Part shown: piece by piece, positions 1-64,000 of the stretch
Layout: each line of letters begins with the position of its first letter
Numbering within the stretch: position 1 is the stretch's first letter
From: an uncultured Acidimicrobiaceae bacterium
GTDB lineage: Bacteria; Actinomycetota; Acidimicrobiia; Acidimicrobiales; Bog-793
Length of the DNA stretch: 64,000 nt
Assembly (NCBI GenBank): GCA_963725355.1
Contig: CAVRYE010000012.1
Coordinates: forward strand, 457,528 to 521,527
Direction of reading: 5' to 3'
Notes under the pieces: generated by a model
Seen by the model: the letters and a program-made list of their open reading frames with translations, nothing else
Database searches by the model: none
What the model was told of the DNA's origin: nothing
Program-made: the position numbers and the translations under genes

Positions 1-475
1 CCAGATCTGCCTGGTGACTGCGGCGAGGCGCAAGGTGGGCGAGCGCATCGTCCTTGTCATCGCCGTCACCTTGGGCCAGCCCTCGAGCCTTTACGGGGCG
101 GGTGAGATCGACTTGTCGCTGCTCAATGCCGCCACGGCCGACCTCGGGGTGCACCAGATCCTGCGCGCCTACGAGCCGGTCGCCTCCGTCTCGGCGGGCT
201 GGACGCAAAGAGCGCTCCAGGTCTACGTACCGGTCCACATGACCGTCGTCGCCTGGCCCGGCCTCACGGTAACGACGGTCATAAGGCCGGCGGTGCCCGT
301 CGCCCCCGGGGCGGGCCGGGGATGGACGCCTGGCACCAAGATGGGCCTCGTCGAGGTGGCGAGCCCCGGCGGCATCCAGGCCGTCGAGCCGTTGAGGCTT
401 AACCACTTCCTTTCTTCCGCCCCGCTCGGGTGGTCACCGGGGGCGACCTCGACCACGGTCTCGGGCAGTAGCTGA
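1..475 (+). CDS. C-terminal part of a probable D-alanyl-D-alanine carboxypeptidase-like protein (5' truncated by window)
   Basis: Open frame running in from the window edge; 'LVTAARRKVGERIVLVIAVTLGQ' resembles the strand after the KTG motif of peptidase S11 proteins; catalytic motifs lie outside the window. Confidence 0.4.
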   Translation, partial: QICLVTAARRKVGERIVLVIAVTLGQPSSLYGAGEIDLSLLNAATADLGVHQILRAYEPVASVSAGWTQRALQVYVPVHMTVVAWPGLTVTTVIRPAVPVAPGAGRGWTPGTKMGLVEVASPGGIQAVEPLRLNHFLSSAPLGWSPGATSTTVSGSS

Positions 476-484
476 GCGTCAACA

Positions 485-1336
485 TTGCGCGCCCGAGCCC
501 CGGCCTCTACGGCCAACCTCGGCCCAGGATTCGACGTCCTGGCCCTGGCACTTCGCCTCTATGTGGAGGTCGAGGTCGTCCCCGCTGACCACTTCTCGAT
601 CTCATCTGAGGGAGAAGGGTCGTCCATCGCCTGTGACGAGCAGCACTTTGCAGCAAAGGTCGCCTTGGCGGTCTGCGGGCACGATCGCCTCGCCATCTCG
701 GTCCGCTCCGAGATCCCCCTAAAGCGCGGCCTCGGCTCGTCGGCGGCTCTGGCGGTGGCAGCCGCGGCAGCGGCCGGAGCGGTCGAGCCTTTGAAGGTTG
801 CGGCATCGTTCGAAGGCCACGTGGAGAACGCCGCCGCCTCACTGATGGGGGGCCTCGTGGCGGCCGCCATGGTCGACTCCGGGCCGGTCGTACGCAGCTT
901 CCCGCTCGATCCGTCATTGAGCTTCGTCGTGCTCATCCCAGAGCGCGAGCTCGCCACGAAAGAGGCGCGCAGCGTCCTTCCAAGCGAGGTGCCGAGGGCC
1001 GACGCCGTGTTCAATCTCTCCCGGATGGGCCTCTTGCTGGCCGGCCTGGCCGATCACAGTTTGCTCGTGAACGAGGCCGGTGACGACCGGCTCCACCAGG
1101 CCCAGCGCGCTCGGCTTTTTCCCGAGGCACCCGAGCTGCTCGCACGCCTTGTGAAGGCGGGGGCGCTCGTTTCCTGCTGGTCGGGAGCCGGGCCGAGCCT
1201 GCTGGCGGTCTGCGACGGGTCGTCGGCCGCCGCACAGGTCCGTGAGGCGGGCGAGGCGGCGTTGGCGGATGTGGCAGTCGCCGGGCGCGCCGTCGTGCTC
1301 GCACCCGATCTCGAGGGGCTCGTCGTAGAGGGCTGA
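485..1336 (+). CDS. thrB: Homoserine kinase
   Basis: PASTANLGPGFD N-terminus, GHMP motif IPLKRGLGSSAA, EGHVENAAA, SGAGPS. Confidence 0.95.
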   Translation: MRARAPASTANLGPGFDVLALALRLYVEVEVVPADHFSISSEGEGSSIACDEQHFAAKVALAVCGHDRLAISVRSEIPLKRGLGSSAALAVAAAAAAGAVEPLKVAASFEGHVENAAASLMGGLVAAAMVDSGPVVRSFPLDPSLSFVVLIPERELATKEARSVLPSEVPRADAVFNLSRMGLLLAGLADHSLLVNEAGDDRLHQAQRARLFPEAPELLARLVKAGALVSCWSGAGPSLLAVCDGSSAAAQVREAGEAALADVAVAGRAVVLAPDLEGLVVEG

Positions 1337-1380
1337 GACCCGGTCCTTAGACGAGAAGGGACCGTTAGGGTAGTTCTCAG

Positions 1381-3168
1381 TTGCTCATGGGGGACCGAAC
1401 TGCTGCCAGGGACCGGGCGCACCCGGTCGAGACGACCGAGCGCCGCGACAGCTACAAGTGGATAGCGCTGTCGAACACGACCCTCGGCGTGCTGATGGCG
1501 ACGCTCGACTCGTCGATCATGCTCATCGCCATGCCGGACATCTTCCGCGGGATCGGACTCGACCCGCTGCAGCCGGGCAACAGCTTCTACCTGCTCTGGA
1601 TGATCTTGAGCTTCCTCATCGTGAGCAGTGTGCTTGTGGTGAGCCTCGGGCGCCTCGGGGACATGTTCGGCCGGGTGCGCATGTACAACCTCGGCTTTGC
1701 CATCTACACAATGGCGTCGCTCATCTTGACCGTCGACTGGTTCACGGGCCGGGCCGGGGCGCTCTACCTCGTGGGTTTTCGCGTCGTGCAGGGCGTCGGG
1801 GCCGCCTTCCTCGTCGCCAATTCGGCCGCCATCTTGACCGACGCCTTCCCGGAGAACCAGCGCGGACTCGCCCTTGGCATCAACAACGTCGCCGGCATCA
1901 GCGGCTCGTTCATCGGCCTCGTCGTGGGCGGCCTGCTCGCCCCGATCGACTGGCGCCTCATCTTTCTCGTCTCGGTGCCCTTCGGGGCCTTCGGAACGGT
2001 CTGGGCCTACTTGAAGCTCGAGGACAGGGGCATCCGGCGCCGGGCACCTGTCGACTGGCTCGGCAATGTCGCCTTCGCTCTCGGTCTCAGCATCGTCATG
2101 GTCGGCATCACCTATGGGATCGAGCCCTACGGGCGCGACACGATGGGGTGGACGAACCCGACGGTGATCGCCGAGCTCGCCGTCGGAGCGGCTCTGCTCG
2201 TCGTCTTCGGTTTCATCGAGACCAGGGTGGAGAACCCGATGTTCCGCCTGCCTCTTTTCAAGATCCGCGCCTTTGCCGCGGGCACCTTGTCGAGCTTTTT
2301 GTCCGCCCTCGGGCGAGGCGGGCTCTTGTTCATGCTCATCATCTGGCTGCAGGGGATCTGGCTGCCAGAGCACGGCTACTCGTTCTCCAACACGCCCCTT
2401 TGGGCCGGCATCTACATGCTGCCCCTCACGGCGGGCTTCCTTCTCGCCGGGCCCGCTTCGGGCATCTTGTCGGACCGCTTCGGCTCACGGCCCTTCGCCA
2501 CCGGGGGCATGCTCGTCGCCGCTTTGAGCTTCGTCCTGTTGGAGCTGTTGCCGGTCGACTTCTCCTACCCCGGCTTCGCCGGCTTGTTGTTGATGAACGG
2601 GCTCGCCATGGGGGCCTTCGCCGCCCCCAACCGGGCCGGGGTGATGAACAGCCTGCCCGCCCGCGACCGAGGCGTCGGCGGCGGCATGAACGCCACCTTC
2701 CAGAGCTCGGCCCAGGTGCTCTCCATCGGGATCTTCTTCACCCTCATGATCCTCGGGCTCTCCTCGGCGTTGTCGAAGAGCCTCTACAAGGGCCTGGTCG
2801 CCCATGGTGTGCCGGTGGCGATCGCCTCCCATGCCGCCAGCCTTCCCCCCGTCTCGACGCTGTTCGCGGCCTTCCTCGGCTACAACCCCGTGCAGCACCT
2901 CGTCGGTGCCCAGGCCCTTTCCAGGCTGACCGGGTCGCAAAGGGCGATCTTGCTGGGCCACGGCTTCTTCCCGAGGCTTATCGCGGCACCATTCCACTCA
3001 GGGCTGCACGAGGCCTTCGCCTTTTCCATCGCCGCCTGCCTGATCGCAGCGGTCGCCTCTTTCCTTCGGGGAAAGCGTTACGTGGACCACGGCTCCAGCG
3101 CTGTCGAGCCTGCCGCCGCCGCCCGACAGGTGGCTGGTGAGCGGGCGGTGGTGGCGGGCGAGGCGTAG
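1381..3168 (+). CDS. MFS transporter (EmrB/QacA-like, 14 TM)
   Basis: GRLGDMFGR motif A, second copy GILSDRFG, many hydrophobic helices. Confidence 0.9.
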   Translation: MLMGDRTAARDRAHPVETTERRDSYKWIALSNTTLGVLMATLDSSIMLIAMPDIFRGIGLDPLQPGNSFYLLWMILSFLIVSSVLVVSLGRLGDMFGRVRMYNLGFAIYTMASLILTVDWFTGRAGALYLVGFRVVQGVGAAFLVANSAAILTDAFPENQRGLALGINNVAGISGSFIGLVVGGLLAPIDWRLIFLVSVPFGAFGTVWAYLKLEDRGIRRRAPVDWLGNVAFALGLSIVMVGITYGIEPYGRDTMGWTNPTVIAELAVGAALLVVFGFIETRVENPMFRLPLFKIRAFAAGTLSSFLSALGRGGLLFMLIIWLQGIWLPEHGYSFSNTPLWAGIYMLPLTAGFLLAGPASGILSDRFGSRPFATGGMLVAALSFVLLELLPVDFSYPGFAGLLLMNGLAMGAFAAPNRAGVMNSLPARDRGVGGGMNATFQSSAQVLSIGIFFTLMILGLSSALSKSLYKGLVAHGVPVAIASHAASLPPVSTLFAAFLGYNPVQHLVGAQALSRLTGSQRAILLGHGFFPRLIAAPFHSGLHEAFAFSIAACLIAAVASFLRGKRYVDHGSSAVEPAAAARQVAGERAVVAGEA

Positions 3169-3181
3169 CGGCCCGGGCCGT

Positions 3182-3679
3182 TCAGCTGCTCGAGGGCACC
3201 CCGGCGGCGATCTCGTCGAGCCCTTGGGCAAGGGCGTTCCACGAGAGCGTGGCGCACTTTATACGGACGGGGAACTTGACCACGCCCTGCAGGGCGGCCA
3301 GCTCGCCGAGGTCGTCGGGGCTGACCGTGTCCGGCTCTTCGTGGCCCTCAGTCTCATCTCCGCCGAGGGAGTGCTCGTGGATCGACATCATCGCCTTGAA
3401 GGAGCGGATCAAGCGACGTGCCTCGTCTACGGGCTTGGACTTGACAGTGGCCGACATCATCGAGGCGGACGACTGGCTGATCGAGCACCCCTGGCCCGAG
3501 ATGGCCACGTCGGTGACGACACCGTCTTCGACCTGCAGGTAGACGACGACCTCGTCGCCGCAGAGGGGGTTGAAGCCCTCCACCCGGTGCGCTGGCGGGA
3601 CCGGGAGCTCACCTCGGTTCCGGGGCGAGCGGTAGTGGTCGAGGATTATCTCGCGGTAAAGGTCTTCGAGGCCGGCCAT
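3182..3679 (-). CDS. sufU: SUF system NifU-like Fe-S assembly protein SufU
   Basis: LYREIILDHY, NPLCGD, GQGCSISQSSAS, RIKCATL motifs. Confidence 0.95.
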   Translation of the reverse strand: MAGLEDLYREIILDHYRSPRNRGELPVPPAHRVEGFNPLCGDEVVVYLQVEDGVVTDVAISGQGCSISQSSASMMSATVKSKPVDEARRLIRSFKAMMSIHEHSLGGDETEGHEEPDTVSPDDLGELAALQGVVKFPVRIKCATLSWNALAQGLDEIAAGVPSSS

Positions 3680-3716
3680 GGTGTGTCTTGGCTCCTATTT
3701 CAGTTGTCGCATGTTC

Positions 3717-5800
<2,084 letters not shown>

Positions 5801-5881
5801 GTTAGACGCGCTGGCGGATTAACACTACGCCCGTAGGGGAAATACGCCCGTCGCCACTGGCTCATGGCACGCCAGTCCTGG

Positions 5882-6484
5882 CTACCAGCCCCGGGCGACC
5901 CACTCGTCTAGATGGGGGCGCTCGGCGCCGATCGTCGTGTCGAGGCCGTGGCCCGGCATGACGATCGTCTCGGCAGCAAGCGGCGCGAAGAGCCGTCGCT
6001 CGATCGAGTCGATGATCGTCGGAAAGTCGCCAAGCTCGGTGGCGGTGTTGCCCGGCCCGCCCGGAAAGAGCGTGTCGCCGGACAACAGCACGGGCGAGCC
6101 CTCGATGAGAAAGCAGATCGAGCCCGGCGTGTGGCCCGGGGTGTGGATCGTGCGCAGGCGCAGGCGCCCGACCTCCAATACCTCGTCGTCGTCGAGGAGC
6201 AGGTCATAAGAGGGGAGCATGGCGGCGTCCTCGGCCCGTACAGCGACCTCGTAGCCGGCTTCTCGCAGCTGCGGCACCGCCTGAATGTGGTCCCAGTGCC
6301 CGTGGGTCTCCACGACCTTTCGCACGCCGAGCCTTTGGCAGAGCTCGAGGAGCTGCTCGTGCTCGTTGGCGGCGTCGACGAGGAGCGCCTCGCCGCTTTG
6401 GCGACAGCGCACTACGAAGACGTTGTTGTCGATGGGACCGACGACGAGCTTGTGGATCTCGACCTGTTCGTCCTCGTAGTGCAT
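5882..6484 (-). CDS. MBL-fold metallo-hydrolase (glyoxalase II-like)
   Basis: THGHWDH, HTPGHTPGS, SGDTLF, PGHG; start placed at MHYEDEQ. Confidence 0.9.
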   Translation of the reverse strand: MHYEDEQVEIHKLVVGPIDNNVFVVRCRQSGEALLVDAANEHEQLLELCQRLGVRKVVETHGHWDHIQAVPQLREAGYEVAVRAEDAAMLPSYDLLLDDDEVLEVGRLRLRTIHTPGHTPGSICFLIEGSPVLLSGDTLFPGGPGNTATELGDFPTIIDSIERRLFAPLAAETIVMPGHGLDTTIGAERPHLDEWVARGW

Positions 6485-6568
6485 GGCGGCCTCCTGGGCT
6501 CGTCCCGGCGCCGCGTAAAAGGCGGCGGGGGAGGGAGCGGCTCTTTGCACAGAGTAAAGTCCGCACGC

Positions 6569-6844
6569 GTGGCCACAGGCGCGGAGAGCGGCCGGCCAAA
6601 CGGGCCGCGGGCCTCGGATGCTGACCGGGACCGCTTTGCCGCTCAGCTGCACGAGCATTTTGCCGAGGGCCGCCTCAGCCTCGATGAGCTGCAGCGCCGC
6701 CTCGATCTCGTCTTTTCCGCCGAGACGCTCGTGGACCTGTACGCCCTTACGAGCGACCTCCCCTATCCGGGCCCGAAACTGTCGCACCACCAAGAGCTGA
6801 ATCGCAGGTCAAAGCCCCGGCGACGGGGCTGGTGGCCCTTTTGA
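6569..6844 (+). CDS. DUF1707 (SHOCT-like) domain protein
   Basis: RASDADR...EHFAEGRLSLDE...RLD...TSDLP signature; GTG start inferred. Confidence 0.8.
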   Translation: MATGAESGRPNGPRASDADRDRFAAQLHEHFAEGRLSLDELQRRLDLVFSAETLVDLYALTSDLPYPGPKLSHHQELNRRSKPRRRGWWPF

Positions 6845-7190
6845 AATGAGAGTGCGCCCGGAGAGCCTCCGAGGCCGATACATTGGGGCCACCAGAGAAA
6901 GGAGGTGGTCCAATTCATGAGTAGTCAACCTTGCGGGACCCTGGAGGTGGCTGGCCGCTAGGCGGCACGCTGGACCACCTGGTGAAACCATCCAGACACC
7001 CTCGGTGTCCTCCGGTCGAGAGTTGGTCCCGCTCGAAGTAGTCCGGAAGCCGAGCCTTTTTCAGCAAAGAAACGATGGTTCCGGGGTTCGCCCCGGAGCC
7101 GGCTCGAGGGGCGCTACGGCGCCCCTCGAGCGCGTCTTGACCACCGACACACGGCCCCGTCGTCTGCGGGCCAAAAGGGCGCTCGGGACC

Positions 7191-7667
7191 TCAGGCCTGC
7201 AGCGGTCGCGAGGAGCGCGGACGAGACCGCGCGGCAAGCGCGTGGTGGCCGGAGCCGGTCGCCGGGCAGTTGAGCACCTCGTCGTCGGAGCTTCGATGGT
7301 TAGACCCGTTGTCGGCTAGTCGCCGTTGCGAGATCCCACAATTGGACCGGACCTCGGCGACGGGCGGAGGTCCGACGACGAGGTACGGCTCGGCCACCGC
7401 CTTTGCCAGCTGCCCCGAGCCCGACGGAAACATATTGGCGACGAGCTGCTGAAAGGTCTCGGGCTTCGGGGCGAGCAGATCGGCAGCGCTGGTACCTAGG
7501 TCGTGGCCCCAAACTCCCATCACGGCCAAGGCCAGAAGGACTTTCAGTCCGGTGCGACCCTTTCGTCTCCTTGGCCGGAGATCGCGCCCAGGATCGTTGC
7601 TCGACGAGCCCGGCTGGAGTGGGCCCTTTACCCGTGCCCTGCGTCGAAAAAGGAGAAAGCCTGTCAT
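7191..7667 (-). CDS. Hypothetical membrane-anchored protein downstream of a riboswitch
   Basis: 158-aa ORF with a basic stretch followed by a hydrophobic segment (KVLLALAVMGVW); starts about 50 nt after the riboswitch aptamer. Confidence 0.5.
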   Translation of the reverse strand: MTGFLLFRRRARVKGPLQPGSSSNDPGRDLRPRRRKGRTGLKVLLALAVMGVWGHDLGTSAADLLAPKPETFQQLVANMFPSGSGQLAKAVAEPYLVVGPPPVAEVRSNCGISQRRLADNGSNHRSSDDEVLNCPATGSGHHALAARSRPRSSRPLQA

Positions 7668-7713
7668 CCCCGTTCGGTTCTGCCCAAGGGCATAGCGCCT
7701 TACAGCCGAGCTC

Positions 7714-7788
7714 GGAACGGGTTCGCTATTCGCTCCTTCCAGCCCAAGCGACCAAATAAGGGCCGGAGATCAACGCTTCCTTCGCTGC
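7714..7788 (-). ncRNA. c-di-GMP-II-type riboswitch (variant), copy 1
   Basis: Minus strand GG-AA-GC-GUU-GA-UC-UCCGGCCC-UUAUU-UGG-UCGCU-UG-GGCUGGA-AG-GA-GC-GA-AU-AGCGA-AC-CC-G aligns segment for segment with the class II architecture as recalled (kink-turn GA/GA, pseudoknot UCCGGCCC/GGGCUGGA, UCGCU/AGCGA stem). Confidence 0.8.
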
Positions 7789-8219
7789 TTCTAAAGCTGC
7801 AGCAACGACCCGCTGCAGTCAAGGGGCGGTTGAGCTCTCCTGTGGAGAGCGGATCATCCGAGGAGCTGGTGGTGGTCGAGGCTCGTCACCTCGATCGCGT
7901 GGCCTACCTCGGACGTCGCGTTAGCTCCCGTCGATCGGCGGTGCTCGGGGCGCCAGGCCTCACGACACCAACTTGTAAAGTCATTCCCCTTCCCCTGATC
8001 ACCGCTTGCACGGGAGGCATCACTCCCAGTGGCTGTTAGGAGTCGACCTCGGTCGGAGAAGCGAGAGCAGACAAGCGAAGCGAGGGCAGTGTGCGAACCG
8101 CGTTATCTTCAGGTGATCTGCGGCTGAGCCTCCGCCAGCCCCCGTTGAACACTAAAAGCGGTTTTTGGGCCACCGGAGAGGAAGCGTCCAAGGCCACCGG
8201 GGGTAAGAGAAGCGTCGTG

Positions 8220-8882
8220 ATGCGCGCCAGGTACAGCCTCGTGATCGCAGTCCTGCTTCTCAGCAGCCTTTCGGCCTGCGGAAGGACCCTCTACAACTTC
8301 CCGAAGCTTTCTCGCGACCTTCCTCTCGGCGCCGTCAACTTGTTGAGCAACCCGAGCTTTGAGGACAACGTCCTTTGCACAAAGAACTGCGCGGTCTTTT
8401 CCACATGGAGCATCGAGTACTCGACGCCAGGCCCACCGCTGGCCTTTCGTACGAGGCGGGGGGTCGTGACGGGTTCATTCGCAGAGGAGCTCGTCTACCG
8501 TGGCCAGCACGCCGACAACGGAGTCCACAAGGCGATCGAGCTCTACCAGACCCTTGTCGAGGGTGCCGCCACCTCAGGTGGGCACCGCCTCACGTTCACG
8601 CTCTGGGTCTCGGGCACCTGTGTGAAGTGCGCCCCGTTCATCGGCATCGAGTCCTTCGACACGGGAGATCACCACCTGGGTGAGTCCGACCAGTACTTCG
8701 ACCCCCCGAGCACGCCGAAGCCGGTCCGTGTTTCCTACCTGCTGCCGAGCGGCTCTATCGCGGCCGCGGCCTACATCCAGGTGCCGGAGCTCTACGCCAG
8801 CTCGCGGGTCGACCTCATCGTGGACGACGCCTCCCTGACCTCGGCGCAGGTGCCACCGCGACCGACCTCACTCGGGCTTTGA
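8220..8882 (+). CDS. Lipoprotein with carbohydrate-binding-module-like jelly-roll domain
   Basis: Lipobox LLLSSLSA-C; NLLSNPSFE motif typical of CBM4/9-like domains; paralog of 12832..13566. Confidence 0.65.
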   Translation: MRARYSLVIAVLLLSSLSACGRTLYNFPKLSRDLPLGAVNLLSNPSFEDNVLCTKNCAVFSTWSIEYSTPGPPLAFRTRRGVVTGSFAEELVYRGQHADNGVHKAIELYQTLVEGAATSGGHRLTFTLWVSGTCVKCAPFIGIESFDTGDHHLGESDQYFDPPSTPKPVRVSYLLPSGSIAAAAYIQVPELYASSRVDLIVDDASLTSAQVPPRPTSLGL

Positions 8883-8957
8883 CGGCGCCTCCAGCCGCTC
8901 GCAGCTCAAGGGGTGCCCCAACGTCGCCGATGAACCCAATATGGTGGTTGAACGGCA

Positions 8958-10044
8958 ATGACGTTCAAACGCTGGGCAATTCTCGCCGCGTTGGCCGTGG
9001 TGACGACCGTTGTCGGGGGGTTCGCTGCCCCGAGTCCCAGTTCCCAGGCCCACCCCGGCGCGGCCGCCAGGCAGTTGAGCGGAGGCACGGTCCTCACCCG
9101 GGCAGGTTCGAAGACGCCTTCCAGACGAGGTAGCACGACGACTGGCTCCGGTTTCTCGGCGAGCTCGGTGAGTGCCTACGAGTGGTACGACTCGACCTGG
9201 TCCTCGGGAGCGTCCAGCTACCGGCCGCGACTGGCCACGCTCAAACGACTGGGCGTGACAGAGCTGTTTGTCGACATCACGAGGGCCGTCACGATGGAGC
9301 AAGGCTCCGATGCCGCTCTTAAGCCCTACCTATCCACTTTCCGCGAGCTCGTCGCCTATGCGGCCCGTGAGAACGTTCGCGTCCATGCCCTCATGGGCGA
9401 TCCCTGTTGGGCGACGAGCGACCACGCCGGCGCGGCCGACGCCCTCAAGGTCATGTCGGATCTCAAAGCCCTCAAGGTGGGCTCGATGCCGGCCGGGCTC
9501 CAGCTCGACGTGGAGCCATGGGGCCTGCCGGCCTGGAGCAACGAGAAGAGCTCTTACTCCTTGGCCTACTTGAGCATGGTCCGCTCCGTGGCGAAGAGCT
9601 GGCAGACACTGGCTCTGCCTGGGTCCCTCGGCTTTGCCGTCCCGTACTGGTTCAACGGGGCCGGTGGGTCCGTCCCGCCCGTGGACAGCGGGAACGGCCT
9701 CGTCGACCCGCTCACCGCGCTCGCTGGGCATACTCGGCTCGGTCCGTGGCTCGTACCTGAACCTCATGACCTACATGACCGACCCGAGCGCGCCTGGCGG
9801 CACGATCGACTCGTTCAGGAGCGACCTCGTCGTCGCCAAGCGGCTGGGTTCACCTGTGACCTTGCTCCTCGGACAAGAGCTCGGTGAGGACCCGTCCGAG
9901 GCAACCACGACCTTTTACGGCTCGGACTGGGCCACCTGGACCGCAAACGTCGCCAAGCTCCGGGCGAGCTTCGCGTCAACCCCCCATTACGGGGGTTTGG
10001 CTGTCGACGATACCGAAGCCATGGAGCAACTGAGCAGGGCCTAA
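8958..10044 (+). CDS. Secreted glycoside-hydrolase-like (TIM barrel) protein, frameshift near 9730
   Basis: Signal peptide; GLQLDVEPW acidic motif; reading continues in ORF 9634..10044 (YLNLMTY, LLGQE, GGLAVD). Confidence 0.55.
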
Positions 10045-10407
10045 CTATCGGATTACCACATTATGTGGTTAGCCGGATGCACAATGTGTTGGATATGCAA
10101 CACCCGGTTTACCCTCTGTTTGGACGATGACGTGTCGGGTATTACCAGATGGGTAGCGACGATGCTGAGCGCTTCTAAAGCCTAGAACCACGAGCGCAGG
10201 CTGGGATCTACTCCTGTCGTGTCCAGCATGGCTGTGTCGAGCTGATGGGATGAGCGCGCCAAATGCACGCTCTATGGGCACTATCCCGGGGGTGTCAACG
10301 GGCTAAAAACCGCTTCATGATGGCTTTAGTAGCTATTCGCGGCCCGATTTTCGACCCCGCGCGATATACCAGTATCAGCAAGGGCTTCAGACACTCGAGG
10401 GGACAGA

Positions 10408-11658
10408 ATGGACAGTCATCCGACTTCGCCTGGCGAGCCACTTAGTGGCTCCGATGTTGGTTTTACCCAAGGCCGTGGCGGAGACGCTTTGATCGGGAGT
10501 GGCGATTTACCCACGCTCGGGAAACAGGAGAAAATCCCCCCGGCGGGCGACGAGCAACGCCTCGGGACGCGGGGTCTCAGTTTCGATCCGGCCAAGTTGT
10601 TGGACCGCCAGCCCGTTATCGCATACGGGGACGAGGCCAGGCAGATGATTCGCGGCAAAAGGGTGCTCATAACGGGCGCGGGGGGATCGATAGGAGGTGA
10701 GCTCGTCCGCCAGGTGAACGCTCTTCATCCCGAGATGTTGTTCCTGCTCGATCACGACGAGTCCTTGATGCACAGCCTCCAGCTCGAGGTATTCGGGGAC
10801 GGCCAGCTCGCCCACGAGAGAACCATCCTGGCCGACATCCGAGATCAGCGCCGCCTGGCAAAACTGTTCTGCGATGCGGCCCCGGACGTCGTTTTTCACG
10901 CGGCCGCCCACAAGCACCTTGCCATCCTCGAGAGGTACCCCTCAGAGGCGGTCCGCACCAACGTGCTCGGCACCGAGAATGTGATCCGTGCTTCGCAAGA
11001 CTGCGGTGCGGAGAGGCTGACCTTCATCTCCACCGACAAGGCGGCCAACCCCACCTCCGTGCTCGGAGCCTCCAAGCGAATCGCCGAGGTGCTGGTTCAC
11101 CACGGCGCGACCGAGAAGCTGCGGACAGCTTCTGTGCGCTTCGGCAACGTCCTCGGCAGTCGGGGCTCGTTCTTGCACACCTTGGACCACCAGGTTCGTT
11201 CCGGCCTCCCCGTCACTGTCACCCATCCCCTCGTCGAGCGCTTCTTCATGTCCATCCCGGAGGCAGCCTCCCTTGTCATCGAGGCGTCCGTCGGGGCGGA
11301 CAGGGGCGAGACCTATGTCCTCGACATGGGCACGCCCGTGCGCATTCTCGAGCTCGTCAGCCGCTTTCTCGAGCGCAATGCCCTGCCCGAGCCAGAGATC
11401 CGCTACACGGGCCTCGTGGCGGGGGAGAAGCTCAGCGAGCACCTTTTCGATGACAGCGAGCGGTGGTTGAAGACGAGGCATCCTCGCATCTGGCAAGTGC
11501 CATCTGAAGACGAGCGTTGGTCTTCGCTCGATCGCCTCGAGCACCTTTACTCCCAAGCCAACCTCGCGAACGAACAAGCCGTGCGCGAAGAGCTGTGGGC
11601 CTGCGTTTCGGGCCCTGAGCTCGAGCAACGGCCGGAAGAGGAACAGCGGACCGCATGA
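10408..11658 (+). CDS. Polysaccharide biosynthesis NDP-sugar 4,6-dehydratase (CapD/PglF catalytic domain, no TM part)
   Basis: ITGAGGSIG, FHAAAHKH, ISTDKA, SVRFGNVLGSRGS, RFFMSIPEA, GEKLSEHL. Confidence 0.9.
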   Translation: MDSHPTSPGEPLSGSDVGFTQGRGGDALIGSGDLPTLGKQEKIPPAGDEQRLGTRGLSFDPAKLLDRQPVIAYGDEARQMIRGKRVLITGAGGSIGGELVRQVNALHPEMLFLLDHDESLMHSLQLEVFGDGQLAHERTILADIRDQRRLAKLFCDAAPDVVFHAAAHKHLAILERYPSEAVRTNVLGTENVIRASQDCGAERLTFISTDKAANPTSVLGASKRIAEVLVHHGATEKLRTASVRFGNVLGSRGSFLHTLDHQVRSGLPVTVTHPLVERFFMSIPEAASLVIEASVGADRGETYVLDMGTPVRILELVSRFLERNALPEPEIRYTGLVAGEKLSEHLFDDSERWLKTRHPRIWQVPSEDERWSSLDRLEHLYSQANLANEQAVREELWACVSGPELEQRPEEEQRTA

Positions 11659-12884
11659 CAGGAGTAGCAGCCGCCGAACTTCTTCTCAGCCTCTTGCTCG
11701 TGCCGCTGATCCCGGCCCTGGTCGACATCATCCCGAATCTGAAGGCCCTTCGTGGCCGGGTCTTCCCGATACCGCCTGACCACGCGAGCATCGAGGACTT
11801 CACGGTGCTCGTGCCCATCTACGGCAACGTCAAGTACCTGGAGAACGTCGACTACCTGCGCCCTTACGGGTCGCGGGTAGTCCTTGTCACGACGTGCTCG
11901 GAGAGTGACGAGTTCAACCGCGCTCTCGACGCCATCGCAGGAGAGAACGGCTTCTCGGTCTTTCGCACTCCCGTCGCCCGGCAGAGCGCGAAGGCAAAGC
12001 GTCAGACCGCGGGCACGATCCGGGACCAGATCATCCGGGATGCCACCGAGGTCGTGACGACCGGATATGTCGTGTGCATCGACGCCGACACTGTGACGGA
12101 CCGCCCGCTCGGAGAGCTGGTGGGGGCGCTCGAGGCCAATAACCTCGATCTCGCTTCGGTCAAGCTGGTCCCGTCGAACACCCGGCGCTTGCTCGGCCGC
12201 CTTCAGGCGCATGAGTACCACATGGTCATGCGCCTTCGCCGCGTCCTGCCTTTTGTTTGCTCCGGTGCCTGCCAGGTGGCCCGCCACGGGGCCCACCGCG
12301 AGATCATGCGCCGCCACAGCCTGTTCTTCCAGGGAAACGACGTCGAGCTCGGCCTGCTCGCTGACGCCCTCGGCTACCGCGTCGGGTTCTTGACCTTTAC
12401 AGTCCCGACGACCGTGCCGGACCGGATCCGGCCCTGGTTCCGCCAGCGTTTTGCCTGGGCCGGCGGCGAGTTCCGCCTCTTTATCGTCAACCCCCAGCTC
12501 GTCATCCGTCACCCCTTCTACGCCTTTTACGGCGCGATCGTGGTCATCCTTCTCGTGCCTCTGCGCTGGATCAACATGGAGCGACCGGGACTTGGCTTGG
12601 TTTCGATGTTCGTCTTGTACTGGGCGATCGTCATCGCCGTGAACTGGCGCCAGCGCGACTGGAGCCTGCTCGTCTATCCCTTCTACGGAATGTTCATCAG
12701 CCTCGTCCTCGTGCCCGTGGGAGTGGTCTCTTACCTGCTCATGGCCGTGCCGGAGCGCAACTGGGGTCGGATCCGCGTCGGGCGCCTGCACAGGCGCCGG
12801 CCAGGACCGAGGAGCAGGCGGGAGGTGGAGAATGCTGAGATCGAGGAGCCTCAGAGGCCTGGTTGGATTGCTGCTCTTAACTAG
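11655..12884 (+). CDS. GT2 family membrane glycosyltransferase (processive-synthase-like)
   Basis: N-terminal TM, DADT (DxD), CSGAC, GNDV (TED equivalent), RQRFAW (QxxRW equivalent), C-terminal TM helices; ATGA overlap with the upstream gene. Confidence 0.8.
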   Translation: MTGVAAAELLLSLLLVPLIPALVDIIPNLKALRGRVFPIPPDHASIEDFTVLVPIYGNVKYLENVDYLRPYGSRVVLVTTCSESDEFNRALDAIAGENGFSVFRTPVARQSAKAKRQTAGTIRDQIIRDATEVVTTGYVVCIDADTVTDRPLGELVGALEANNLDLASVKLVPSNTRRLLGRLQAHEYHMVMRLRRVLPFVCSGACQVARHGAHREIMRRHSLFFQGNDVELGLLADALGYRVGFLTFTVPTTVPDRIRPWFRQRFAWAGGEFRLFIVNPQLVIRHPFYAFYGAIVVILLVPLRWINMERPGLGLVSMFVLYWAIVIAVNWRQRDWSLLVYPFYGMFISLVLVPVGVVSYLLMAVPERNWGRIRVGRLHRRRPGPRSRREVENAEIEEPQRPGWIAALN

Positions 12885-13566
12885 CGTCCTCATCGCCTGG
12901 GACGGTGAGGCGAAGGGCGTCATCGGCACCTTGTCCAGGGCACTCGAGGGCGGCCCGCGGATCTTGTACGTCTTTCCTACGAACGTCTCGCCCGCGCTCG
13001 CCCGAGGTCAGGTGAATCTGTTGAGCGACCCGAGCTTCGAGGACGCTACGGCCAAGCTGTGCACCTTCGAGTGCAATGCAGCCTCGGGCTGGAGCCTCGA
13101 GCATTTCAGCGCCGGTCCGCCCATCGCCTATCGGACGCGGCGTGGCGTCGTCACTGGCTCCTATGCCGAGGCCCTCGTCTATGACGGACAAAAGGGTGAC
13201 AACGGGATACACAAGGACATCGAGCTCTACCACGGAGCCGTCGGGCCCGACACCAAGCCTGGCCGAAAGCTCACCTTCACCCTCTGGGTGTCCGGCAGCT
13301 GTGTCAAGTGCACGCCGTTCATCGGCATCGAGGCCTTCGACATCAAGAACCACTACCTCGGCGAGTCGGACCAGTTCTTCACACCCCCCAAGAGGCCGAA
13401 GGCCGTACAGGTCTCTTACCTGTTGCCTGTAGGGACGGTCGTGGCGGCGGCGTACATCCAGGTCCCCGAGCTCTACTCGTTCTCCAAGGTAAAGCTGATC
13501 GTTGATAACGCCTCCCTGGTCGCTGCATCTCAGACATTTCCGGCCCCTAAGCCCACCTACAACTAA
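12832..13566 (+). CDS. Secreted CBM-like protein, paralog of 8220..8882
   Basis: Signal/TM N-terminus; shares NLLSxPSFED, RTRRGVVTGS, FTLWVSGxCVKCxPFIGIE, AAAYIQVPELY with the first copy. Confidence 0.7.
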   Translation: MLRSRSLRGLVGLLLLTSVLIAWDGEAKGVIGTLSRALEGGPRILYVFPTNVSPALARGQVNLLSDPSFEDATAKLCTFECNAASGWSLEHFSAGPPIAYRTRRGVVTGSYAEALVYDGQKGDNGIHKDIELYHGAVGPDTKPGRKLTFTLWVSGSCVKCTPFIGIEAFDIKNHYLGESDQFFTPPKRPKAVQVSYLLPVGTVVAAAYIQVPELYSFSKVKLIVDNASLVAASQTFPAPKPTYN

Positions 13567-13675
13567 CAGTTGGTGTGAAGGAGACCGCGCAGTAAGGGAG
13601 CAGATGCGCGTCAGTCCGTCGGCTCAACCGTCCAGTAAGTAGTGGCTGTCGGGTTTGGCGTACCGGGCGGGGCGG

Positions 13676-14449
13676 TCACTTGACCCGAGCAGCTCCTCGC
13701 GAATGTCGGCGCGTGCGCCCTTGGCGCGCCTCAAGGAGAGTCGCGACAGCGATCAGGATCAAGAGGATGCCCGCCCCGAGGAGGAAGAAGCCTGTGTGGT
13801 TCTGATAGGCGATGGCGACGTAGCCGATGAGAGGTACGGTCCACCGCGCCCGGTAGATGTAGTCCCCCTTTATCGAAAGCGTCCACGGGTCACGGACCAG
13901 ATTCGCATCGCCCTGGGTGTTAAAGAGGAGCTTGCCGCCAGCTCCTTTGGTGATCTTGACGATGCGGTGCACGATCTGTTCGGAGGGCTTGAAAGGGTCC
14001 AAGAAGATGATCACGTCCCGCACATGGAGGCTGTCGACGGGCACTTGCTGGCTTATGACGATGCCGCCGACAGGCAGCCCGGGCCGCATGCTTCCCGAGA
14101 GGACCGGCGTAACCATCCAGGTGCCCCGCACTAGTGCCACAGCGGCGATTCCTGCTGCGCCAAGGATGGCAAGCAGGAGGACGTAAGCGATGACGGTGCG
14201 GATCGTCCTCTCCACCCTTACGGTTTTGGAGCGTGAGGTTCTCGGAGTGGCCTTCTTGGTCGTGAGGAAGGTCCCACCTGCGGCTACCGGGGTTTCTTCG
14301 GGGATTGGCGGCGCGGAACCCTCAGGTGCTTCAGGAGTCTCGCTGCAAGTGCGCAGGGACATCGGGTCCGCGTAAGCGTCACCGCCGTTCTTGGGCGGCC
14401 GCGAACTAACCTCGGGCGGGTCCTCGGTTGTCACTGTCGTTCCTGCCAC
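13676..14449 (-). CDS. sipW: SipW-type (ER-type S26B) signal peptidase I, copy 2
   Basis: VLSGSMRP (Ser) and IVHRIV (His) dyad, TQGDAN, flanking TM helices. Confidence 0.85.
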   Translation of the reverse strand: MAGTTVTTEDPPEVSSRPPKNGGDAYADPMSLRTCSETPEAPEGSAPPIPEETPVAAGGTFLTTKKATPRTSRSKTVRVERTIRTVIAYVLLLAILGAAGIAAVALVRGTWMVTPVLSGSMRPGLPVGGIVISQQVPVDSLHVRDVIIFLDPFKPSEQIVHRIVKITKGAGGKLLFNTQGDANLVRDPWTLSIKGDYIYRARWTVPLIGYVAIAYQNHTGFFLLGAGILLILIAVATLLEARQGRTRRHSRGAARVK

Positions 14450-14953
14450 GGCGGCATCACCTAAGCAACTTAGTTCGGGGTCCCGGGCACTTTGTTGGCT
14501 CGGCCCACAAGATCGCAGCCGTGGGTGACGCGTAACTGCTCGCGTAGGACCAGGTGAGGCTAGCGTCTACGTCTCCCGGCCGGCCGCGTTCGTGAGACTT
14601 TCCGGCGTGACGCACGGTCCCCACAGGGCAGCCGGGGCGGCCTTGTCGCTCGCGATCTTGTTGCAGGTCGTCGAGTCCGCCGTTGTCGAGGAACCCATCA
14701 GTTCCCGTGCTGTCAGCAACCATGGAGTCCAGCTTGCGAGCCTGAACGTCTCCGAGGATGATTTTGAGAGGCGGCGCAATACGCTGTCGTGGGCAAGGAA
14801 GGGGAGCCTCGGGTCGTTGCGACGCCCCACCTTCTCATAGACGTGCTCGGCGGGTGCTTAAGGCGGGGAATTTAGGGGGCGTGGATGGTAGGCACATCCC
14901 TCACCGGTGGTGTCACACCTATGCCGCCGATCTCACATGTCGGAGCGAGCCGA

Positions 14954-15733
14954 TCAAGTAGCCCGCGCAGCCCCTCGTGCATGTCGGCGCGTTCGTCCCT
15001 GTCGTGCCTCAAGAAGGGTGACAAGAGCGACCAGAATCAGGACGACTCCGGCTCCTATAACGTAATAGCCCCGATGGTTCTGATAGGAGTTGGCGACGTA
15101 GCCGAGAAGCGGGACCGTCCAACGGACCCGGTAGACGTCATTGCCACGGATCGTGATTGTCCACGGGTCCCGGACGGGGTTTGCATCGCCCTGTGTGTTG
15201 AATTGGAGTTGCCCGGAGCTGTTCTTCGAGATGCGGACGATGCGGTGCACGATCTGCTCGGAGGGCTTGTACGGGTCGCTGAAGATGATCACGTCGCGCA
15301 CGTGCACGCTGTCGACCGGAACACGCTGGCTAATGGCAACGCCACCGACAGCCAGTCCCGGCCTCATGCTGCCCGAAAGGATCGGCGTCACCTGCCAGGT
15401 GCCCTGCACCAATGCGTAACCGCAGATTGCAGCTCCCCCGAGAACGGCCAGTAGCAGCGCGTAGGCGACAGCCGTGCGAGCCTGCTTGCCCCAGGTTGTG
15501 AGGTTGGAGTTCCGCCGGGCCAAGCGTTTCCGGTTGTCGTCGTTGGTAGCCACGAAGACATCGCCACCAGCGACGGGAGGAGAGTCACCGTCAGCGACCG
15601 GCTTGGCAATCAGTGAGCTGTCCTCGGTAACCACCGCAGTGTCGACGTCGAAGACCGGAGGCATGTCAGAGACAGCGGCGCCGTTCATCGCAACCAGTAG
15701 AGTGCCGTCCTCAAGGAAGCCGTCAGTCGTCAT
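14954..15733 (-). CDS. sipW: SipW-type signal peptidase I, copy 1
   Basis: ILSGSMRP, IVHRIV, TQGDANPVRDPW; GGAGG RBS; close paralog of copy 2. Confidence 0.85.
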   Translation of the reverse strand: MTTDGFLEDGTLLVAMNGAAVSDMPPVFDVDTAVVTEDSSLIAKPVADGDSPPVAGGDVFVATNDDNRKRLARRNSNLTTWGKQARTAVAYALLLAVLGGAAICGYALVQGTWQVTPILSGSMRPGLAVGGVAISQRVPVDSVHVRDVIIFSDPYKPSEQIVHRIVRISKNSSGQLQFNTQGDANPVRDPWTITIRGNDVYRVRWTVPLLGYVANSYQNHRGYYVIGAGVVLILVALVTLLEARQGRTRRHARGAARAT

Positions 15734-15943
15734 AGTTCCTCCCGCCAGTTCGGCCTAGTTTGTGGCACAAGTAATCGGCAGTGTGGGTCTTCCATACATG
15801 AGGGCGAACTTGGGCCACGGTGGCCTCATCCGCAGGCCGTGGTGGAGGGATCATGATGATCCCCCCACCATTTGGATCTGCTGTCAATCACTGAAAGAAC
15901 GCGACGACGGGCAGTCACGAGGGCCACACCGCCGCCAGAGCAA

Positions 15944-16582
15944 CTAAGCCTGATTAGTGACGGTTACGTATGGGGTGATGACCCCGTCCTCCGTATAGTT
16001 GTCCAGGGCGCTCGGGTCCTGGTTCCCGTCGTTGCAGTAGTCCGTCGCTTCGGGACCTGCATAGAACTGCATAACGAACGAGTCTTCCTGAGTCGGGGAA
16101 GGCAATGAGTATGGCGAACTGTAGGTGCCGCCGGAGGCGAAGGGGGTCACGCCTACAGCTCCACTAAGAGGTCCGTCATAGATTGTGGAACCACCGATGT
16201 TTGCCACGCACAGGTACACCTCATTAGCCAAAGACCCACTGCCAGGGGCACCACCAACCGTGTCGCCTGCGCTGAGGGCCTCGTAGTATGGCGTGACGTC
16301 GCTATTGTTCTCCAGATAAACGGTGTCTGGAGTGGTGCTAAACGTCGAGCTTGTCACCTCAAAGCTCGGCAAGGAAAGGTCGACGCAGCTGGCACCGTTA
16401 TTGGGATCAGTAGCGTTGCAGCTCGAACCGGCAGGCCCTATCAATCCAATACTGAGGGCACTGGAAGTGATCTGCTGACGGGTTGTGGTGTTTGTGGTCC
16501 AGGCGGCGTGAGCGCCAGCTCCGATCAGACCCAAGCCTGCGAGGCTGAGCACTCCTGTCATTGCAATTGTCTTCAACTTCAT
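15944..16582 (-). CDS. TasA-like SipW-dependent secreted protein 4
   Basis: MKLKTIAMTGVLSLAGLGLIGAGAHA|AWTTNTTTRQQITSSAL SipW-class signal; Thr/Ser/Gly-rich beta-type body ending in a terminal strand (VTVTNQA). Confidence 0.75.
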   Translation of the reverse strand: MKLKTIAMTGVLSLAGLGLIGAGAHAAWTTNTTTRQQITSSALSIGLIGPAGSSCNATDPNNGASCVDLSLPSFEVTSSTFSTTPDTVYLENNSDVTPYYEALSAGDTVGGAPGSGSLANEVYLCVANIGGSTIYDGPLSGAVGVTPFASGGTYSSPYSLPSPTQEDSFVMQFYAGPEATDYCNDGNQDPSALDNYTEDGVITPYVTVTNQA

Positions 16583-16589
16583 GTCCTAC

Positions 16590-16836
16590 TGCTCCTTCGT
16601 CTCGGAGTTAGTAACCGCGGGCGTCGGGTTCGCCAGTCGTTCCCCACGGGCCCGGCGACCAGGTATGGCCTGTGGATCATCACGTCGCCCTAGCCGAGGA
16701 ATCCAGGGAGGGTTCCTCCGTGCTGCCAGGAACCGTAAGGTCCCTGTTTCTGGGGTAACTCCCATCAGGGAGGACCCCGTTGTGCGGTCCAGTCGGGCAG
16801 GACGCGAAGTCCCGCCTGGTAGAGCCGCAACACCTT
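16590..16836 (-). promoter_or_regulatory. Structured 5' leader motif, copy A
   Basis: AAGGTGTTGCGGCTC-hairpin-GGACCGCA...CAGGGA-hairpin-CCTGGCAGCA...GGCGAC/GTCGCC...AGGAGCAG, shared with 18315..18507. Confidence 0.55.
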
Positions 16837-16845
16837 GTTGAGTCA

Positions 16846-17532
16846 TCAGGCCGAGTACGTCAAGGTGACCGACACCGTGTCGGAGCCGCCCTGGGCGTCG
16901 CTGCTCAGGGGGGAACCCTTATTGCTGTTTCCCACGGGTGAACCGGCGTCAGGTTGGGCTGAGGTCACCGGATAGGGCGTGAAACTGCTCCTACGCGCAG
17001 CGTCGAGGGTGCGGTACTGGTAGTCCAGTACCTTACCGAAGCCTGTGAAGACGTCGCCGGCGTAAAACACAGCCGTATAGCTGTCGATCCCACCGTGCAG
17101 AAGGACCGTCCACCCGACTGCCATGTTGCCGAGCGCCTTGTCAGCTGACAGCAGGTCGTTGAAGACAATGTTGCTGTCGCTGCACAAGCACAGATACATA
17201 TCCTTGGCCAATGAGCTCCCAGCCGAGTTGTATGGGCCATCGGTCACCCGGAGGTCGTTCTCGTTCGCTGTTAAGGAGCCGTTGTTGGTGATGGTGGTGA
17301 GCTGGGCCTGGCTAACGAGGGTCGACCTGGCGTTTGTCGCGCTTGGGAGTGAAACTGTGGGCATGCCGTTTCCGGTCGCGCCCGGCGACGACAACATGAC
17401 GGCGAGCGTGCCTGTCGTAATCGTCCGGTTGCTCATGCTCTGACTGCTGGACACAACATGAGCACTGACACCGATTAGTCCGAGCCCCGAACGGCTCAAC
17501 ACACTCGTGAGCGTGACAATCGTAAGTCTCAT
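16846..17532 (-). CDS. TasA-like secreted protein 3 (degenerate signal peptide)
   Basis: GLGLIGVSAH signal, ITTGTL strand, TITNNGSL, LAKDMYLC, DSYTAVFYAG, C-terminal VSVTLTYSA shared with paralogs. Confidence 0.65.
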   Translation of the reverse strand: MRLTIVTLTSVLSRSGLGLIGVSAHVVSSSQSMSNRTITTGTLAVMLSSPGATGNGMPTVSLPSATNARSTLVSQAQLTTITNNGSLTANENDLRVTDGPYNSAGSSLAKDMYLCLCSDSNIVFNDLLSADKALGNMAVGWTVLLHGGIDSYTAVFYAGDVFTGFGKVLDYQYRTLDAARRSSFTPYPVTSAQPDAGSPVGNSNKGSPLSSDAQGGSDTVSVTLTYSA

Positions 17533-17574
17533 GCCGTCCTGTTCCCTGTCCTCGCTTCGGGGTGCTGACGATGG

Positions 17575-17605
17575 CGGCGGTGCGACCTCAAGGGTCGCAC
17601 CGCCG
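17575..17605 (-). terminator. 13-bp GC hairpin 3' of TasA-like gene 2 (terminator or mRNA-stabilising stem)
   Basis: CGGCGGTGCGACC / GGTCGCACCGCCG perfect stem with a 5-nt loop, just after the stop codon; no U-tract. Confidence 0.5.
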
Positions 17606-17614
17606 AAGGGCTCT

Positions 17615-18310
17615 TTAGCCCTGGTAGGTCATCGTGACGCTGGCGACGACGCTCTCGTTTTCAGCGTCGCTGTTCAGCGGAGGAGCCGTGCTCGTCCCGC
17701 AAGCTGTCGACACGCCCGGACCGGCGTAGATGTTGACTATGTAGTTGTCCGTTGGTCCCGAGGAGGGAACGGCGGGAATGGGACCAGGAGGGGTGATGTA
17801 AGGCGTATTGGCGACGGTGAGGGTGTCGCCGTCCTGACCCCAGCCGTATGAACCGCCTGTACCGACGAGCGCCCCCAGAGGGCCGTTGTAGATTTGGAAC
17901 CACGAACCGCCTGTCCCGAGGCCGGTACTGCCTATGCACACATATGACTCGGTCACCAATGGGGAGGTGGGGTAGGTGACGTTTAGCGTCATAGTGATCT
18001 CAGTTAGTGGTAGGTTGCCGGTGTTGGTGGCCGTGACCTCCTCGTCACCGGTAGTGTACGTCGACCCATAGGGACCACCGGGGGTAAAGGTCAGGGTCGC
18101 CCCGTTATTCGACAAGGCGTACAGACTGTTGGGGTTACCGGCACAAGGCCCATTCAGGCATGTCCCCGACAACGTGACGGCGGGGATGCCGGTGGAGATT
18201 GTCTGGTTGCTCGTTGTAGATGTGCTGAACACGGCGTGAGCACCAGCCCCGACCAGGCCGAGGCCTGCGAGGCTCATCACGCCTGTCATTGCAACGAAGC
18301 GCAGTTTCAT
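17615..18310 (-). CDS. TasA-like SipW-dependent secreted protein 2
   Basis: MKLRFVAMTGVMSLAGLGLVGAGAHA|VFSTSTTSNQTISTG; TATNTGNLP motif; C-terminal VTMTYQG. Confidence 0.78.
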   Translation of the reverse strand: MKLRFVAMTGVMSLAGLGLVGAGAHAVFSTSTTSNQTISTGIPAVTLSGTCLNGPCAGNPNSLYALSNNGATLTFTPGGPYGSTYTTGDEEVTATNTGNLPLTEITMTLNVTYPTSPLVTESYVCIGSTGLGTGGSWFQIYNGPLGALVGTGGSYGWGQDGDTLTVANTPYITPPGPIPAVPSSGPTDNYIVNIYAGPGVSTACGTSTAPPLNSDAENESVVASVTMTYQG

Positions 18311-18314
18311 AGCT

Positions 18315-18507
18315 TGCTGCTCCTATTCAATAAATGGACCACTGACTGGGGCGACCGTCGCCTTTGTCAAGGAACCCATGGTTCCAGTCTGGAACCAGGA
18401 GCCCATGGGGCCCCTGTTTGCTGCCAGGGAAATCCGATGGAGTTCCCTGCTGATGCGGTCCAGACAGGCGGGACGCAAGGTCCAGCCTGTCTGAGCCGCA
18501 ACACCTT
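18315..18507 (-). promoter_or_regulatory. Structured 5' leader motif, copy B
   Basis: Same conserved blocks and hairpin order as copy A, with different stem sequences and lengths. Confidence 0.55.
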
Positions 18508-18536
18508 TGTGGTGGTGAGTTCTTTGGTCTTCGTGT

Positions 18537-21153
18537 CTAACCATGTGAGCCGTGCGCATCAGCCGTGGCCTTGGTGCAGAAGACGAACGTCACCTTCGAG
18601 CTGGTGCCGAGGTTGTTTAAGCTGTCGGTGGCCTCGGCAATGACCAGGTACTTGCCACAGGAGGAAAGGCTTCTGACGGGCAGATTGAGTGACCAGGTTG
18701 TGGTTCCATTCGCTGTCACGAAGACCTGATTGTGAGAGCTGAACGAAATGCCGTTCCACCAGTTGCCGGTGTTGGTGTTCTCGATGGCCACCAAGACTGT
18801 TGTGATAGTCGTCTCTGTACCCGAGTTCGACGAGGCAGTGCCGGTGATCTGCCCGCCCCAGTTGGTCCCATAGGTGGTGGCAATAGCTGGGTAGGTGATG
18901 GTGATCGACGGGGCAGAGCTGGTGAAGGTGAAGGTCACCACCGAGGAGGTGCCGGTGTTGCCGACGCTGTCGGTCGCCTTGGCGATGACGCTATAGGCGT
19001 CGGTCGATGTGAGGTACTTCGCCGCCAAGCCGAACGACCAGGTCGTGGTCCCGCTCGCAGTCTGGAAACTCTGACTGGCGCCGTTGAACGAGGTGCCGAC
19101 CAACCACTTACCCGTCGCCGTGTTCTCCACGGCGATCGACACACCAGCGATGCCGGTGTTTGGTCCTGAGTTGGACGACGCTGTGCCGGTGATCGAGCCT
19201 GCCCAGTTCGTGCCGTAAACAGCCTTGTTGACGGGATAGGTGACAGTCACGCTGGGTGGCGGGGTGGCGTAGGTGAAGGTCACCGTCGCGGAGGTCCCTG
19301 TGTTGCCCAGGTTGTCAGTGGCCTGTGCCGTGGCGGCGTATGTGTCGTTCGAGTTGAGCTTCAGCGGCAGCGTGTACCAGGTCGTGGTCCCGACGACGTT
19401 GTCCCAGGTCTGGTTGCTGGCGGTAAAGGCCGAGCCGTTCCACCAGAGTTTGGTCGTCGTGTTCTCTATAGAGAGCTTGGTGAGAGAGATGTTTGTCCCG
19501 GCGCTGGCCGCAGCGGTCCCTGTAAAAGTCCCCGTCCAGTTCGCGCCGTAGGTGGTGTTGTTCACCGGGTAGGTGATGACGACCGCCGGGGGAGCCTTAG
19601 TGGTGCGACTCAAGTAAGTGAAGGAGACAGTTGGGCTAGTCCCGACGTCGCCCTCGTTGTCGGTGGCCTCGGCGACTGCGCTGTAGCTGTTGTTCGACGT
19701 GAGGTTGGTCACCTCCAAGGCCACGGACCATGTCGTCGTGCCGGTGGCGGTTACAAAGCTCCGGCTTGTGGCGCCGAACGAGGTGCCGTTCCACCACTGC
19801 TTGGTGGTGATGTCCTCAACGGCCACGGCCACCGTCTTGATGACTGTTCCGGGGCTCGCCGAGGAAGTGCCGCTGATCTGTCCGGGCCAGGTGCTGGCGC
19901 CGCAGCTCTTGCAGTGGCACGGGTTAGTGATCGTGACCGTTGGTGTGACCTCGTAGCTGAAGTCGACCGTCACACTCGTGCCTGAAATTCCCGGCGCTGT
20001 CTGAGGCCTCGGCGATGACGGCGTAGTTGTTGCCCGAGGTGAGATTCTCCGACCCGAAGCTTAGGTACCAGGTATTCAGGCCGGTAGCCGGGACGAAGGT
20101 CTCGGTGCCGTCATTGAACGACGAGCCGCTCCACCATTTGCCTATGGTCGTGTCCTCGACCGCAACCGCACTCGATGTGATGGTCGTGGTCGGTCCCGAG
20201 TTGGGCGAAGCCGTGCCTGCAATCGAGCCGGTCCAGTTGACCCCGTAGGTGGTGTTGTTCACGGGATAGGTGATGACGACCGTCGGGGGTGCCTTGGTGG
20301 TGAGGTTGCAGTAGGTGAAAGAGACAGTCGGGCTGATCTCTGAGTTCCCGGCGCTGTCGGTTGTTTGGGCGACGAGACTATAGGTGTCGCTGGAGTTGAG
20401 GTTGGTAGCGACAAAGGTGAGCGACCAGGTCGTTGAGCCGCTCACCGGCACGAAGGTCTGGCTAGTGGAGCTGAAAGAGGTGCCGTTCCACCAGGCACTG
20501 ATCTTGGTGTCCTCGAGGGCCACAAGCGTTGTCTTGATCGTCGTGCCGACACCGGAGTTGGAAGAGGCCGTGCCCGTGATGGTCCCGGTCCAACTGGTGG
20601 CGTCGTAGTGGGAGCCGCTCACCGGGTAGGTGATGTCAACAGTCGGGGCGGTGGTGTCGTAGGAGAAGGTGACCGTCGAGCTCGTGCCGAGGTTGCCAGC
20701 AGAGTCGGTGGCCCGGGCCGTGACCGTGTAAGTGTCGCCCGAAGTGAGATCGGATTTCGGCAGGCTGAGCGACCAGTTCGCGGTGCCGGAGGTGACGCCC
20801 ACGTAGTTCGGGCAGCTCGCCAAGAAGGTATTGCCTGAGCCGGTCCAACAGGAGCTGCCCTGCTGGAGACTGACCTGCACCTTCGAGATCGTTGCCTCGG
20901 AGGCGGTGACAGCCGCTGTGCCGGTTATCGCCCCGGTCCAGTCGGTCCCGTAGGTTGTGCCAGTGACCGGGTAGGTGATTGAGAGTGTCGGTGAAGCACT
21001 GGTGGTCGGGGTAGTTGTCGTCGGCCACGTACCTGCCGTGATCGACTGGCCACTGGTAGTGGAGGTGGTGAAGACGGCATGTGCGCCAGCACCGATCAGT
21101 CCCAAGACTGCAAGGCTCACCACTCCTATGAGGGCTACTTGGCGAAGCTTCAT
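18537..21153 (-). CDS. Large SipW-dependent adhesin with 7 Ig-like repeats (frameshift near 19985)
   Basis: MKLRQVALIGVVSLAVLGLIGAGAHA|VFTTSTTSGQSITAGT signal; seven ~110-aa repeats PTxxITYP...WxGxITGTA...WWNG...GTTTW...ATDSxGNxGTS...TFTY spanning ORFs 19924..21177 and 18537..19973. Confidence 0.8.
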
Positions 21154-21762
21154 TCGGTCCTGTTTCTGCCGCCGCATGGACGGCTTGGCCTAGGTCGTCG
21201 AACCCATGAATCGCTCCCCCCAACACACCGCGTGAAATGCGGTGTCGATGCGGCGGGCACGGAGGCAGAGCGCACCTCCGTGCCGGAACCGCTTGAGAAA
21301 GTACTGAGCGCCTGTCAGTACCGCAGCACTGCTCGTGGTTGAACGCTCACACATGGCGACTTTACCGAGGGAAACTATGGGTTCCGAGGTTGTCTCCGCT
21401 GCAACCGGAACCTTCGCTACCTCGTTCATGCGCTTCCCTGCGTTCCCTGTGAGTGTGCACACGTGGCACTGGGCCTGTCCAGAGGCAAAGGTCACTACTA
21501 AATCCTCGGTCGCGTGTCCACTCAGATATGATGCAGAATTCATGAAGTGCCGTGTCACTGCGTTACACACGGTGGCAGTGGCGGGTCACATTTACGTCAG
21601 GGCCGGAGGTTCTTAGACCGGTCGATTGTCCCCGGCGTGGAGGCCGAGGGCTGCAACGCGGCGACACGCCCCACCGACTTACGGCTAGGGCCTGTTGAAG
21701 CTCAAGGACGTTTTTCGTTCCCACTCTCTTCGCTCGCGGGTGTTCGGACACCCCAGTTACCG

Positions 21763-21841
21763 AGCGGGGACGGGTTCGCTATTCGCTCCTGCCAGCCCAA
21801 GCGACCATATGGGGACTGGTTATCTGTGCTTCCCTCGCTGC
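21763..21841 (-). ncRNA. c-di-GMP-II-type riboswitch (variant), copy 2
   Basis: GG-AA-GC-ACA-GA-UA-ACCAGUCC-CCAUA-UGG-UCGCU-UG-GGCUGGC-AG-GA-GC-GA-AU-AGCGA-AC-CC-G; the pseudoknot pairing is kept despite substitutions relative to copy 1; lies upstream of the TasA/SipW cluster. Confidence 0.8.
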
Positions 21842-21919
21842 CCAACGTCTAGCCCAAAAGTGGCATCGTGTCAAATGGAATGACAAAGAAACTCGGAACT
21901 GGCTCCGACCGTTCCAGGC

Positions 21920-22507
21920 TTATTTGGAGGCGGCCTTCATGGCTCGCTTGTGCTCGCGAACGGCTATGAGCGCAGCGGGACTGTCGATATCGGCTACCGA
22001 AGCAAGCGAACCGGCTTCGCCAAAGGCCCCCGCAGCACTTTCCCATCCCTTGGGACGGACCCCGAGTTGCTTTGCCAGCAAGGCAACAAAGATTCGGGCC
22101 TTCTGTTCCCCAAAGCCTGGCAGTGCTTTCACTCTTTTGAATAGTTCGGCGCCCGTTGCGGCACCTGTCCATACAGCTGCTGCATTGCCGCCGTACTCCT
22201 GCACGAGCAAACGACAAAGCTCCTGCACACGCGCAGCCATGGATCCAGGGAAGCGGTGGAGTGCCGGCCGCTCGACGAACAGCGCCGTGAGCTCATCTGG
22301 GTTCATGGCGGCGATCTCCGCGGCGTCGAGGTCCTTGCCGAGTCTTTGGCGTAGTACCCAGGGACCGGAGAAAGCTTTCTCGAGGGGCACCTGCTGGTCG
22401 AGGACCATGCCGATCAGTAGAGCTAGTGGGTCGTCGACGAGGTATCTATCTGCGTCGGGATCCCCGGTGAAAGGAAGGCTCTTGGCAGTCTTAGGTGCTC
22501 GCGGCAT
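21920..22507 (-). CDS. HhH-GPD-type base excision DNA repair protein (actinobacterial family)
   Basis: PLALLIGMVLDQQVPLEKAF, PALHRFPGSMA, LPGFGEQKARIF, SVADI. Confidence 0.85.
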   Translation of the reverse strand: MPRAPKTAKSLPFTGDPDADRYLVDDPLALLIGMVLDQQVPLEKAFSGPWVLRQRLGKDLDAAEIAAMNPDELTALFVERPALHRFPGSMAARVQELCRLLVQEYGGNAAAVWTGAATGAELFKRVKALPGFGEQKARIFVALLAKQLGVRPKGWESAAGAFGEAGSLASVADIDSPAALIAVREHKRAMKAASK

Positions 22508-22724
22508 CCAAGAAGTGTACGGCGGCTGTATTCGGCTCTTGTCGCCTCGCCTCGCCTGGCGGCGGGTGTGGGTGGGCGCATTGATGCTTGGAGTCGCTTC
22601 AGCGAGGCACACAGTTCTCAGACCTGCCGTTCCACTCGCCCCATAACGAGACAGCCGAAGTCACAAAGCACCGCGGCCGCGCCACGACAACAGCTCTTAG
22701 CGGGGCTATCTGGTACCGGCCGGC

Positions 22725-25520
22725 TCAAGCCAGGCGAGGATCCACCGCCTCGGGGTTGATCCCGTACTTCTCGATGGCGGCGGCGACCTCGCTCGGCTTG
22801 CCTTCACCGATGGCCGCGAGCTCGGCGAGGACGGCGACGACGATATGAGCCGCGTCGACCTCGAAATGTCTGCGCAGGGCGGCGCGGGTGTCGGAACGAC
22901 CGAAGCCGTCGGTCCCAAGCGGAGCAAAGGGCGCTTCGACGAAACGGGCGATCTGGTCCGGGACCGCCTTTAGGAAGTCCGTCACCGCCACGATTGGGCC
23001 TGAGGCGTCCGCGAGAGCCCGCGTCACATACGGCACCCTCGGGGCTTTGCCTGGGTGGAGGCGGTTCCAACGCTCGACCTCGAGGCCGTCCTCGCGCAGC
23101 GCCTTGTAGCTCGTGACCGACCACGCCTCGGTCGACACACCCCAGTCCGATGCCAGGAGCTCCCGGGCGTGCATGGCCGCCTGCCAGGCGGGGCCGGAGA
23201 ACAGGATCGTGGCTGAACGGCTCGTGCCGGCCGGAGTCTCGACGACACCTCCAGCCTCGCCGGCGACCGAGCCCTCGGCCACGGCCGGGGCAGGTCCGGC
23301 GAAGCGGTAGATGCCGCGGAGGATCTTTTCTTTCAGGGCCTTGGCGGACTCGGCCTGTTCTGCCTCGTCGCCACCTGACACCGGGAACGGCGGCATCTCG
23401 TAGTTCTCGTTGTAGAGCGTCAGGTAGTAGATGCAGTCCTCGGCCTTCGGGCCGTACATGTGCTCGATGCCACGCTCGACGATGGTGGCCATCTCATAGG
23501 CGAAGGCCGGGTCGTAGGCGTGCACCGTGGGCACAACCGAGGCGAGCAGGTGCGACTGGCCGTCCTCGTGCTGGAGGCCTTCGCCGCTCATAGTCGTCCG
23601 CCCCGCCGTGCAGCCCATCAAAAAGCCCCTCGCCCGGGCGTCGGCCGATTGCCAGATGAGGTCACCTATGCGCTGGAAGCCGAACATCGAATAGAACAGA
23701 TAGATCGGCAGCATCGGCGTGGACCAGGTCGCATAAGCGGTCCCAGCCGCCTGGAAGCTTGCCATGGCGCCCGCCTCGGTGATGCCCTCTTCGAGGATCT
23801 GGCCCGAGCTGTCCTCTGCGTAGGAGAGGAGCAGGCCGGCGTCCACGGGGGTGTAGAGCTGGCCCTCGGGGGCGTAGATCTTGACCTCTGTGAAGAGGGC
23901 GTCGAGCCCGAAGGTGCGGCCCTCGTCCGGCACGATCGGGACGACGTACTTGCCGATGGCCGGGTCACGCAGCAAGTTGCGCAGCAATCTCGCGAAGGCC
24001 ATGGTCGTGGACACCGCCTGTCCGCGCGAGCCGAGAGTGAATTCGGTGAAAGCCTCCGGCGCTGGCGCCGGCAGTCCTGTAACACCACGACCACGAACCA
24101 CGCGGTGGGGCAGGTGGCCGCCCTGCGCCCGGCCGCGCGACTTCAGGTACTCCTGCACAGGCGAGCCGACGGGCGGGCGGTAGTAGGGGGGCTCCTCACT
24201 GTCGAGAGCCGCGTCGGGGATCTCGTCTTGCAGGCTCAGGCGCTCGCGGAGGACCCGTAGCTGCTCGCGAGACATCTTCTTGATCTGGTGGGTGGCGTTG
24301 CGCGCCTCGATGCCGGTGCCGAGGGTCCAGCCCTTGATCGTCTTGGCGAGGATCGCCGTGGGCGCTCCGACCTGCTCGGTGGCCGTCTTGTAGGCGGCGT
24401 AGAGCTTGCGGTAGTCGTGCCCGCCGCGGGGCAAGGTCTGGAGCTCCTCGTCCGACAGGTGCTCTACGAGCTTTCGCAGGCGTGGGTCCGGGCCGAAGAA
24501 GTGCTCACGAATGTAGGCGCCCGACTCGGTAGCGAGAGTCTGGAAGTCCCCGTCGAGGGTCGTGTTCATCTTGTTGACGAGCACGCCGTCGACGTCGCGG
24601 GCCAAGAGCTCGTCCCAGCGCCTGCCCCAGATGACCTTGATCACGTTCCAGCCGCAGCCCCGCAGCAATGCCTCGAGCTCCTGGATGATCTTTCCGTTGC
24701 CACGCACGGGACCGTCGAGGCGCTGCAGGTTGCAACTGACGACGAAGGTGAGGTTGTCGAGGCGCTCTCGTGCGGCGAGGCTGAGCGCGGCCCGCGTCTC
24801 GGGCTCGTCGAACTCTCCGTCGCCGACAAAGCACCACACGCGAGAGCCGCTCGTGTCGGTGAGCTGGCGGTTTAGCAGGTAGCGATTGAAGCGTGCCTGG
24901 TAGATGGCCGAAAGCGGTCCGAGTCCCATCGAGACCGTTGGGAACTCCCAAAGGTCGGGCATAAGACGCGGGTGCGGGTAGCTGGACAGGCCATGGCCGC
25001 CGACCTCGAAACGGAAGTTGTCCAGGTTCTTGTCCCCGAGCCTTCCTTCGACATAGGCGCGGGCGTAGATGCCGGGAGAAGCGTGACCTTGGAAGTAGAC
25101 CTGGTCGCCCGGGGTTCCGTTGTCCTTGCCGCGGAAGAAGTGGTTGAAGCCGACCTCGTACAAAGAAGCGGAGCTCGCGTAGGTGGAAAGGTGGCCCCCG
25201 ATGCCGGAGTCACGCATGTTCGCCCGGGTGACCATGACGGCTGCGTTCCAGCGTATGTAGCGACGGATGCGGCGTTCGAGATCCTCATCGCCGGGGAACC
25301 AAGGCTCTGACGCAGCCGGGATCGAGTTGACGTACGGGGTGGAGACCGTCGCAGGAAAGCCGACCTGGCTCGCTCTCGCCCGCTCGAGCAACTTCATCAA
25401 AAGGAACTGGGCGCGGGGTCGCCCCTCTGTCTCTACGACGGCGTCGAAGGAGTCCAGCCACTCGGCCGTCTCCTGCGGGTCGATGTCGGGTACCTGGTGG
25501 GAGAAGCCATCGATGATCAC
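22725..25520 (-). CDS. aceE: Pyruvate dehydrogenase E1, homodimeric type
   Basis: DIDPQETAEW, GGHLSTYAS, SYPHP, PTVSMGLGP, GDGEFDEPE, NLQRLDGPVRGNG, GEGLQHEDG, LGTDGFGRSD. Confidence 0.97.
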   Translation of the reverse strand: MIIDGFSHQVPDIDPQETAEWLDSFDAVVETEGRPRAQFLLMKLLERARASQVGFPATVSTPYVNSIPAASEPWFPGDEDLERRIRRYIRWNAAVMVTRANMRDSGIGGHLSTYASSASLYEVGFNHFFRGKDNGTPGDQVYFQGHASPGIYARAYVEGRLGDKNLDNFRFEVGGHGLSSYPHPRLMPDLWEFPTVSMGLGPLSAIYQARFNRYLLNRQLTDTSGSRVWCFVGDGEFDEPETRAALSLAARERLDNLTFVVSCNLQRLDGPVRGNGKIIQELEALLRGCGWNVIKVIWGRRWDELLARDVDGVLVNKMNTTLDGDFQTLATESGAYIREHFFGPDPRLRKLVEHLSDEELQTLPRGGHDYRKLYAAYKTATEQVGAPTAILAKTIKGWTLGTGIEARNATHQIKKMSREQLRVLRERLSLQDEIPDAALDSEEPPYYRPPVGSPVQEYLKSRGRAQGGHLPHRVVRGRGVTGLPAPAPEAFTEFTLGSRGQAVSTTMAFARLLRNLLRDPAIGKYVVPIVPDEGRTFGLDALFTEVKIYAPEGQLYTPVDAGLLLSYAEDSSGQILEEGITEAGAMASFQAAGTAYATWSTPMLPIYLFYSMFGFQRIGDLIWQSADARARGFLMGCTAGRTTMSGEGLQHEDGQSHLLASVVPTVHAYDPAFAYEMATIVERGIEHMYGPKAEDCIYYLTLYNENYEMPPFPVSGGDEAEQAESAKALKEKILRGIYRFAGPAPAVAEGSVAGEAGGVVETPAGTSRSATILFSGPAWQAAMHARELLASDWGVSTEAWSVTSYKALREDGLEVERWNRLHPGKAPRVPYVTRALADASGPIVAVTDFLKAVPDQIARFVEAPFAPLGTDGFGRSDTRAALRRHFEVDAAHIVVAVLAELAAIGEGKPSEVAAAIEKYGINPEAVDPRLA

Positions 25521-25641
25521 GCCCCCAGTCTCGCGCCCGTTGCCACTCCATCCGACCGCGCCGGTGCCACCGAGCACGCTGCGTGGTCGGGCGACGCACT
25601 CGGTAAGCGCACCGCCGAGCTCAACCAGGCAGACTGACCCG

Positions 25642-26106
25642 GTGACACTTTTCGAGAAACCGCCCGGCACCGTCGTGTTCACCGATGGAGCGTGCATCGG
25701 CAATCCCGGCCCGGGCGGGTGGGCCTGGGCAGTTTCCGACGAGGAGTACGAGAGCGGCCACGCCGAGCAGACGACCAACCAGCGCATGGAGGTGACAGCG
25801 GTCCTCCAGGCGCTCTCGGCCATCTCGGGCAACGTCCACGTCGTGAGCGACTCGACCTATGTCGTCAACTGCTTCCGCCAGAAGTGGTGGGCGGGGTGGC
25901 GGGCACGCGGGTGGAGGAACTCGCGAGGTGAGCCTGTGGCCAACCAGGACCTGTGGCGCCCGCTCGTCGAGGAGGTGATCGACCGCAGGGCTGGTGAGGT
26001 GAAGCTGAGCTGGGTCAAGGGGCATTCGGGCGATCCCATGAACGAGCTCGTCGACCGCCTCGCTGTCGCGGCCGCCCGTCTGCAGCGCGGAGCCCACGCC
26101 GGCTGA
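25642..26106 (+). CDS. rnhA: Ribonuclease HI
   Basis: FTDGACIGNPGPGGW, TTNQRME, SDSTYV, WVKGHSG, NELVDRLA. Confidence 0.93.
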   Translation: MTLFEKPPGTVVFTDGACIGNPGPGGWAWAVSDEEYESGHAEQTTNQRMEVTAVLQALSAISGNVHVVSDSTYVVNCFRQKWWAGWRARGWRNSRGEPVANQDLWRPLVEEVIDRRAGEVKLSWVKGHSGDPMNELVDRLAVAAARLQRGAHAG

Positions 26107-26252
26107 GGCCAGAGTCGGGCTCCGGCACCTCATGTGAGTCGGTCATCGTGGCGGTCGGGCGTCGCTCTTAAATGTCCCAAGAAGGCGTCGGCGCCGGGAG
26201 TGCGCGGTCGGTCTAGGGTCGTGCGCGAACGCGCCACGGCCGCGGGCTCGAG

Positions 26253-27254
26253 ATGCCGATAGTGTCGGTCATGATGCGATATCTAGAGATCAGTGGCGAG
26301 CGGGTGTCGGTCGTCGGCCTCGGCACCTGGCAGTTCGGCTCGCGAGAATGGGGCTACGGCTCGCACTATGCCGAGCACGACGCCGTCGACATTCTTGAGC
26401 ATGCCCTGGACTTGGGCGTCAACTTGATCGACACGGCCGAGGCTTACGGCTTTGGTCGATCCGAGCGCATCGTCGCGCGCGCCATCTCCGGCCGGCGTAA
26501 GGAGGCGTTCGTCGCCACGAAGCTCTTTCCGCTGCTGCCCGTGCAGGCGGTCGTCGCCCGCCGTGCCGCAGGCAGTGCCCGCCGCCTCGGGATCTCCCAG
26601 ATCGACCTCTACCAGATCCACCAACCGAACCCGCTCGTTCCGATCAGCGAGCAGATGGCGGCGATGCGCAACCTGCAGCGAAGCGGTGTCATCCGCCAGA
26701 TCGGCGTGAGCAACTACACCCTCGAGCGCTGGCAGGCAGCCGAAGGTGCTCTCGGGGGCCCGGTCTTTTCCAACCAGGTCCGCTTCAACCTTGTCGATCG
26801 TCGGCCGCTTCAAGGCATGACCGAATGGGCCAAGGCGAACGACCGCCTGGTTATCGCCTACAGCCCGCTCGCCCAGGGCCTTCTCTCGGGTCGTTATGAC
26901 GCCGAGCACCGCCCGACCGCCATGCGGGCCGTCTCACCCGCCTTTCTTCCCGAGAACCTCGAGAGGGCCCGCCTTCTCCTCGGGACGCTTCGTGACATCG
27001 CCTCGGCTCACGAAGCAACCTCTGCTCAGGTCGCCCTAGCGTGGGTGATCAGTCATCCCAACGTCGTCGCGATCCCGGGGGCGAGCACAGTCGCACAGTT
27101 GCAGCACAACGCCGAGGCGGCCGATCTCGAGCTAAGTGCAGAGCAAGTTCACCGGCTAAACGACGCTGCCGAGGCGTTCCACCCCATCTCGGGGGTCGCG
27201 GCAGTGTCCCCACTCGTGCGGAGTTGGGCCGCGGGCCTGCGGCACAAGTCCTAG
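26253..27254 (+). CDS. Aldo/keto reductase
   Basis: GLGTWQFG, IDTAEAYG, ATK, IDLYQIH, IGVSN, AYSPLAQG, IPG. Confidence 0.92.
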   Translation: MPIVSVMMRYLEISGERVSVVGLGTWQFGSREWGYGSHYAEHDAVDILEHALDLGVNLIDTAEAYGFGRSERIVARAISGRRKEAFVATKLFPLLPVQAVVARRAAGSARRLGISQIDLYQIHQPNPLVPISEQMAAMRNLQRSGVIRQIGVSNYTLERWQAAEGALGGPVFSNQVRFNLVDRRPLQGMTEWAKANDRLVIAYSPLAQGLLSGRYDAEHRPTAMRAVSPAFLPENLERARLLLGTLRDIASAHEATSAQVALAWVISHPNVVAIPGASTVAQLQHNAEAADLELSAEQVHRLNDAAEAFHPISGVAAVSPLVRSWAAGLRHKS

Positions 27255-27285
27255 TGGCGCCCGGCCGCGCGTCGCGGGGGACGGC

Positions 27286-28719
27286 GTGGACGAAGAGCTG
27301 ACTTGGGCGGACGCCACCTCGCAGGCCCATCTCGTACGCTCCGGCCAGGTCTCACCGCTCGAGCTTGTCGAGGCGGCCATCGAGCGCATCGAACGGTGCA
27401 ACCCGACACTCAACGCCGTCATCCACCGTCGTTTTGCCGCCGCCAGCGAAGAGGCATCCGCCGAGCTGCCTGACGGGGCATTCCGGGGCGTGCCGATCCT
27501 TTTGAAGGACCTGGGCGCCCCGCAGGCGGGGGAGCCCTACTGCGAAGGCACCGGCTTTGCCAAGGCCGCCGGGCACCGTGCGACGCGGGACAGCTATCTC
27601 GTGCAAAGGCTCAAGAAGGCGGGCTTTGTCATCCTTGGCCGGACCAACACCCCCGAGCTCGGAACCGCCATCACGACTGAGCCTGTCGCCTTCGGCCCGA
27701 CGCGTAACCCCTGGGACACCGCGTACTCGAGCGGGGGGTCCTCGGGAGGCTCGGCTGCTGCGGTCGCCTCTGGCATGGTCCCGCTAGCGCACGGCAACGA
27801 CGGAGGTGGCTCGATCCGCATCCCCGCCAGCTGTTGCGGGCTTTTCGGGCTGAAGCCGAGCCGCGGCCGGGTGAGCAAGGGGCCTGCCGCAACAGAGTCG
27901 TGGAATGGCCTCTCGGTCGATCACGTGCTCGCACGATCGGTTCGTGACTCGGCTGGGGTTCTTGACCAGATCGCGGGATACCGGCCGGGCGACACCTTCG
28001 TCGCCCCACCGCCGGAGCGCCCCTTCGCCAAGGAGGTGGGCGCGGACCCGGGGAGGCTTCGCATTGGGCTGCTCGATCGCGCCACCCGCGACGACTATGT
28101 GGTCGACCCCGAGTGCTCCGAGGCCGTCCTCGCCACTGGCAGGCTGCTCGAGTCGCTCGGCCACAGCGTCGAGCTGGCCCATCCTGCCTCGCTCGGCGAA
28201 GCGGACTACCAGCGCCACTTCCTAGTCGTCGTCTCTGCCGCAGTCGCCACGGCGCTTGTTCAGTGGTCGGCCGCCCTCGGGCGGGAGATTTCCGCCGAGG
28301 AGTACGAGCCGCGCAACAGACTGCTCAGTGAGATGGGTCGCGCCAGTTCTGCTCCTGACTACGTCGAGTCGGTCCTCTGGCTCGAGGGCTTCAGGCGAAG
28401 GACCGCCTCGTTTTGGTCCCAACAGGGATTCGACCTGCTTTGCACCCCGGTTCTCGCGCTCCCCCCGGCGCGCCTCGGCGAGCTATCCGACCCGGTCGAG
28501 GGCGACCGCCGCGAGCTCGAGACGCTCCGTTTCACGGGCCAGTTCAACGTGAGCGGCCAGCCGGCGGCATCGCTGCCCATGCACGTCGGGACAGACGGCC
28601 TGCCAATCGGGGTCCAGCTCGTGGCTGACTATGGCCGCGAGGACCTTCTCATCCGAGTAGCCAGCCAGCTTGAGCACGCCCGGCCGTGGGTGGACAAGCA
28701 CCCACCGCTTCACGCCTGA
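27286..28719 (+). CDS. Amidase-signature family amidase
   Basis: GVPILLKD, GGSSGGSAAAVA, DGGGSIRIPASCCG, GLPIGVQ. Confidence 0.93.
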   Translation: MDEELTWADATSQAHLVRSGQVSPLELVEAAIERIERCNPTLNAVIHRRFAAASEEASAELPDGAFRGVPILLKDLGAPQAGEPYCEGTGFAKAAGHRATRDSYLVQRLKKAGFVILGRTNTPELGTAITTEPVAFGPTRNPWDTAYSSGGSSGGSAAAVASGMVPLAHGNDGGGSIRIPASCCGLFGLKPSRGRVSKGPAATESWNGLSVDHVLARSVRDSAGVLDQIAGYRPGDTFVAPPPERPFAKEVGADPGRLRIGLLDRATRDDYVVDPECSEAVLATGRLLESLGHSVELAHPASLGEADYQRHFLVVVSAAVATALVQWSAALGREISAEEYEPRNRLLSEMGRASSAPDYVESVLWLEGFRRRTASFWSQQGFDLLCTPVLALPPARLGELSDPVEGDRRELETLRFTGQFNVSGQPAASLPMHVGTDGLPIGVQLVADYGREDLLIRVASQLEHARPWVDKHPPLHA

Positions 28720-28796
28720 AGCCGGCAGCGAAACCGATTCCCAGCAGGCCGTTTCCCCTTACGGCGGGTCGAGACGGCTAATCTTTCCCCGAATCG

Positions 28797-29711
28797 ATGG
28801 CCTACCGTCTCTCTCACCTCGACACCCTCGCGTCCGAGGCGATCCACATAATCCGCGAGGTGGTCGCCGAATTCGAGCGTCCCGCACTTCTCTTCTCAGG
28901 GGGAAAGGACTCCGCTGTCCTTCTCCACCTGGCCGCGAAGGCGTCCGCGCCCGAGCGCGTCCCGTTCCCGGTCGTGCACGTCGACACCGGGCACAACTTT
29001 CCTGAGGTTCTCGACTACCGCGACCGTCAGGTGGAAAAGCTCGCCGTCCGGCTCGTTGTCGGCTCGGTGCAAGAGGACATAGACCGAGGCTCCATCGTCG
29101 AGCAGCCCGTCCCGGGCGCGACCCGCAACAGGCTCCAGACCTTCACCTTGCTGAGGGTGCTCGAGGAAGGCCGCTACGACGCCGTCTTCGGCGGGGGGCG
29201 GCGTGACGAGGAAAAGGCGCGGGCCAAAGAGCGCGTGTTCTCGCTTCGCGACGAGTTCGGCCAGTGGGACCCGAGGGCGCAGCGCCCCGAGCTCTGGAAC
29301 TTGTACAACACCAGGCACCACCCCGGCGAGCACTTCCGGGTGTTCCCCCTTTCGAACTGGACTGAGCTCGACATCTGGCAGTACATCGAGGATCAAGAAC
29401 TCGAGCTCCCTCCGATCTACTTCGCCCACCGCAGACTCGTCTTTCGCCGCACCGGCATGCTCCTTGCCGTCGGGCCGTGGACCAAGCCACGTGACGGCGT
29501 CGCCGGCGAGCAACCATTTGAGACGACGGTGCGTTACCGGACTGTCGGGGACATGACCTGCACAGCAGCCGTAGAGTCGACGGCCAAGACGCCGGCGGAG
29601 ATCATCGTCGAGACCTCGGTGACAAAGGTGAGCGAGCGGGGGGCGACGCGCGCCGACGACCGCTTCTCGGACGCCGCCATGGAGGACCGCAAGCGGGAGG
29701 GCTACTTCTAA
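28797..29711 (+). CDS. cysD: Sulfate adenylyltransferase subunit 2
   Basis: LFSGGKDS, DTGHNFPE, GGGRRDEEKARAKER, MEDRKREGYF. Confidence 0.97.
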   Translation: MAYRLSHLDTLASEAIHIIREVVAEFERPALLFSGGKDSAVLLHLAAKASAPERVPFPVVHVDTGHNFPEVLDYRDRQVEKLAVRLVVGSVQEDIDRGSIVEQPVPGATRNRLQTFTLLRVLEEGRYDAVFGGGRRDEEKARAKERVFSLRDEFGQWDPRAQRPELWNLYNTRHHPGEHFRVFPLSNWTELDIWQYIEDQELELPPIYFAHRRLVFRRTGMLLAVGPWTKPRDGVAGEQPFETTVRYRTVGDMTCTAAVESTAKTPAEIIVETSVTKVSERGATRADDRFSDAAMEDRKREGYF

Positions 29712-30964
29712 TGGAGCTGCTCCGCTTTGCGACGGGAGGATCGGTCGACGACGGCAAGTCCACCCTCATCGGTCGGCTCCTTTATGACACCAAGCAGATC
29801 TTCGAGGACCAGCTCGAGGCCGTAGAGCGCACGAGCTTGTCGCGAGGCGACGAGTACGTGAACCTCGCCCTGCTCACAGACGGGCTCAGGGCCGAGCGGG
29901 AACAAGGCATCACCATCGACGTCGCCTACCGCTATTTCTCCACTCCGAAGCGCCGCTTCATCATCGCCGACACTCCCGGTCACACCCAGCACACGCGGAA
30001 CATGGTCACGGGCTGTTCCACCTCTGACCTTGTCCTTTTGCTCATCGACGCCCGTGCCGGGGCCACCGAGCAGACGCGGCGCCATGCCACCATCGCTTCG
30101 CTCTTAGGCATCCACCACCTCGTGCTCTGCGTGAACAAGATGGACCTTGTCGACTACTCGAGAGCCCGTTTCGAGGAGATCCGCGAGGAGTTCACCGGCT
30201 TCGCGCAGCGCCTCGAGGTGCACGACCTCACCTGCATCCCGATCTCTGCCCTCACAGGAGACAACGTCGTCGAGCGCTCGACGCACATGTCCTGGTACGG
30301 CGGACCGTCCCTGCTCGACCACCTAGAGGGTGTCCACATCGGCTCGGACCGCAACCTGATCGACCTGAGGTTCCCCGTCCAGCTCGTGATCCGGCCCATC
30401 TCGAGCGAGCACCACGACTACCGCGGCTATGGCGGCATGGTCGCGAGCGGTGTGCTCGAGGTGGGCGACGAGGTCATCGTGCTCCCTTCGGGCTTCTCGA
30501 GCCGGGTGGCGAACATCGACGGGCCGGACGGGTCGTTGCAGGAGGCCTTCCCGCCCCAGTCGGTCGTCGTCAGGCTGGAAGACGACCTCGACATCTCTCG
30601 GGGCGACATGATCTGCCGGCGCAACAACAGGCCGAACGTGGGCCAAGACGTCTCGGCCATGGTCTGTTGGATGGCCGCCGAACCGCTGCGCGAGGGCTCG
30701 ATGTACGCCATCAAGCACACGACGCGCTGGGCGCGGGCCATGGTGCGCTCGCTCCAGTACCGCCTGGATGTCAACACCTTGCACCGAGACATGGAGGCGG
30801 GCGAGCTCCAGCTGAACGACATCGGCCGAATCCACCTGCGCACGACAACGCCGCTGCTGTTCGACGAATACCGTCACAACCGCCCTACGGGCAGCTTCGT
30901 CCTCGTGAACGAGCAGACAAACGCCACCGTCGCCGCGGGCATGCTGCTGCGCCCCCAGAACTGA
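29711..30964 (+). CDS. cysN: Sulfate adenylyltransferase subunit 1
   Basis: GSVDDGKST, AEREQGITIDVAYRYF, DTPGH, NKMD. Confidence 0.95.
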   Translation: MELLRFATGGSVDDGKSTLIGRLLYDTKQIFEDQLEAVERTSLSRGDEYVNLALLTDGLRAEREQGITIDVAYRYFSTPKRRFIIADTPGHTQHTRNMVTGCSTSDLVLLLIDARAGATEQTRRHATIASLLGIHHLVLCVNKMDLVDYSRARFEEIREEFTGFAQRLEVHDLTCIPISALTGDNVVERSTHMSWYGGPSLLDHLEGVHIGSDRNLIDLRFPVQLVIRPISSEHHDYRGYGGMVASGVLEVGDEVIVLPSGFSSRVANIDGPDGSLQEAFPPQSVVVRLEDDLDISRGDMICRRNNRPNVGQDVSAMVCWMAAEPLREGSMYAIKHTTRWARAMVRSLQYRLDVNTLHRDMEAGELQLNDIGRIHLRTTTPLLFDEYRHNRPTGSFVLVNEQTNATVAAGMLLRPQN

Positions 30965-30974
30965 GACCTTCGAC

Positions 30975-31539
30975 ATGGTCGAGCAGGACCCGCAGCTGAC
31001 ACTTGCCGGGGGCACGGTCTGGCTCACCGGGCTCCCGAGCGCCGGCAAGACGACGATCGCCCACGCCTTGGCCTTGGTCGTGTTGTCCCGGGTCGGAGTG
31101 CGCCCTTACGAGCTCGACGGCGACGACCTTCGCGAGGGTCTTGAACTCCGACCTCGGCTTCGCCGAGTCCGACAGGACCGAGAACGTTCGCCGTCTGGGC
31201 GAGGTTGCCCTCCTCCTTGCCCGGCTCGGGCACCTCTCGATCGTGAGCGCCATCAGCCCTTACGCCGAGAGCAGAAGGGCCGTCAGAATGCGCCATGCGG
31301 ACCTCGGCGTGAGGTTCCTCGAGGTCCATGTCGCGACGCCGCTCGCCCTTTGCGAGGCACGCGACCCCAAGGGGCTCTATCTGAGGGCCAGACGGGGCGA
31401 GCTCGAGTCCTTCACCGGGATCTCGGCTCCCTACGAGGTGCCGGAGTCGCCCGAGGTCTCGGTGGCCAATGAGGGGAGCCCTGAAGAGGCGGCCCTTGAG
31501 GTCTTCGCCGCCCTCGAAAGCTCCGGGCTCCTCGACTGA
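30975..31539 (+). CDS. cysC: Adenylyl-sulfate kinase (frameshift near 31140)
   Basis: WLTGLPSAGKTT, LDGD in frame 1; DLGF..DRTENVRR, ISPY, RDPKGLY, FTGISAPYE in frame 2. Confidence 0.88.
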
Positions 31540-31710
31540 GCAACTGTGGGCCGCATCGCACCTGCTCGAGCGCGCTCGACGCCACGACGGAACGGCCCAT
31601 GTCGGTGTGCAAAGGCTTTAGGCTGAGGCCGATAGCCCGCCGGGGCGACAGCGAGGTCGCGGGCCCGGCCAGCAGGTCACCTGAGGGCTGCAACGTCACG
31701 AAACTAGGAG

Positions 31711-33141
31711 GTGGTCCGTCTGCCAGCGAGCCAAGCTGAGCCGGCGCAGTACGACATCGTCATCATCGGCGGCGGCCCGGGCGGGTACGCGACCGCCCTC
31801 TACGGCGCAGCCGCGGGTCTGTCCATAGCCGTGGTCGAAAAGGACAAGGTCGGGGGCACCTGCTTGCACAGGGGCTGTGTCCCCGCCAAGGAGTTCCTCG
31901 AGACGGCGTCGGTGTTCCGCACCGTCGGGGGGGCGAAGGAGTTCGGCGTACAGGCGAGCCAGCCCGTCGTCGAGTTCTCGACGAGCCAGGACCGCAAGAA
32001 CCAGATCGTCGACCAGCTCTTCAAGGGGCTCTCGGGTCTGCTAAAGCAGCGCAAGGTCACAGTCGTGACTGGGACCGGGCGGCTGCTCCCGGGCAAGGTC
32101 GTCGAGGTCACGGCCCCCGACGGCTCGCTCAGCAGACTTGAGGGAGCCAACATCGTGCTCGCTTCCGGTTCCGTGCCCCGGGTTCTCAACGGCTTCGAGG
32201 TGGACGGGCGCTATGTGCAGACCTCCGACGAGCTCTTGGACCGGCGCGACCTGCCCCGTTCGGCGGCGGTGATCGGTGCCGGGGCGATCGGGTGCGAGTT
32301 CGCCTCGATGCTTTCCGACCTCGGCGTGCACGTCACGCTCCTCGAGGCCCTTCCCAAGATCCTCCCCGGGTGCGACGAAGACGTCGCCAACGTCATCGTC
32401 CGCTCGTTCAAAAAGCGCGGGATCACGCTTCGCACCGGCGTCAGCGTCACCGGGCACGAGCCCGAGGGCGACCACACCTCGGTCGTCTTCGCCGATGGGG
32501 AGAAGCTCGAGGTCGAGATGATCTTGATGTCGATCGGCCGCCGCCCCCTCTCCGACGGGCTCCTGGCCGAGGGCACCGGTGTCGAGCTCGACACCCGTGG
32601 ATATGTGCACGTGGACGAGTGGATGCGCACTGGAGTCGAGGGCGTCTTCGCCGTCGGCGACCTCGTCGCGACACCCCAACTTGCACATGTCGGCTTTGCC
32701 GAAGGGATCCTCGTCATAAAGCAGGTCCTCGGTGAGAAGGCCGTCCCGGTCGACTACGCAAAGGTTCCCTGGGCCATCTACTGCCATCCCGAGGTTGCCT
32801 TTGTCGGCATGACCGAGCAAGCGGCTCTCGAAGCCGGCCTCGACATCGTGACAAAGCGCGACCCCTTCGGCGGCAACAGCCGTGCCCGCATCCTGGGCGA
32901 GACCGACGGCCTCGTCAAAGTCATCTGCGAGAAGAACCAGGACGGGCGGGCGGGCCGTCTCCTCGGCGTGCACATGGCCGGTCCCTGGGTCACAGAGCAG
33001 CTCGGTCAGGCCTACCTGTCAGTGAACTGGGAAGCCACGCCGGACGAGATCTCGCAGTTCGTGCAACCGCACCCGTCTTTGTCCGAGACCTTCGGGGAGA
33101 CGGTTCTGGCACTTACGGGAAGGGGGCTCCACGTTGCCTGA
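31711..33141 (+). CDS. lpdA: Dihydrolipoyl dehydrogenase
   Basis: GGGPGG, GGTCLHRGCVP redox motif, GAGAIG, HPSLSE. Confidence 0.95.
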   Translation: MVRLPASQAEPAQYDIVIIGGGPGGYATALYGAAAGLSIAVVEKDKVGGTCLHRGCVPAKEFLETASVFRTVGGAKEFGVQASQPVVEFSTSQDRKNQIVDQLFKGLSGLLKQRKVTVVTGTGRLLPGKVVEVTAPDGSLSRLEGANIVLASGSVPRVLNGFEVDGRYVQTSDELLDRRDLPRSAAVIGAGAIGCEFASMLSDLGVHVTLLEALPKILPGCDEDVANVIVRSFKKRGITLRTGVSVTGHEPEGDHTSVVFADGEKLEVEMILMSIGRRPLSDGLLAEGTGVELDTRGYVHVDEWMRTGVEGVFAVGDLVATPQLAHVGFAEGILVIKQVLGEKAVPVDYAKVPWAIYCHPEVAFVGMTEQAALEAGLDIVTKRDPFGGNSRARILGETDGLVKVICEKNQDGRAGRLLGVHMAGPWVTEQLGQAYLSVNWEATPDEISQFVQPHPSLSETFGETVLALTGRGLHVA

Positions 33142-34591
33142 CATCACGATGCCGCAGCTCGGTGAGACGGTGACCGAGGGGACGATCATCCGCTGGCTCA
33201 AAAAGGTGGGCGAGCCCGTCGCCCACGACGAGCCCCTCTTCGAGGTCTCGACGGACAAGGTCGACTCCGAGGTCCCGTCCTCTGTGGCGGGCTACATTTC
33301 GGAGATCCTCGTGCCCGAGGGGGCGACGGTCGACGTCGGCACGAAGCTGGCCGTGGTGTCCGAGTCGCCTGCGGCCGGTCACAACGGCACTGCCACACCT
33401 GTTGCTGCGCCCGAGGCAGCAGCACCCGCGCCAGTGGCACCCGCGCCCCAGCCTGCAGCGCCCTCCGCGGCTGGCCCGGCAGCCCAAAGCGTTGCGCTCC
33501 CGCCTGAGGCCGAGGCAGTGCTGGCCGGTGTGCCTGCCGTGCAGGAGGCCGAGCTTGCAAGTGACCAGGCGCCCGAAGCCGCCTTTGGCGAAGAAGGGAC
33601 CGAGTCGAACGGCAAGGGCATGGTGCTTTCCCCTGTCGTCCGCCAACTTGTCGCCGAGCACGGTATCGACCCCGCCACGGTGCCGGGCACCGGCAAGGGC
33701 GGCCGGGTGACGCGCGCCGACGTGCTCGCCTTCATCGACCGCCAGGCCGCCGCCGGCGTGGCGAGCCCGCCGACGGCTACCACGCTCCGGGCGACTGCGG
33801 CTCCGAGCCGTCCCCAGGCCGAGACAGCCCTTGCTCCCGCGTCGCCAGGGGTTGGCTCCTACTCGGCCTCCCAAGGACCACGCGACGAGGTCGTGCCCTT
33901 CACCAAGATCCGCCGTCTCACCGCTGAGCACATGGTCCGGTCGAAGGCGACCTCGGCCCACACCTTGGTGGTGATCGAGGCCGACTACGAGGCGATCGAG
34001 CGGGTACGGGCCAAGCACAAGGACCGCTTCCGGGCCGAGGAGGGGATCGGGCTCACTTACCTCTCCTTTGTCGCCCGGGCCGTCGTCGACACCCTGCACG
34101 ACTTCCCGGACCTGAACGCCTCGGTGGGAGAGGACGCCCTCGTCGTTCACCGTGACATCCACCTCGGCATCGCCGTCGACCTCGACCAGCGCGGGCTCAT
34201 CGTCCCTGTCGTGCGCAACGCCGAGACCCAGTCGCTGCGGGGGCTCGCCCGTGCCATCGCCGAGCTCGCCGAGCGTGCCCGTACCCGCAAGCTCTCGGCC
34301 GACGACGTCGTAGGGGGCACGTTCACGATCACCAACCCGGGGCCGTTCGGGACCCTTATGACGGCGCCGATCATCAACCAGCCCCAGGTGGCGATCCTGT
34401 CCACCGACGGGGTCAAGCGTCGGCCCGTCGTCTTGACGGCGCCGGACGGGACCGAGGCGGTCGGGATCCACTCGGTCGGCCTGCTCGCCCTTTCCTTCGA
34501 CCATCGAGCGGTGGACGGCGCCTATGCCTCGGCCTTCCTGCGCGCCTTGGCCACGGGCATCGAGTCACACGACTGGGAAGCCGAGCTTTGA
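33134..34591 (+). CDS. dlaT: 2-oxo acid dehydrogenase E2 (dihydrolipoamide acyltransferase)
   Basis: MPQLGETVTEG...STDKVDSE lipoyl domain, E3-binding GTGKGGRVT, FDHRAVDG. Confidence 0.88.
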   Translation: MPDITMPQLGETVTEGTIIRWLKKVGEPVAHDEPLFEVSTDKVDSEVPSSVAGYISEILVPEGATVDVGTKLAVVSESPAAGHNGTATPVAAPEAAAPAPVAPAPQPAAPSAAGPAAQSVALPPEAEAVLAGVPAVQEAELASDQAPEAAFGEEGTESNGKGMVLSPVVRQLVAEHGIDPATVPGTGKGGRVTRADVLAFIDRQAAAGVASPPTATTLRATAAPSRPQAETALAPASPGVGSYSASQGPRDEVVPFTKIRRLTAEHMVRSKATSAHTLVVIEADYEAIERVRAKHKDRFRAEEGIGLTYLSFVARAVVDTLHDFPDLNASVGEDALVVHRDIHLGIAVDLDQRGLIVPVVRNAETQSLRGLARAIAELAERARTRKLSADDVVGGTFTITNPGPFGTLMTAPIINQPQVAILSTDGVKRRPVVLTAPDGTEAVGIHSVGLLALSFDHRAVDGAYASAFLRALATGIESHDWEAEL

Positions 34592-36286
34592 GCGAGGTCG
34601 GGCGTGAGCTTCACGTCCGCTGGCTCGGGCGCGTTCGCTACCGGGACGCCCTCGCCCTCCAGCACGCCCTTCGCGCCGGCGGGTCCGAGTACCTGCTCTT
34701 GTTGGAGCACCCGCATGTGTACACCCTCGGGGTTCGGGCGAGGGCCGAGCACGTCCTCGTCGATCCCGACTCGGTCGGCGCCGAGCTCATCCACGCCGAT
34801 CGGGGTGGCGATGTCACCTACCACGGGCCAGGCCAGCTCGTCGGCTACCCGATCCTCAACGTCCGCCTCGGCCTCGGCGCGGTCCCAGCGCACGTGCACG
34901 CCCTCGAGCAGCTCGTCATCGACGCCCTCAGCGATCTCGGCATCTCCGGCGCGGGCCGACTGAGCCGTTACCCGGGCGTCTGGATCGACCCCGACGGCCC
35001 TGAGCCGAAGAAGATCTGCGCTGTCGGCGTGAGGATCGACAGGGGACGCTCGATGCACGGCTTCGCCCTCAACGTCGAGCCCGACCTCGCCATGTTCGGC
35101 CATATCGTGCCCTGCGGCCTGAGCGACCTCGGCGTCACCTCGATGGCCGAACAGGGAGTGAAGGTGGCAATGGAGGAAGTGGTCGAGGCGGTCGTCCGCC
35201 GCGCCCTCGAACAGCTCGCTCCCGGCGCCACGATGGAGCGCCAGGACTCCTCGTGGTGGCCAGGCCCGCCCCGAGCGGCGTCGCCGTCTCATTCCCCTGA
35301 CGCCGCGCGCTCTGACCGCGCCCTTGACCGCCGCCTCGTCGATGCTGGAGTGGACCCGGCCCGTGGGGTGGCCATCTCGGCCCGCAAGCCCTCCTTCGCG
35401 AGGGCGCAGGCCAAGATCGGCCCGGAGATGGTCGCGCTCCGCGCGACGATGCCGCGAGCTTGCCCTCGTGACCGTCTGCGAGGAGGCCGGCTGCCCCAAC
35501 ATCTTCGAGTGCTGGGCCGACGGCACTGCGACGTTCATGATCAACGGTGAGCGGTGCACGAGGGCTTGTGGCTTCTGCCTGATCGACACGAGGCGCCCGC
35601 TCCCTCTCGACTCCGAGGAGCCTGAGCGCGTCGCCGAGGCAGTGGCGCGCATGAGACTGTCCCACGCCGTTGTCACCGCCGTCGCCCGGGACGACCTCGC
35701 CGACGGCGGGGCGATGGCCTTTGCCGAGACGATCTCGGCTATCCGCCGTCGTAGCCCGGGCACCACGGTCGAGGTGCTCATCCCCGACTGCAAAGGTGAC
35801 GAGGACGCCCTCGGGATCATCTTCGAGGCCCGCCCCGACGTGCTCAACCACAATCTCGAGACGGTGAACCGCCTGCAGCGCGCTGTGCGGCCGTCTGCCT
35901 CGTATGCTCGCAGCCTGTCGGTGCTCGCCCGTTCCGCAGCTTTCGGGCTCACGACAAAGTCCGGCATAATCCTCGGCATGGGTGAGACCGCCTCCGAGGT
36001 CGTGGCGGCCCTGGGCGACCTCCATGAGGTCGGGGTGCAGATCGTCACCCTCGGCCAGTACCTGCGCCCGACGGCCGCCCATCTTCCCGTCGCGCGTTGG
36101 TGGGCCCCGGCCGAGTTCGAGGAGCTGGCGGACAAGGCGAGGGCGATGGGCATCGCCTATGTCGAGGCGTCGCCCCTCACCCGATCCAGCTACCACGCCA
36201 AGCGTGCGGTCGGTTCGACTGCTCCGGTCGGCCTGAGCACGCCCGCAGCTCGCGAGCGTGTCGTCGCGGGAGTCGAGGTGTCATGA
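34588..36286 (+). CDS. lipA: LipB-LipA fusion (octanoyltransferase + lipoyl synthase), frameshift near 35450
   Basis: LipB motifs LLEHPHVYTLG, RGGDVTYHGPGQ, HGFALN, IVPCG followed by LipA N-terminus RKPSF; after the shift TVCEEAGCPNIFECW, CTRACGFC, RSSYHA. Confidence 0.85.
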
Positions 36287-37431
36287 GCCCCACAGTCCCA
36301 TCGGGTGAGGAAGAGGCCGGGCTCGCCCGCGCGGCACGCTTTGCAAGAGTGCGCGAGCAGATGAGGGCGCTAGGCATAGACGCCCTCTTGCTTTCCCTCG
36401 GGGCTGACCTGCCCTGGCTGACGGGCTACGAGCCGATGCCTCTCGAGCGCCTCACGATGCTCGTGCTTCCCGTAGACGACCAGGCCACCTTGGTCGTCCC
36501 CGAGATCGAGGCACCACGAGTCGCTCATGACCCGCGGCTTTTCGAGCTGCGCCCCTGGTCCGAGCACGAGCAGGCGAGCGAGGTCGTCGCCGCCCTCGTC
36601 GGAGGAAGGACGCGCCTAGGCGTCTCGGACCGTTGCTGGGCCGCGCACCTCCTCGAGCTCGAGGCGGCCCTGCCGCGAGCCCATTTCCAGTCCGCCCGGG
36701 CGGTGGTCGGCCCTTTGCGGGCGGTTAAGGACGCCCAGGAGATCGCGGCCATCGCCGCGGCAGGAGCTGGCGCCGACGTCGTTGCCGACGCCTTGCTCGC
36801 CGGTGAGATAGCCCTTATCGGCCGGACCGAGGCTGAGGTGTCCGCCGAGATCTCCAGGCGCCTTCGCGAGGCCGGGCACGATCGGGTGAACTTCGCCATC
36901 GTTGGCAGTGGCCCCAACTCGGCCAGCCCTCACCACGAGGCTGGGGGGCGAAGGATCGGCCCGGGTGAGGTCGTCGTGTGCGACTTCGGGGGCTCGCTCG
37001 CTCTCGACGATGGCGTCGGGTACTGCTCGGACATGACCCGGACGGTCGTAACGGGCGAGCCGGAGCCCGAGTTCGCCGAGCTATACGAGATATTGCGCCG
37101 TGCCCAGGCCCTGGCTGTCTCGGCCGCAGTCGTCGGTGCCACCTGCGAAGAGGTCGACCGCGCCGGGCGGGACCTGATCGCAGCCGCTGGGTACGGCAAG
37201 TTCTTCATCCACCGCATCGGCCACGGCATCGGGATCGAAGAGCACGAGGATCCCTACATGGTGGCGGGCAATGCCACACCGCTCGTTTCGGGCCACGCCT
37301 TTTCCATAGAGCCCGGGATCTACCTCGCCGGTCGATACGGCGCCCGCATCGAAGACATCGTCGTCGCAACCGACCAAGGCCCGCTTTCGTTCAACCGAGC
37401 CGATCACGATCTGGTCGTGGTCGAGGCCTGA
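36283..37431 (+). CDS. Xaa-Pro peptidase (M24)
   Basis: PNSASPHH, YCSDMTRT, HRIGHGIG, SIEPGIY, RIED. Confidence 0.92.
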   Translation: MSPTVPSGEEEAGLARAARFARVREQMRALGIDALLLSLGADLPWLTGYEPMPLERLTMLVLPVDDQATLVVPEIEAPRVAHDPRLFELRPWSEHEQASEVVAALVGGRTRLGVSDRCWAAHLLELEAALPRAHFQSARAVVGPLRAVKDAQEIAAIAAAGAGADVVADALLAGEIALIGRTEAEVSAEISRRLREAGHDRVNFAIVGSGPNSASPHHEAGGRRIGPGEVVVCDFGGSLALDDGVGYCSDMTRTVVTGEPEPEFAELYEILRRAQALAVSAAVVGATCEEVDRAGRDLIAAAGYGKFFIHRIGHGIGIEEHEDPYMVAGNATPLVSGHAFSIEPGIYLAGRYGARIEDIVVATDQGPLSFNRADHDLVVVEA

Positions 37432-37508
37432 GGGACATTCGCCTCCAAGTGGCCTCGGCACCGCCTTCCCGGCTCGCTCGCCGGGGCCTTAGAAAGAGAG
37501 GGTGAAGC

Positions 37509-38238
37509 ATGGATCTCGGTCTTGAAGGGCGCGTCGCGGTCGTGGCGGCGTCGTCCAAGGGCCTCGGTCGGGCCTCTGCCGAAGCACTTGCCGGCGAGGG
37601 CGCCCGCCTCGTCATCTCGGCCCGGCACAAGGAGGCCCTCGAAAACACCGAGGCCTCACTTAGATCACGGGGCGCCGAGGTCGTGTCCTTGTGCGCAGAC
37701 GTCACCGATGAAGCGACACCCGAGAGGCTCGTCTCGCTCGCCCTCGAGCAGTACGGCCGCCTCGACGTCGTCGTTGCCAACGCCGGCGGGCCACCGCCCG
37801 CCCGAGCGCTCGATGTCGACGACGAAGCCATCCTGGCCGCCGTGCAGGCGAACCTGTTAACGAGCGTCCGGCTGGTGCGCGCTTGCCTGCCGCACATGCG
37901 CGAGGCGGCGTGGGGGCGTATATGTTGCATCGCCTCGTCGACGATCACGGAGGCCAACCCGACCTTGGCTCTGTCAAACACCGCCCGCACGGGCCTGTGG
38001 GCGTGGGCCAAGACAGCCGCCGCCGACCTGCCGCGGCAGCGGGATCACCCTCAACCTCGCCTGTCCCGGCTACCACGCCACGGACCGCATGATCGAGCTC
38101 GGCATGGCCGCCAGCGGGCGGCCCATGGGCGACCCGGCGGACTTCGGCAAGGTGGTGGCCTTCTTGTGCTCGGAGGCGGCGGGCAACCTGAACGGCACCA
38201 GGGTCGTCGTAGACGGTGGGGAGTCGCTGGCGCTTTGA
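37509..38238 (+). CDS. SDR oxidoreductase (frameshift near 38035)
   Basis: ASSKGLG, NAGGPP, SNTAR; continuation GITLNLACPGYHAT...VVDGG in another frame. Confidence 0.8.
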
Positions 38239-38322
38239 GCGAGGCGGTGTTGCCACACGAAGGCGGGTGCCGGCCCGGTAGCCTGCGGTGATGCAAGGCC
38301 GTGACCTTCGACTGGAGCAGCC

Positions 38323-39198
38323 ATGAACGAGCCAATGCAGCTCTACCGGCTCACAGACGAGGCCGCCCCGCCCTCTCCCGTGCTCGTCGTCGCCCTCGAG
38401 GGCTGGGTCGACGCCGGCCTTGCCGGCGCAGGAGCGATGACGGCCCTGCTCGAGGAACTCAACACCCGCGCCTATGCCGTGTTCGACTCCGAGGAGCTGT
38501 TGGACCATCGAGCGCGGCGCCCCAAGCTAAAGATCGTCGACGGGATCAACGAGGATCTCGAATGGCCGGAGATCGCCGTCCATGTGGGCACCGACCCCGT
38601 CGGTGCCGGCGTCGCCCTTCTCACCGGTCCCGAGCCGGACCTTAGATGGCGGGGCTTTGCCGGCGAGGTAGCTGACTTAGCCCTCGCCCTCGACGTCCGG
38701 CTCATGGTCGGCCTCGGTGGATTTCCGGCCGGGGCGCCCCACACGAGGCCTGTGAAGCTGGCGGCGACGGCTTCTGATGCCTCCCTCGCCAAACAGGTGG
38801 GCTTCATCCCGGGCGGCATCGAGGTGCCTGCCGGGATCCAGGCGGCCATAGAGCGCTCTTGTTCCGAGCGGGGCATCCCTTCGGTCGGGCTGTGGGCGAG
38901 GGTGTCGCACTACGTGGCCGCCATGCCGTTTCCTGCCGCCTCGCTCGCCCTCCTCGACGGCCTCGCCGGGCTCTCCGGGCTCGTCATCGACACCGATTCT
39001 CTTCGTAAGGAGGCGGAGTCGGCCCGGGTGAAGGTCGACGAGCTCATCGCCCAGAGCGCCGAGCACCAGGCCATGGTGCGCCAGCTCGAGGAAGAGATCG
39101 ACGAGCTCGAAGGCACGACAGGCGGTTTCGACGACAGGCGCGTCCCTTCTGGCGACGAGATCGCCGCCGAGCTCGAGCGCTACCTGCACGGGCTCTAG
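38323..39198 (+). CDS. PAC2 family proteasome assembly chaperone-like protein
   Basis: LEGWVDAG, DHRARRP, GPEPDLRW, PHTRP, VSHY, SGDEIAAELERYL. Confidence 0.88.
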   Translation: MNEPMQLYRLTDEAAPPSPVLVVALEGWVDAGLAGAGAMTALLEELNTRAYAVFDSEELLDHRARRPKLKIVDGINEDLEWPEIAVHVGTDPVGAGVALLTGPEPDLRWRGFAGEVADLALALDVRLMVGLGGFPAGAPHTRPVKLAATASDASLAKQVGFIPGGIEVPAGIQAAIERSCSERGIPSVGLWARVSHYVAAMPFPAASLALLDGLAGLSGLVIDTDSLRKEAESARVKVDELIAQSAEHQAMVRQLEEEIDELEGTTGGFDDRRVPSGDEIAAELERYLHGL

Positions 39199-39225
39199 GG
39201 CCCGCCGGGTCGCCCTCCTTTTTTT
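39197..39225 (+). terminator. Probable intrinsic terminator
   Basis: AGGGC...GCCCT stem followed by a T7 run right after the PAC2 stop. Confidence 0.45.
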
Positions 39226-39317
39226 CGCCCGCCAGGGCGCCTGAACTCGTCTGACCAATGCTATGTTCAATATCGGATGGCATTAGTCATCATTTCGCAT
39301 CTGACGAGGGGGCCCCG

Positions 39318-39809
39318 ATGAGCGTCACTGACGAGCTGTTGCAGAACAACGCGGCGTATGCCGCCTCTTTCGACAAAGGGGACCTGCCCCTGCCGCCCGC
39401 TAAGAAAGTGGCCGTTCTCGCCTGCATGGACGCGAGGATCAGCCCCTATGGCGTGCTCGGGCTCAAAGAGGGCGATGCCCATGTCATCCGCAACGCCGGC
39501 GGGGTCGCGACCGACGACGCCATCAGATCCCTCGCCATCTCGCAGCGGCTCTTGGGTACAGAAGAGATCGTCCTCATCCACCACAGCGACTGCGGGATGC
39601 TGACGTTTTCCGACGACCAGTTCAAAAAGCAGATCCAGGACGAGGTCGGGATCAAGCCCCCCTGGGCAGCCGAGGCCTTCGGGGATCTCGACGAGGATGT
39701 CCGCCAATCGGTTGCCCGCATAAAGGCGAGCCCATTCATCCCGAAAAAGCAGTCCGTGCGCGGCTTTGTCTACGACGTGAGCGACGGGAGGCTGCGCGAG
39801 GTCGTCTGA
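39318..39809 (+). CDS. Beta-class carbonic anhydrase
   Basis: CMDAR, IRNAGG, HSDC zinc motifs. Confidence 0.93.
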   Translation: MSVTDELLQNNAAYAASFDKGDLPLPPAKKVAVLACMDARISPYGVLGLKEGDAHVIRNAGGVATDDAIRSLAISQRLLGTEEIVLIHHSDCGMLTFSDDQFKKQIQDEVGIKPPWAAEAFGDLDEDVRQSVARIKASPFIPKKQSVRGFVYDVSDGRLREVV

Positions 39810-39920
39810 GGCTTGAACAAGCCCGCCGCGGGGTATGTCGGTTCTTCAGCCCGGAGCGACCCGGCCGCGTTGTCCAGGCCGAGTCGTGCCCCAGCCGCTT
39901 GGAGCGGGAAGGAGGAGGAC

Positions 39921-40295
39921 ATGACGGGACTTCGAATCCAGTGCCTATGCGTCGACGCCGTCGACCCGGCGGCGATCGCCGCCTTTTGGGAGGCCGCTCT
40001 TGGCTGGCGGCGCACTCACGAGGAGCCCGACGAGGTCGTGCTCGAGCCACCGGAGGAAAGTGCCGAGGACGGGGTGTCGCCCGATCTGTTGTTCTTGCGG
40101 GTGCCTGAGCACAAGAGCCTTAAGAATCGTCTCCACTTAGACCTTCGCCCACTCGACCAGGAGGCCGAGGTCCGCCGCCTCGAGTCTCTCGGTGCCAGGC
40201 GTGTCTCGGTCGGCCAGGGCGAGGAGGCCACCTGGGTCGTGCTGGAGGACCCGGAGGGCAACGAGTTCTGCGTGCTGCGGGCCGTGACGGACTGA
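39921..40295 (+). CDS. VOC/glyoxalase family protein
   Basis: FWEAALGW, KNRLHLDL, DPEGNEFC; strong GGAGGAGG RBS. Confidence 0.88.
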   Translation: MTGLRIQCLCVDAVDPAAIAAFWEAALGWRRTHEEPDEVVLEPPEESAEDGVSPDLLFLRVPEHKSLKNRLHLDLRPLDQEAEVRRLESLGARRVSVGQGEEATWVVLEDPEGNEFCVLRAVTD

Positions 40296-40305
40296 TCCGA
40301 GCGGA

Positions 40306-41046
40306 TCAAGCCCGGGCGGCGAGCACCTCGGCGGAGGCTTTGACGAGGCCCACGAACAGCGAGCGGTTGTCGTCTGCCTCGGGATGCCACTGCACGCCTA
40401 TGAGGAAGGGCCGCGAGGACCGCTCGATGGCCTCGATCGTGCCGTCGTCAGCCCATGCGACAGCGCAGAGGCCGTCGGCCAGGCGGTCGATCCCCTGGTG
40501 ATGGTGGCTCGGCACGTTCCGGGCCTCCCAGTCGAGCGCCCTTTGAAGCGAGCTGTTCTCATCGACATGGACCCGGTGCAAAGCAAAGGCGCCGGGGGTC
40601 GGGTTGTGGCCCTCGTGGCCGACGACCTCTGGAAGGTGCTGGACGAGAGTCCCACCGTGGGCCACGTTCAGCAGTTGCATTCCCCGGCAGATCGCCAGCA
40701 GCGGCAGCCCGCTGCGTTCCACAGCCGCGATGAGCGCCAGCTCGCGGGCATCACGCTGTTGACGGGGAGTCTGGGAACGGGGGTGGGGCTCCGCGCCGTA
40801 GCGGGCCGGGTCGACATCAGGGCCGCCGGTGAGAACCAGGCCGTCCAGGCGAGAAACGAGTGCGTCGAGGGCGTCGTCGTTCTCATCTTGGACGGGGAGG
40901 ACGACCGGGCTCGCCCCGGCGTCCGCGAGCGCGTGCACGTAGTCGGAGGGAACGAGGGTGGCCTGGGTGTTCCAGTGGCCCCACGAGGCGGGCTCGTCGT
41001 AGGCGGTGATCCCTATGACCGGCCGGGCGCCGGGGCTCGGTGCCAT
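40306..41046 (-). CDS. Gamma-glutamyl-gamma-aminobutyrate hydrolase family (PuuD-like, peptidase C26)
   Basis: RPVIGIT, GGPDVDP, ICRGMQLLNVA, HHHQ, VQWHPE. Confidence 0.9.
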   Translation of the reverse strand: MAPSPGARPVIGITAYDEPASWGHWNTQATLVPSDYVHALADAGASPVVLPVQDENDDALDALVSRLDGLVLTGGPDVDPARYGAEPHPRSQTPRQQRDARELALIAAVERSGLPLLAICRGMQLLNVAHGGTLVQHLPEVVGHEGHNPTPGAFALHRVHVDENSSLQRALDWEARNVPSHHHQGIDRLADGLCAVAWADDGTIEAIERSSRPFLIGVQWHPEADDNRSLFVGLVKASAEVLAARA

Positions 41047-41819
41047 CAAAGGGGCGTCACGTAGGCGCCGTTGATGCCGCCGTCGACGAGGAAGGTGCTC
41101 GCCGTAATGAAAGAGGCGTCGTCGGAGGCGAGGAAGCAGGCCGCGGCGGCGATCTCCTCCGGCTCGGCGAAGCGTCCCATCGGGATGTGCACAAGGCGGC
41201 GGGCGGCGCGTTCGGCGTCCTTGGCGAACAGCTCGCGCAAAAGCGGTGTGTTCACCGGGCCCGGGCAGAGGGCGTTCACGCGAATCGACTGACGGGCGAA
41301 CTGGACCCCGAGCTCGCGCGACATCGAGAGCACGCCGCCCTTGGACGCGGTGTAGGAGATCTGCGAGGTTGCAGCGCCCAGTAGGGCCACGAACGAGGCT
41401 GTGTTGATGATGCTGCCCCCGCCCCGCTCGAGCATGATCGGGATGGCCGCCTTGCAGCACAGGTAGACGCTTGTCAGGTTCACCTCTTGCACCCGGCGCC
41501 AGGCAGCGAGGTCGGTCTCGAGGATCGAGTCGTCCTCGGGCGGTGAGATGCCGGCGTTGTTAAAGCAGATGTCGAGGCCGCCGAAACGCTCCAGGGCCGC
41601 GGCGTACATAGCCTCGACGCTGTCGGGATCGGTCACCTCTGCGTGGACGTAGAGGCCGCCGATCTCCTCCGCGACGGCCGTGCCGGGGCCCTCGGCAAGG
41701 TCAGCGACGACAACATGGGCACCCTCTTTGGCAAAACGGACGGCACTTGCCCGCCCGATACCGCTCGCCGCCCCGGTGATGACGGCAACTTTTCCCTCGA
41801 GCCTTCCCGGCATGGTCAT
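41046..41819 (-). CDS. SDR (3-oxoacyl-ACP reductase-like)
   Basis: TGAASGIG, NNAG, YTASK, CPGPVNT. Confidence 0.9.
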   Translation of the reverse strand: MTMPGRLEGKVAVITGAASGIGRASAVRFAKEGAHVVVADLAEGPGTAVAEEIGGLYVHAEVTDPDSVEAMYAAALERFGGLDICFNNAGISPPEDDSILETDLAAWRRVQEVNLTSVYLCCKAAIPIMLERGGGSIINTASFVALLGAATSQISYTASKGGVLSMSRELGVQFARQSIRVNALCPGPVNTPLLRELFAKDAERAARRLVHIPMGRFAEPEEIAAAACFLASDDASFITASTFLVDGGINGAYVTPL

Positions 41820-41855
41820 CCTCCGATGGTATTTGGTACTCGAGGCGAGCTCGTC

Positions 41856-43223
41856 TCAGGCGCCCGTCGAGACAAAGACGTTCTTGAGCTCGGTGAACGC
41901 CTCCAGGGCGTCTGGCCCGAGTTCGCGCCCGATACCGGACCGCTTGAAGCCGCCGAAAGGAGTCCAGTAGCGCACAGACGAGTTCGAGTTGACCGAGATC
42001 GTCCCTGTCTCCACGGCCCTCGCCACGCGAAAGGCTCGCCCGACGTCGCGGGTCCAGATCGAGCCCGAGAGCCCGTAGGGGGTGTCGTTCGCGATGGCGA
42101 TGGCATCTGCCTCGTCCTCGAAGCGCAGCACAGCCACAACCGGTCCGAAGATCTCCTCGCGCACGGCCGGCGAGTCGGGTGGCACCGGTGCCAGCACCGT
42201 GGGCGGGAACCAGTACCCCGGCCCCTCCGGCGCGCTTCCCCGAAAAGCCACCGGGGCCCCGTCGGGCACGAAGGCGGCAACGGTTTCGCGGTGCTGGGCG
42301 CTTATCAGCGGGCCCATCTCGCTCGACTCGTCGGAGGGGTCGACGACCTTGACAGCCTTGACGGCGGCCTCGAAGCGCTCCATGAAGGCCTCGTAGACAC
42401 TCGCTTGGACGAGAATGCGCGACCGGGCGCAGCAGTCCTGACCGGCGTTGTCGAACACGCCGTAGGGGGCGGCCGCGGCCGCTGCATCGATGTCGGCGTC
42501 GCCGAAGACGATGTTGGCGCTCTTGCCGCCGAGCTCGAGGGTCACACGCTTTACCTGCTCGGCGCACCCGGCCATGATCTGCTGGCCGACCTCGGTCGAG
42601 CCGGTGAAACAGACCTTGCCGACAGCGGGGTGGGTCACAAAGCGCCAGCCGACCACTGAGCCGCGGCCGGGCAGGACCTGGAAGACCCCCTCGGGGAGAC
42701 CCGCCTCAAGTGCCAGCTCACCGATGCGGACGGCGGTGAGCGGGGTCAGGTCGGCCGGCTTGAGCACGACGGTGTTGCCCGCGGCGAGGGCCGGGGCGAA
42801 GCCCCACGATGCGATCGGCATGGGGAAGTTCCAGGGAACGATGATCCCGACGACGCCGATCGGCTCGCGGAAAGTGACGTCGAGCCCACCGGGGACGGGG
42901 ATCTGGCGGCCGAATAGCCTTTCCGGAGCCCCGGCGTAGTAGGCGAGCACGTCGCGGACGTTGCCCGCTTCCCAGCGGGCGTTCGAGATCGTATGGCCCG
43001 AATTAGCCACCTCCAGGCGGGCCAGTTCCTCGTTGGCAGCGTCGACGACCTCGGCAAAACGCCTCAAGAGGCGGGCTCGGTCACCAGGTGCCACGGCCCG
43101 CCAGGACTTCTGTGCTGCGGCCGAGCGCGCTATGGCCTCGTCCACGGCCTCGGCTTCGAGGATTTCGATGGTCGTGACCACCTCCTCGGTGGCCGGGTTG
43201 ACCACGTCGCGCTTAAGGCTCAC
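41856..43223 (-). CDS. Aldehyde dehydrogenase (PuuC-like)
   Basis: PWNFP, FTGST, LELGGKS, GQDCC, EEIFGPV, PFGGFK. Confidence 0.93.
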   Translation of the reverse strand: MSLKRDVVNPATEEVVTTIEILEAEAVDEAIARSAAAQKSWRAVAPGDRARLLRRFAEVVDAANEELARLEVANSGHTISNARWEAGNVRDVLAYYAGAPERLFGRQIPVPGGLDVTFREPIGVVGIIVPWNFPMPIASWGFAPALAAGNTVVLKPADLTPLTAVRIGELALEAGLPEGVFQVLPGRGSVVGWRFVTHPAVGKVCFTGSTEVGQQIMAGCAEQVKRVTLELGGKSANIVFGDADIDAAAAAAPYGVFDNAGQDCCARSRILVQASVYEAFMERFEAAVKAVKVVDPSDESSEMGPLISAQHRETVAAFVPDGAPVAFRGSAPEGPGYWFPPTVLAPVPPDSPAVREEIFGPVVAVLRFEDEADAIAIANDTPYGLSGSIWTRDVGRAFRVARAVETGTISVNSNSSVRYWTPFGGFKRSGIGRELGPDALEAFTELKNVFVSTGA

Positions 43224-44587
43224 AGGCGCTCGAAACCTCGGTAGCGCTCCCAGTCGGTGACGGCGGACTCGAAGGCCTCGAGCTCGACACGGGCCATGTT
43301 CGAGTAATGGGCTACGACGTCGTCACCGAAGGCCTTGCGGGCCACCTCGCTTGCGGCGAACAGGTCGGCCGCCTCCCGCAAGGTCGTCGGCAGCCGCGGC
43401 TTGTCGGACTCGTAGGCGTTACCGATGTACTCGTCCTCGAGCTCGAGCCCCTCCTCGATCCCGTGCAGTCCGCCGGCGACCATGGCCGAGAGGGCGAGAT
43501 AGGGGTTGACGTCCCCACCAGGCACGCGGCACTCGACGCGAAGGGCGTGCGGCTGGTGGCCGATTATGCGCAGGGCGCAGGTTCGGTTGTCGTGCCCCCA
43601 AGCGAGAGCTGTGGGGGCGAACGAGCCTCGGACGAAACGCTTGTAGCTGTTGATGTTCGGTGCCACCAGCAGCGTCAGCTCGCGAAGCGTCGCCAGCAGG
43701 CCGGCGATGAAGTGCTCGAACACGGGCGAGAAACCGTGCGGGCTGTTGCCGAAGAACACCGGTGTGTCCGACTCGTCACGAAGCGAGATGTGGACGTGGC
43801 ACGAGTTGCCCTCGCGCGAGTCGTACTTGGCCATGAAGGTGAGGCTGTAGCCCTCCTGTCCGGCTATCTCCTTGGCTCCCATCTTGAAAAGCGAATGCTC
43901 GTCGGCCTTTTCGACAAGGCCCGTGTATCTAAAGGCGATCTCGTGCTGGCCTAGGTTGCACTCGCCCTTGGCGGACTCGACCCACATGCCGGCGTCGCCC
44001 ATCTCGTTGCGGATCCTACGCAAGAGGGGCTCCACCCGGCCCGTGCCGAGGAGCGAGTAGTCGACGTTGTAGAGGTTGGCCGGGGTGAGCGCCCGGTAGC
44101 CGGCTTGCCAGGCCTGCTCGAAGGTGTCGTTCAAGACGATGAACTCGAGCTCGGTGGCGGCGAGCGCGTGCCAGCCGTAAGCGGCCAGGCGATCGGCTTG
44201 GCGGGCGAGGATCTGACGCGGTGAGGCCACGACCGGGGTCCCGTCGGCCCATTGCAGGTCGGCCACGCAGAATGCTGTACCGGGGTGCCAGGGGAGAAGG
44301 CGCAGCGTCGTCACGTCGGGCACCATCACGAAGTCGCCGTAGCCGCGCTCCCACGAGCTCATGGCATATCCGAGAACGGTGTTCATCTCGACGTCGACGG
44401 CGAGCAGGTAGTTGCAGCCCTCGGTCCCGCCGGTCACTACGTCTTCTAGGAAGTGGGCTGCGGCGAAACGCTTGCCCTGCAACCGCCCTTGCATGTCGGT
44501 GATCCCCACGACCACCGTGTCGATCTCGCGGGCGGCGACGAGCGCCGCCAGCCGCTCGACAGTGAGGGCGGTCGGCGTCTCGCTCAC
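43220..44587 (-). CDS. Glutamine synthetase family protein (gamma-glutamyl-amine ligase, PuuA-like)
   Basis: DMQGRLQGK, ATELEF, GQHE, TFMAK, GNSCHVH, NSYKR, DNRT, ECRVPGGD; GTG start overlapping the permease stop. Confidence 0.92.
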   Translation of the reverse strand: MSETPTALTVERLAALVAAREIDTVVVGITDMQGRLQGKRFAAAHFLEDVVTGGTEGCNYLLAVDVEMNTVLGYAMSSWERGYGDFVMVPDVTTLRLLPWHPGTAFCVADLQWADGTPVVASPRQILARQADRLAAYGWHALAATELEFIVLNDTFEQAWQAGYRALTPANLYNVDYSLLGTGRVEPLLRRIRNEMGDAGMWVESAKGECNLGQHEIAFRYTGLVEKADEHSLFKMGAKEIAGQEGYSLTFMAKYDSREGNSCHVHISLRDESDTPVFFGNSPHGFSPVFEHFIAGLLATLRELTLLVAPNINSYKRFVRGSFAPTALAWGHDNRTCALRIIGHQPHALRVECRVPGGDVNPYLALSAMVAGGLHGIEEGLELEDEYIGNAYESDKPRLPTTLREAADLFAASEVARKAFGDDVVAHYSNMARVELEAFESAVTDWERYRGFERL

Positions 44588-46155
44588 ACGTCCCCGCCCG
44601 ACCTGTGGCCGGCGGCTCCGAGCTCCGCCTCGATCCTCATCAGATCTTCCACACTGCCTTGCACCTTCGGGCCGGTGAACCACTTGCGGGCCGACAAGAG
44701 CCAGTAGCCGCCGGCAAACACGAGCACGACGCCGACAGCGATCGGGGCGTAGTTGAACGTGTCCCGGTTGATGGGGCTGAACTCGGGCAGCATGAACAGG
44801 ACCGCAATGAAGGCCACCCAGAGGATGCCCACCCAGCCGACCAGCGGGCTCCAGCGGCCGAGGCTCCAGCGGCCCTCTTTGAAGTCGGCGCCCTGCAGGC
44901 GGCGCAGGAGAGTCGGCAGGACGTAGGCGATGTAGAGGCCGATGGTGGCAATCGAGGTGACAGCACCGTAGGCGACGCCGCTCCACAGGGAGGGGAGGGC
45001 GAGGAGGAAGGCGAACACGACGCAGAACCAGATCCCATTGGTGGGCGTCCGTGTGCGGGGGTTGATGCGGTGCCACATCTTGTGTCCCGGCACCGCCCCG
45101 TCCCGGCTGAAGGCGTAGAGCATCCGCGAGTTCGCTGTGACAGAGGCCATGCCGCAGTACGCCTGAGCCATGAAGGCGATCACGAGGAGCAGCTCGGCAC
45201 CGTGGCGCCCGATGGCGTTGGACCATATGAGCACAGGAGAGAACTCTTGGATGGCGTAGCTCGAGTAGACGGACATGTTCGTCGGGATGACAAAGGTAAT
45301 GGCGAGGATCAAGATCCAACCGGCGATGAGAGACACGACAATGGAGCTGACGATGCCGCGGGGGGCGGCCAGGTCGGGGTTCTTCGTCTCCTCCGACATG
45401 TGAGCCGAGGCGTCGTAACCGGTGAAGGTGTACTGCGCCATGAGAAAGCCGATCAGGAACACGTACCACTTCGAGCTGAAGCCGGACAGGTTGATGAACT
45501 TGGTGAACACGAAGGAAACCGAGGCGTGGTGGCTCGGCACGAACACGAGCACCCCGGCGATGATGGCCACGCCGAGTATGTGCCACCATGCCGAGACGTC
45601 GGAGAGGAAGGCGACGACGCGAACTCCGAAGGTGTTGAGCAGGCCGTGAAGTATGAGGATGCCCGCATAGACGACGAGGATCCAGCCTGCCGTTGTCGGG
45701 AAATTGAACACCATGTTCAAGAACGCCGAGAAGAAGAAGGCGAATCCGTAGTCGATGCCGGCGGTGATGGCGACCTGGCCGAGCAGGTTGAACCAGCCCG
45801 TGAACCAGCTCCAGGCGCCGGGGTTCCCCTTGGCGAGCTTGGCCGACCAGTAGTACAGCCCGCCTGCTGTTGGATAGGAGGACGCGATCTCCGCCATGCC
45901 GAGCCCGACGATGATGGTGAAGAAGCCGACGATGATCCAGCCCCAGACGATGTCGACGGGGCCGCCCTCTTGCATCCCGAAGTAGTACAGCGTCAGGCAG
46001 CCAGATAGCACCGAGATGATGGTGAACGAGACGGCGAAGTTGGAGAACCCGCCCATCCTCCTGTGGAGCTCTTGTGCGTAGCCAAGCTCGTGGAGCTTGG
46101 CTACGTCAGCGTCCACCCCGCTTGATGCTGGAACAGCACCTTTTCTGACCGACAT
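44584..46155 (-). CDS. Amino acid/polyamine permease (APC, ACT-like)
   Basis: LGYAQELHR, FSNFAVSF, AEIASSYPTAGGLY, GYDASAHMSEET, YAFSRDG. Confidence 0.92.
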   Translation of the reverse strand: MSVRKGAVPASSGVDADVAKLHELGYAQELHRRMGGFSNFAVSFTIISVLSGCLTLYYFGMQEGGPVDIVWGWIIVGFFTIIVGLGMAEIASSYPTAGGLYYWSAKLAKGNPGAWSWFTGWFNLLGQVAITAGIDYGFAFFFSAFLNMVFNFPTTAGWILVVYAGILILHGLLNTFGVRVVAFLSDVSAWWHILGVAIIAGVLVFVPSHHASVSFVFTKFINLSGFSSKWYVFLIGFLMAQYTFTGYDASAHMSEETKNPDLAAPRGIVSSIVVSLIAGWILILAITFVIPTNMSVYSSYAIQEFSPVLIWSNAIGRHGAELLLVIAFMAQAYCGMASVTANSRMLYAFSRDGAVPGHKMWHRINPRTRTPTNGIWFCVVFAFLLALPSLWSGVAYGAVTSIATIGLYIAYVLPTLLRRLQGADFKEGRWSLGRWSPLVGWVGILWVAFIAVLFMLPEFSPINRDTFNYAPIAVGVVLVFAGGYWLLSARKWFTGPKVQGSVEDLMRIEAELGAAGHRSGGDV

Positions 46156-46282
46156 CGAGGCCCCCCCCACGGTGACGGCCCGAGCCGTCATTCGGTGCGA
46201 ACCATTAAAACAACGCGCCAAGGGCAAGTCAAGGGCCGGATTTCGATGCGCGGCGATGCGTTCGGGCCCGTTCTGAGGCACT

Positions 46283-48181
46283 ATGGCTGTCGGGCGAAGT
46301 CCTGGCACACTTACGCCAGTGAGCGCCGTACCGGAGATCGTCGAGTTCCTCCTCACCTACCCGCCCTTCAACGCCCTCGGCAGGTCGGAGGTCGAGGGGG
46401 CCGCCGCCGCGGCCGAGATCGAGTTCCATTTAGCAGGTACGGAGATCTTCTCCCAGGGCGCCAAGCCGAGCGTGCTGCGGGTGATACGAGCCGGTGCGGT
46501 CGAGATAGTGCACGACGGCAGGGTGCTCGACCTGATCGGGGTGGGCGAGATGTTCGGCCACGCCTCGATGTTGTCGGGACTGCCGACGGGCTTTGCCGCC
46601 CGAGCGGCGGAGGACACCCTCACCTACCGGATCCCGGCAGTCGTCGCCTACAGGCTGCTCGGCCAGCCCGCGACGCTGCGCTATGTGACCCGGTCCCTCT
46701 TGGAGGACCGCTACGGGATCCGCCAGGGCCGGGCGGACGAGGTGGTGCGCAACCAGCTCAGCCAGCCGGTCGGTGAACTTATCCGGGCTCCTGCAGTGAT
46801 CTGCGGGCCCGGCACCACGATAAGCGAGGCAGCCCGCGAGATGGGTGCCCGCGGGGCGACGGCGGTCGTAGTCGACCTCGGTTCCTCGCTTGGCATCCTC
46901 ACCGACCGGGACTTGCGCTCTCGTGTGCTAGCCGTCGGGCTTTCGCCGGAGACGCCCGTTGCCCAAGCAATGACGGCTCCAGCCGAGACCGTGCCTTCTG
47001 ACCGACTGGCGGGAGAGGTACTGCTCGACATGCTTGACAGGGGCTTTCGCCACTTCCCCGTTCTCTCTCCGACCGGCTCGGTGCTTGGCGTCATCGGCGA
47101 TTCCGACCTCGTCGAGGCGCAGACCCACTCGTCGTTCTCGCTCCGCCGGGCGATCGCACGTGCCTTGGACCCGACTGAGCTCGCCGAGGTGGCGACGGGG
47201 CTCCGGCCAATGATCGTGAGCATGCACCGCGCCCATGTGGCCCCGCTCGACATCGAGGCTGTGTTCTCGATCGTCTCGGACGCCTTGACGCGCCGTGCCA
47301 TCGAGTTCGCACTGGCCGAGGTCGGGGAAGCTCCAGCACCTTTCGCATGGCTCGCGCTCGGGAGCCAAGCCCGGCGCGAGGCCGTCCCGAGCTCGGACCT
47401 CGACAGCGCCGTGGTCTTCTTGAAAGGTGATGACCCCTCGTTGGACGTCGACTCGGTAACGCGCCCGTACTTCGCCGGCCTTGCCCTGCGGGCAACCGAG
47501 ATCCTCGTCTCTTGCGGCTTTCATCCCGACACCCACCGGGCGAGCGCGGCGGACCCCCTCTTCGTACGTTCTCTCGAGTCCTGGCAGGCAGCCGGCCGTT
47601 CCTGGCTGGAGGACCCGACGCAGGAAAAGGCGCTCGTGCTGACATCGGTCCTTGTCGACAGCCGCCCTGCATTCGGGGCGAAGGTGGGCGAGATGCTGGC
47701 AGAAACATTCCGCCCGGCAAGAGAGCACCCTGACATGTTGCGACTTCTCGCCCGCTTCTCCTTGTCGCACAGGCCTCCCACGGGCTTTCTGGGTGGTTTG
47801 GTCGTGGAGCACTCCGGGGAGCACCGCGGCACGCTCGACCTTAAGGAAGGGGGCGCCCTTCCGATCGTCAACCTCGCCCGTTGGGCCGGGATGGCGACGG
47901 GAGTGGTCTGTGCCTCCACCCCATCCAGGCTGCGTGCCGCGAGCGAGGGTGGCATCTTGTCTCAGGCGGACGCCGACACGCTCGTAGAGTCGTTCGAGCT
48001 CGTCTCCGAGCTTCGCCTCGACCACCAGAGCTCACAGCTCATGGCAGGCACCGAGCCCGATGACTTCGTCGACCCGTCCGAGCTCAGCGCCCTCACGCGG
48101 ACATATTTGAAAGAGGCCTTCCGCGCGGTGGCCTCGGTGCAGCACAGCATCTCCAACGACCTTACCTTCGGGGTGCGGTGA
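46283..48181 (+). CDS. cNMP-CBS-DUF294 putative nucleotidyltransferase
   Basis: N-terminal cNMP-binding domain (GEMFGHASM), CBS pair (GILTDRDLR), LGSQARRE...SDLDS NTase motif, LDLKEGG. Confidence 0.88.
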   Translation: MAVGRSPGTLTPVSAVPEIVEFLLTYPPFNALGRSEVEGAAAAAEIEFHLAGTEIFSQGAKPSVLRVIRAGAVEIVHDGRVLDLIGVGEMFGHASMLSGLPTGFAARAAEDTLTYRIPAVVAYRLLGQPATLRYVTRSLLEDRYGIRQGRADEVVRNQLSQPVGELIRAPAVICGPGTTISEAAREMGARGATAVVVDLGSSLGILTDRDLRSRVLAVGLSPETPVAQAMTAPAETVPSDRLAGEVLLDMLDRGFRHFPVLSPTGSVLGVIGDSDLVEAQTHSSFSLRRAIARALDPTELAEVATGLRPMIVSMHRAHVAPLDIEAVFSIVSDALTRRAIEFALAEVGEAPAPFAWLALGSQARREAVPSSDLDSAVVFLKGDDPSLDVDSVTRPYFAGLALRATEILVSCGFHPDTHRASAADPLFVRSLESWQAAGRSWLEDPTQEKALVLTSVLVDSRPAFGAKVGEMLAETFRPAREHPDMLRLLARFSLSHRPPTGFLGGLVVEHSGEHRGTLDLKEGGALPIVNLARWAGMATGVVCASTPSRLRAASEGGILSQADADTLVESFELVSELRLDHQSSQLMAGTEPDDFVDPSELSALTRTYLKEAFRAVASVQHSISNDLTFGVR

Positions 48182-48882
48182 GGCTTGGCGGCCGAAGCCG
48201 GGCCTTCTCGCCGGCCGCGTCGGCCTACGTCCACTCCGCCGTGGCGAAACGGCGAACACCTTGGCGTGAGGCGCGCTACTGCGTGGTCGACCTCGAGCTG
48301 AGCGGCCTCAACCCTTCGACCGATGAGATCATCTCGTTTGGCGCAGTACCGATCGATGGGGGTCTCATCGCTGCCGGGCGCAGTCTTTACGGACTGGCCA
48401 GGCCGACGAGGCCTCTGCCGGAGGCCTCCGTCGTCGTTCACGGGATCCGAACCGTCGACCTCGAGCAGGCGCCCCCGCTCGACGAGTCGATCGTCGATCT
48501 CCTCGACGCGATCACCGGGCGTGTGCTCGTGGCGCATTCAGCTGGAGTGGAAAGGGCTTTTCTCGGCGCCGCCCTTCGCCGTCAGGGTGTCAAGCTCCGC
48601 GGGCCCGTGCTCGATACGGCCGTGCTGGGGCGGCTCTTGATGGTCGAACGGGGCGACCCGCTACCGAGGTTCGTTTCTCTCGGCCAGCTGGCCGGGGCAA
48701 TGGGGCTTCCCGAGCACCGCCCCCACCACGCTTTGAGCGACGCCCTGACGACCGCCCAGGTCTTCCTGGCGATTGTCTCCCACCTCGAGGAACTAAGTCC
48801 CGAGACCGTCGGGTCGCTTTCTCGCGCCGACACGCGGCTCGACAACGCCAGGCACTACTCCCCGAAGCCTGCGGTCTCCTAA
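48178..48882 (+). CDS. DEDDh 3'-5' exonuclease (DnaQ-like)
   Basis: VVDLELSGL, VHGI, VAH, LDT, HHALSDA; GTGA overlap with the DUF294 gene. Confidence 0.88.
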   Translation: MRLGGRSRAFSPAASAYVHSAVAKRRTPWREARYCVVDLELSGLNPSTDEIISFGAVPIDGGLIAAGRSLYGLARPTRPLPEASVVVHGIRTVDLEQAPPLDESIVDLLDAITGRVLVAHSAGVERAFLGAALRRQGVKLRGPVLDTAVLGRLLMVERGDPLPRFVSLGQLAGAMGLPEHRPHHALSDALTTAQVFLAIVSHLEELSPETVGSLSRADTRLDNARHYSPKPAVS

Positions 48883-48887
48883 CGGGC

Positions 48888-51344
48888 TCAGGTGACGAGG
48901 TTGACGAGCCTTGGAGGACGGGCAATGACGCGCGCCGGCAAAGCGCCTTCCAGTGCCTCTCGGACCTTGGCCGAGGCGAGTGCCGCGGCGACGGCGGCAT
49001 CTTCTGAGATGTCGCGGGCTACCTCGATCCGGTCCCTCAGCTTGCCGTTCACTTGCACGATCATCGTCGAGGTCTCGTCTGTGAGCAGTCTCAGGTCCGC
49101 CACAGGCCACGGACGTGTGTGCACGTTGTCGCCGCGGCGGCGCTCGTAGGCCTCGGCTGCGAGGTGAGGCGCGAAAGGGGCCAACAGCTCGAGCAGGGTG
49201 TCGATCGACTCGTCGACAACCGCACGGTCGGTGCCGGAACGGGCATGACGCGAGATCGTGTTGTACAGCTCCATGCACGCCGCCACGGCCGTGTTGAAGG
49301 CGTAGCGGTCGATGTCAGTCGTGACTCTGGCTATGGTTCGGTGCACCGCCCGTCGCAGCTCCTCGCTGCCACCGGCCTGGATGTCGTCAGACACGCTGTC
49401 ATCAAGCTCGGAGGTGTCCGTGGCGAGGTGCCAGACCCGCCCTAGATAGCGCGAGCACCCGTCGAGGATCTCTTCTGTCTGGTCGTTCCAGTCGACATCG
49501 TCCACGGGAGGCCCGATGAAGAGGTGGAGCAGCCTCAAGGCGTCTGCCCCGACCTTGGTGAAGTACTCGTCGGGCGAGATGACGTTGCCCCTCGACTTCG
49601 ACATCGCCCGCCCCCCGAGGCGAATCATCCCCTGGCAGAACAGCTGGGCGAAAGGTTCCCGCACTTCTTTCGGGCCGAGCCCGGTGTCGCCCAGCGCCCT
49701 TGTGTAAAAGCGCGCGTAGAGGAGATGCAAGATGGCGTGGGTTATGCCGCCTATGTATTGGTCGACCGGCATGTAGTGGCGGGCGGCCGGGATGTCGACC
49801 GGACCGGTCTCCTCGCGCGGGTTGCAAAAACGCAGGAAGTACCACGACGAGTCGACGAAGGTGTCCATCGTGTCGGTCTCGCGCAGAGCCGGGCCGCCGC
49901 AGGTCGGGCAGGTCGTCTTCAAGAACCCCTCGTCGAAGCGCAGCGGCGACTCGCCTGTCGGGCGGAACTCGACGTCCTCGGGAAGCAAGATGGGGAGCTC
50001 GTCGACGGGGACGGGCACGATCCCATGGTCGGGGCAGTACACGACGGGGATAGGGCAGCCCCAGTAGCGTTGGCGGCTTATCAGCCAGTCCCGCAGGCGG
50101 TAATTCACCTTGCGCGAGCCGATGCCGTTCTTCTCGAGGAAGTCGATGGCGGCGCGCTTTGCTGCGGGCACGTCCAGCCCGTCGAGAAAGCCGCTGTTGA
50201 TCTTGAGCCCGTCGCCTGAGTAGGCGCCACCTGAGAAGCCCTCGGGGGGCTCGACCGTGCGCACGATAGGCAGCCCGTGGGTCTCGGCGAAGGCGAAGTC
50301 ACGCTCGTCCTCCGCCGGGACAGCCATGATGGCCCCGGTCCCATAGCCCATGAGCACGTAGTCGGCTACGTAGATGGGCACGGGCTCGTTGTTGAACGGG
50401 TTCAAGCAGTAGCTGCCCGTGAAGGCGCCGCGCTTGTCGAGCGGGCCCTCAGACGACTGGCGCTCGATGTCGGTCTCCTGCTGGGCTCGGACGCGAAGTT
50501 CGGCGACCTCGTCCCGGTGGGCTTCGGTCACGAGTTCTGTCACTAGGGGGTGCTCGGGGGCAAGCACGGCATAGGTCATGCCGAAGCTCGTGTCCGGGCG
50601 GGTCGTGAAGACCTCGATCTCGATCCCCGGGCGGCCTGCGACCGGCATGCGGAACTGGACACCTTCTGACCGGCCGATCCAATTTCGCTGCATGGTCTTG
50701 ACCCGTTCGGGCCAGTCGAGGCCGTCGAGAGCGTCGAGCAATTCCTCTGCGTAGGCCGTGATGCGGAAGAACCACTGCTCAAGGTTGCGGCGCTCGACGA
50801 CGTCGCCTGACCGCTCACAAGTGCCATCGGCCAGCACTTGCTCATTCGCGAGCACGGTGTGGCACCCGGGGCACCAGTTGACGGGCGCCTCTGCCCTATA
50901 GGCGAGCCCTGCACGGAGCAGCTCAAGGAAGATGACCTGGTTCCAGCGCATGTAGTCTGGGTCGTGGCTGCGCAGCTCCCGTCTCCAGTCATAGACCGCC
51001 CCCAGCCGTTTCACCGATGACTTGAGCTCGGCGATACGGGCCTCTGTATATACGCGGGGGTGGTCTCCGCCCTTTATGGCGGCGTTCTCCGCCGGGAGGC
51101 CGAACGAGTCGAACCCGAAGGGGCTAAGGACTGCATGGCCCTGCATAGTGCGGTGCCGCACGAGGACATCGCCGAATGTGTAGTTGCGGATGTGACCCTG
51201 GTGAGCTGGGCCGCTCGGGTAGGGGTACATGCTGAGCACGTAGTAGGGAGGCCGCGGGTCGTCAAGCTCGACGCGATACGTCCCGTCTTCGTCCCAGCGC
51301 CTTTGCCAGCGCGCTTCTACCTCCCGAAAGTCGTAGGCGTCCAC
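48888..51344 (-). CDS. leuS: Leucine--tRNA ligase
   Basis: MYPYPSG..HQGH (HIGH), [34 protein letters not shown]. Confidence 0.97.
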
Positions 51345-51441
51345 GCGGCCAGGTTAGTTGGCAAGCGAGGACGGTCACGAGGTGGGTGGAGCCGGTCGTA
51401 GGTTGCGACCCGGTGCGGTCGATTAGAGTAGGGCATCCCTC

Positions 51442-51515
51442 GGGGGCGTAGCTCAGTTGGTAGAGCGCCTGACTGGCAGTCAGGAGGTTCGAGGGTTCGA
51501 GTCCCTTCGCCTCCA
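51442..51515 (+). tRNA. tRNA-Ala(GGC)
   Basis: Cloverleaf: GGGGGCG/CGCCTCC acceptor stem with G3.U70, D-arm AGCTCAGTTGGTAGAGC, anticodon stem CCTGA/TCAGG with GGC, GGTTCGAGT T-loop; CCA not encoded. Confidence 0.97.
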
Positions 51516-51594
51516 CCCGAAAGTCCTGGTCACAGGAGTGTGAGGGTGTGTCGCTTTCCGCTGGGCCGGCGGGAATGTAGCCAACTGTAGCCGC

Positions 51595-51734
51595 ACCGCC
51601 GGCACCGGAGTCCGGAAAGAGAGCTGCTTGCGCTGTTCGTCGAGGACGTCGACTTGAAGGCGCAAGAGAATGAAATCGCGTTTGCCATCGCCGACGGCGG
51701 CCCAGGCGTCGGTCTCGTGCACAAGCCGACCTAG
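51595..51734 (+). pseudogene. Tyrosine integrase remnant next to tRNA-Ala
   Basis: TGVRK / ELLALFVEDVDL (box I, split by a frameshift) followed by IAFAIADGGPGVGLVHKPT and a stop. Confidence 0.55.
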
Positions 51735-52129
51735 GCGCTTCACCGCGAACGGCAGATCACCCGCCCGCGAGATCCATGCCATTTCGCGGCTCGCTAGTCG
51801 CGGCGGCGATCGCTCCGGTGATCAACTGTGGCTACTCGAGTGCGTCGGAGCCCTGTGCCTTGCCGCGTGGTGCGGTGCTCGGACGCTCCTTGTTGTGACG
51901 CCGATGCAAGCCGTCAGCGTAGGTCCTAGACGTGCTCCGAGGTCGGTCCTGCCGCTCACTCCTTCTTCGTGCCTCAACTCCCGAAACAATGTCAAGGCCG
52001 CATGGGAGAATCGAGGATGCGGTGGCCCCGTAGCGTCGACTCCGGACGAGGAAACGAAAGTCGGCACCCAAACGAAATGCACCCTCGGCGTACCGTTCAC
52101 GTCAGGTCGTGAACAAAGAAGGAAGTCAA

Positions 52130-52293
52130 ATGACGCTCGTAGGGGCGTTTTACACTGACACCGACCCGGAGGACCCGGTCTCTATCACGACCAGGCTGAG
52201 TGCCCGTACGGTCAGGAGATCAAACGCAACGGCAACGATCACCTCGGCACGGGCGGCCGCCGTCGCTGTGACTGGTGCACCGCTAACTGGTAG
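52130..52293 (+). CDS. Small His/Cys zinc-binding-like protein with a 2-nt frameshift
   Basis: AAGGAAG RBS; MTLVGAFYTDTDPEDPV, then after removing one CT from GTCTCTAT: YHDQAECPYGQEIKRNGNDHLGTGGRRRCDWCTANW*. Confidence 0.55.
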
Positions 52294-52324
52294 TTGAGCG
52301 CAGCACGGTGGTAGAGATCACATC

Positions 52325-52411
52325 CTGCAAAGTATAGCGAAACAGCGATAGTTTGCAGATACAGAGCACATGTTGTGCTGCAAACAATGTCGATATAGCT
52401 ATATAATGCAG
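52325..52411 (+). promoter_or_regulatory. AbiE promoter/operator: two 34-bp inverted-repeat units plus TATAAT -10
   Basis: CTGCAAA...TTTGCAG (52325-52358) and CTGCAAAC...TGCAG (52378-52411); TATAAT at 52402-52407, 6 nt before the ATG. Confidence 0.7.
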
Positions 52412-52413
52412 GT

Positions 52414-53173
52414 ATGGTACACGTGGCGACCCTCGAACTCCTAGCAAACCTGGCTGAGGACCAGTGGGGCCTTGTCACGCGCCAGCAAGCGGAGGGTGCT
52501 GGTCTGGCGTGGACGACCCTCTCGCGTCAGGCATCCCATGGGTCGGCGCTCGAACGAGTAGCACACGGCGTCTACCGCATTCGGGGATCACCCCCTCCAG
52601 ACCACCTGCAACTTCGAGCAGCCTGGATGCAACTCGCACCCGACACGCCGGTATGGGAACGAACACCCAACCAAGGCGTGGTGTCACACCGGTCCGCCGC
52701 TGCTGTCTACGGACTAGGGGACCTTACCGCCGACCGCAACGAGTTCACCCTTCCCACTCGACGTCAGTCCCGTCGATCGGATGTGCGCTTCCATCGAGGG
52801 CACCTAGGTCGCGGAGAATGGGTCAACCTCGGTGGACTCCTGGTCACCCGTCCGGCGCGGATCGCCGCGGACCTACTCGCCGACGGCGAAGAGCCCGATG
52901 CAGTCGCGCCAATCGTCGTACAAGCCCTGAGACAGATAAATGACTACCCCGGCACGGTGGCCGATGCCATCGCGCCGCTTGCCGCAAGGTTCGGACTGCG
53001 AAGACACGACGGTCTCGGTCTGTTTCGGTGGCTCCTTGACCTGGCCCCTGATCCCGACGCGCTCGGAATGGATTACTGAGGCACGCGCCCATATGGACCG
53101 AGCCCGATCCGCGAAAGACGGCGACAAGTTTGCTGAGGAAGCGGGATCGCCATCTGGCGGGCGAGCACAATGA
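52414..53173 (+). CDS. Type IV TA antitoxin AbiEi family (probable frameshift near 53055)
   Basis: LAEDQWGLVTRQQA...LERVAHGVYR wHTH, VVSHRSAA, VTRPARI; the alternative frame (EWITEARAH...) ends in an ATGA overlap with the toxin. Confidence 0.85.
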
Positions 53174-54066
53174 CAGACGAGAAGGCATACGAGACTCCGC
53201 AGGCGCTGCGGCAGGCGGTAACCGCCCGACTGAGAGCGGTCGCCACTCCGCACGGGCGATGGACACTTGCTGAACTTCAGCGCCAGTTCGCCTACGACAG
53301 GCTGCTCGCCCGTTTGTACGTGATCGACAACAGTTGGATCCTCAAAGGAGCCGTCGCGCTGCTAGCGCGGCAAGTCTCGGTTCGTCACTCGGCCGACATC
53401 GACCTCTATCGGAATGCGGAGCGCACGATGGTCGAGCGTGAGTTACGGGCGGGAGCCGAGCTTGACCTTGGAGACTGGTTTCGCTTCGACATAGCCGCCG
53501 GAGAAAACCTGTCAGGTGGCACGGGCGGGACGCGGTACCCGGTGACAGCGTGGATCGGCGCCACTCAGTGGGCGACATTCCACATTGACCTCGTTGGGAC
53601 CGGCGTGCATATGACCGGTGTACCAGACCATGTGCCACCGGTAGCGGAGATTTCGGTGCCAGGAATCGAGCAGCCCGGGTATCGCGCTTACCCACTGGTC
53701 GACCACGTCGCTGACAAGGTCGCGGCCATACTTGAATTCCATCGCGACGGACGGCCATCCACTCGTTTTAGAGATCTCATTGATCTTGTGGCTCTCGTTG
53801 TGGCAATTCGAGTCGGAGCGGCAGAACAGCGCGTCGCGCTCACTTCGGAGATTGAACGCCGCGCTCTCACGTTCCCCGAACAGTTCGGAGTACCGGACCG
53901 TGAGCTATGGGAGGGCGGTTTCGCCCGAGCTGCACGACGCGCCGCCGAGCTGCCAGCGAAAACCCTTGACGACGCACTCGCCATCGTCCGTCCATTTGTG
54001 GATCCGGTGCTGGACGGCACGGCAATCGGCACCTGGGATCCCGAGCTGGGTGCGTGGGTACCTTGA
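53170..54066 (+). CDS. Type IV TA toxin, AbiEii/AbiGii nucleotidyltransferase
   Basis: RQFAYDRLLARL, WILKG, RHSADID, ADKVAA, STRFRDLIDL. Confidence 0.9.
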   Translation: MTDEKAYETPQALRQAVTARLRAVATPHGRWTLAELQRQFAYDRLLARLYVIDNSWILKGAVALLARQVSVRHSADIDLYRNAERTMVERELRAGAELDLGDWFRFDIAAGENLSGGTGGTRYPVTAWIGATQWATFHIDLVGTGVHMTGVPDHVPPVAEISVPGIEQPGYRAYPLVDHVADKVAAILEFHRDGRPSTRFRDLIDLVALVVAIRVGAAEQRVALTSEIERRALTFPEQFGVPDRELWEGGFARAARRAAELPAKTLDDALAIVRPFVDPVLDGTAIGTWDPELGAWVP

Positions 54067-54165
54067 TCGCGACAGCCCGTGACTGTAGTGCTTTCTTGCA
54101 ACGGACACCGATTCTCGTGATAGAAGAGAAGCATCCGCCCGTGTTGGGAGGATGCATGTGTACGC

Positions 54166-55044
54166 ATGCAAGACCTAGCAAACTACGTAGACGTGCGGCC
54201 AGACGACTTCTTCAGCGACGATGAGATTCCGGGTCCCTTCGGCAACGTCGGCCGCCACCTACGTATGGACCTCCTTACTCAGGTGCGCCAGAGGCCCATC
54301 GAAGGGATCGACGACATCGAGATTGCGGTGCCGTTGGCCGCGCTCATCGATGACGAACTGGAGAAGTACGGCACAGACGGCAGTCAGGTGATGTCCGAGG
54401 CGGAGGTGCGCGTCGCTCTCCTCGCGCTGAAGGCGGTCGACGATCGACTTGCCATCACTGACGTTGACGTCCCCTTTCGCGATTTCGGGTCTTTTAGAAC
54501 ATGGTGGACGCGCCACGATGCATACGGCAGTTGGCAGGCGCGCCGCAACCTTCTGCGTGACATCTTCGATCCCCTGCACGACCAGCTAGCCCTCTTGGAG
54601 CAACGGTCTCTCGCTTCGACACTTGTTGATCCTGTCAGCCCTCACAGGCGCACCGGATGGTCGGCCGTCGACACGGAGATCAGCGAAATGCGCCGCCATT
54701 TCCAGGCCGCGCGTACGGCGCAGGACTACCGCAACGTGGGCCTTGATTGCGTCTCGGTCACGGAAACGCTCAGCGCCCAGGCGTACGATGTCGATCGCAA
54801 TCTGCGCGATGGTGAGACCGAGCCTCCGGTTGCCAATACGAAGCAGCGACTAGATCGGTTCGTCGAGGATGCGGCGGCCGGTCCCGACAACGCGGCACTC
54901 CGCAAACTCGCGCGAGCGACGATTGAGTTCGCCCAGCATGTGAAGCACAGCGGAACGCCGACCCGGCGGGAAGCCGGTATCGCTGCAGACAGCGTCATCC
55001 AGCTCGCCAATATTCTTCGTCGTCTCGACGACACCGATCCGTGA
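54166..55044 (+). CDS. Hypothetical defence-island protein with HEPN/Abi-like helical C-terminal domain
   Basis: Helical protein; TGWSAVD...EI, AQHVKH followed by EA...AD resembles HEPN/Abi-C domains; context between AbiE and the Ubl operon. Confidence 0.45.
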   Translation: MQDLANYVDVRPDDFFSDDEIPGPFGNVGRHLRMDLLTQVRQRPIEGIDDIEIAVPLAALIDDELEKYGTDGSQVMSEAEVRVALLALKAVDDRLAITDVDVPFRDFGSFRTWWTRHDAYGSWQARRNLLRDIFDPLHDQLALLEQRSLASTLVDPVSPHRRTGWSAVDTEISEMRRHFQAARTAQDYRNVGLDCVSVTETLSAQAYDVDRNLRDGETEPPVANTKQRLDRFVEDAAAGPDNAALRKLARATIEFAQHVKHSGTPTRREAGIAADSVIQLANILRRLDDTDP

Positions 55045-55254
55045 GGGGACGTGCCCCGTCGTGTATGCGACGCCTGTGTCGTTAGCGAGGTGGCAGTCTC
55101 TACTTGGCTTGTCTCGACAGGTTCACTACCTCCGCGGCCGTCCACATTGTCGGACGTTTGCGAATCCCTGCGATGAGAGTCTCCCAATCTGACACGGCAC
55201 GCAGCCCCATCGTCCTTGATGGTTTCCGCGAGGGCGACGAGTGCCAGCTCCATC

Positions 55255-56319
55255 TCATCTGCAGTTGGGGCAAAGACCGTCCACGAGCAGGTGGACGAGG
55301 ACGCTCTGAAAGCACACATGGCAAGTTGCCCGCGGCATTCGCTCGCGCTCGTCACAGTCGCACTCGTCGCAGCCAGGGCATGGGATCCGATGGCAGCTGT
55401 TGCACGGAAAGCCATGGGCGACCCCGGCCCAGCCGCACCTGCACGTTTGATACCGCGAGGGGGCCCTTCGCCGTTCTGGCTCAGGGAGATGGAGTCGGAC
55501 GGCGCCCCAGAGATCGTTCTCTGCGAAAGCAGCGTAGATCCAACCCCCGATCTGTGTCGCGTGCTCGTAGTACCGCCGCCTATCCGAATCGGTCCGCCGC
55601 GGCCACCAGCTCTCGAGAACTTGTGTTGCTCCAGGCTCGAGTGTGCGAAGCGGGTGAGACATGGGCAGCTGATCGCCTGACCACGGTGCCGGGCTCGCGC
55701 GCCCGGCACGCGAAACGAAGGTCACACGTCCCGTTCCGGCCTTGGCGAGCATCACGAAGCCCTCACAGCCGAGCCGCTCGGCGATCGCGATGGCGCAGAC
55801 CTCTCGAGACGCCTCGGAGGAGTCATAGAGGCGCACGACGGCTGTCCCTGATGCGCGTTCTCTTCCTAGGACGGCATCGACCCGCTCCCGCGGCAGTAGG
55901 AGTCTTCGGGCGACGAGGTCGCACGTGTCTTCTACTAGTCGGCGGGAGTCGGGCTGGTCCGCGAGCCAGTCCCATATGTCATCCTCGGGGTCGAACGAGT
56001 CGACTAGAAAGTGCCCGACCTCGTGAGCAATGGTGAAGTTCTCACGCTTCGAGAAGGGCGTTAGTGCGTAGTGGATGACGCCGTCCTCAATGATTGAGAC
56101 CCCGTCGCACGAACCCTTATCTCCTCTGCTGCGCTCAAGCGCGGCGCTCGGCACGATGCGCAATCCGAGCTGCCTCGTGACCGTCCCCTTTGGGTCGTCA
56201 GCGAAGCGCGCTCGCACATCAACCGTGACTGTCGCGGCAAGTCGGTCCGCCCACTCTCGAGACGAGTGCCTAAGGTTCGGATCGGACCTAACGATCCGGC
56301 GTTCGTGCGATGCACTCAC
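55255..56319 (-). CDS. ImmA/IrrE family metallo-endopeptidase with C-terminal Cys-rich zinc ribbons
   Basis: RENFTIAHEVGH (HExxH), E..CD.VA.RLLLP, ASRE HTH-like segment; 12 Cys in the tail; GTG start overlaps the upstream TGA. Confidence 0.85.
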   Translation of the reverse strand: MSASHERRIVRSDPNLRHSSREWADRLAATVTVDVRARFADDPKGTVTRQLGLRIVPSAALERSRGDKGSCDGVSIIEDGVIHYALTPFSKRENFTIAHEVGHFLVDSFDPEDDIWDWLADQPDSRRLVEDTCDLVARRLLLPRERVDAVLGRERASGTAVVRLYDSSEASREVCAIAIAERLGCEGFVMLAKAGTGRVTFVSRAGRASPAPWSGDQLPMSHPLRTLEPGATQVLESWWPRRTDSDRRRYYEHATQIGGWIYAAFAENDLWGAVRLHLPEPERRRAPSRYQTCRCGWAGVAHGFPCNSCHRIPCPGCDECDCDERERMPRATCHVCFQSVLVHLLVDGLCPNCR

Positions 56320-56999
56320 GACAAACCCTCGAGGACAGCACGCAAGACAGCCATCCATCGGTTCTGATCCGCCTCGCCGGAACTACGCAACTGCACGACC
56401 AACATCCGCGTCCTGACTGCCGCGACGGCCTCCGGGATGTTCCTTCCACGAGTCCTGGCCCAGTGAGAGACCTCCGCTTCGAACTCCGGGGAATTGAGCC
56501 ATGCGACGAAGTCGCCCGCATCGGCGTGTGGGGCGACGCACAGTTCCGAGACGGACGTACCGAGGACGTCGGAGAGTCCGACTGCGAACCCGAGTTCCAC
56601 CTCTGCAGCAGACAGCATCTCGGTCTGAGCCAGCCATTTCGGAGTCGTCTCGAGATCTCTCATTTGGAGCGCCCGGACGAGATCGCTCACCCTCATGCCT
56701 CGCCGCTTCCGCGCCTGACGCAATCGGCCGCCGTCGAGCTGAACCGTCACGCGCGTCCCGCCAAACTCCCGGGGCGCAACGAAGCCGAGGGCGACGGCGA
56801 CGGGATCCTCACCAAGCGGCGGCAGATCCGCTCCGACCCTCCACGAGGCGTCTAGCAGCCCGAAGAGCGCTGATACCTCCTCTCGCATCTCCGGCTCGAC
56901 CTCGTTGAGAACAGGACGAGGTGCCCGTCCGTCGAGGAAGGCTGTGTATGCCTCGATCAGCGCCGAGATCTTTCGCTCGTAGCCTTGATCAGTGCTCAT
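56316..56999 (-). CDS. XRE-like HTH protein with N-terminal anti-sigma-like helical region
   Basis: RLRQARKRRGMRVSDLVRAL...WLAQTE HTH; GGAGGAG RBS; directly downstream of the sigma factor. Confidence 0.6.
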   Translation of the reverse strand: MSTDQGYERKISALIEAYTAFLDGRAPRPVLNEVEPEMREEVSALFGLLDASWRVGADLPPLGEDPVAVALGFVAPREFGGTRVTVQLDGGRLRQARKRRGMRVSDLVRALQMRDLETTPKWLAQTEMLSAAEVELGFAVGLSDVLGTSVSELCVAPHADAGDFVAWLNSPEFEAEVSHWARTRGRNIPEAVAAVRTRMLVVQLRSSGEADQNRWMAVLRAVLEGLS

Positions 57000-57030
57000 C
57001 ACTTCTCCTCCTCCAAGATTCTTCCGCGCT

Positions 57031-57630
57031 TCATCGGTGTAGCGGGCCGACGGTCCTCGCCAGTTTCCTGATCCCGGAGTCGCGCAGTTGACGGACTCGT
57101 GCATCGGTAACGCCGAGATCGCGAGCAACGTCCGCCTGCGTCCTCCCTCGTATGACGTGCTCGCTGATTACGAGCCTCTCTGACTCGTTCAGCTTTTCGA
57201 GTCCGGCCACAGCCTTCTCGTAGAGAAGTTCCAGCTCGACTGCTTCTTCTTCCGCTCCGTCATCGTCGGCGAGTTCGTATGGACTCCCTTCCGGTGGAAG
57301 TGGGTTTACCCGCGACTTCGGTCCGTTGCAGGCGTCGTAGGCGCGCCGCCAAGCGACCTTGACCATCCAGCTACGCAGGCCATCGAGGCTCCTCATTTCT
57401 CTTGGCAAGCCGGAGGTGATCATCTCCAGCATCGCCTGTTGCACGATGTCGGCGACTTGGACGCCGGCAACCGCTGAGTTTTCGCCACGGATGAACCGCG
57501 CCGCGGTGCGGGACATGGGACCGCGGTTCAGCTCGTAGATGGCCTTCCAGTCCGGCGCTCCGGCCTGGATGCTGTCTAAGAGCTGCTTGCCACCCTGGTT
57601 GTAATCCGTGGGTACATCCTTGTCGCCCAT
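57031..57630 (-). CDS. ECF-like sigma-70 family RNA polymerase sigma factor
   Basis: Region 2 (DIVQQAM...LRSWMVKVAWRRAYD) and region 4 (LNESERLVI...RTQADVARDLGVTDARVRQL); GGAGG RBS inside the E1 3' end. Confidence 0.85.
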   Translation of the reverse strand: MGDKDVPTDYNQGGKQLLDSIQAGAPDWKAIYELNRGPMSRTAARFIRGENSAVAGVQVADIVQQAMLEMITSGLPREMRSLDGLRSWMVKVAWRRAYDACNGPKSRVNPLPPEGSPYELADDDGAEEEAVELELLYEKAVAGLEKLNESERLVISEHVIRGRTQADVARDLGVTDARVRQLRDSGIRKLARTVGPLHR

Positions 57631-59075
57631 CGTCGCCTCCACGGTGACCAGCAGACGCAGTGTCCGGAGCCGTCGCGGGCACGGCGCCTAACGGCGCCGA
57701 GGGGAACGCCCGACATGTCGAGGTCGACTCGGCGGTCCACGAGTTCGAGCCCGCGCGCTGCCTTCGCCAGCTCTGAAGCCACGAGCACGCCGGCCATCCA
57801 CGAAACGTACGGGGCGGAGACAGTGGTGGGTGCCGTTCCGTCGACGGGCACAGTCGCTTCGGCGTAGACGCGGTTCCTGAGGTCGTCGAGACGCCGACCT
57901 ACGAGGCTCAGGGCACGCGCCGCATGGACCTTGCCTTGCGCCGCGACTGCTGCCAGGTCGTCGGCGTCCAGCACGGCCCCCTCGAGTTCGAGTTCGGCGA
58001 CGCGAACCACTGGCAGACCGACCATGTTTGCAAGGGCCTGCAGTCGCGTCATCGGCGGAGCCAGGCTGACGAAGTCGCAGTATGGGCAAGCCCACTCGTC
58101 GAGCGGGTGCTCCCGCTGGATGTGAAGCGCGAGACCGTCGATCCCGACCGAAAGCGTCGTTCGGGCAAGCACGTCGGCCACATCGAGCCGGCTGTCGACG
58201 CGGTCGACCGACGACACGACGATCCCGTCGAACCCGGGATCCGGTTGGTTGCGAACCCAATCGGCAACCGCACCCACGTGGCCCTTGGCCTGCCATCCGT
58301 GGTGCCGGAGAAGGTCCGCGAGCCAGTCCGCCTTTGGGCCGGATTCGCGGCCGGTCGACGCGGCATAGCGGTAGGGGTTACGTGAGGGGTCGTAGGAGTC
58401 GGGGTCGACGATCCACGCGAAGCCGCATGTGGCCGGATCACAAACGACGAGTCCGGCACTGCTCGAGCCCACCGACCCCGCACCGAGGAGCGCGACGGTT
58501 AGACCGCGCACATCCATCCCAGCTAGATCGGGTGCGGGTGCAAGGCAGTAGTCGATGAGGTTCCAGACGAGGGTGCCGCCAGTCCGAACGTGCATCATGG
58601 CGAGCTTGCCCAGGGCGATCTTCATGACCTCGCTCGCAACGAGCGCGGCTGCGGCGTGGACCCCGAGGCCGTGTTCCGCGACATCGAGGGGCTGGGGTGA
58701 GTCTCCCTGGCGTGCGGTCCAGTCGTTCCCGCCGATCCAAATGTCGGCGCCGGAGACGCTTAGACCGGCTCCGATCACAAGATCCTGCCCGGCTGGCACG
58801 GCGGGTTCCACACGGCTCGGCGCAATGCGGCTGGGCAGCTCAAGGAGGCTCTCCGCTCCCCAGGGGTTCGGCCCCATCGGCGCGTCCCCGTCGATCACGG
58901 CGTGCGGGTGGACGCGGACGAGGAGCGAGTAGAGGCCCCCAATCGCCGTCGCGGCCGCTGGGTGCAGACCCGACCCGACTCGGATAACAGGACGGAGACG
59001 GTCGAGCGCCTCAAGCACTGGAGCACCCTCCGCGTTCAGGACCCCGGGGCTGAGGGCGAGGCGTGGATCGTTCAC
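57576..59075 (-). CDS. E1-like (ThiF) ubiquitin-like activating enzyme, BilD-like architecture
   Basis: N-terminal inactive adenylation-like half, GAGSVG, DPD...NPYRY, VD...R, zinc CPYC and CVC, helical insert after CxxC. Confidence 0.85.
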   Translation of the reverse strand: MNDPRLALSPGVLNAEGAPVLEALDRLRPVIRVGSGLHPAAATAIGGLYSLLVRVHPHAVIDGDAPMGPNPWGAESLLELPSRIAPSRVEPAVPAGQDLVIGAGLSVSGADIWIGGNDWTARQGDSPQPLDVAEHGLGVHAAAALVASEVMKIALGKLAMMHVRTGGTLVWNLIDYCLAPAPDLAGMDVRGLTVALLGAGSVGSSSAGLVVCDPATCGFAWIVDPDSYDPSRNPYRYAASTGRESGPKADWLADLLRHHGWQAKGHVGAVADWVRNQPDPGFDGIVVSSVDRVDSRLDVADVLARTTLSVGIDGLALHIQREHPLDEWACPYCDFVSLAPPMTRLQALANMVGLPVVRVAELELEGAVLDADDLAAVAAQGKVHAARALSLVGRRLDDLRNRVYAEATVPVDGTAPTTVSAPYVSWMAGVLVASELAKAARGLELVDRRVDLDMSGVPLGAVRRRARDGSGHCVCWSPWRRRWATRMYPRITTRVASSS

Positions 59076-59527
59076 TGGACCCTTACCCGCCCCTCGCGGT
59101 TGGGTCCCGTCTCAAGGAAGGACCAGGCACCCGACCGCAGCACGTAGACGGCGCACAGGTCGAGGCCGTGACGAAGGCCGAGACCAAAGAACGGCGCCAC
59201 GATCGAAAGCGCGCCTTCGTAAGTAAGCGCCGGATTGGCGTCGTCGATCTCGCTGTGGAACGGCTCCATCGGGTGACTGTGGATCCGGGCCACGTAGCGT
59301 TCGTCGGGGGCTAGTGCGGCCGCGAGTTGCAGTTTCCCGGCCCGACTGACCTCGACCCGGCAGTGAGGCGCGGCAGCGGCAGTCTGATCCGGCACGATGA
59401 CGCGCCGAGCGATGCCATCGGGTCCTGCGGTGATCATCGCGGTTCCCTCGAAGCCGTGCGAGCCACGGTCCTCGAAGAAGCGGCGAGCTTCGTCGAGGAT
59501 GGAGTTCGGGATGGAGATCGGGCTCAT
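59072..59527 (-). CDS. JAB/JAMM metallo-isopeptidase (BilC-like)
   Basis: N-terminal EG, HSHPMEPFHSEID (HxH-x5-S-x2-D) JAMM motif, LSIVAP. Confidence 0.9.
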   Translation of the reverse strand: MSPISIPNSILDEARRFFEDRGSHGFEGTAMITAGPDGIARRVIVPDQTAAAAPHCRVEVSRAGKLQLAAALAPDERYVARIHSHPMEPFHSEIDDANPALTYEGALSIVAPFFGLGLRHGLDLCAVYVLRSGAWSFLETGPNREGRVRVQ

Positions 59528-59940
59528 CGTCCTGCTTTTTTCAATAGGTGGTCAAGGAGCTGGGGAAGTCGGAGCCGTGTCCTATAGATGTCCCAGCGAT
59601 CGTCGAGATGCGACGGGTGGCAGTGGTACTCGAAGGTGCCACGAATGCAGACGAAGCCCCGGCCGAGTATCGGATGGATGGAGTGGAATAGGCTCCCAGG
59701 CCATAGCGGCTGGGGCGCGATACCGCCGTCGAGCATTACCACTGCCACTCGAAAGGGCTCGGCGTCGAACTTGCGACCGCCCAAGCGGATGATTGCGTCG
59801 GCACCGAGGTTTCCTTCGATGCGGCAGATGATGTCAGTGCCGACGATGTCGAGGCCTCGGATGCGGTGTTCGTACCTTGCTCTGGCAACACGGACCTCGG
59901 CCTCGAGAAGCTCTTCGAGGAGGGTCGGGTGCAGCGTCAC
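59524..59940 (-). CDS. E2-like conjugating enzyme (BilB / CEHH-type)
   Basis: FDAEP, HP, FVCIRGTFEYHCHPSH..D.W with conserved C-E-H-H. Confidence 0.8.
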   Translation of the reverse strand: MTLHPTLLEELLEAEVRVARARYEHRIRGLDIVGTDIICRIEGNLGADAIIRLGGRKFDAEPFRVAVVMLDGGIAPQPLWPGSLFHSIHPILGRGFVCIRGTFEYHCHPSHLDDRWDIYRTRLRLPQLLDHLLKKAGR

Positions 59941-60242
59941 CCGTCCACCTGGGGAGCTTCGGGGATGAGGTGGAGAAAATCGCCGTTGACGATCCGGTAG
60001 TCGTCGAGTCGGCTCGTGTCCGTGAGGTCCTCCGCCCGGCCTTCGCGAACCAATGCCAGGCCGTAGTCGCCTGGCGCGAGCTCGCTGCGCTCGACGAAGT
60101 AGCGGATCGACTGAAAGACAGCCTGGGTGACGAGTTCATCGAGCTTGAAGGTGAACGAGTGGCTCGCGCCGGCAGGGGTGCGGACTGTAACCGCGACTTC
60201 GGTTTGGTGGTCTTCCGGCTTCTCGATCAGGGGGTTTGACAT
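59937..60242 (-). CDS. Ubiquitin-like beta-grasp protein (BilA-like)
   Basis: VTVRTPAG...LTDTSRLDDYRIVNGDFLHL ubiquitin-like pattern; C-terminus QVDG; GAGGAG RBS; first gene of the E2-JAB-E1 operon. Confidence 0.82.
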   Translation of the reverse strand: MSNPLIEKPEDHQTEVAVTVRTPAGASHSFTFKLDELVTQAVFQSIRYFVERSELAPGDYGLALVREGRAEDLTDTSRLDDYRIVNGDFLHLIPEAPQVDG

Positions 60243-60569
60243 AGGACTGCTCCTCTCGGGGACCGCCCGATGGCCGAATGGCGTTCCTAATTGAGCAGTC
60301 GTGCCACAAACGCCAAACCGAAGGGGTTCTCCGATCTGCCCAGATTGGCACCGTCATCGAAGTCGAAAGGCACTATCCACCTCGAAAGTGCCGGCAGCAC
60401 TTACTCGGCGACCTCCAAGAGAACGCGGGGACGTCGCCGGAGAATTGCGCAGGCCGGGACGAGTGGCACGAGTGGTTCAGATAGGTCAAAACGGCTCGCC
60501 CGCACGATCCTGCGTCGGGCACTGGGACAAGCTGAGCGCAGGGGCTACGTCGCTCAACAACGTCATGGC

Positions 60570-60960
60570 GCTCACGGATGCCGCTGCGGTCAAGGTGGAC
60601 GACCGGCCGGTACTGAAGCAGCTGTTCGACAACTTGCACGACGACCGGCTATTGCCGTTATACGCGGTCGCGGTCCACACCGGTTTACGTCAGGGGGAGT
60701 TACTCGCGCTCAGGTGGTCCGATGTCGACCTCGCGGCCGGCACTGCAACGGTCACCGGCACATTCGATCTCAAGATCAGGCAACGCACCGATCCGAAGAC
60801 CGACAAGTCCCGCCGCAACGTGCCACTTGCCCGCGGGCCTTGGAGGCTCTCCAGGTTCACCGGGTCCGCCAGAACCTCGAAGGGACACAGGGCAACGAAG
60901 ATCTGGTCTTCACGAGTGCGCGGGCACGGCATTGTACGACTCGAACATCCGCAAGCACTG
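60570..60960 (+). pseudogene. Tyrosine integrase fragment
   Basis: LYAVAVHTGLRQGELLALRWSDVDL, PKTDKSRRNVPL, DLVFTS in a shifted frame; no HxLRH/Y C-terminus; boundaries approximate. Confidence 0.75.
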
Positions 60961-61052
60961 GCACAGGTGAGCGCCAACCTCGGACTGTCCTCGATGCACC
61001 TTTTGTTGGGGTGCGTCCTAGACTTTGTCGCGTTGCTTTAAATAAGAGGACG

Positions 61053-61076
61053 ACACAACAAAGTAATTTATTGTGT
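61053..61076. promoter_or_regulatory. AT-rich inverted repeat upstream of fic (possible autoregulatory operator)
   Basis: ACACAACAAA-GTAA-TTTATTGTGT, 9/10 arm match, 14 nt before the ATG. Confidence 0.5.
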
Positions 61077-61090
61077 TACGGTTATATTTT

Positions 61091-62098
61091 ATGGAGCACG
61101 ACACTTTCCGACGAGGCCGTCCACCTCGCCGGCTGGTTTACCTACGTCTGGAAGAGGCGATCGCTGAGCTGTGCGAGCGCATGGGGGGACTGCCGTCGCC
61201 TGACGAGGCCGAAGGCATCTGGACCTCGATCTGGTATCAGGAGGCGCACCACTCCACAGCGATCGAAGGAAACACACTCGTTATCCAACAGGTCGAAACA
61301 CTCTTGGCCGAAGGCCGCGCTGTCGGGAACAAGGAACTCCGGGAGTACATGGAGGTGACCGGTTATGCCGAAGCCGCCAGGTGGGTCTACGGTCAGGCGC
61401 TCGATCCAGGCGACTGGGTCTCCGAAGGTCTGCTTACGCTGACCGAGGTTCGACACGTGCATGCGCTAGCCCTCGGCCCTGCGTGGAACGTGGCGCCGCA
61501 TCCGAACGCGACGACGAGCGAAAATCCGGGCAGCTTTCGCGAGCACGACATCCAACCATTCCCTGGAGGGACCACGCCACCGGCGTGGATCGAGGTCGAT
61601 GCAGCTATGACGGACTGGATCCGGTCGCTTTCGTTGATCGCCTCAGCCGATAATCCAGTCGAGACGATTGCTGCAGCGCACGCTGAATTCGAAAGGATCC
61701 ACCCCTTTCTTGACGGCAACGGACGAACGGGACGCCTTTTGCTCAACCTGCTGCTAGTCCGTTTGGGCTATCCACCCGCCGTCATCTATAGGAGGGACCG
61801 AGGCAGGTACCTCGGTGCGTTGCGAAAGGCCGATGCCGGGGATCCCGGGCCGCTCGGGGAGCTCATAGCGCGGGCTGTCACCGACAACCTCTATCGCTTC
61901 GTAGTGCCCGCCGTCGCAGGACCGCACCGATTGGTGCCGCTTGCCACTCTGGCGACGCCGAACCAGAGCGTTTTCGCTCTTCGCGCGGCAGTCGAGCGCG
62001 GGCGCCTAAAGGCCCAGAAGGGACCGGACGGTCAGTGGCGCAGCACGAAGGCTTGGGTCGACGAATACCTAGCGAGCAAGTACGAGCGCCGAGGCTGA
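61091..62098 (+). CDS. Fic family protein with C-terminal HTH
   Basis: HPFLDGNGRTGR catalytic motif, N-terminal inhibitory STAIEGN, C-terminal LRAAVERGRLKA...WR MerR/excisionase-like HTH. Confidence 0.92.
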   Translation: MEHDTFRRGRPPRRLVYLRLEEAIAELCERMGGLPSPDEAEGIWTSIWYQEAHHSTAIEGNTLVIQQVETLLAEGRAVGNKELREYMEVTGYAEAARWVYGQALDPGDWVSEGLLTLTEVRHVHALALGPAWNVAPHPNATTSENPGSFREHDIQPFPGGTTPPAWIEVDAAMTDWIRSLSLIASADNPVETIAAAHAEFERIHPFLDGNGRTGRLLLNLLLVRLGYPPAVIYRRDRGRYLGALRKADAGDPGPLGELIARAVTDNLYRFVVPAVAGPHRLVPLATLATPNQSVFALRAAVERGRLKAQKGPDGQWRSTKAWVDEYLASKYERRG

Positions 62099-63509
62099 GG
62101 GGACGTCCCATGAGTTGGTGTAAATCGCGCAGAGGGTCCACCACGTAGCGGACCACCGGAGTGAATCTCGACGTGTCCCTGACAAGACACGACAAGGAGA
62201 TCACTCCGATGGCCCAACATGATTTTGATCCCTATGCGCTTCTCGACGCGCTCCGCGCCGGCGGCGACGTCGATCTGATTCGAGCGAGCGTCGAGCTCGT
62301 TCTCCAGGCCCTCATCGAGGCCGAGGTGTCCGGCGTGATCGGTGCCGAACCCTATGAGCGCTCCGATGAGCGCACGAACTACCGAAACGGGCGCCGGCCC
62401 CGCCTGTTGTCGACCAAGGCCGGCGATGTCGAGCTGAAGATCCCGAAGCTGCGCTCGGGCTCGTTCTTTCCTCAGATCTTGGAGCGCCGCAGAAGGATCG
62501 ACCGGGCGCTGTACGCGGTGGTGATGGAGGCCTACGTGCACGGCGTGTCGACGCGAAAGGTCGACGACCTGGTCGAGGCGCTCGGTGCCGCCTCGGGGAT
62601 CTCGAAGTCCGAGGTCAGCAGGATCTGTTCTGAGCTCGACAAGGAGATGGAGGCCTTCCGGACCCGCCGTCTTGACCACGTCGCCTTCCCCTATCTGTTC
62701 TGTGACGCCACCTATGTAAAGGGGCGACTGCGCGGTCGCGTAGTCAGCCGGGCCGTGGTGGTCGTCACCGGCGTGACCGCCGAGGGCAACCGCGAGGTGC
62801 TCGGCTGCGACGTCGGCGACTCCGAGGACGGCACCTTTTGGACGGCGTTCCTCCGGGGGCTTCGCGAGCGGGGACTCTCGGGTGTCCGACTCGTCGTCTC
62901 CGATCAGCACCTCGGACTGAAAGAGGCGATCGGGAAGGTCTTCATCGGGGCCGCCTGGCAACGCTGCCGGGTGCACTTTTTACGCAACGCCCTCTCCGGT
63001 GTCCCGAAGGCGAAGACCCAGATGGTCGCCGCCGCCATCCGGACGATCTTCGCCCAGCCTGGGGCAGAGCACGTGGCCCAGCAGCTCGACGTAGTCGCCG
63101 ACACGCTCAGCTTCACTCTCCCCGGGGTCGCGCAGCTCCTGCTCGACGCGAAAGAGGACCTCGTCGCGTTCTCGAGCTTCCCGATCGCGCACTGGCCCAA
63201 GCTGTGGTCGACGAACCCCCTCGAGCGCGTGAACGCTGAGATCAAGCGCCGCACCAACGTCGTCGGCATCTTCCCCAACGACGCCGCGGTGCTCCGTCTC
63301 GTGACCGCGGTGCTGGTCGAACAGCACGATGAATGGGAGGTCGCCGAGCGCCGCTACCTCTCCGAGGAGTCGATGGTTCTCATCGACCAGGCCGTCAACG
63401 ACGAGCTCAGCGCGGAGGGGGTGTCATTGGCGATCATGAAGTGACAAACTGCACGCGCGTCGAGAGCGCTTCGGCTCAGCCGATTTACACCTCTCCGCGG
63501 GACGCGATC
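62099..63509 (+). mobile_element. IS256 family insertion sequence
   Basis: 29-bp imperfect terminal IRs (GGGGACGTCCC...GGTGTAAATCG / CGATTTACACC...GGGACGCGATC) and 8-bp target duplication GAGGCTGA (62091-62098, 63510-63517). Confidence 0.93.
62209..63444 (+). CDS. IS256 family transposase
   Basis: RNG.R, IPKLR.GSFFP, GVSTRKV, DATY, VSDQH.GL, WQRCRVHF, STNPLER.N.EIKRR. Confidence 0.95.
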   Translation: MAQHDFDPYALLDALRAGGDVDLIRASVELVLQALIEAEVSGVIGAEPYERSDERTNYRNGRRPRLLSTKAGDVELKIPKLRSGSFFPQILERRRRIDRALYAVVMEAYVHGVSTRKVDDLVEALGAASGISKSEVSRICSELDKEMEAFRTRRLDHVAFPYLFCDATYVKGRLRGRVVSRAVVVVTGVTAEGNREVLGCDVGDSEDGTFWTAFLRGLRERGLSGVRLVVSDQHLGLKEAIGKVFIGAAWQRCRVHFLRNALSGVPKAKTQMVAAAIRTIFAQPGAEHVAQQLDVVADTLSFTLPGVAQLLLDAKEDLVAFSSFPIAHWPKLWSTNPLERVNAEIKRRTNVVGIFPNDAAVLRLVTAVLVEQHDEWEVAERRYLSEESMVLIDQAVNDELSAEGVSLAIMK

Positions 63510-63804
63510 GAGGCTGACCTTGCGACGGTCGCGAGCCGAATCTTCCGCAAACGCTAGCGGTCGTCAATAGACCGAGCCACTGTTGGGCTTACGGTGTGGA
63601 CGCGATGGACGATTCCGTGGACAGAAGACCACATCACGGGCTTCAAAGTCTGCTGGAGAGAACTCGGCGGACTCAAAAACAGCCATGCCGCGGGGTCCAG
63701 CTGGCGACGACCTCGAGGGCGAGAGCCCGTCCCGACTTGATCATAAGGTATATATACAGGAAGATGTGACGAAGATGGTTAATCCTCCCTGTCAGGCTTC
63801 AGAC

Positions 63805-64000
63805 GTGGACCCAGAACAGCGCGCCGAGCTGTCCGAGATCGCCAAACAGCTGGCCGAGATCGCCCGCAGCGGACGAGTCCTGCCGGGCACGATCTCAGAG
63901 CGGCGTACTCGATGCGGGAGGCCCAACTGCGCCTGTCATGGCGATCCACCTAGGCTGCACGGTCCTTACTGGCACTGGACGCGAAAGGTTGCCGCGAAGA
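63805..64000 (+). CDS. DUF6788-like protein (transposase-associated), 3' truncated by window
   Basis: LPGTISERRTRCGRPNCACHGDPPRLHGPYWHWTRKV read directly from the sequence. Confidence 0.7.
   Translation, partial: MDPEQRAELSEIAKQLAEIARSGRVLPGTISERRTRCGRPNCACHGDPPRLHGPYWHWTRKVAAK

What the first reader, a model, noticed from the sequence alone, without database searches (positions are those of the whole stretch)
55255..60242. Ubl-E2-JAB-E1 conjugation cassette in one operon with a sigma factor, an HTH/anti-sigma-like protein and an IrrE peptidase
Seen: seven co-directional genes. Ubl/E2, E2/JAB, JAB/E1 and HTH/peptidase overlap by (A/G)TGA. The sigma RBS and start lie inside the E1 3' end, and only 31 nt separate sigma from HTH, so this looks like one translational unit. 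Known: Ubl-E2-JAB-E1 is the gene order of Bil (bacterial ISG15-like) antiphage systems, and ImmA/IrrE/CapP peptidases cleave HTH partners after damage signals. Inference: I do not know of a Bil cassette with its own sigma factor. The peptidase may cut the HTH/anti-sigma to release sigma and induce the cassette. Alternatively, Ubl conjugation may act on the sigma module itself, making this a ubiquitin-like signalling circuit rather than only a virion-tagging defence.
Basis: partly seen in the sequence, partly recalled or inferred. Interest (0 to 1): 0.88.

Follow-up and report, generated by a model that had tools for sequence, protein, structure and literature searches.

The report
Ubiquitin-like defence operon with sigma switch
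A bacterial ubiquitin-like protein-tagging cassette of the antiphage Bil type sits in one seven-gene operon with its own sigma factor, a repressor-like protein and a protease, and this arrangement recurs in many soil bacteria, so it is probably a built-in on-switch.

Summary

The first four genes are a diverged Type II BilABCD (CEHH/6C) module. The E1 family profile matches E. aridi BilD at 1.1e-26, and the E2 keeps the CEHH motif.

The sigma trio is not a chance neighbour. Among 88 non-redundant relatives of the E1:
- sigma follows E1 in 65 of 82 assessable loci;
- the full trio follows in 39 of 60.

No other flanking gene is conserved. A bipartite ECF-like motif (TTTCAY-N15-CGTCTA) lies upstream of Ubl in 27 of 50 sigma-bearing loci. 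In the window itself the match is weak.

Canonical sigma-less CapH/CapP pairs with the same peptidase family have a 150-aa HTH protein that lacks the N-terminal ~70 residues seen here.

Best reading: a CapH/CapP-type damage-gated switch rebuilt around a dedicated sigma factor.

Unexpectedly, this E1 clade lacks the catalytic cysteine of BilD. An invariant Tyr-Ala stands at that place.

I rate it a new variant of a known kind, of moderate to high interest.

The parts
60361..60387 (-). Candidate sigma-dependent promoter: TTTCGA-N14-TTCGACT, about 120 nt upstream of the Ubl ATG. Weak in the window itself.
   Evidence: It scores 10.7 bits against a PWM built from relatives, with 0 of 200 shuffles of the upstream region reaching that score. 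However, the whole window holds 26 hits of 9 bits or more. It resembles the L012-clade site TTTCGA-N13-TTCGACTA. The exact pattern occurs 3 times in the 4.3-Mb genome, against 1 for the control. That pattern was derived from this site, so this count is circular.
59937..60242 (-). Ubl (BilA-like), 101 aa, ending in ...VDG with no C-terminal tail.
   Evidence: Weak YukD and ubiquitin hits. It is conserved as the first gene in the relatives. Of 67 distinct family C-termini, 51 end in Gly, 46 of them as VDG. Contigs from RNA libraries cover 59782-60240.
59524..59940 (-). E2 (BilB-like, CEHH type), 138 aa, with Cys98, Glu104, His106 and His111.
   Evidence: It aligns to E. aridi E2(BilB) 8tyz_C across the CEHH motif with the same spacing as C138/E144/H146/H151. 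Of 77 distinct relatives, 62 keep HP...C...H.
59072..59527 (-). JAB/JAMM deconjugase (BilC-like), 151 aa.
   Evidence: Prok-JAB 2.3e-5, PADLOC BilC 1.5e-7 and DUB(BilC) 8tyx_B 7.9e-5. The motif HxHx6-8SxxD is present in 82 of 82 distinct relatives.
57576..59075 (-). E1 (BilD-like), 499 aa. It has GAGSVGS, Arg236 and the zinc cysteines C330/C333/C473/C475. There is no cysteine at the BilD C417 position; Tyr404-Ala405 stand there instead.
   Evidence: The family profile A1 matches E1(BilD) 8tyz_A at 1.1e-26 over positions 22-488. Invariant columns are listed. There is no Cys between residues 334 and 472. A contig from an RNA library covers 58158-58410.
57031..57630 (-). ECF-type (group 4) sigma factor, 199 aa. 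Its start lies inside the E1 3' end.
   Evidence: TIGR02937 3.1e-16 and Sigma70_r4 2.9e-9. Profile A2 matches M. tuberculosis SigL 6dv9_F at 2.2e-13 over its full length. It lies directly after E1 in 65 of 82 assessable non-redundant loci.
56316..56999 (-). Three-part HTH protein, 227 aa. The parts are an N-terminal extension (~1-58), the near-invariant motif P..(D/E)DP(V/I)A..LG(L/F)V (60-74), an XRE HTH (~88-155) and a C-terminal domain (~160-227). It is the proposed CapH-like repressor or anti-sigma.
   Evidence: Alignment A3. Only the HTH part matches PDB or Pfam. Full-length relatives occur in only 2 of 401 phylum genomes, both carrying Bil. Sigma-less CapH-like partners of the same peptidase family lack the N-terminal part.
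55255..56319 (-). CapP/IrrE-family zinc metallopeptidase, 354 aa. It has H99-E100-xx-H103 plus E130, a conserved RGxGGWCDGxS loop (C71) and a C-terminal module of about 10 conserved cysteines (293-353).
   Evidence: Peptidase_M78 2.4e-5, PADLOC capP 1.8e-13, and IrrE 8slm and 3dte at about 2e-7. Alignment A4 gives the invariant columns. Contigs from RNA libraries cover 55636-55848 and 55872-56085.

Best explanation
This is a self-contained, horizontally mobile seven-gene operon.

Genes 1-4 (Ubl, CEHH-type E2, JAB, E1) are a diverged Type II BilABCD ubiquitin-like conjugation module. By family membership its presumed role is antiphage or stress defence.

Genes 5-7 are its built-in expression switch. 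They encode a dedicated ECF-type sigma factor, a CapH-like XRE-HTH protein with an extra N-terminal extension, and a CapP/IrrE-type zinc peptidase.

Proposed mechanism, with inferred steps marked:
1. The operon is read from an ECF-type promoter upstream of Ubl that only its own sigma recognises. The motif is shown in relatives; recognition by this sigma is inferred.
2. At rest the HTH protein keeps sigma inactive through its N-terminal extension, and it may also bind DNA near the promoter (inferred).
3. A damage or infection cue activates the peptidase (inferred). The cue would be single-stranded DNA, by analogy with CapP.
4. The peptidase cleaves the HTH protein (inferred).
5. Freed sigma then drives a positive-feedback burst of the whole operon, conjugation enzymes included.

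The Ubl is made with a free C-terminal Gly, so JAB probably acts as a deconjugase rather than a processing enzyme.

This E1 lacks the catalytic cysteine of BilD. Ubl may therefore pass from the adenylate directly to E2 Cys98, or go by way of the invariant Tyr404 (inferred).
For: Module identity:
- E1 profile matches BilD at 1.1e-26, with the zinc cysteines and adenylation Arg conserved.
- The E2 keeps the CEHH motif.
- JAB matches BilC.

Conservation (113 loci collapsed to 88 non-redundant groups):
- sigma lies directly after E1 in 65 of 82 groups with at least 650 nt downstream;
- sigma plus HTH in 53 of 70 groups with at least 1400 nt;
- the full trio in 39 of 60 groups with at least 2500 nt.

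Hosts include Acidimicrobiia, Amycolatopsis, Saccharothrix, Pedococcus, Nocardioides, Pseudonocardia, a Rhodococcus opacus plasmid and a Chloroflexi MAG. No other flanking gene is shared by more than 3 loci.

Promoter:
- TTTC[AG]N-N14-16-CG[TA]CTN lies within 250 nt upstream of Ubl in 30 of 61 non-redundant upstream regions. Shuffles give 6 of 6100.
- There are 35 hits in all in 1.6 Mb.
- By class, the motif is in 27 of 50 sigma-bearing loci and 2 of 10 without an adjacent sigma. One of those two has a broken E1 and the other has sigma placed convergently.
- All PWM hits of 20 bits or more in 1.23 Mb are these sites.

Switch parts:
- The peptidase keeps H-E-xx-H plus E with CapP spacing.
- The same peptidase family forms canonical divergent CapH/CapP pairs beside a SMODS/CD-NTase gene and beside a ThiF-type E1. 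In both, the HTH partner is about 150 aa, lacks the N-terminal extension, and no sigma is present.
- Variants without the peptidase keep the N-terminal part and HTH but lose the C-terminal domain.
- Distances of the HTH N-terminal part track sigma (partial r 0.32, 0 of 2000 permutations) more than the peptidase (0.10) or E2 (-0.04). This is a weak hint only.

One transcription unit: four 4-nt overlaps, the sigma start inside E1, no sigma70-like promoter, and terminator-like sites at the shuffle level.

Expression: identical contigs on Ubl/E2, E1 and the peptidase gene in 3 metatranscriptome runs of 1 study.
Against: - No anti-sigma domain was detected in the HTH protein by Pfam or PDB profiles. 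Every source names its relatives merely HTH, XRE or hypothetical.
- The window's own upstream region has only a weak motif match, 10.7 bits, within the window's background.
- Twenty-three of 50 sigma-bearing loci lack the strict motif.
- The motif was defined from these data.
- The mirror-tree signal is not specific: sigma-peptidase partial r is 0.60 and HTH-domain-peptidase is 0.65.
- Antiphage activity of Type II Bil, and of this clade, is not shown. The preprint reports non-specific conjugation in a heterologous host.
- The missing E1 cysteine raises the question whether this module conjugates in the BilD manner at all.
- The RNA contigs do not bridge E1-sigma, and RNA libraries can hold DNA.
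Confidence: 0.6

Rival explanations
1. Same parts, but with no sigma sequestration. The HTH protein is an ordinary CapH-like DNA-binding repressor that sits on the operon promoter. Sigma is only a dedicated positive-feedback amplifier, made once the peptidase has removed the repressor. The N-terminal extension serves something else, such as oligomerisation or peptidase docking.
For: The only recognisable domain is an XRE HTH. CapH works this way (Lau et al. preprint, passages). Some loci carry an inverted repeat overlapping the -10 element; L014 has a perfect CGTCTACCTGGTAGACG. Overall, 10 of 33 sites have at least a 5-of-6 repeat, against a shuffle mean of 5.7, and 22 of 500 shuffles reach that count.
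Against: The N-terminal extension occurs only with sigma in what I examined. Its distances track sigma best, though weakly. The inverted-repeat signal is marginal and is absent from most sites. A repressor alone would not require a private sigma.
Confidence: 0.25
2. The Ubl system acts on its own regulatory module or on host proteins as a signalling or stress circuit. An example would be Ubl conjugation to sigma, to the HTH protein or to RNA polymerase. In this reading it is not a defence that tags phage proteins.
For: The enzymes and the regulators are translationally coupled, and they are the only conserved genes of the unit. Bub and related operons may be general stress pathways (PMC13373217, discussion passage). 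CapP-type regulators answer to DNA damage, not only to phage.
Against: There is no direct evidence. The cassette lies in a low-GC island next to tRNA-Ala, together with AbiE, Fic, an integrase fragment and an IS. Its flanks vary between hosts. Both features are typical of defence cargo. The only Bil system with a known target modifies a phage tail fibre; that is a Type I system, cited.
Confidence: 0.1
3. The association is a chance or recent juxtaposition of a Bil cassette with an unrelated sigma/HTH/peptidase module.
For: None remains after the neighbourhood survey.
Against: The trio follows E1 in 39 of 60 assessable non-redundant loci from different orders and from two further phyla. Full-length HTH relatives occur only with Bil, in 2 of 401 genomes.
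Confidence: 0.01

Closest known systems
Type II BilABCD (CEHH/6C) operons, e.g. Ensifer aridi TW10 (Chambers et al., preprint 10.1101/2023.09.26.559546; PDB 8tyx, 8tyz)
   Same: The gene order is Ubl-E2-JAB-E1. The E1 is homologous over its full length (1.1e-26) with the same zinc-site cysteines and adenylation Arg. The E2 has the same C-x5-E-x-H-x4-H motif. The DUB is of the JAB type, and there is a single small Ubl.
   Different: The E1 has Ala405 where BilD has the catalytic Cys417, and no Cys anywhere in that insertion. The E2 is much shorter, 138 aa against 204 aa. The Ubl is made with a free terminal Gly. The regulators lie downstream, are co-directional and include a sigma factor, whereas the published CapH/CapP-linked operons (25 of 162) have them upstream and divergent in all but one case. 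PADLOC models hit only BilC and BilD, and only weakly.
CapH/CapP (and DdrO/IrrE, ImmR/ImmA) protease-repressor switches (Lau et al., preprint 10.1101/2022.04.27.489752)
   Same: An M78 zinc peptidase with HExxH plus Glu at CapP spacing is paired with an XRE-HTH protein that has a C-terminal domain. The same peptidase family also forms canonical divergent pairs beside a CD-NTase gene and beside a ThiF-type E1. The paper notes 24 CBASS systems with a sigma70-family sigma beside capH/capP.
   Different: The HTH protein has an extra ~70-residue N-terminal part with a near-invariant DDPVA..LGLV motif. The peptidase carries a cysteine-rich C-terminal module. The trio lies at the 3' end of the regulated operon. 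The promoter is ECF-like rather than a repressed housekeeping promoter. No mechanism for the sigma-containing form is given in the passages I read, and Table S1 could not be opened.
ECF sigma/anti-sigma control of defence islands: DdvS/DdvA of Myxococcus xanthus (PMC11506125; search listing and abstract only)
   Same: A dedicated ECF sigma with a cognate negative partner controls expression of an antiphage locus.
   Different: DdvA is a transmembrane anti-sigma. Here the partner is cytoplasmic, HTH-bearing and paired with a cytoplasmic IrrE-type peptidase. The cargo is a Ubl system, not CBASS/CRISPR.
Bub operons (Ye et al., preprint 10.1101/2024.11.21.623953)
   Same: It is a bacterial Ubl pathway whose E1 lacks a catalytic cysteine and uses an invariant tyrosine. 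It is often linked to CapH+CapP, in 168 of 544 operons.
   Different: Bub E2 uses serine and its peptidase is the DUF6527 serine protease. Here the E2 keeps its Cys and the peptidase is JAB. The Tyr here sits in the CYS-domain insertion, not in the crossover loop. A catalytic role for Tyr404 is my speculation.

Membership tests
Type II BilABCD (CEHH/6C) | Gene order Ubl-E2-DUB-E1 in one operon | tested here: met
   Seen. The same order holds in the relatives.
Type II BilABCD (CEHH/6C) | E1 homologous to BilD, with the adenylation Arg and a four-Cys zinc site | tested here: met
   Profile A1 matches 8tyz_A at 1.1e-26 over positions 22-488. Invariant R236, C330, C333, C473 and C475 correspond to R246, C340, C343, C491 and C493.
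Type II BilABCD (CEHH/6C) | E1 catalytic cysteine in the CYS-domain insertion (C417 in E. aridi) | tested here: not met
   C417 aligns to the invariant Ala405. P0004 has no Cys between residues 334 and 472. Among 62 distinct relatives' insertions, 40 have no Cys, 21 have one and 1 has two. ORFs that failed my zinc-motif pattern were dropped.
Type II BilABCD (CEHH/6C) | E2 with the catalytic Cys in the CEHH motif | tested here: met
   C98, E104, H106 and H111 have the spacing of C138, E144, H146 and H151. The Cys and distal His are kept in 62 of 77 distinct relatives.
Type II BilABCD (CEHH/6C) | JAB/JAMM deubiquitinase | tested here: met
   Supported. The motif is present in 82 of 82 distinct relatives.
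Type II BilABCD (CEHH/6C) | Ubl with a beta-grasp fold and a reactive C-terminal Gly | tested here: inconclusive
   The protein ends in Gly, as do 51 of 67 distinct relatives. There are only weak YukD and ubiquitin hits. The fold could not be predicted.
Type II BilABCD (CEHH/6C) | Ubl-target conjugation and antiphage protection | not testable with these tools
   This needs biochemistry and phage challenge.
CapH/CapP regulator pair | CapP: M78 zinc peptidase with HExxH plus a downstream Glu | tested here: met
   H99, E100, H103 and E130 are invariant, against H96, E97, H100 and E129 in CapP. PADLOC capP scores 1.8e-13.
CapH/CapP regulator pair | CapH: small XRE-HTH repressor with a C-terminal dimerisation domain that CapP cuts | tested here: inconclusive
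   An HTH is present. A C-terminal domain is present and is shared with the 150-aa canonical partners. Dimerisation and cleavage were not testable. An extra N-terminal part is present.
CapH/CapP regulator pair | Placed upstream of and divergent from the regulated operon, sharing its promoter region | tested here: not met
   Here the pair is downstream and co-directional, as in 39 of 60 relatives.
CapH/CapP regulator pair | Activation of the peptidase by single-stranded DNA | not testable with these tools
   This needs an in vitro assay.
ECF sigma / anti-sigma pair | Sigma with regions 2 and 4 only | tested here: met
   TIGR02937 covers residues 31-192. The profile matches SigL over its full length at 2.2e-13.
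ECF sigma / anti-sigma pair | Partner with a recognisable anti-sigma domain | tested here: not met
   The N-terminal ~75 residues have no Pfam or PDB-sequence match.
ECF sigma / anti-sigma pair | Physical binding of the partner to sigma | not testable with these tools
ECF sigma / anti-sigma pair | Autoregulated ECF-type promoter in front of the operon | tested here: inconclusive
   A strong conserved motif is present in 27 of 50 sigma-bearing relatives. The window's own site is weak. No transcription start data were available.

The most novel reading that the evidence does not exclude
This is a third, distinct type of Bil system with two departures from what is described.

1. Its expression is gated by a three-component cytoplasmic switch. 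A CapP/IrrE-type peptidase acts as the releasing protease for a CapH-derived anti-sigma factor, freeing a private ECF sigma that fires the operon. This would be a fusion of the protease-repressor logic with the sigma/anti-sigma logic, and I found it described nowhere.

2. Its E1 has given up the catalytic cysteine. It either hands the Ubl-adenylate directly to the E2 cysteine or uses the invariant Tyr404 as an oxyester intermediate. That would be a hybrid between the Bil and Bub chemistries.
Probability: 0.3. Interest if true: 0.8.

Novelty: new variant of a known kind. Interest (0 to 1): 0.64.

Why it matters
How costly defence systems are kept silent and then switched on is an open question. 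Three regulator families are known for such operons: CapW/BrxR, CapH/CapP and CapK/CapS.

A CapH/CapP pair rebuilt around a dedicated sigma factor would add a fourth logic, with built-in positive feedback and promoter insulation from the host. This arrangement dominates a whole clade of Bil-like operons in soil Actinomycetota and in Chloroflexota. It may also explain the 24 CBASS systems with an unexplained sigma factor.

The cysteine-less E1 with an invariant Tyr-Ala at the catalytic position gives a natural test of how much of the E1 thioester step is dispensable in ubiquitin-like chemistry.

The sigma/promoter pair could also serve as an orthogonal, damage-inducible expression part for actinobacteria.

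Tried and rejected
- The protein-atlas search for P0006

As a result there is no fold, co-fold or fold search for any of the seven proteins.

Searches that found nothing or little:
- The single-sequence PDB search with the E1 found nothing. The profile search did.
- PADLOC gave no hit for Ubl, E2, sigma or HTH.
- Pfam found nothing in the C-terminal extensions of the long HTH variants that lack a peptidase.
- There was no match for the E1 in PLSDB plasmids or for its relatives in IMG/VR viral contigs. I draw nothing from these two blanks.

Promoter work:
- The proximal GGAAC-N17-CGGTC (60261-60287), which I first took for an ECF promoter, has no counterpart in relatives. I dropped it.
- The PWM from Actinomycetes-type sites does not lift the window's own site above the window background.
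- The inverted repeat over the -10 element is marginal.

Mirror-tree partial correlations are significant for almost every pair within the trio, so they do not discriminate well.

RNA evidence:
- It covers only 7-10% of sampled words in 3 runs of one study.
- No contig covers sigma, HTH, the E1-sigma junction or anything upstream of 60240.
- These gaps are not evidence of anything.

Supplementary tables could not be opened. These are Lau et al. Table S1 and Chambers et al. Supplementary Table 1. They may list loci of this kind, including the single exception with non-divergent capH/capP.

The motif hit at window 7539 (+) was not followed up beyond listing ORFs.

Full report
**1. What is in the window**

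The minus strand of 55255-60242 holds seven consecutive ORFs:
- Ubl 59937-60242 (101 aa)
- E2 59524-59940 (138 aa)
- JAB 59072-59527 (151 aa)
- E1 57576-59075 (499 aa)
- sigma 57031-57630 (199 aa)
- HTH protein 56316-56999 (227 aa)
- peptidase 55255-56319 (354 aa)

The sigma ATG, with a GGAGG five bases upstream, lies 55 nt inside the E1 reading frame. Sigma and HTH are 31 nt apart.

The simple scan finds no sigma70-type promoter in 54900-60500. It finds 2 terminator-like sites, where shuffles give 2.5.

The cassette sits in a stretch of lower G+C, about 0.61-0.64 against 0.65-0.67 in the flank. This stretch begins at a tRNA-Ala gene (51442-51517). It also holds an AbiEi/AbiEii pair, an integrase fragment, a Fic gene and a Mutator-family transposase. 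That is the look of an integrated island carrying defence cargo.

**2. The first four genes are a diverged Type II Bil module**

As single sequences they are barely recognisable:
- Prok-JAB 2.3e-5, PADLOC BilC 1.5e-7, BilD 6.5e-4;
- Ubl and E2 only at 0.005-0.09.

A profile of 23 relatives of the E1 (A1) matches the solved E1(BilD) of Ensifer aridi. The E-value is 1.1e-26 over positions 22-488 of 495. The invariant R236, C330, C333, C473 and C475 fall on the adenylation Arg246 and zinc ligands C340, C343, C491 and C493 that the authors describe (Chambers et al. preprint, passages).

The E2 aligns to E2(BilB) over the CEHH motif with identical spacing. C98, E104, H106 and H111 correspond to C138, E144, H146 and H151. 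JAB matches DUB(BilC) at 7.9e-5.

According to that preprint, CEHH/6C operons are what is now called Type II BilABCD.

**3. One defining feature is not met**

BilD's catalytic Cys417 aligns to Ala405 of an invariant Tyr404-Ala405 pair. The window's E1 has no cysteine at all between residues 334 and 472.

Among 62 distinct relatives for which my pattern found both zinc motifs:
- 40 have no cysteine in this insertion;
- 21 have one, and in 15 of these it lies 26-28 residues before the YA(E/Q/D)A motif;
- 1 has two.

ORFs whose second zinc motif did not fit the pattern were left out of this count.

Other features of the module:
- The E2 cysteine and distal histidine are kept in 62 of 77 distinct relatives.
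- The JAMM motif is kept in 82 of 82.
- The Ubl ends in Gly with no tail in 51 of 67 distinct C-termini, 46 of them as VDG.

Bub operons give a precedent for a cysteine-less E1 that uses an invariant tyrosine (Ye et al. preprint, passages). Whether Tyr404 plays that part here is speculation.

**4. The sigma trio belongs to the operon**

The E1 family is rare. It was found in 4 of 400 other genomes sampled from the phylum.

I fetched 33 loci from species genomes and 80 from metagenomes. I scanned their six-frame ORFs with HMMs iterated from the window's seven proteins. After collapsing 113 loci to 88 groups by E1 similarity, the counts are:

| What follows E1 | Groups with it | Assessable groups | Downstream sequence required |
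|---|---|---|---|
| sigma directly after E1 | 65 | 82 | at least 650 nt |
| sigma plus HTH | 53 | 70 | at least 1400 nt |
| full trio | 39 | 60 | at least 2500 nt |

Among the same 60 groups:
- 6 have sigma plus a longer HTH protein and no peptidase;
- 1 has sigma with the HTH gene further off;
- 14 have no adjacent sigma. This class includes loci with a broken E1 and one frameshifted assembly.

Carriers with the full order include Acidimicrobiia MAGs, three Amycolatopsis, Saccharothrix, Actinosynnema, Pedococcus, Allobranchiibius, Nocardioides, Pseudonocardia, plasmid pHG203 of Rhodococcus opacus and a Chloroflexi MAG.

No flanking ORF family within 3 kb on either side is shared by more than 3 loci. 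So the seven genes are the whole conserved unit, and it moves between contexts.

Full-length relatives of the HTH protein were found in 2 of 401 genomes of the phylum sample. Both carry this Bil form.

**5. A conserved ECF-like promoter in front of Ubl**

Reading the upstream regions showed a bipartite element, TTTCAY-N15-CGTCTA. Its -10 part ends about 40-50 nt before the Ubl start.

With a PWM from ten sites, every hit of 20 bits or more in 1.23 Mb (both strands of all loci then held) is one of these upstream sites. For the seeds this is circular. The metagenome loci fetched afterwards show the same element, for example L049, L075-L079, L082 and L085.

With the pattern TTTC[AG]N-N14-16-CG[TA]CTN:
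- 30 of 61 non-redundant upstream regions have a hit, against 6 of 6100 shuffles;
- by class, the hits are 27 of 50 with sigma after E1, 2 of 10 without, and 1 unclassifiable;
- of the two without an adjacent sigma, one has a broken E1 and the other has sigma and HTH placed convergently.

The four-gene relatives L003 and L004 come from unpublished genomes G048 and G001. They instead show a TTGACA-type element with a palindrome and a divergent HTH gene.

The form -35 ..TCAC / -10 CGTC is what I recall for several ECF groups. That comparison comes from memory, not from a call.

The window's own region carries TTTCGA-N14-TTCGACT at 60361-60387. It resembles the site of the L012 clade but scores only 10.7 bits, within the window's background.

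**6. What the trio is**

*Sigma.* The profile matches ECF sigmas over their whole length, M. tuberculosis SigL at 2.2e-13.

*Peptidase.*
- It keeps H99-E100-x-x-H103 and E130. CapP has H96, E97, H100 and E129.
- It has a conserved RGxGGWCDGxS loop.
- It has about ten conserved cysteines in its last 60 residues.
- It matches IrrE structures at about 2e-7.

*HTH protein.* Only the XRE HTH is recognisable. Its alignment (A3) shows:
- an N-terminal part of about 58 residues;
- a near-invariant P..(D/E)DP(V/I)A..LG(L/F)V motif;
- the HTH;
- a C-terminal domain.

The telling comparison comes from two other genomes of the phylum sample. In both, a 150-151-aa HTH protein is followed by a peptidase of the same family (2.5e-70 and 8.6e-38). 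That HTH protein matches only profile positions 73-203, that is the HTH plus the C-terminal domain. In one genome the pair is divergent from a SMODS/CD-NTase gene. In the other it is divergent from a small ORF plus a ThiF-type E1. No sigma matched my sigma HMM in the 3.4-kb loci around the two pairs.

These are canonical CapH/CapP arrangements. The N-terminal part therefore appears together with sigma.

Conversely, the variants that lack the peptidase keep the N-terminal part and HTH but lose the C-terminal domain.

Mirror-tree partial correlations controlling for E1 distances (34 loci) point the same way, but only weakly:
- N-terminal part with sigma, 0.32;
- with the peptidase, 0.10;
- with E2, -0.04.

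All pairs within the trio correlate; sigma-peptidase is 0.60.

**7. How it most likely works**

Shown:
- the gene order and its conservation;
- the family assignments and intact catalytic motifs;
- the promoter-like motif in relatives.

Inferred:
- sigma reads that promoter;
- the HTH protein holds sigma in check, through its N-terminal part, through DNA binding, or both;
- the peptidase, switched on by a damage or infection cue, cleaves the HTH protein;
- the freed sigma amplifies the whole operon.

CapP is activated by single-stranded DNA and cuts CapH in the first helix of its C-terminal domain (Lau et al. preprint, passages).

The main rival keeps all the parts but makes the HTH protein a plain repressor and sigma a mere amplifier. 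I cannot separate the two without binding data.

**8. Expression**

Three metatranscriptome runs of one study hold contigs 99-100% identical to the window:
- over Ubl/E2 (59782-60240), with one contig bridging the Ubl/E2 junction;
- over E1 (58158-58410);
- over the peptidase gene (55636-55848 and 55872-56085).

This is compatible with transcription in situ. It does not show one transcript, and DNA carry-over is not excluded.

**9. What is known and what is new**

In print:
- Type II Bil with CapH/CapP in 25 of 162 operons, upstream and divergent in all but one case;
- one sentence that 24 CBASS systems encode a sigma70-family sigma beside capH/capP;
- a transmembrane anti-sigma/ECF pair controlling a CBASS-CRISPR island (listing);
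- CapK/CapS as a third regulator family.

Full-text searches for BilABCD with 'sigma factor' gave 0 papers. CapH+CapP+'sigma factor'+Bil since 2023 gave only the CapK/CapS work and unrelated reviews. The supplementary tables, which could hold such loci, were closed.

New here:
- the sigma-containing trio is the dominant, co-directional 3' part of a whole Bil clade;
- its promoter motif;
- the N-terminal extension that goes with sigma;
- the cysteine-less E1.

**10. Verdict**

I rate it a new variant of a known kind, with interest 0.64.

Noticed in passing
window 57576-59075 (E1), residues 334-472: The E1 has no cysteine in the insertion that holds BilD's catalytic Cys417. An invariant Tyr404-Ala405 stands at that place. 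Some relatives, such as the L012 clade, have one Cys 26-28 residues earlier, but the window's protein has Val there.
   Followed up: partly
L022 8693-9370; L088 1223-1990; L111 3765-4532: In these loci Ubl and E2 lie in one open reading frame, an apparent Ubl-E2 fusion. The same loci have sigma plus a long HTH protein and no peptidase.
   Followed up: no
L054, L057 and L065 (same group): This is another arrangement. A peptidase relative and a weakly matching 348-aa HTH-family ORF lie upstream of Ubl and co-directional with it. A second M78 peptidase (Pfam 1.6e-17) lies after E1, and there is no sigma.
   Followed up: partly
L063 and L080: Sigma and a long HTH protein are present downstream of E1 but on the opposite strand, so they are convergent. 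L080 still has the promoter-like motif upstream of Ubl.
   Followed up: no
L014 about 8750-8766, just after the -35/-10 motif: A perfect 17-bp palindrome, CGTCTACCTGGTAGACG, overlaps the -10 element. Imperfect versions occur in L016, L017, L036 and L037. Over all 33 sites the signal is marginal.
   Followed up: partly
window 51442-55044 and 60301-63999: The island context is tRNA-Ala, AbiEi (52414-53079) and AbiEii (53170-54066), an unknown 292-aa ORF (54166-55044), an integrase fragment (60301-61041), Fic (61073-62098), a Mutator-family transposase (62161-63444) and a DUF6788 ORF running off the window end.
   Followed up: partly
window 7539-7572 (+): A 22.7-bit match to the promoter PWM (TTTCAG-N16-CGTCTC) is the best in the window. 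It lies within overlapping ORFs (7191-7667 on the minus strand, 7503-8039 on the plus strand). It may be a site for another ECF sigma or a chance match.
   Followed up: no
window 55255-55440 (peptidase C-terminus): A module of about 60 residues holds about ten conserved cysteines (CxC, CxxC, CxxCxxCxC, CxxC, CxxC). I saw no mention of such a module in the CapP or IrrE passages I read. It could be a zinc-ribbon sensor or a nucleic-acid-binding part.
   Followed up: partly
L039 and L040 (metagenome contigs): Two metagenome contigs carry an E1 100% identical to the window's, with the same upstream region. So the same strain or element occurs in other samples.
   Followed up: no
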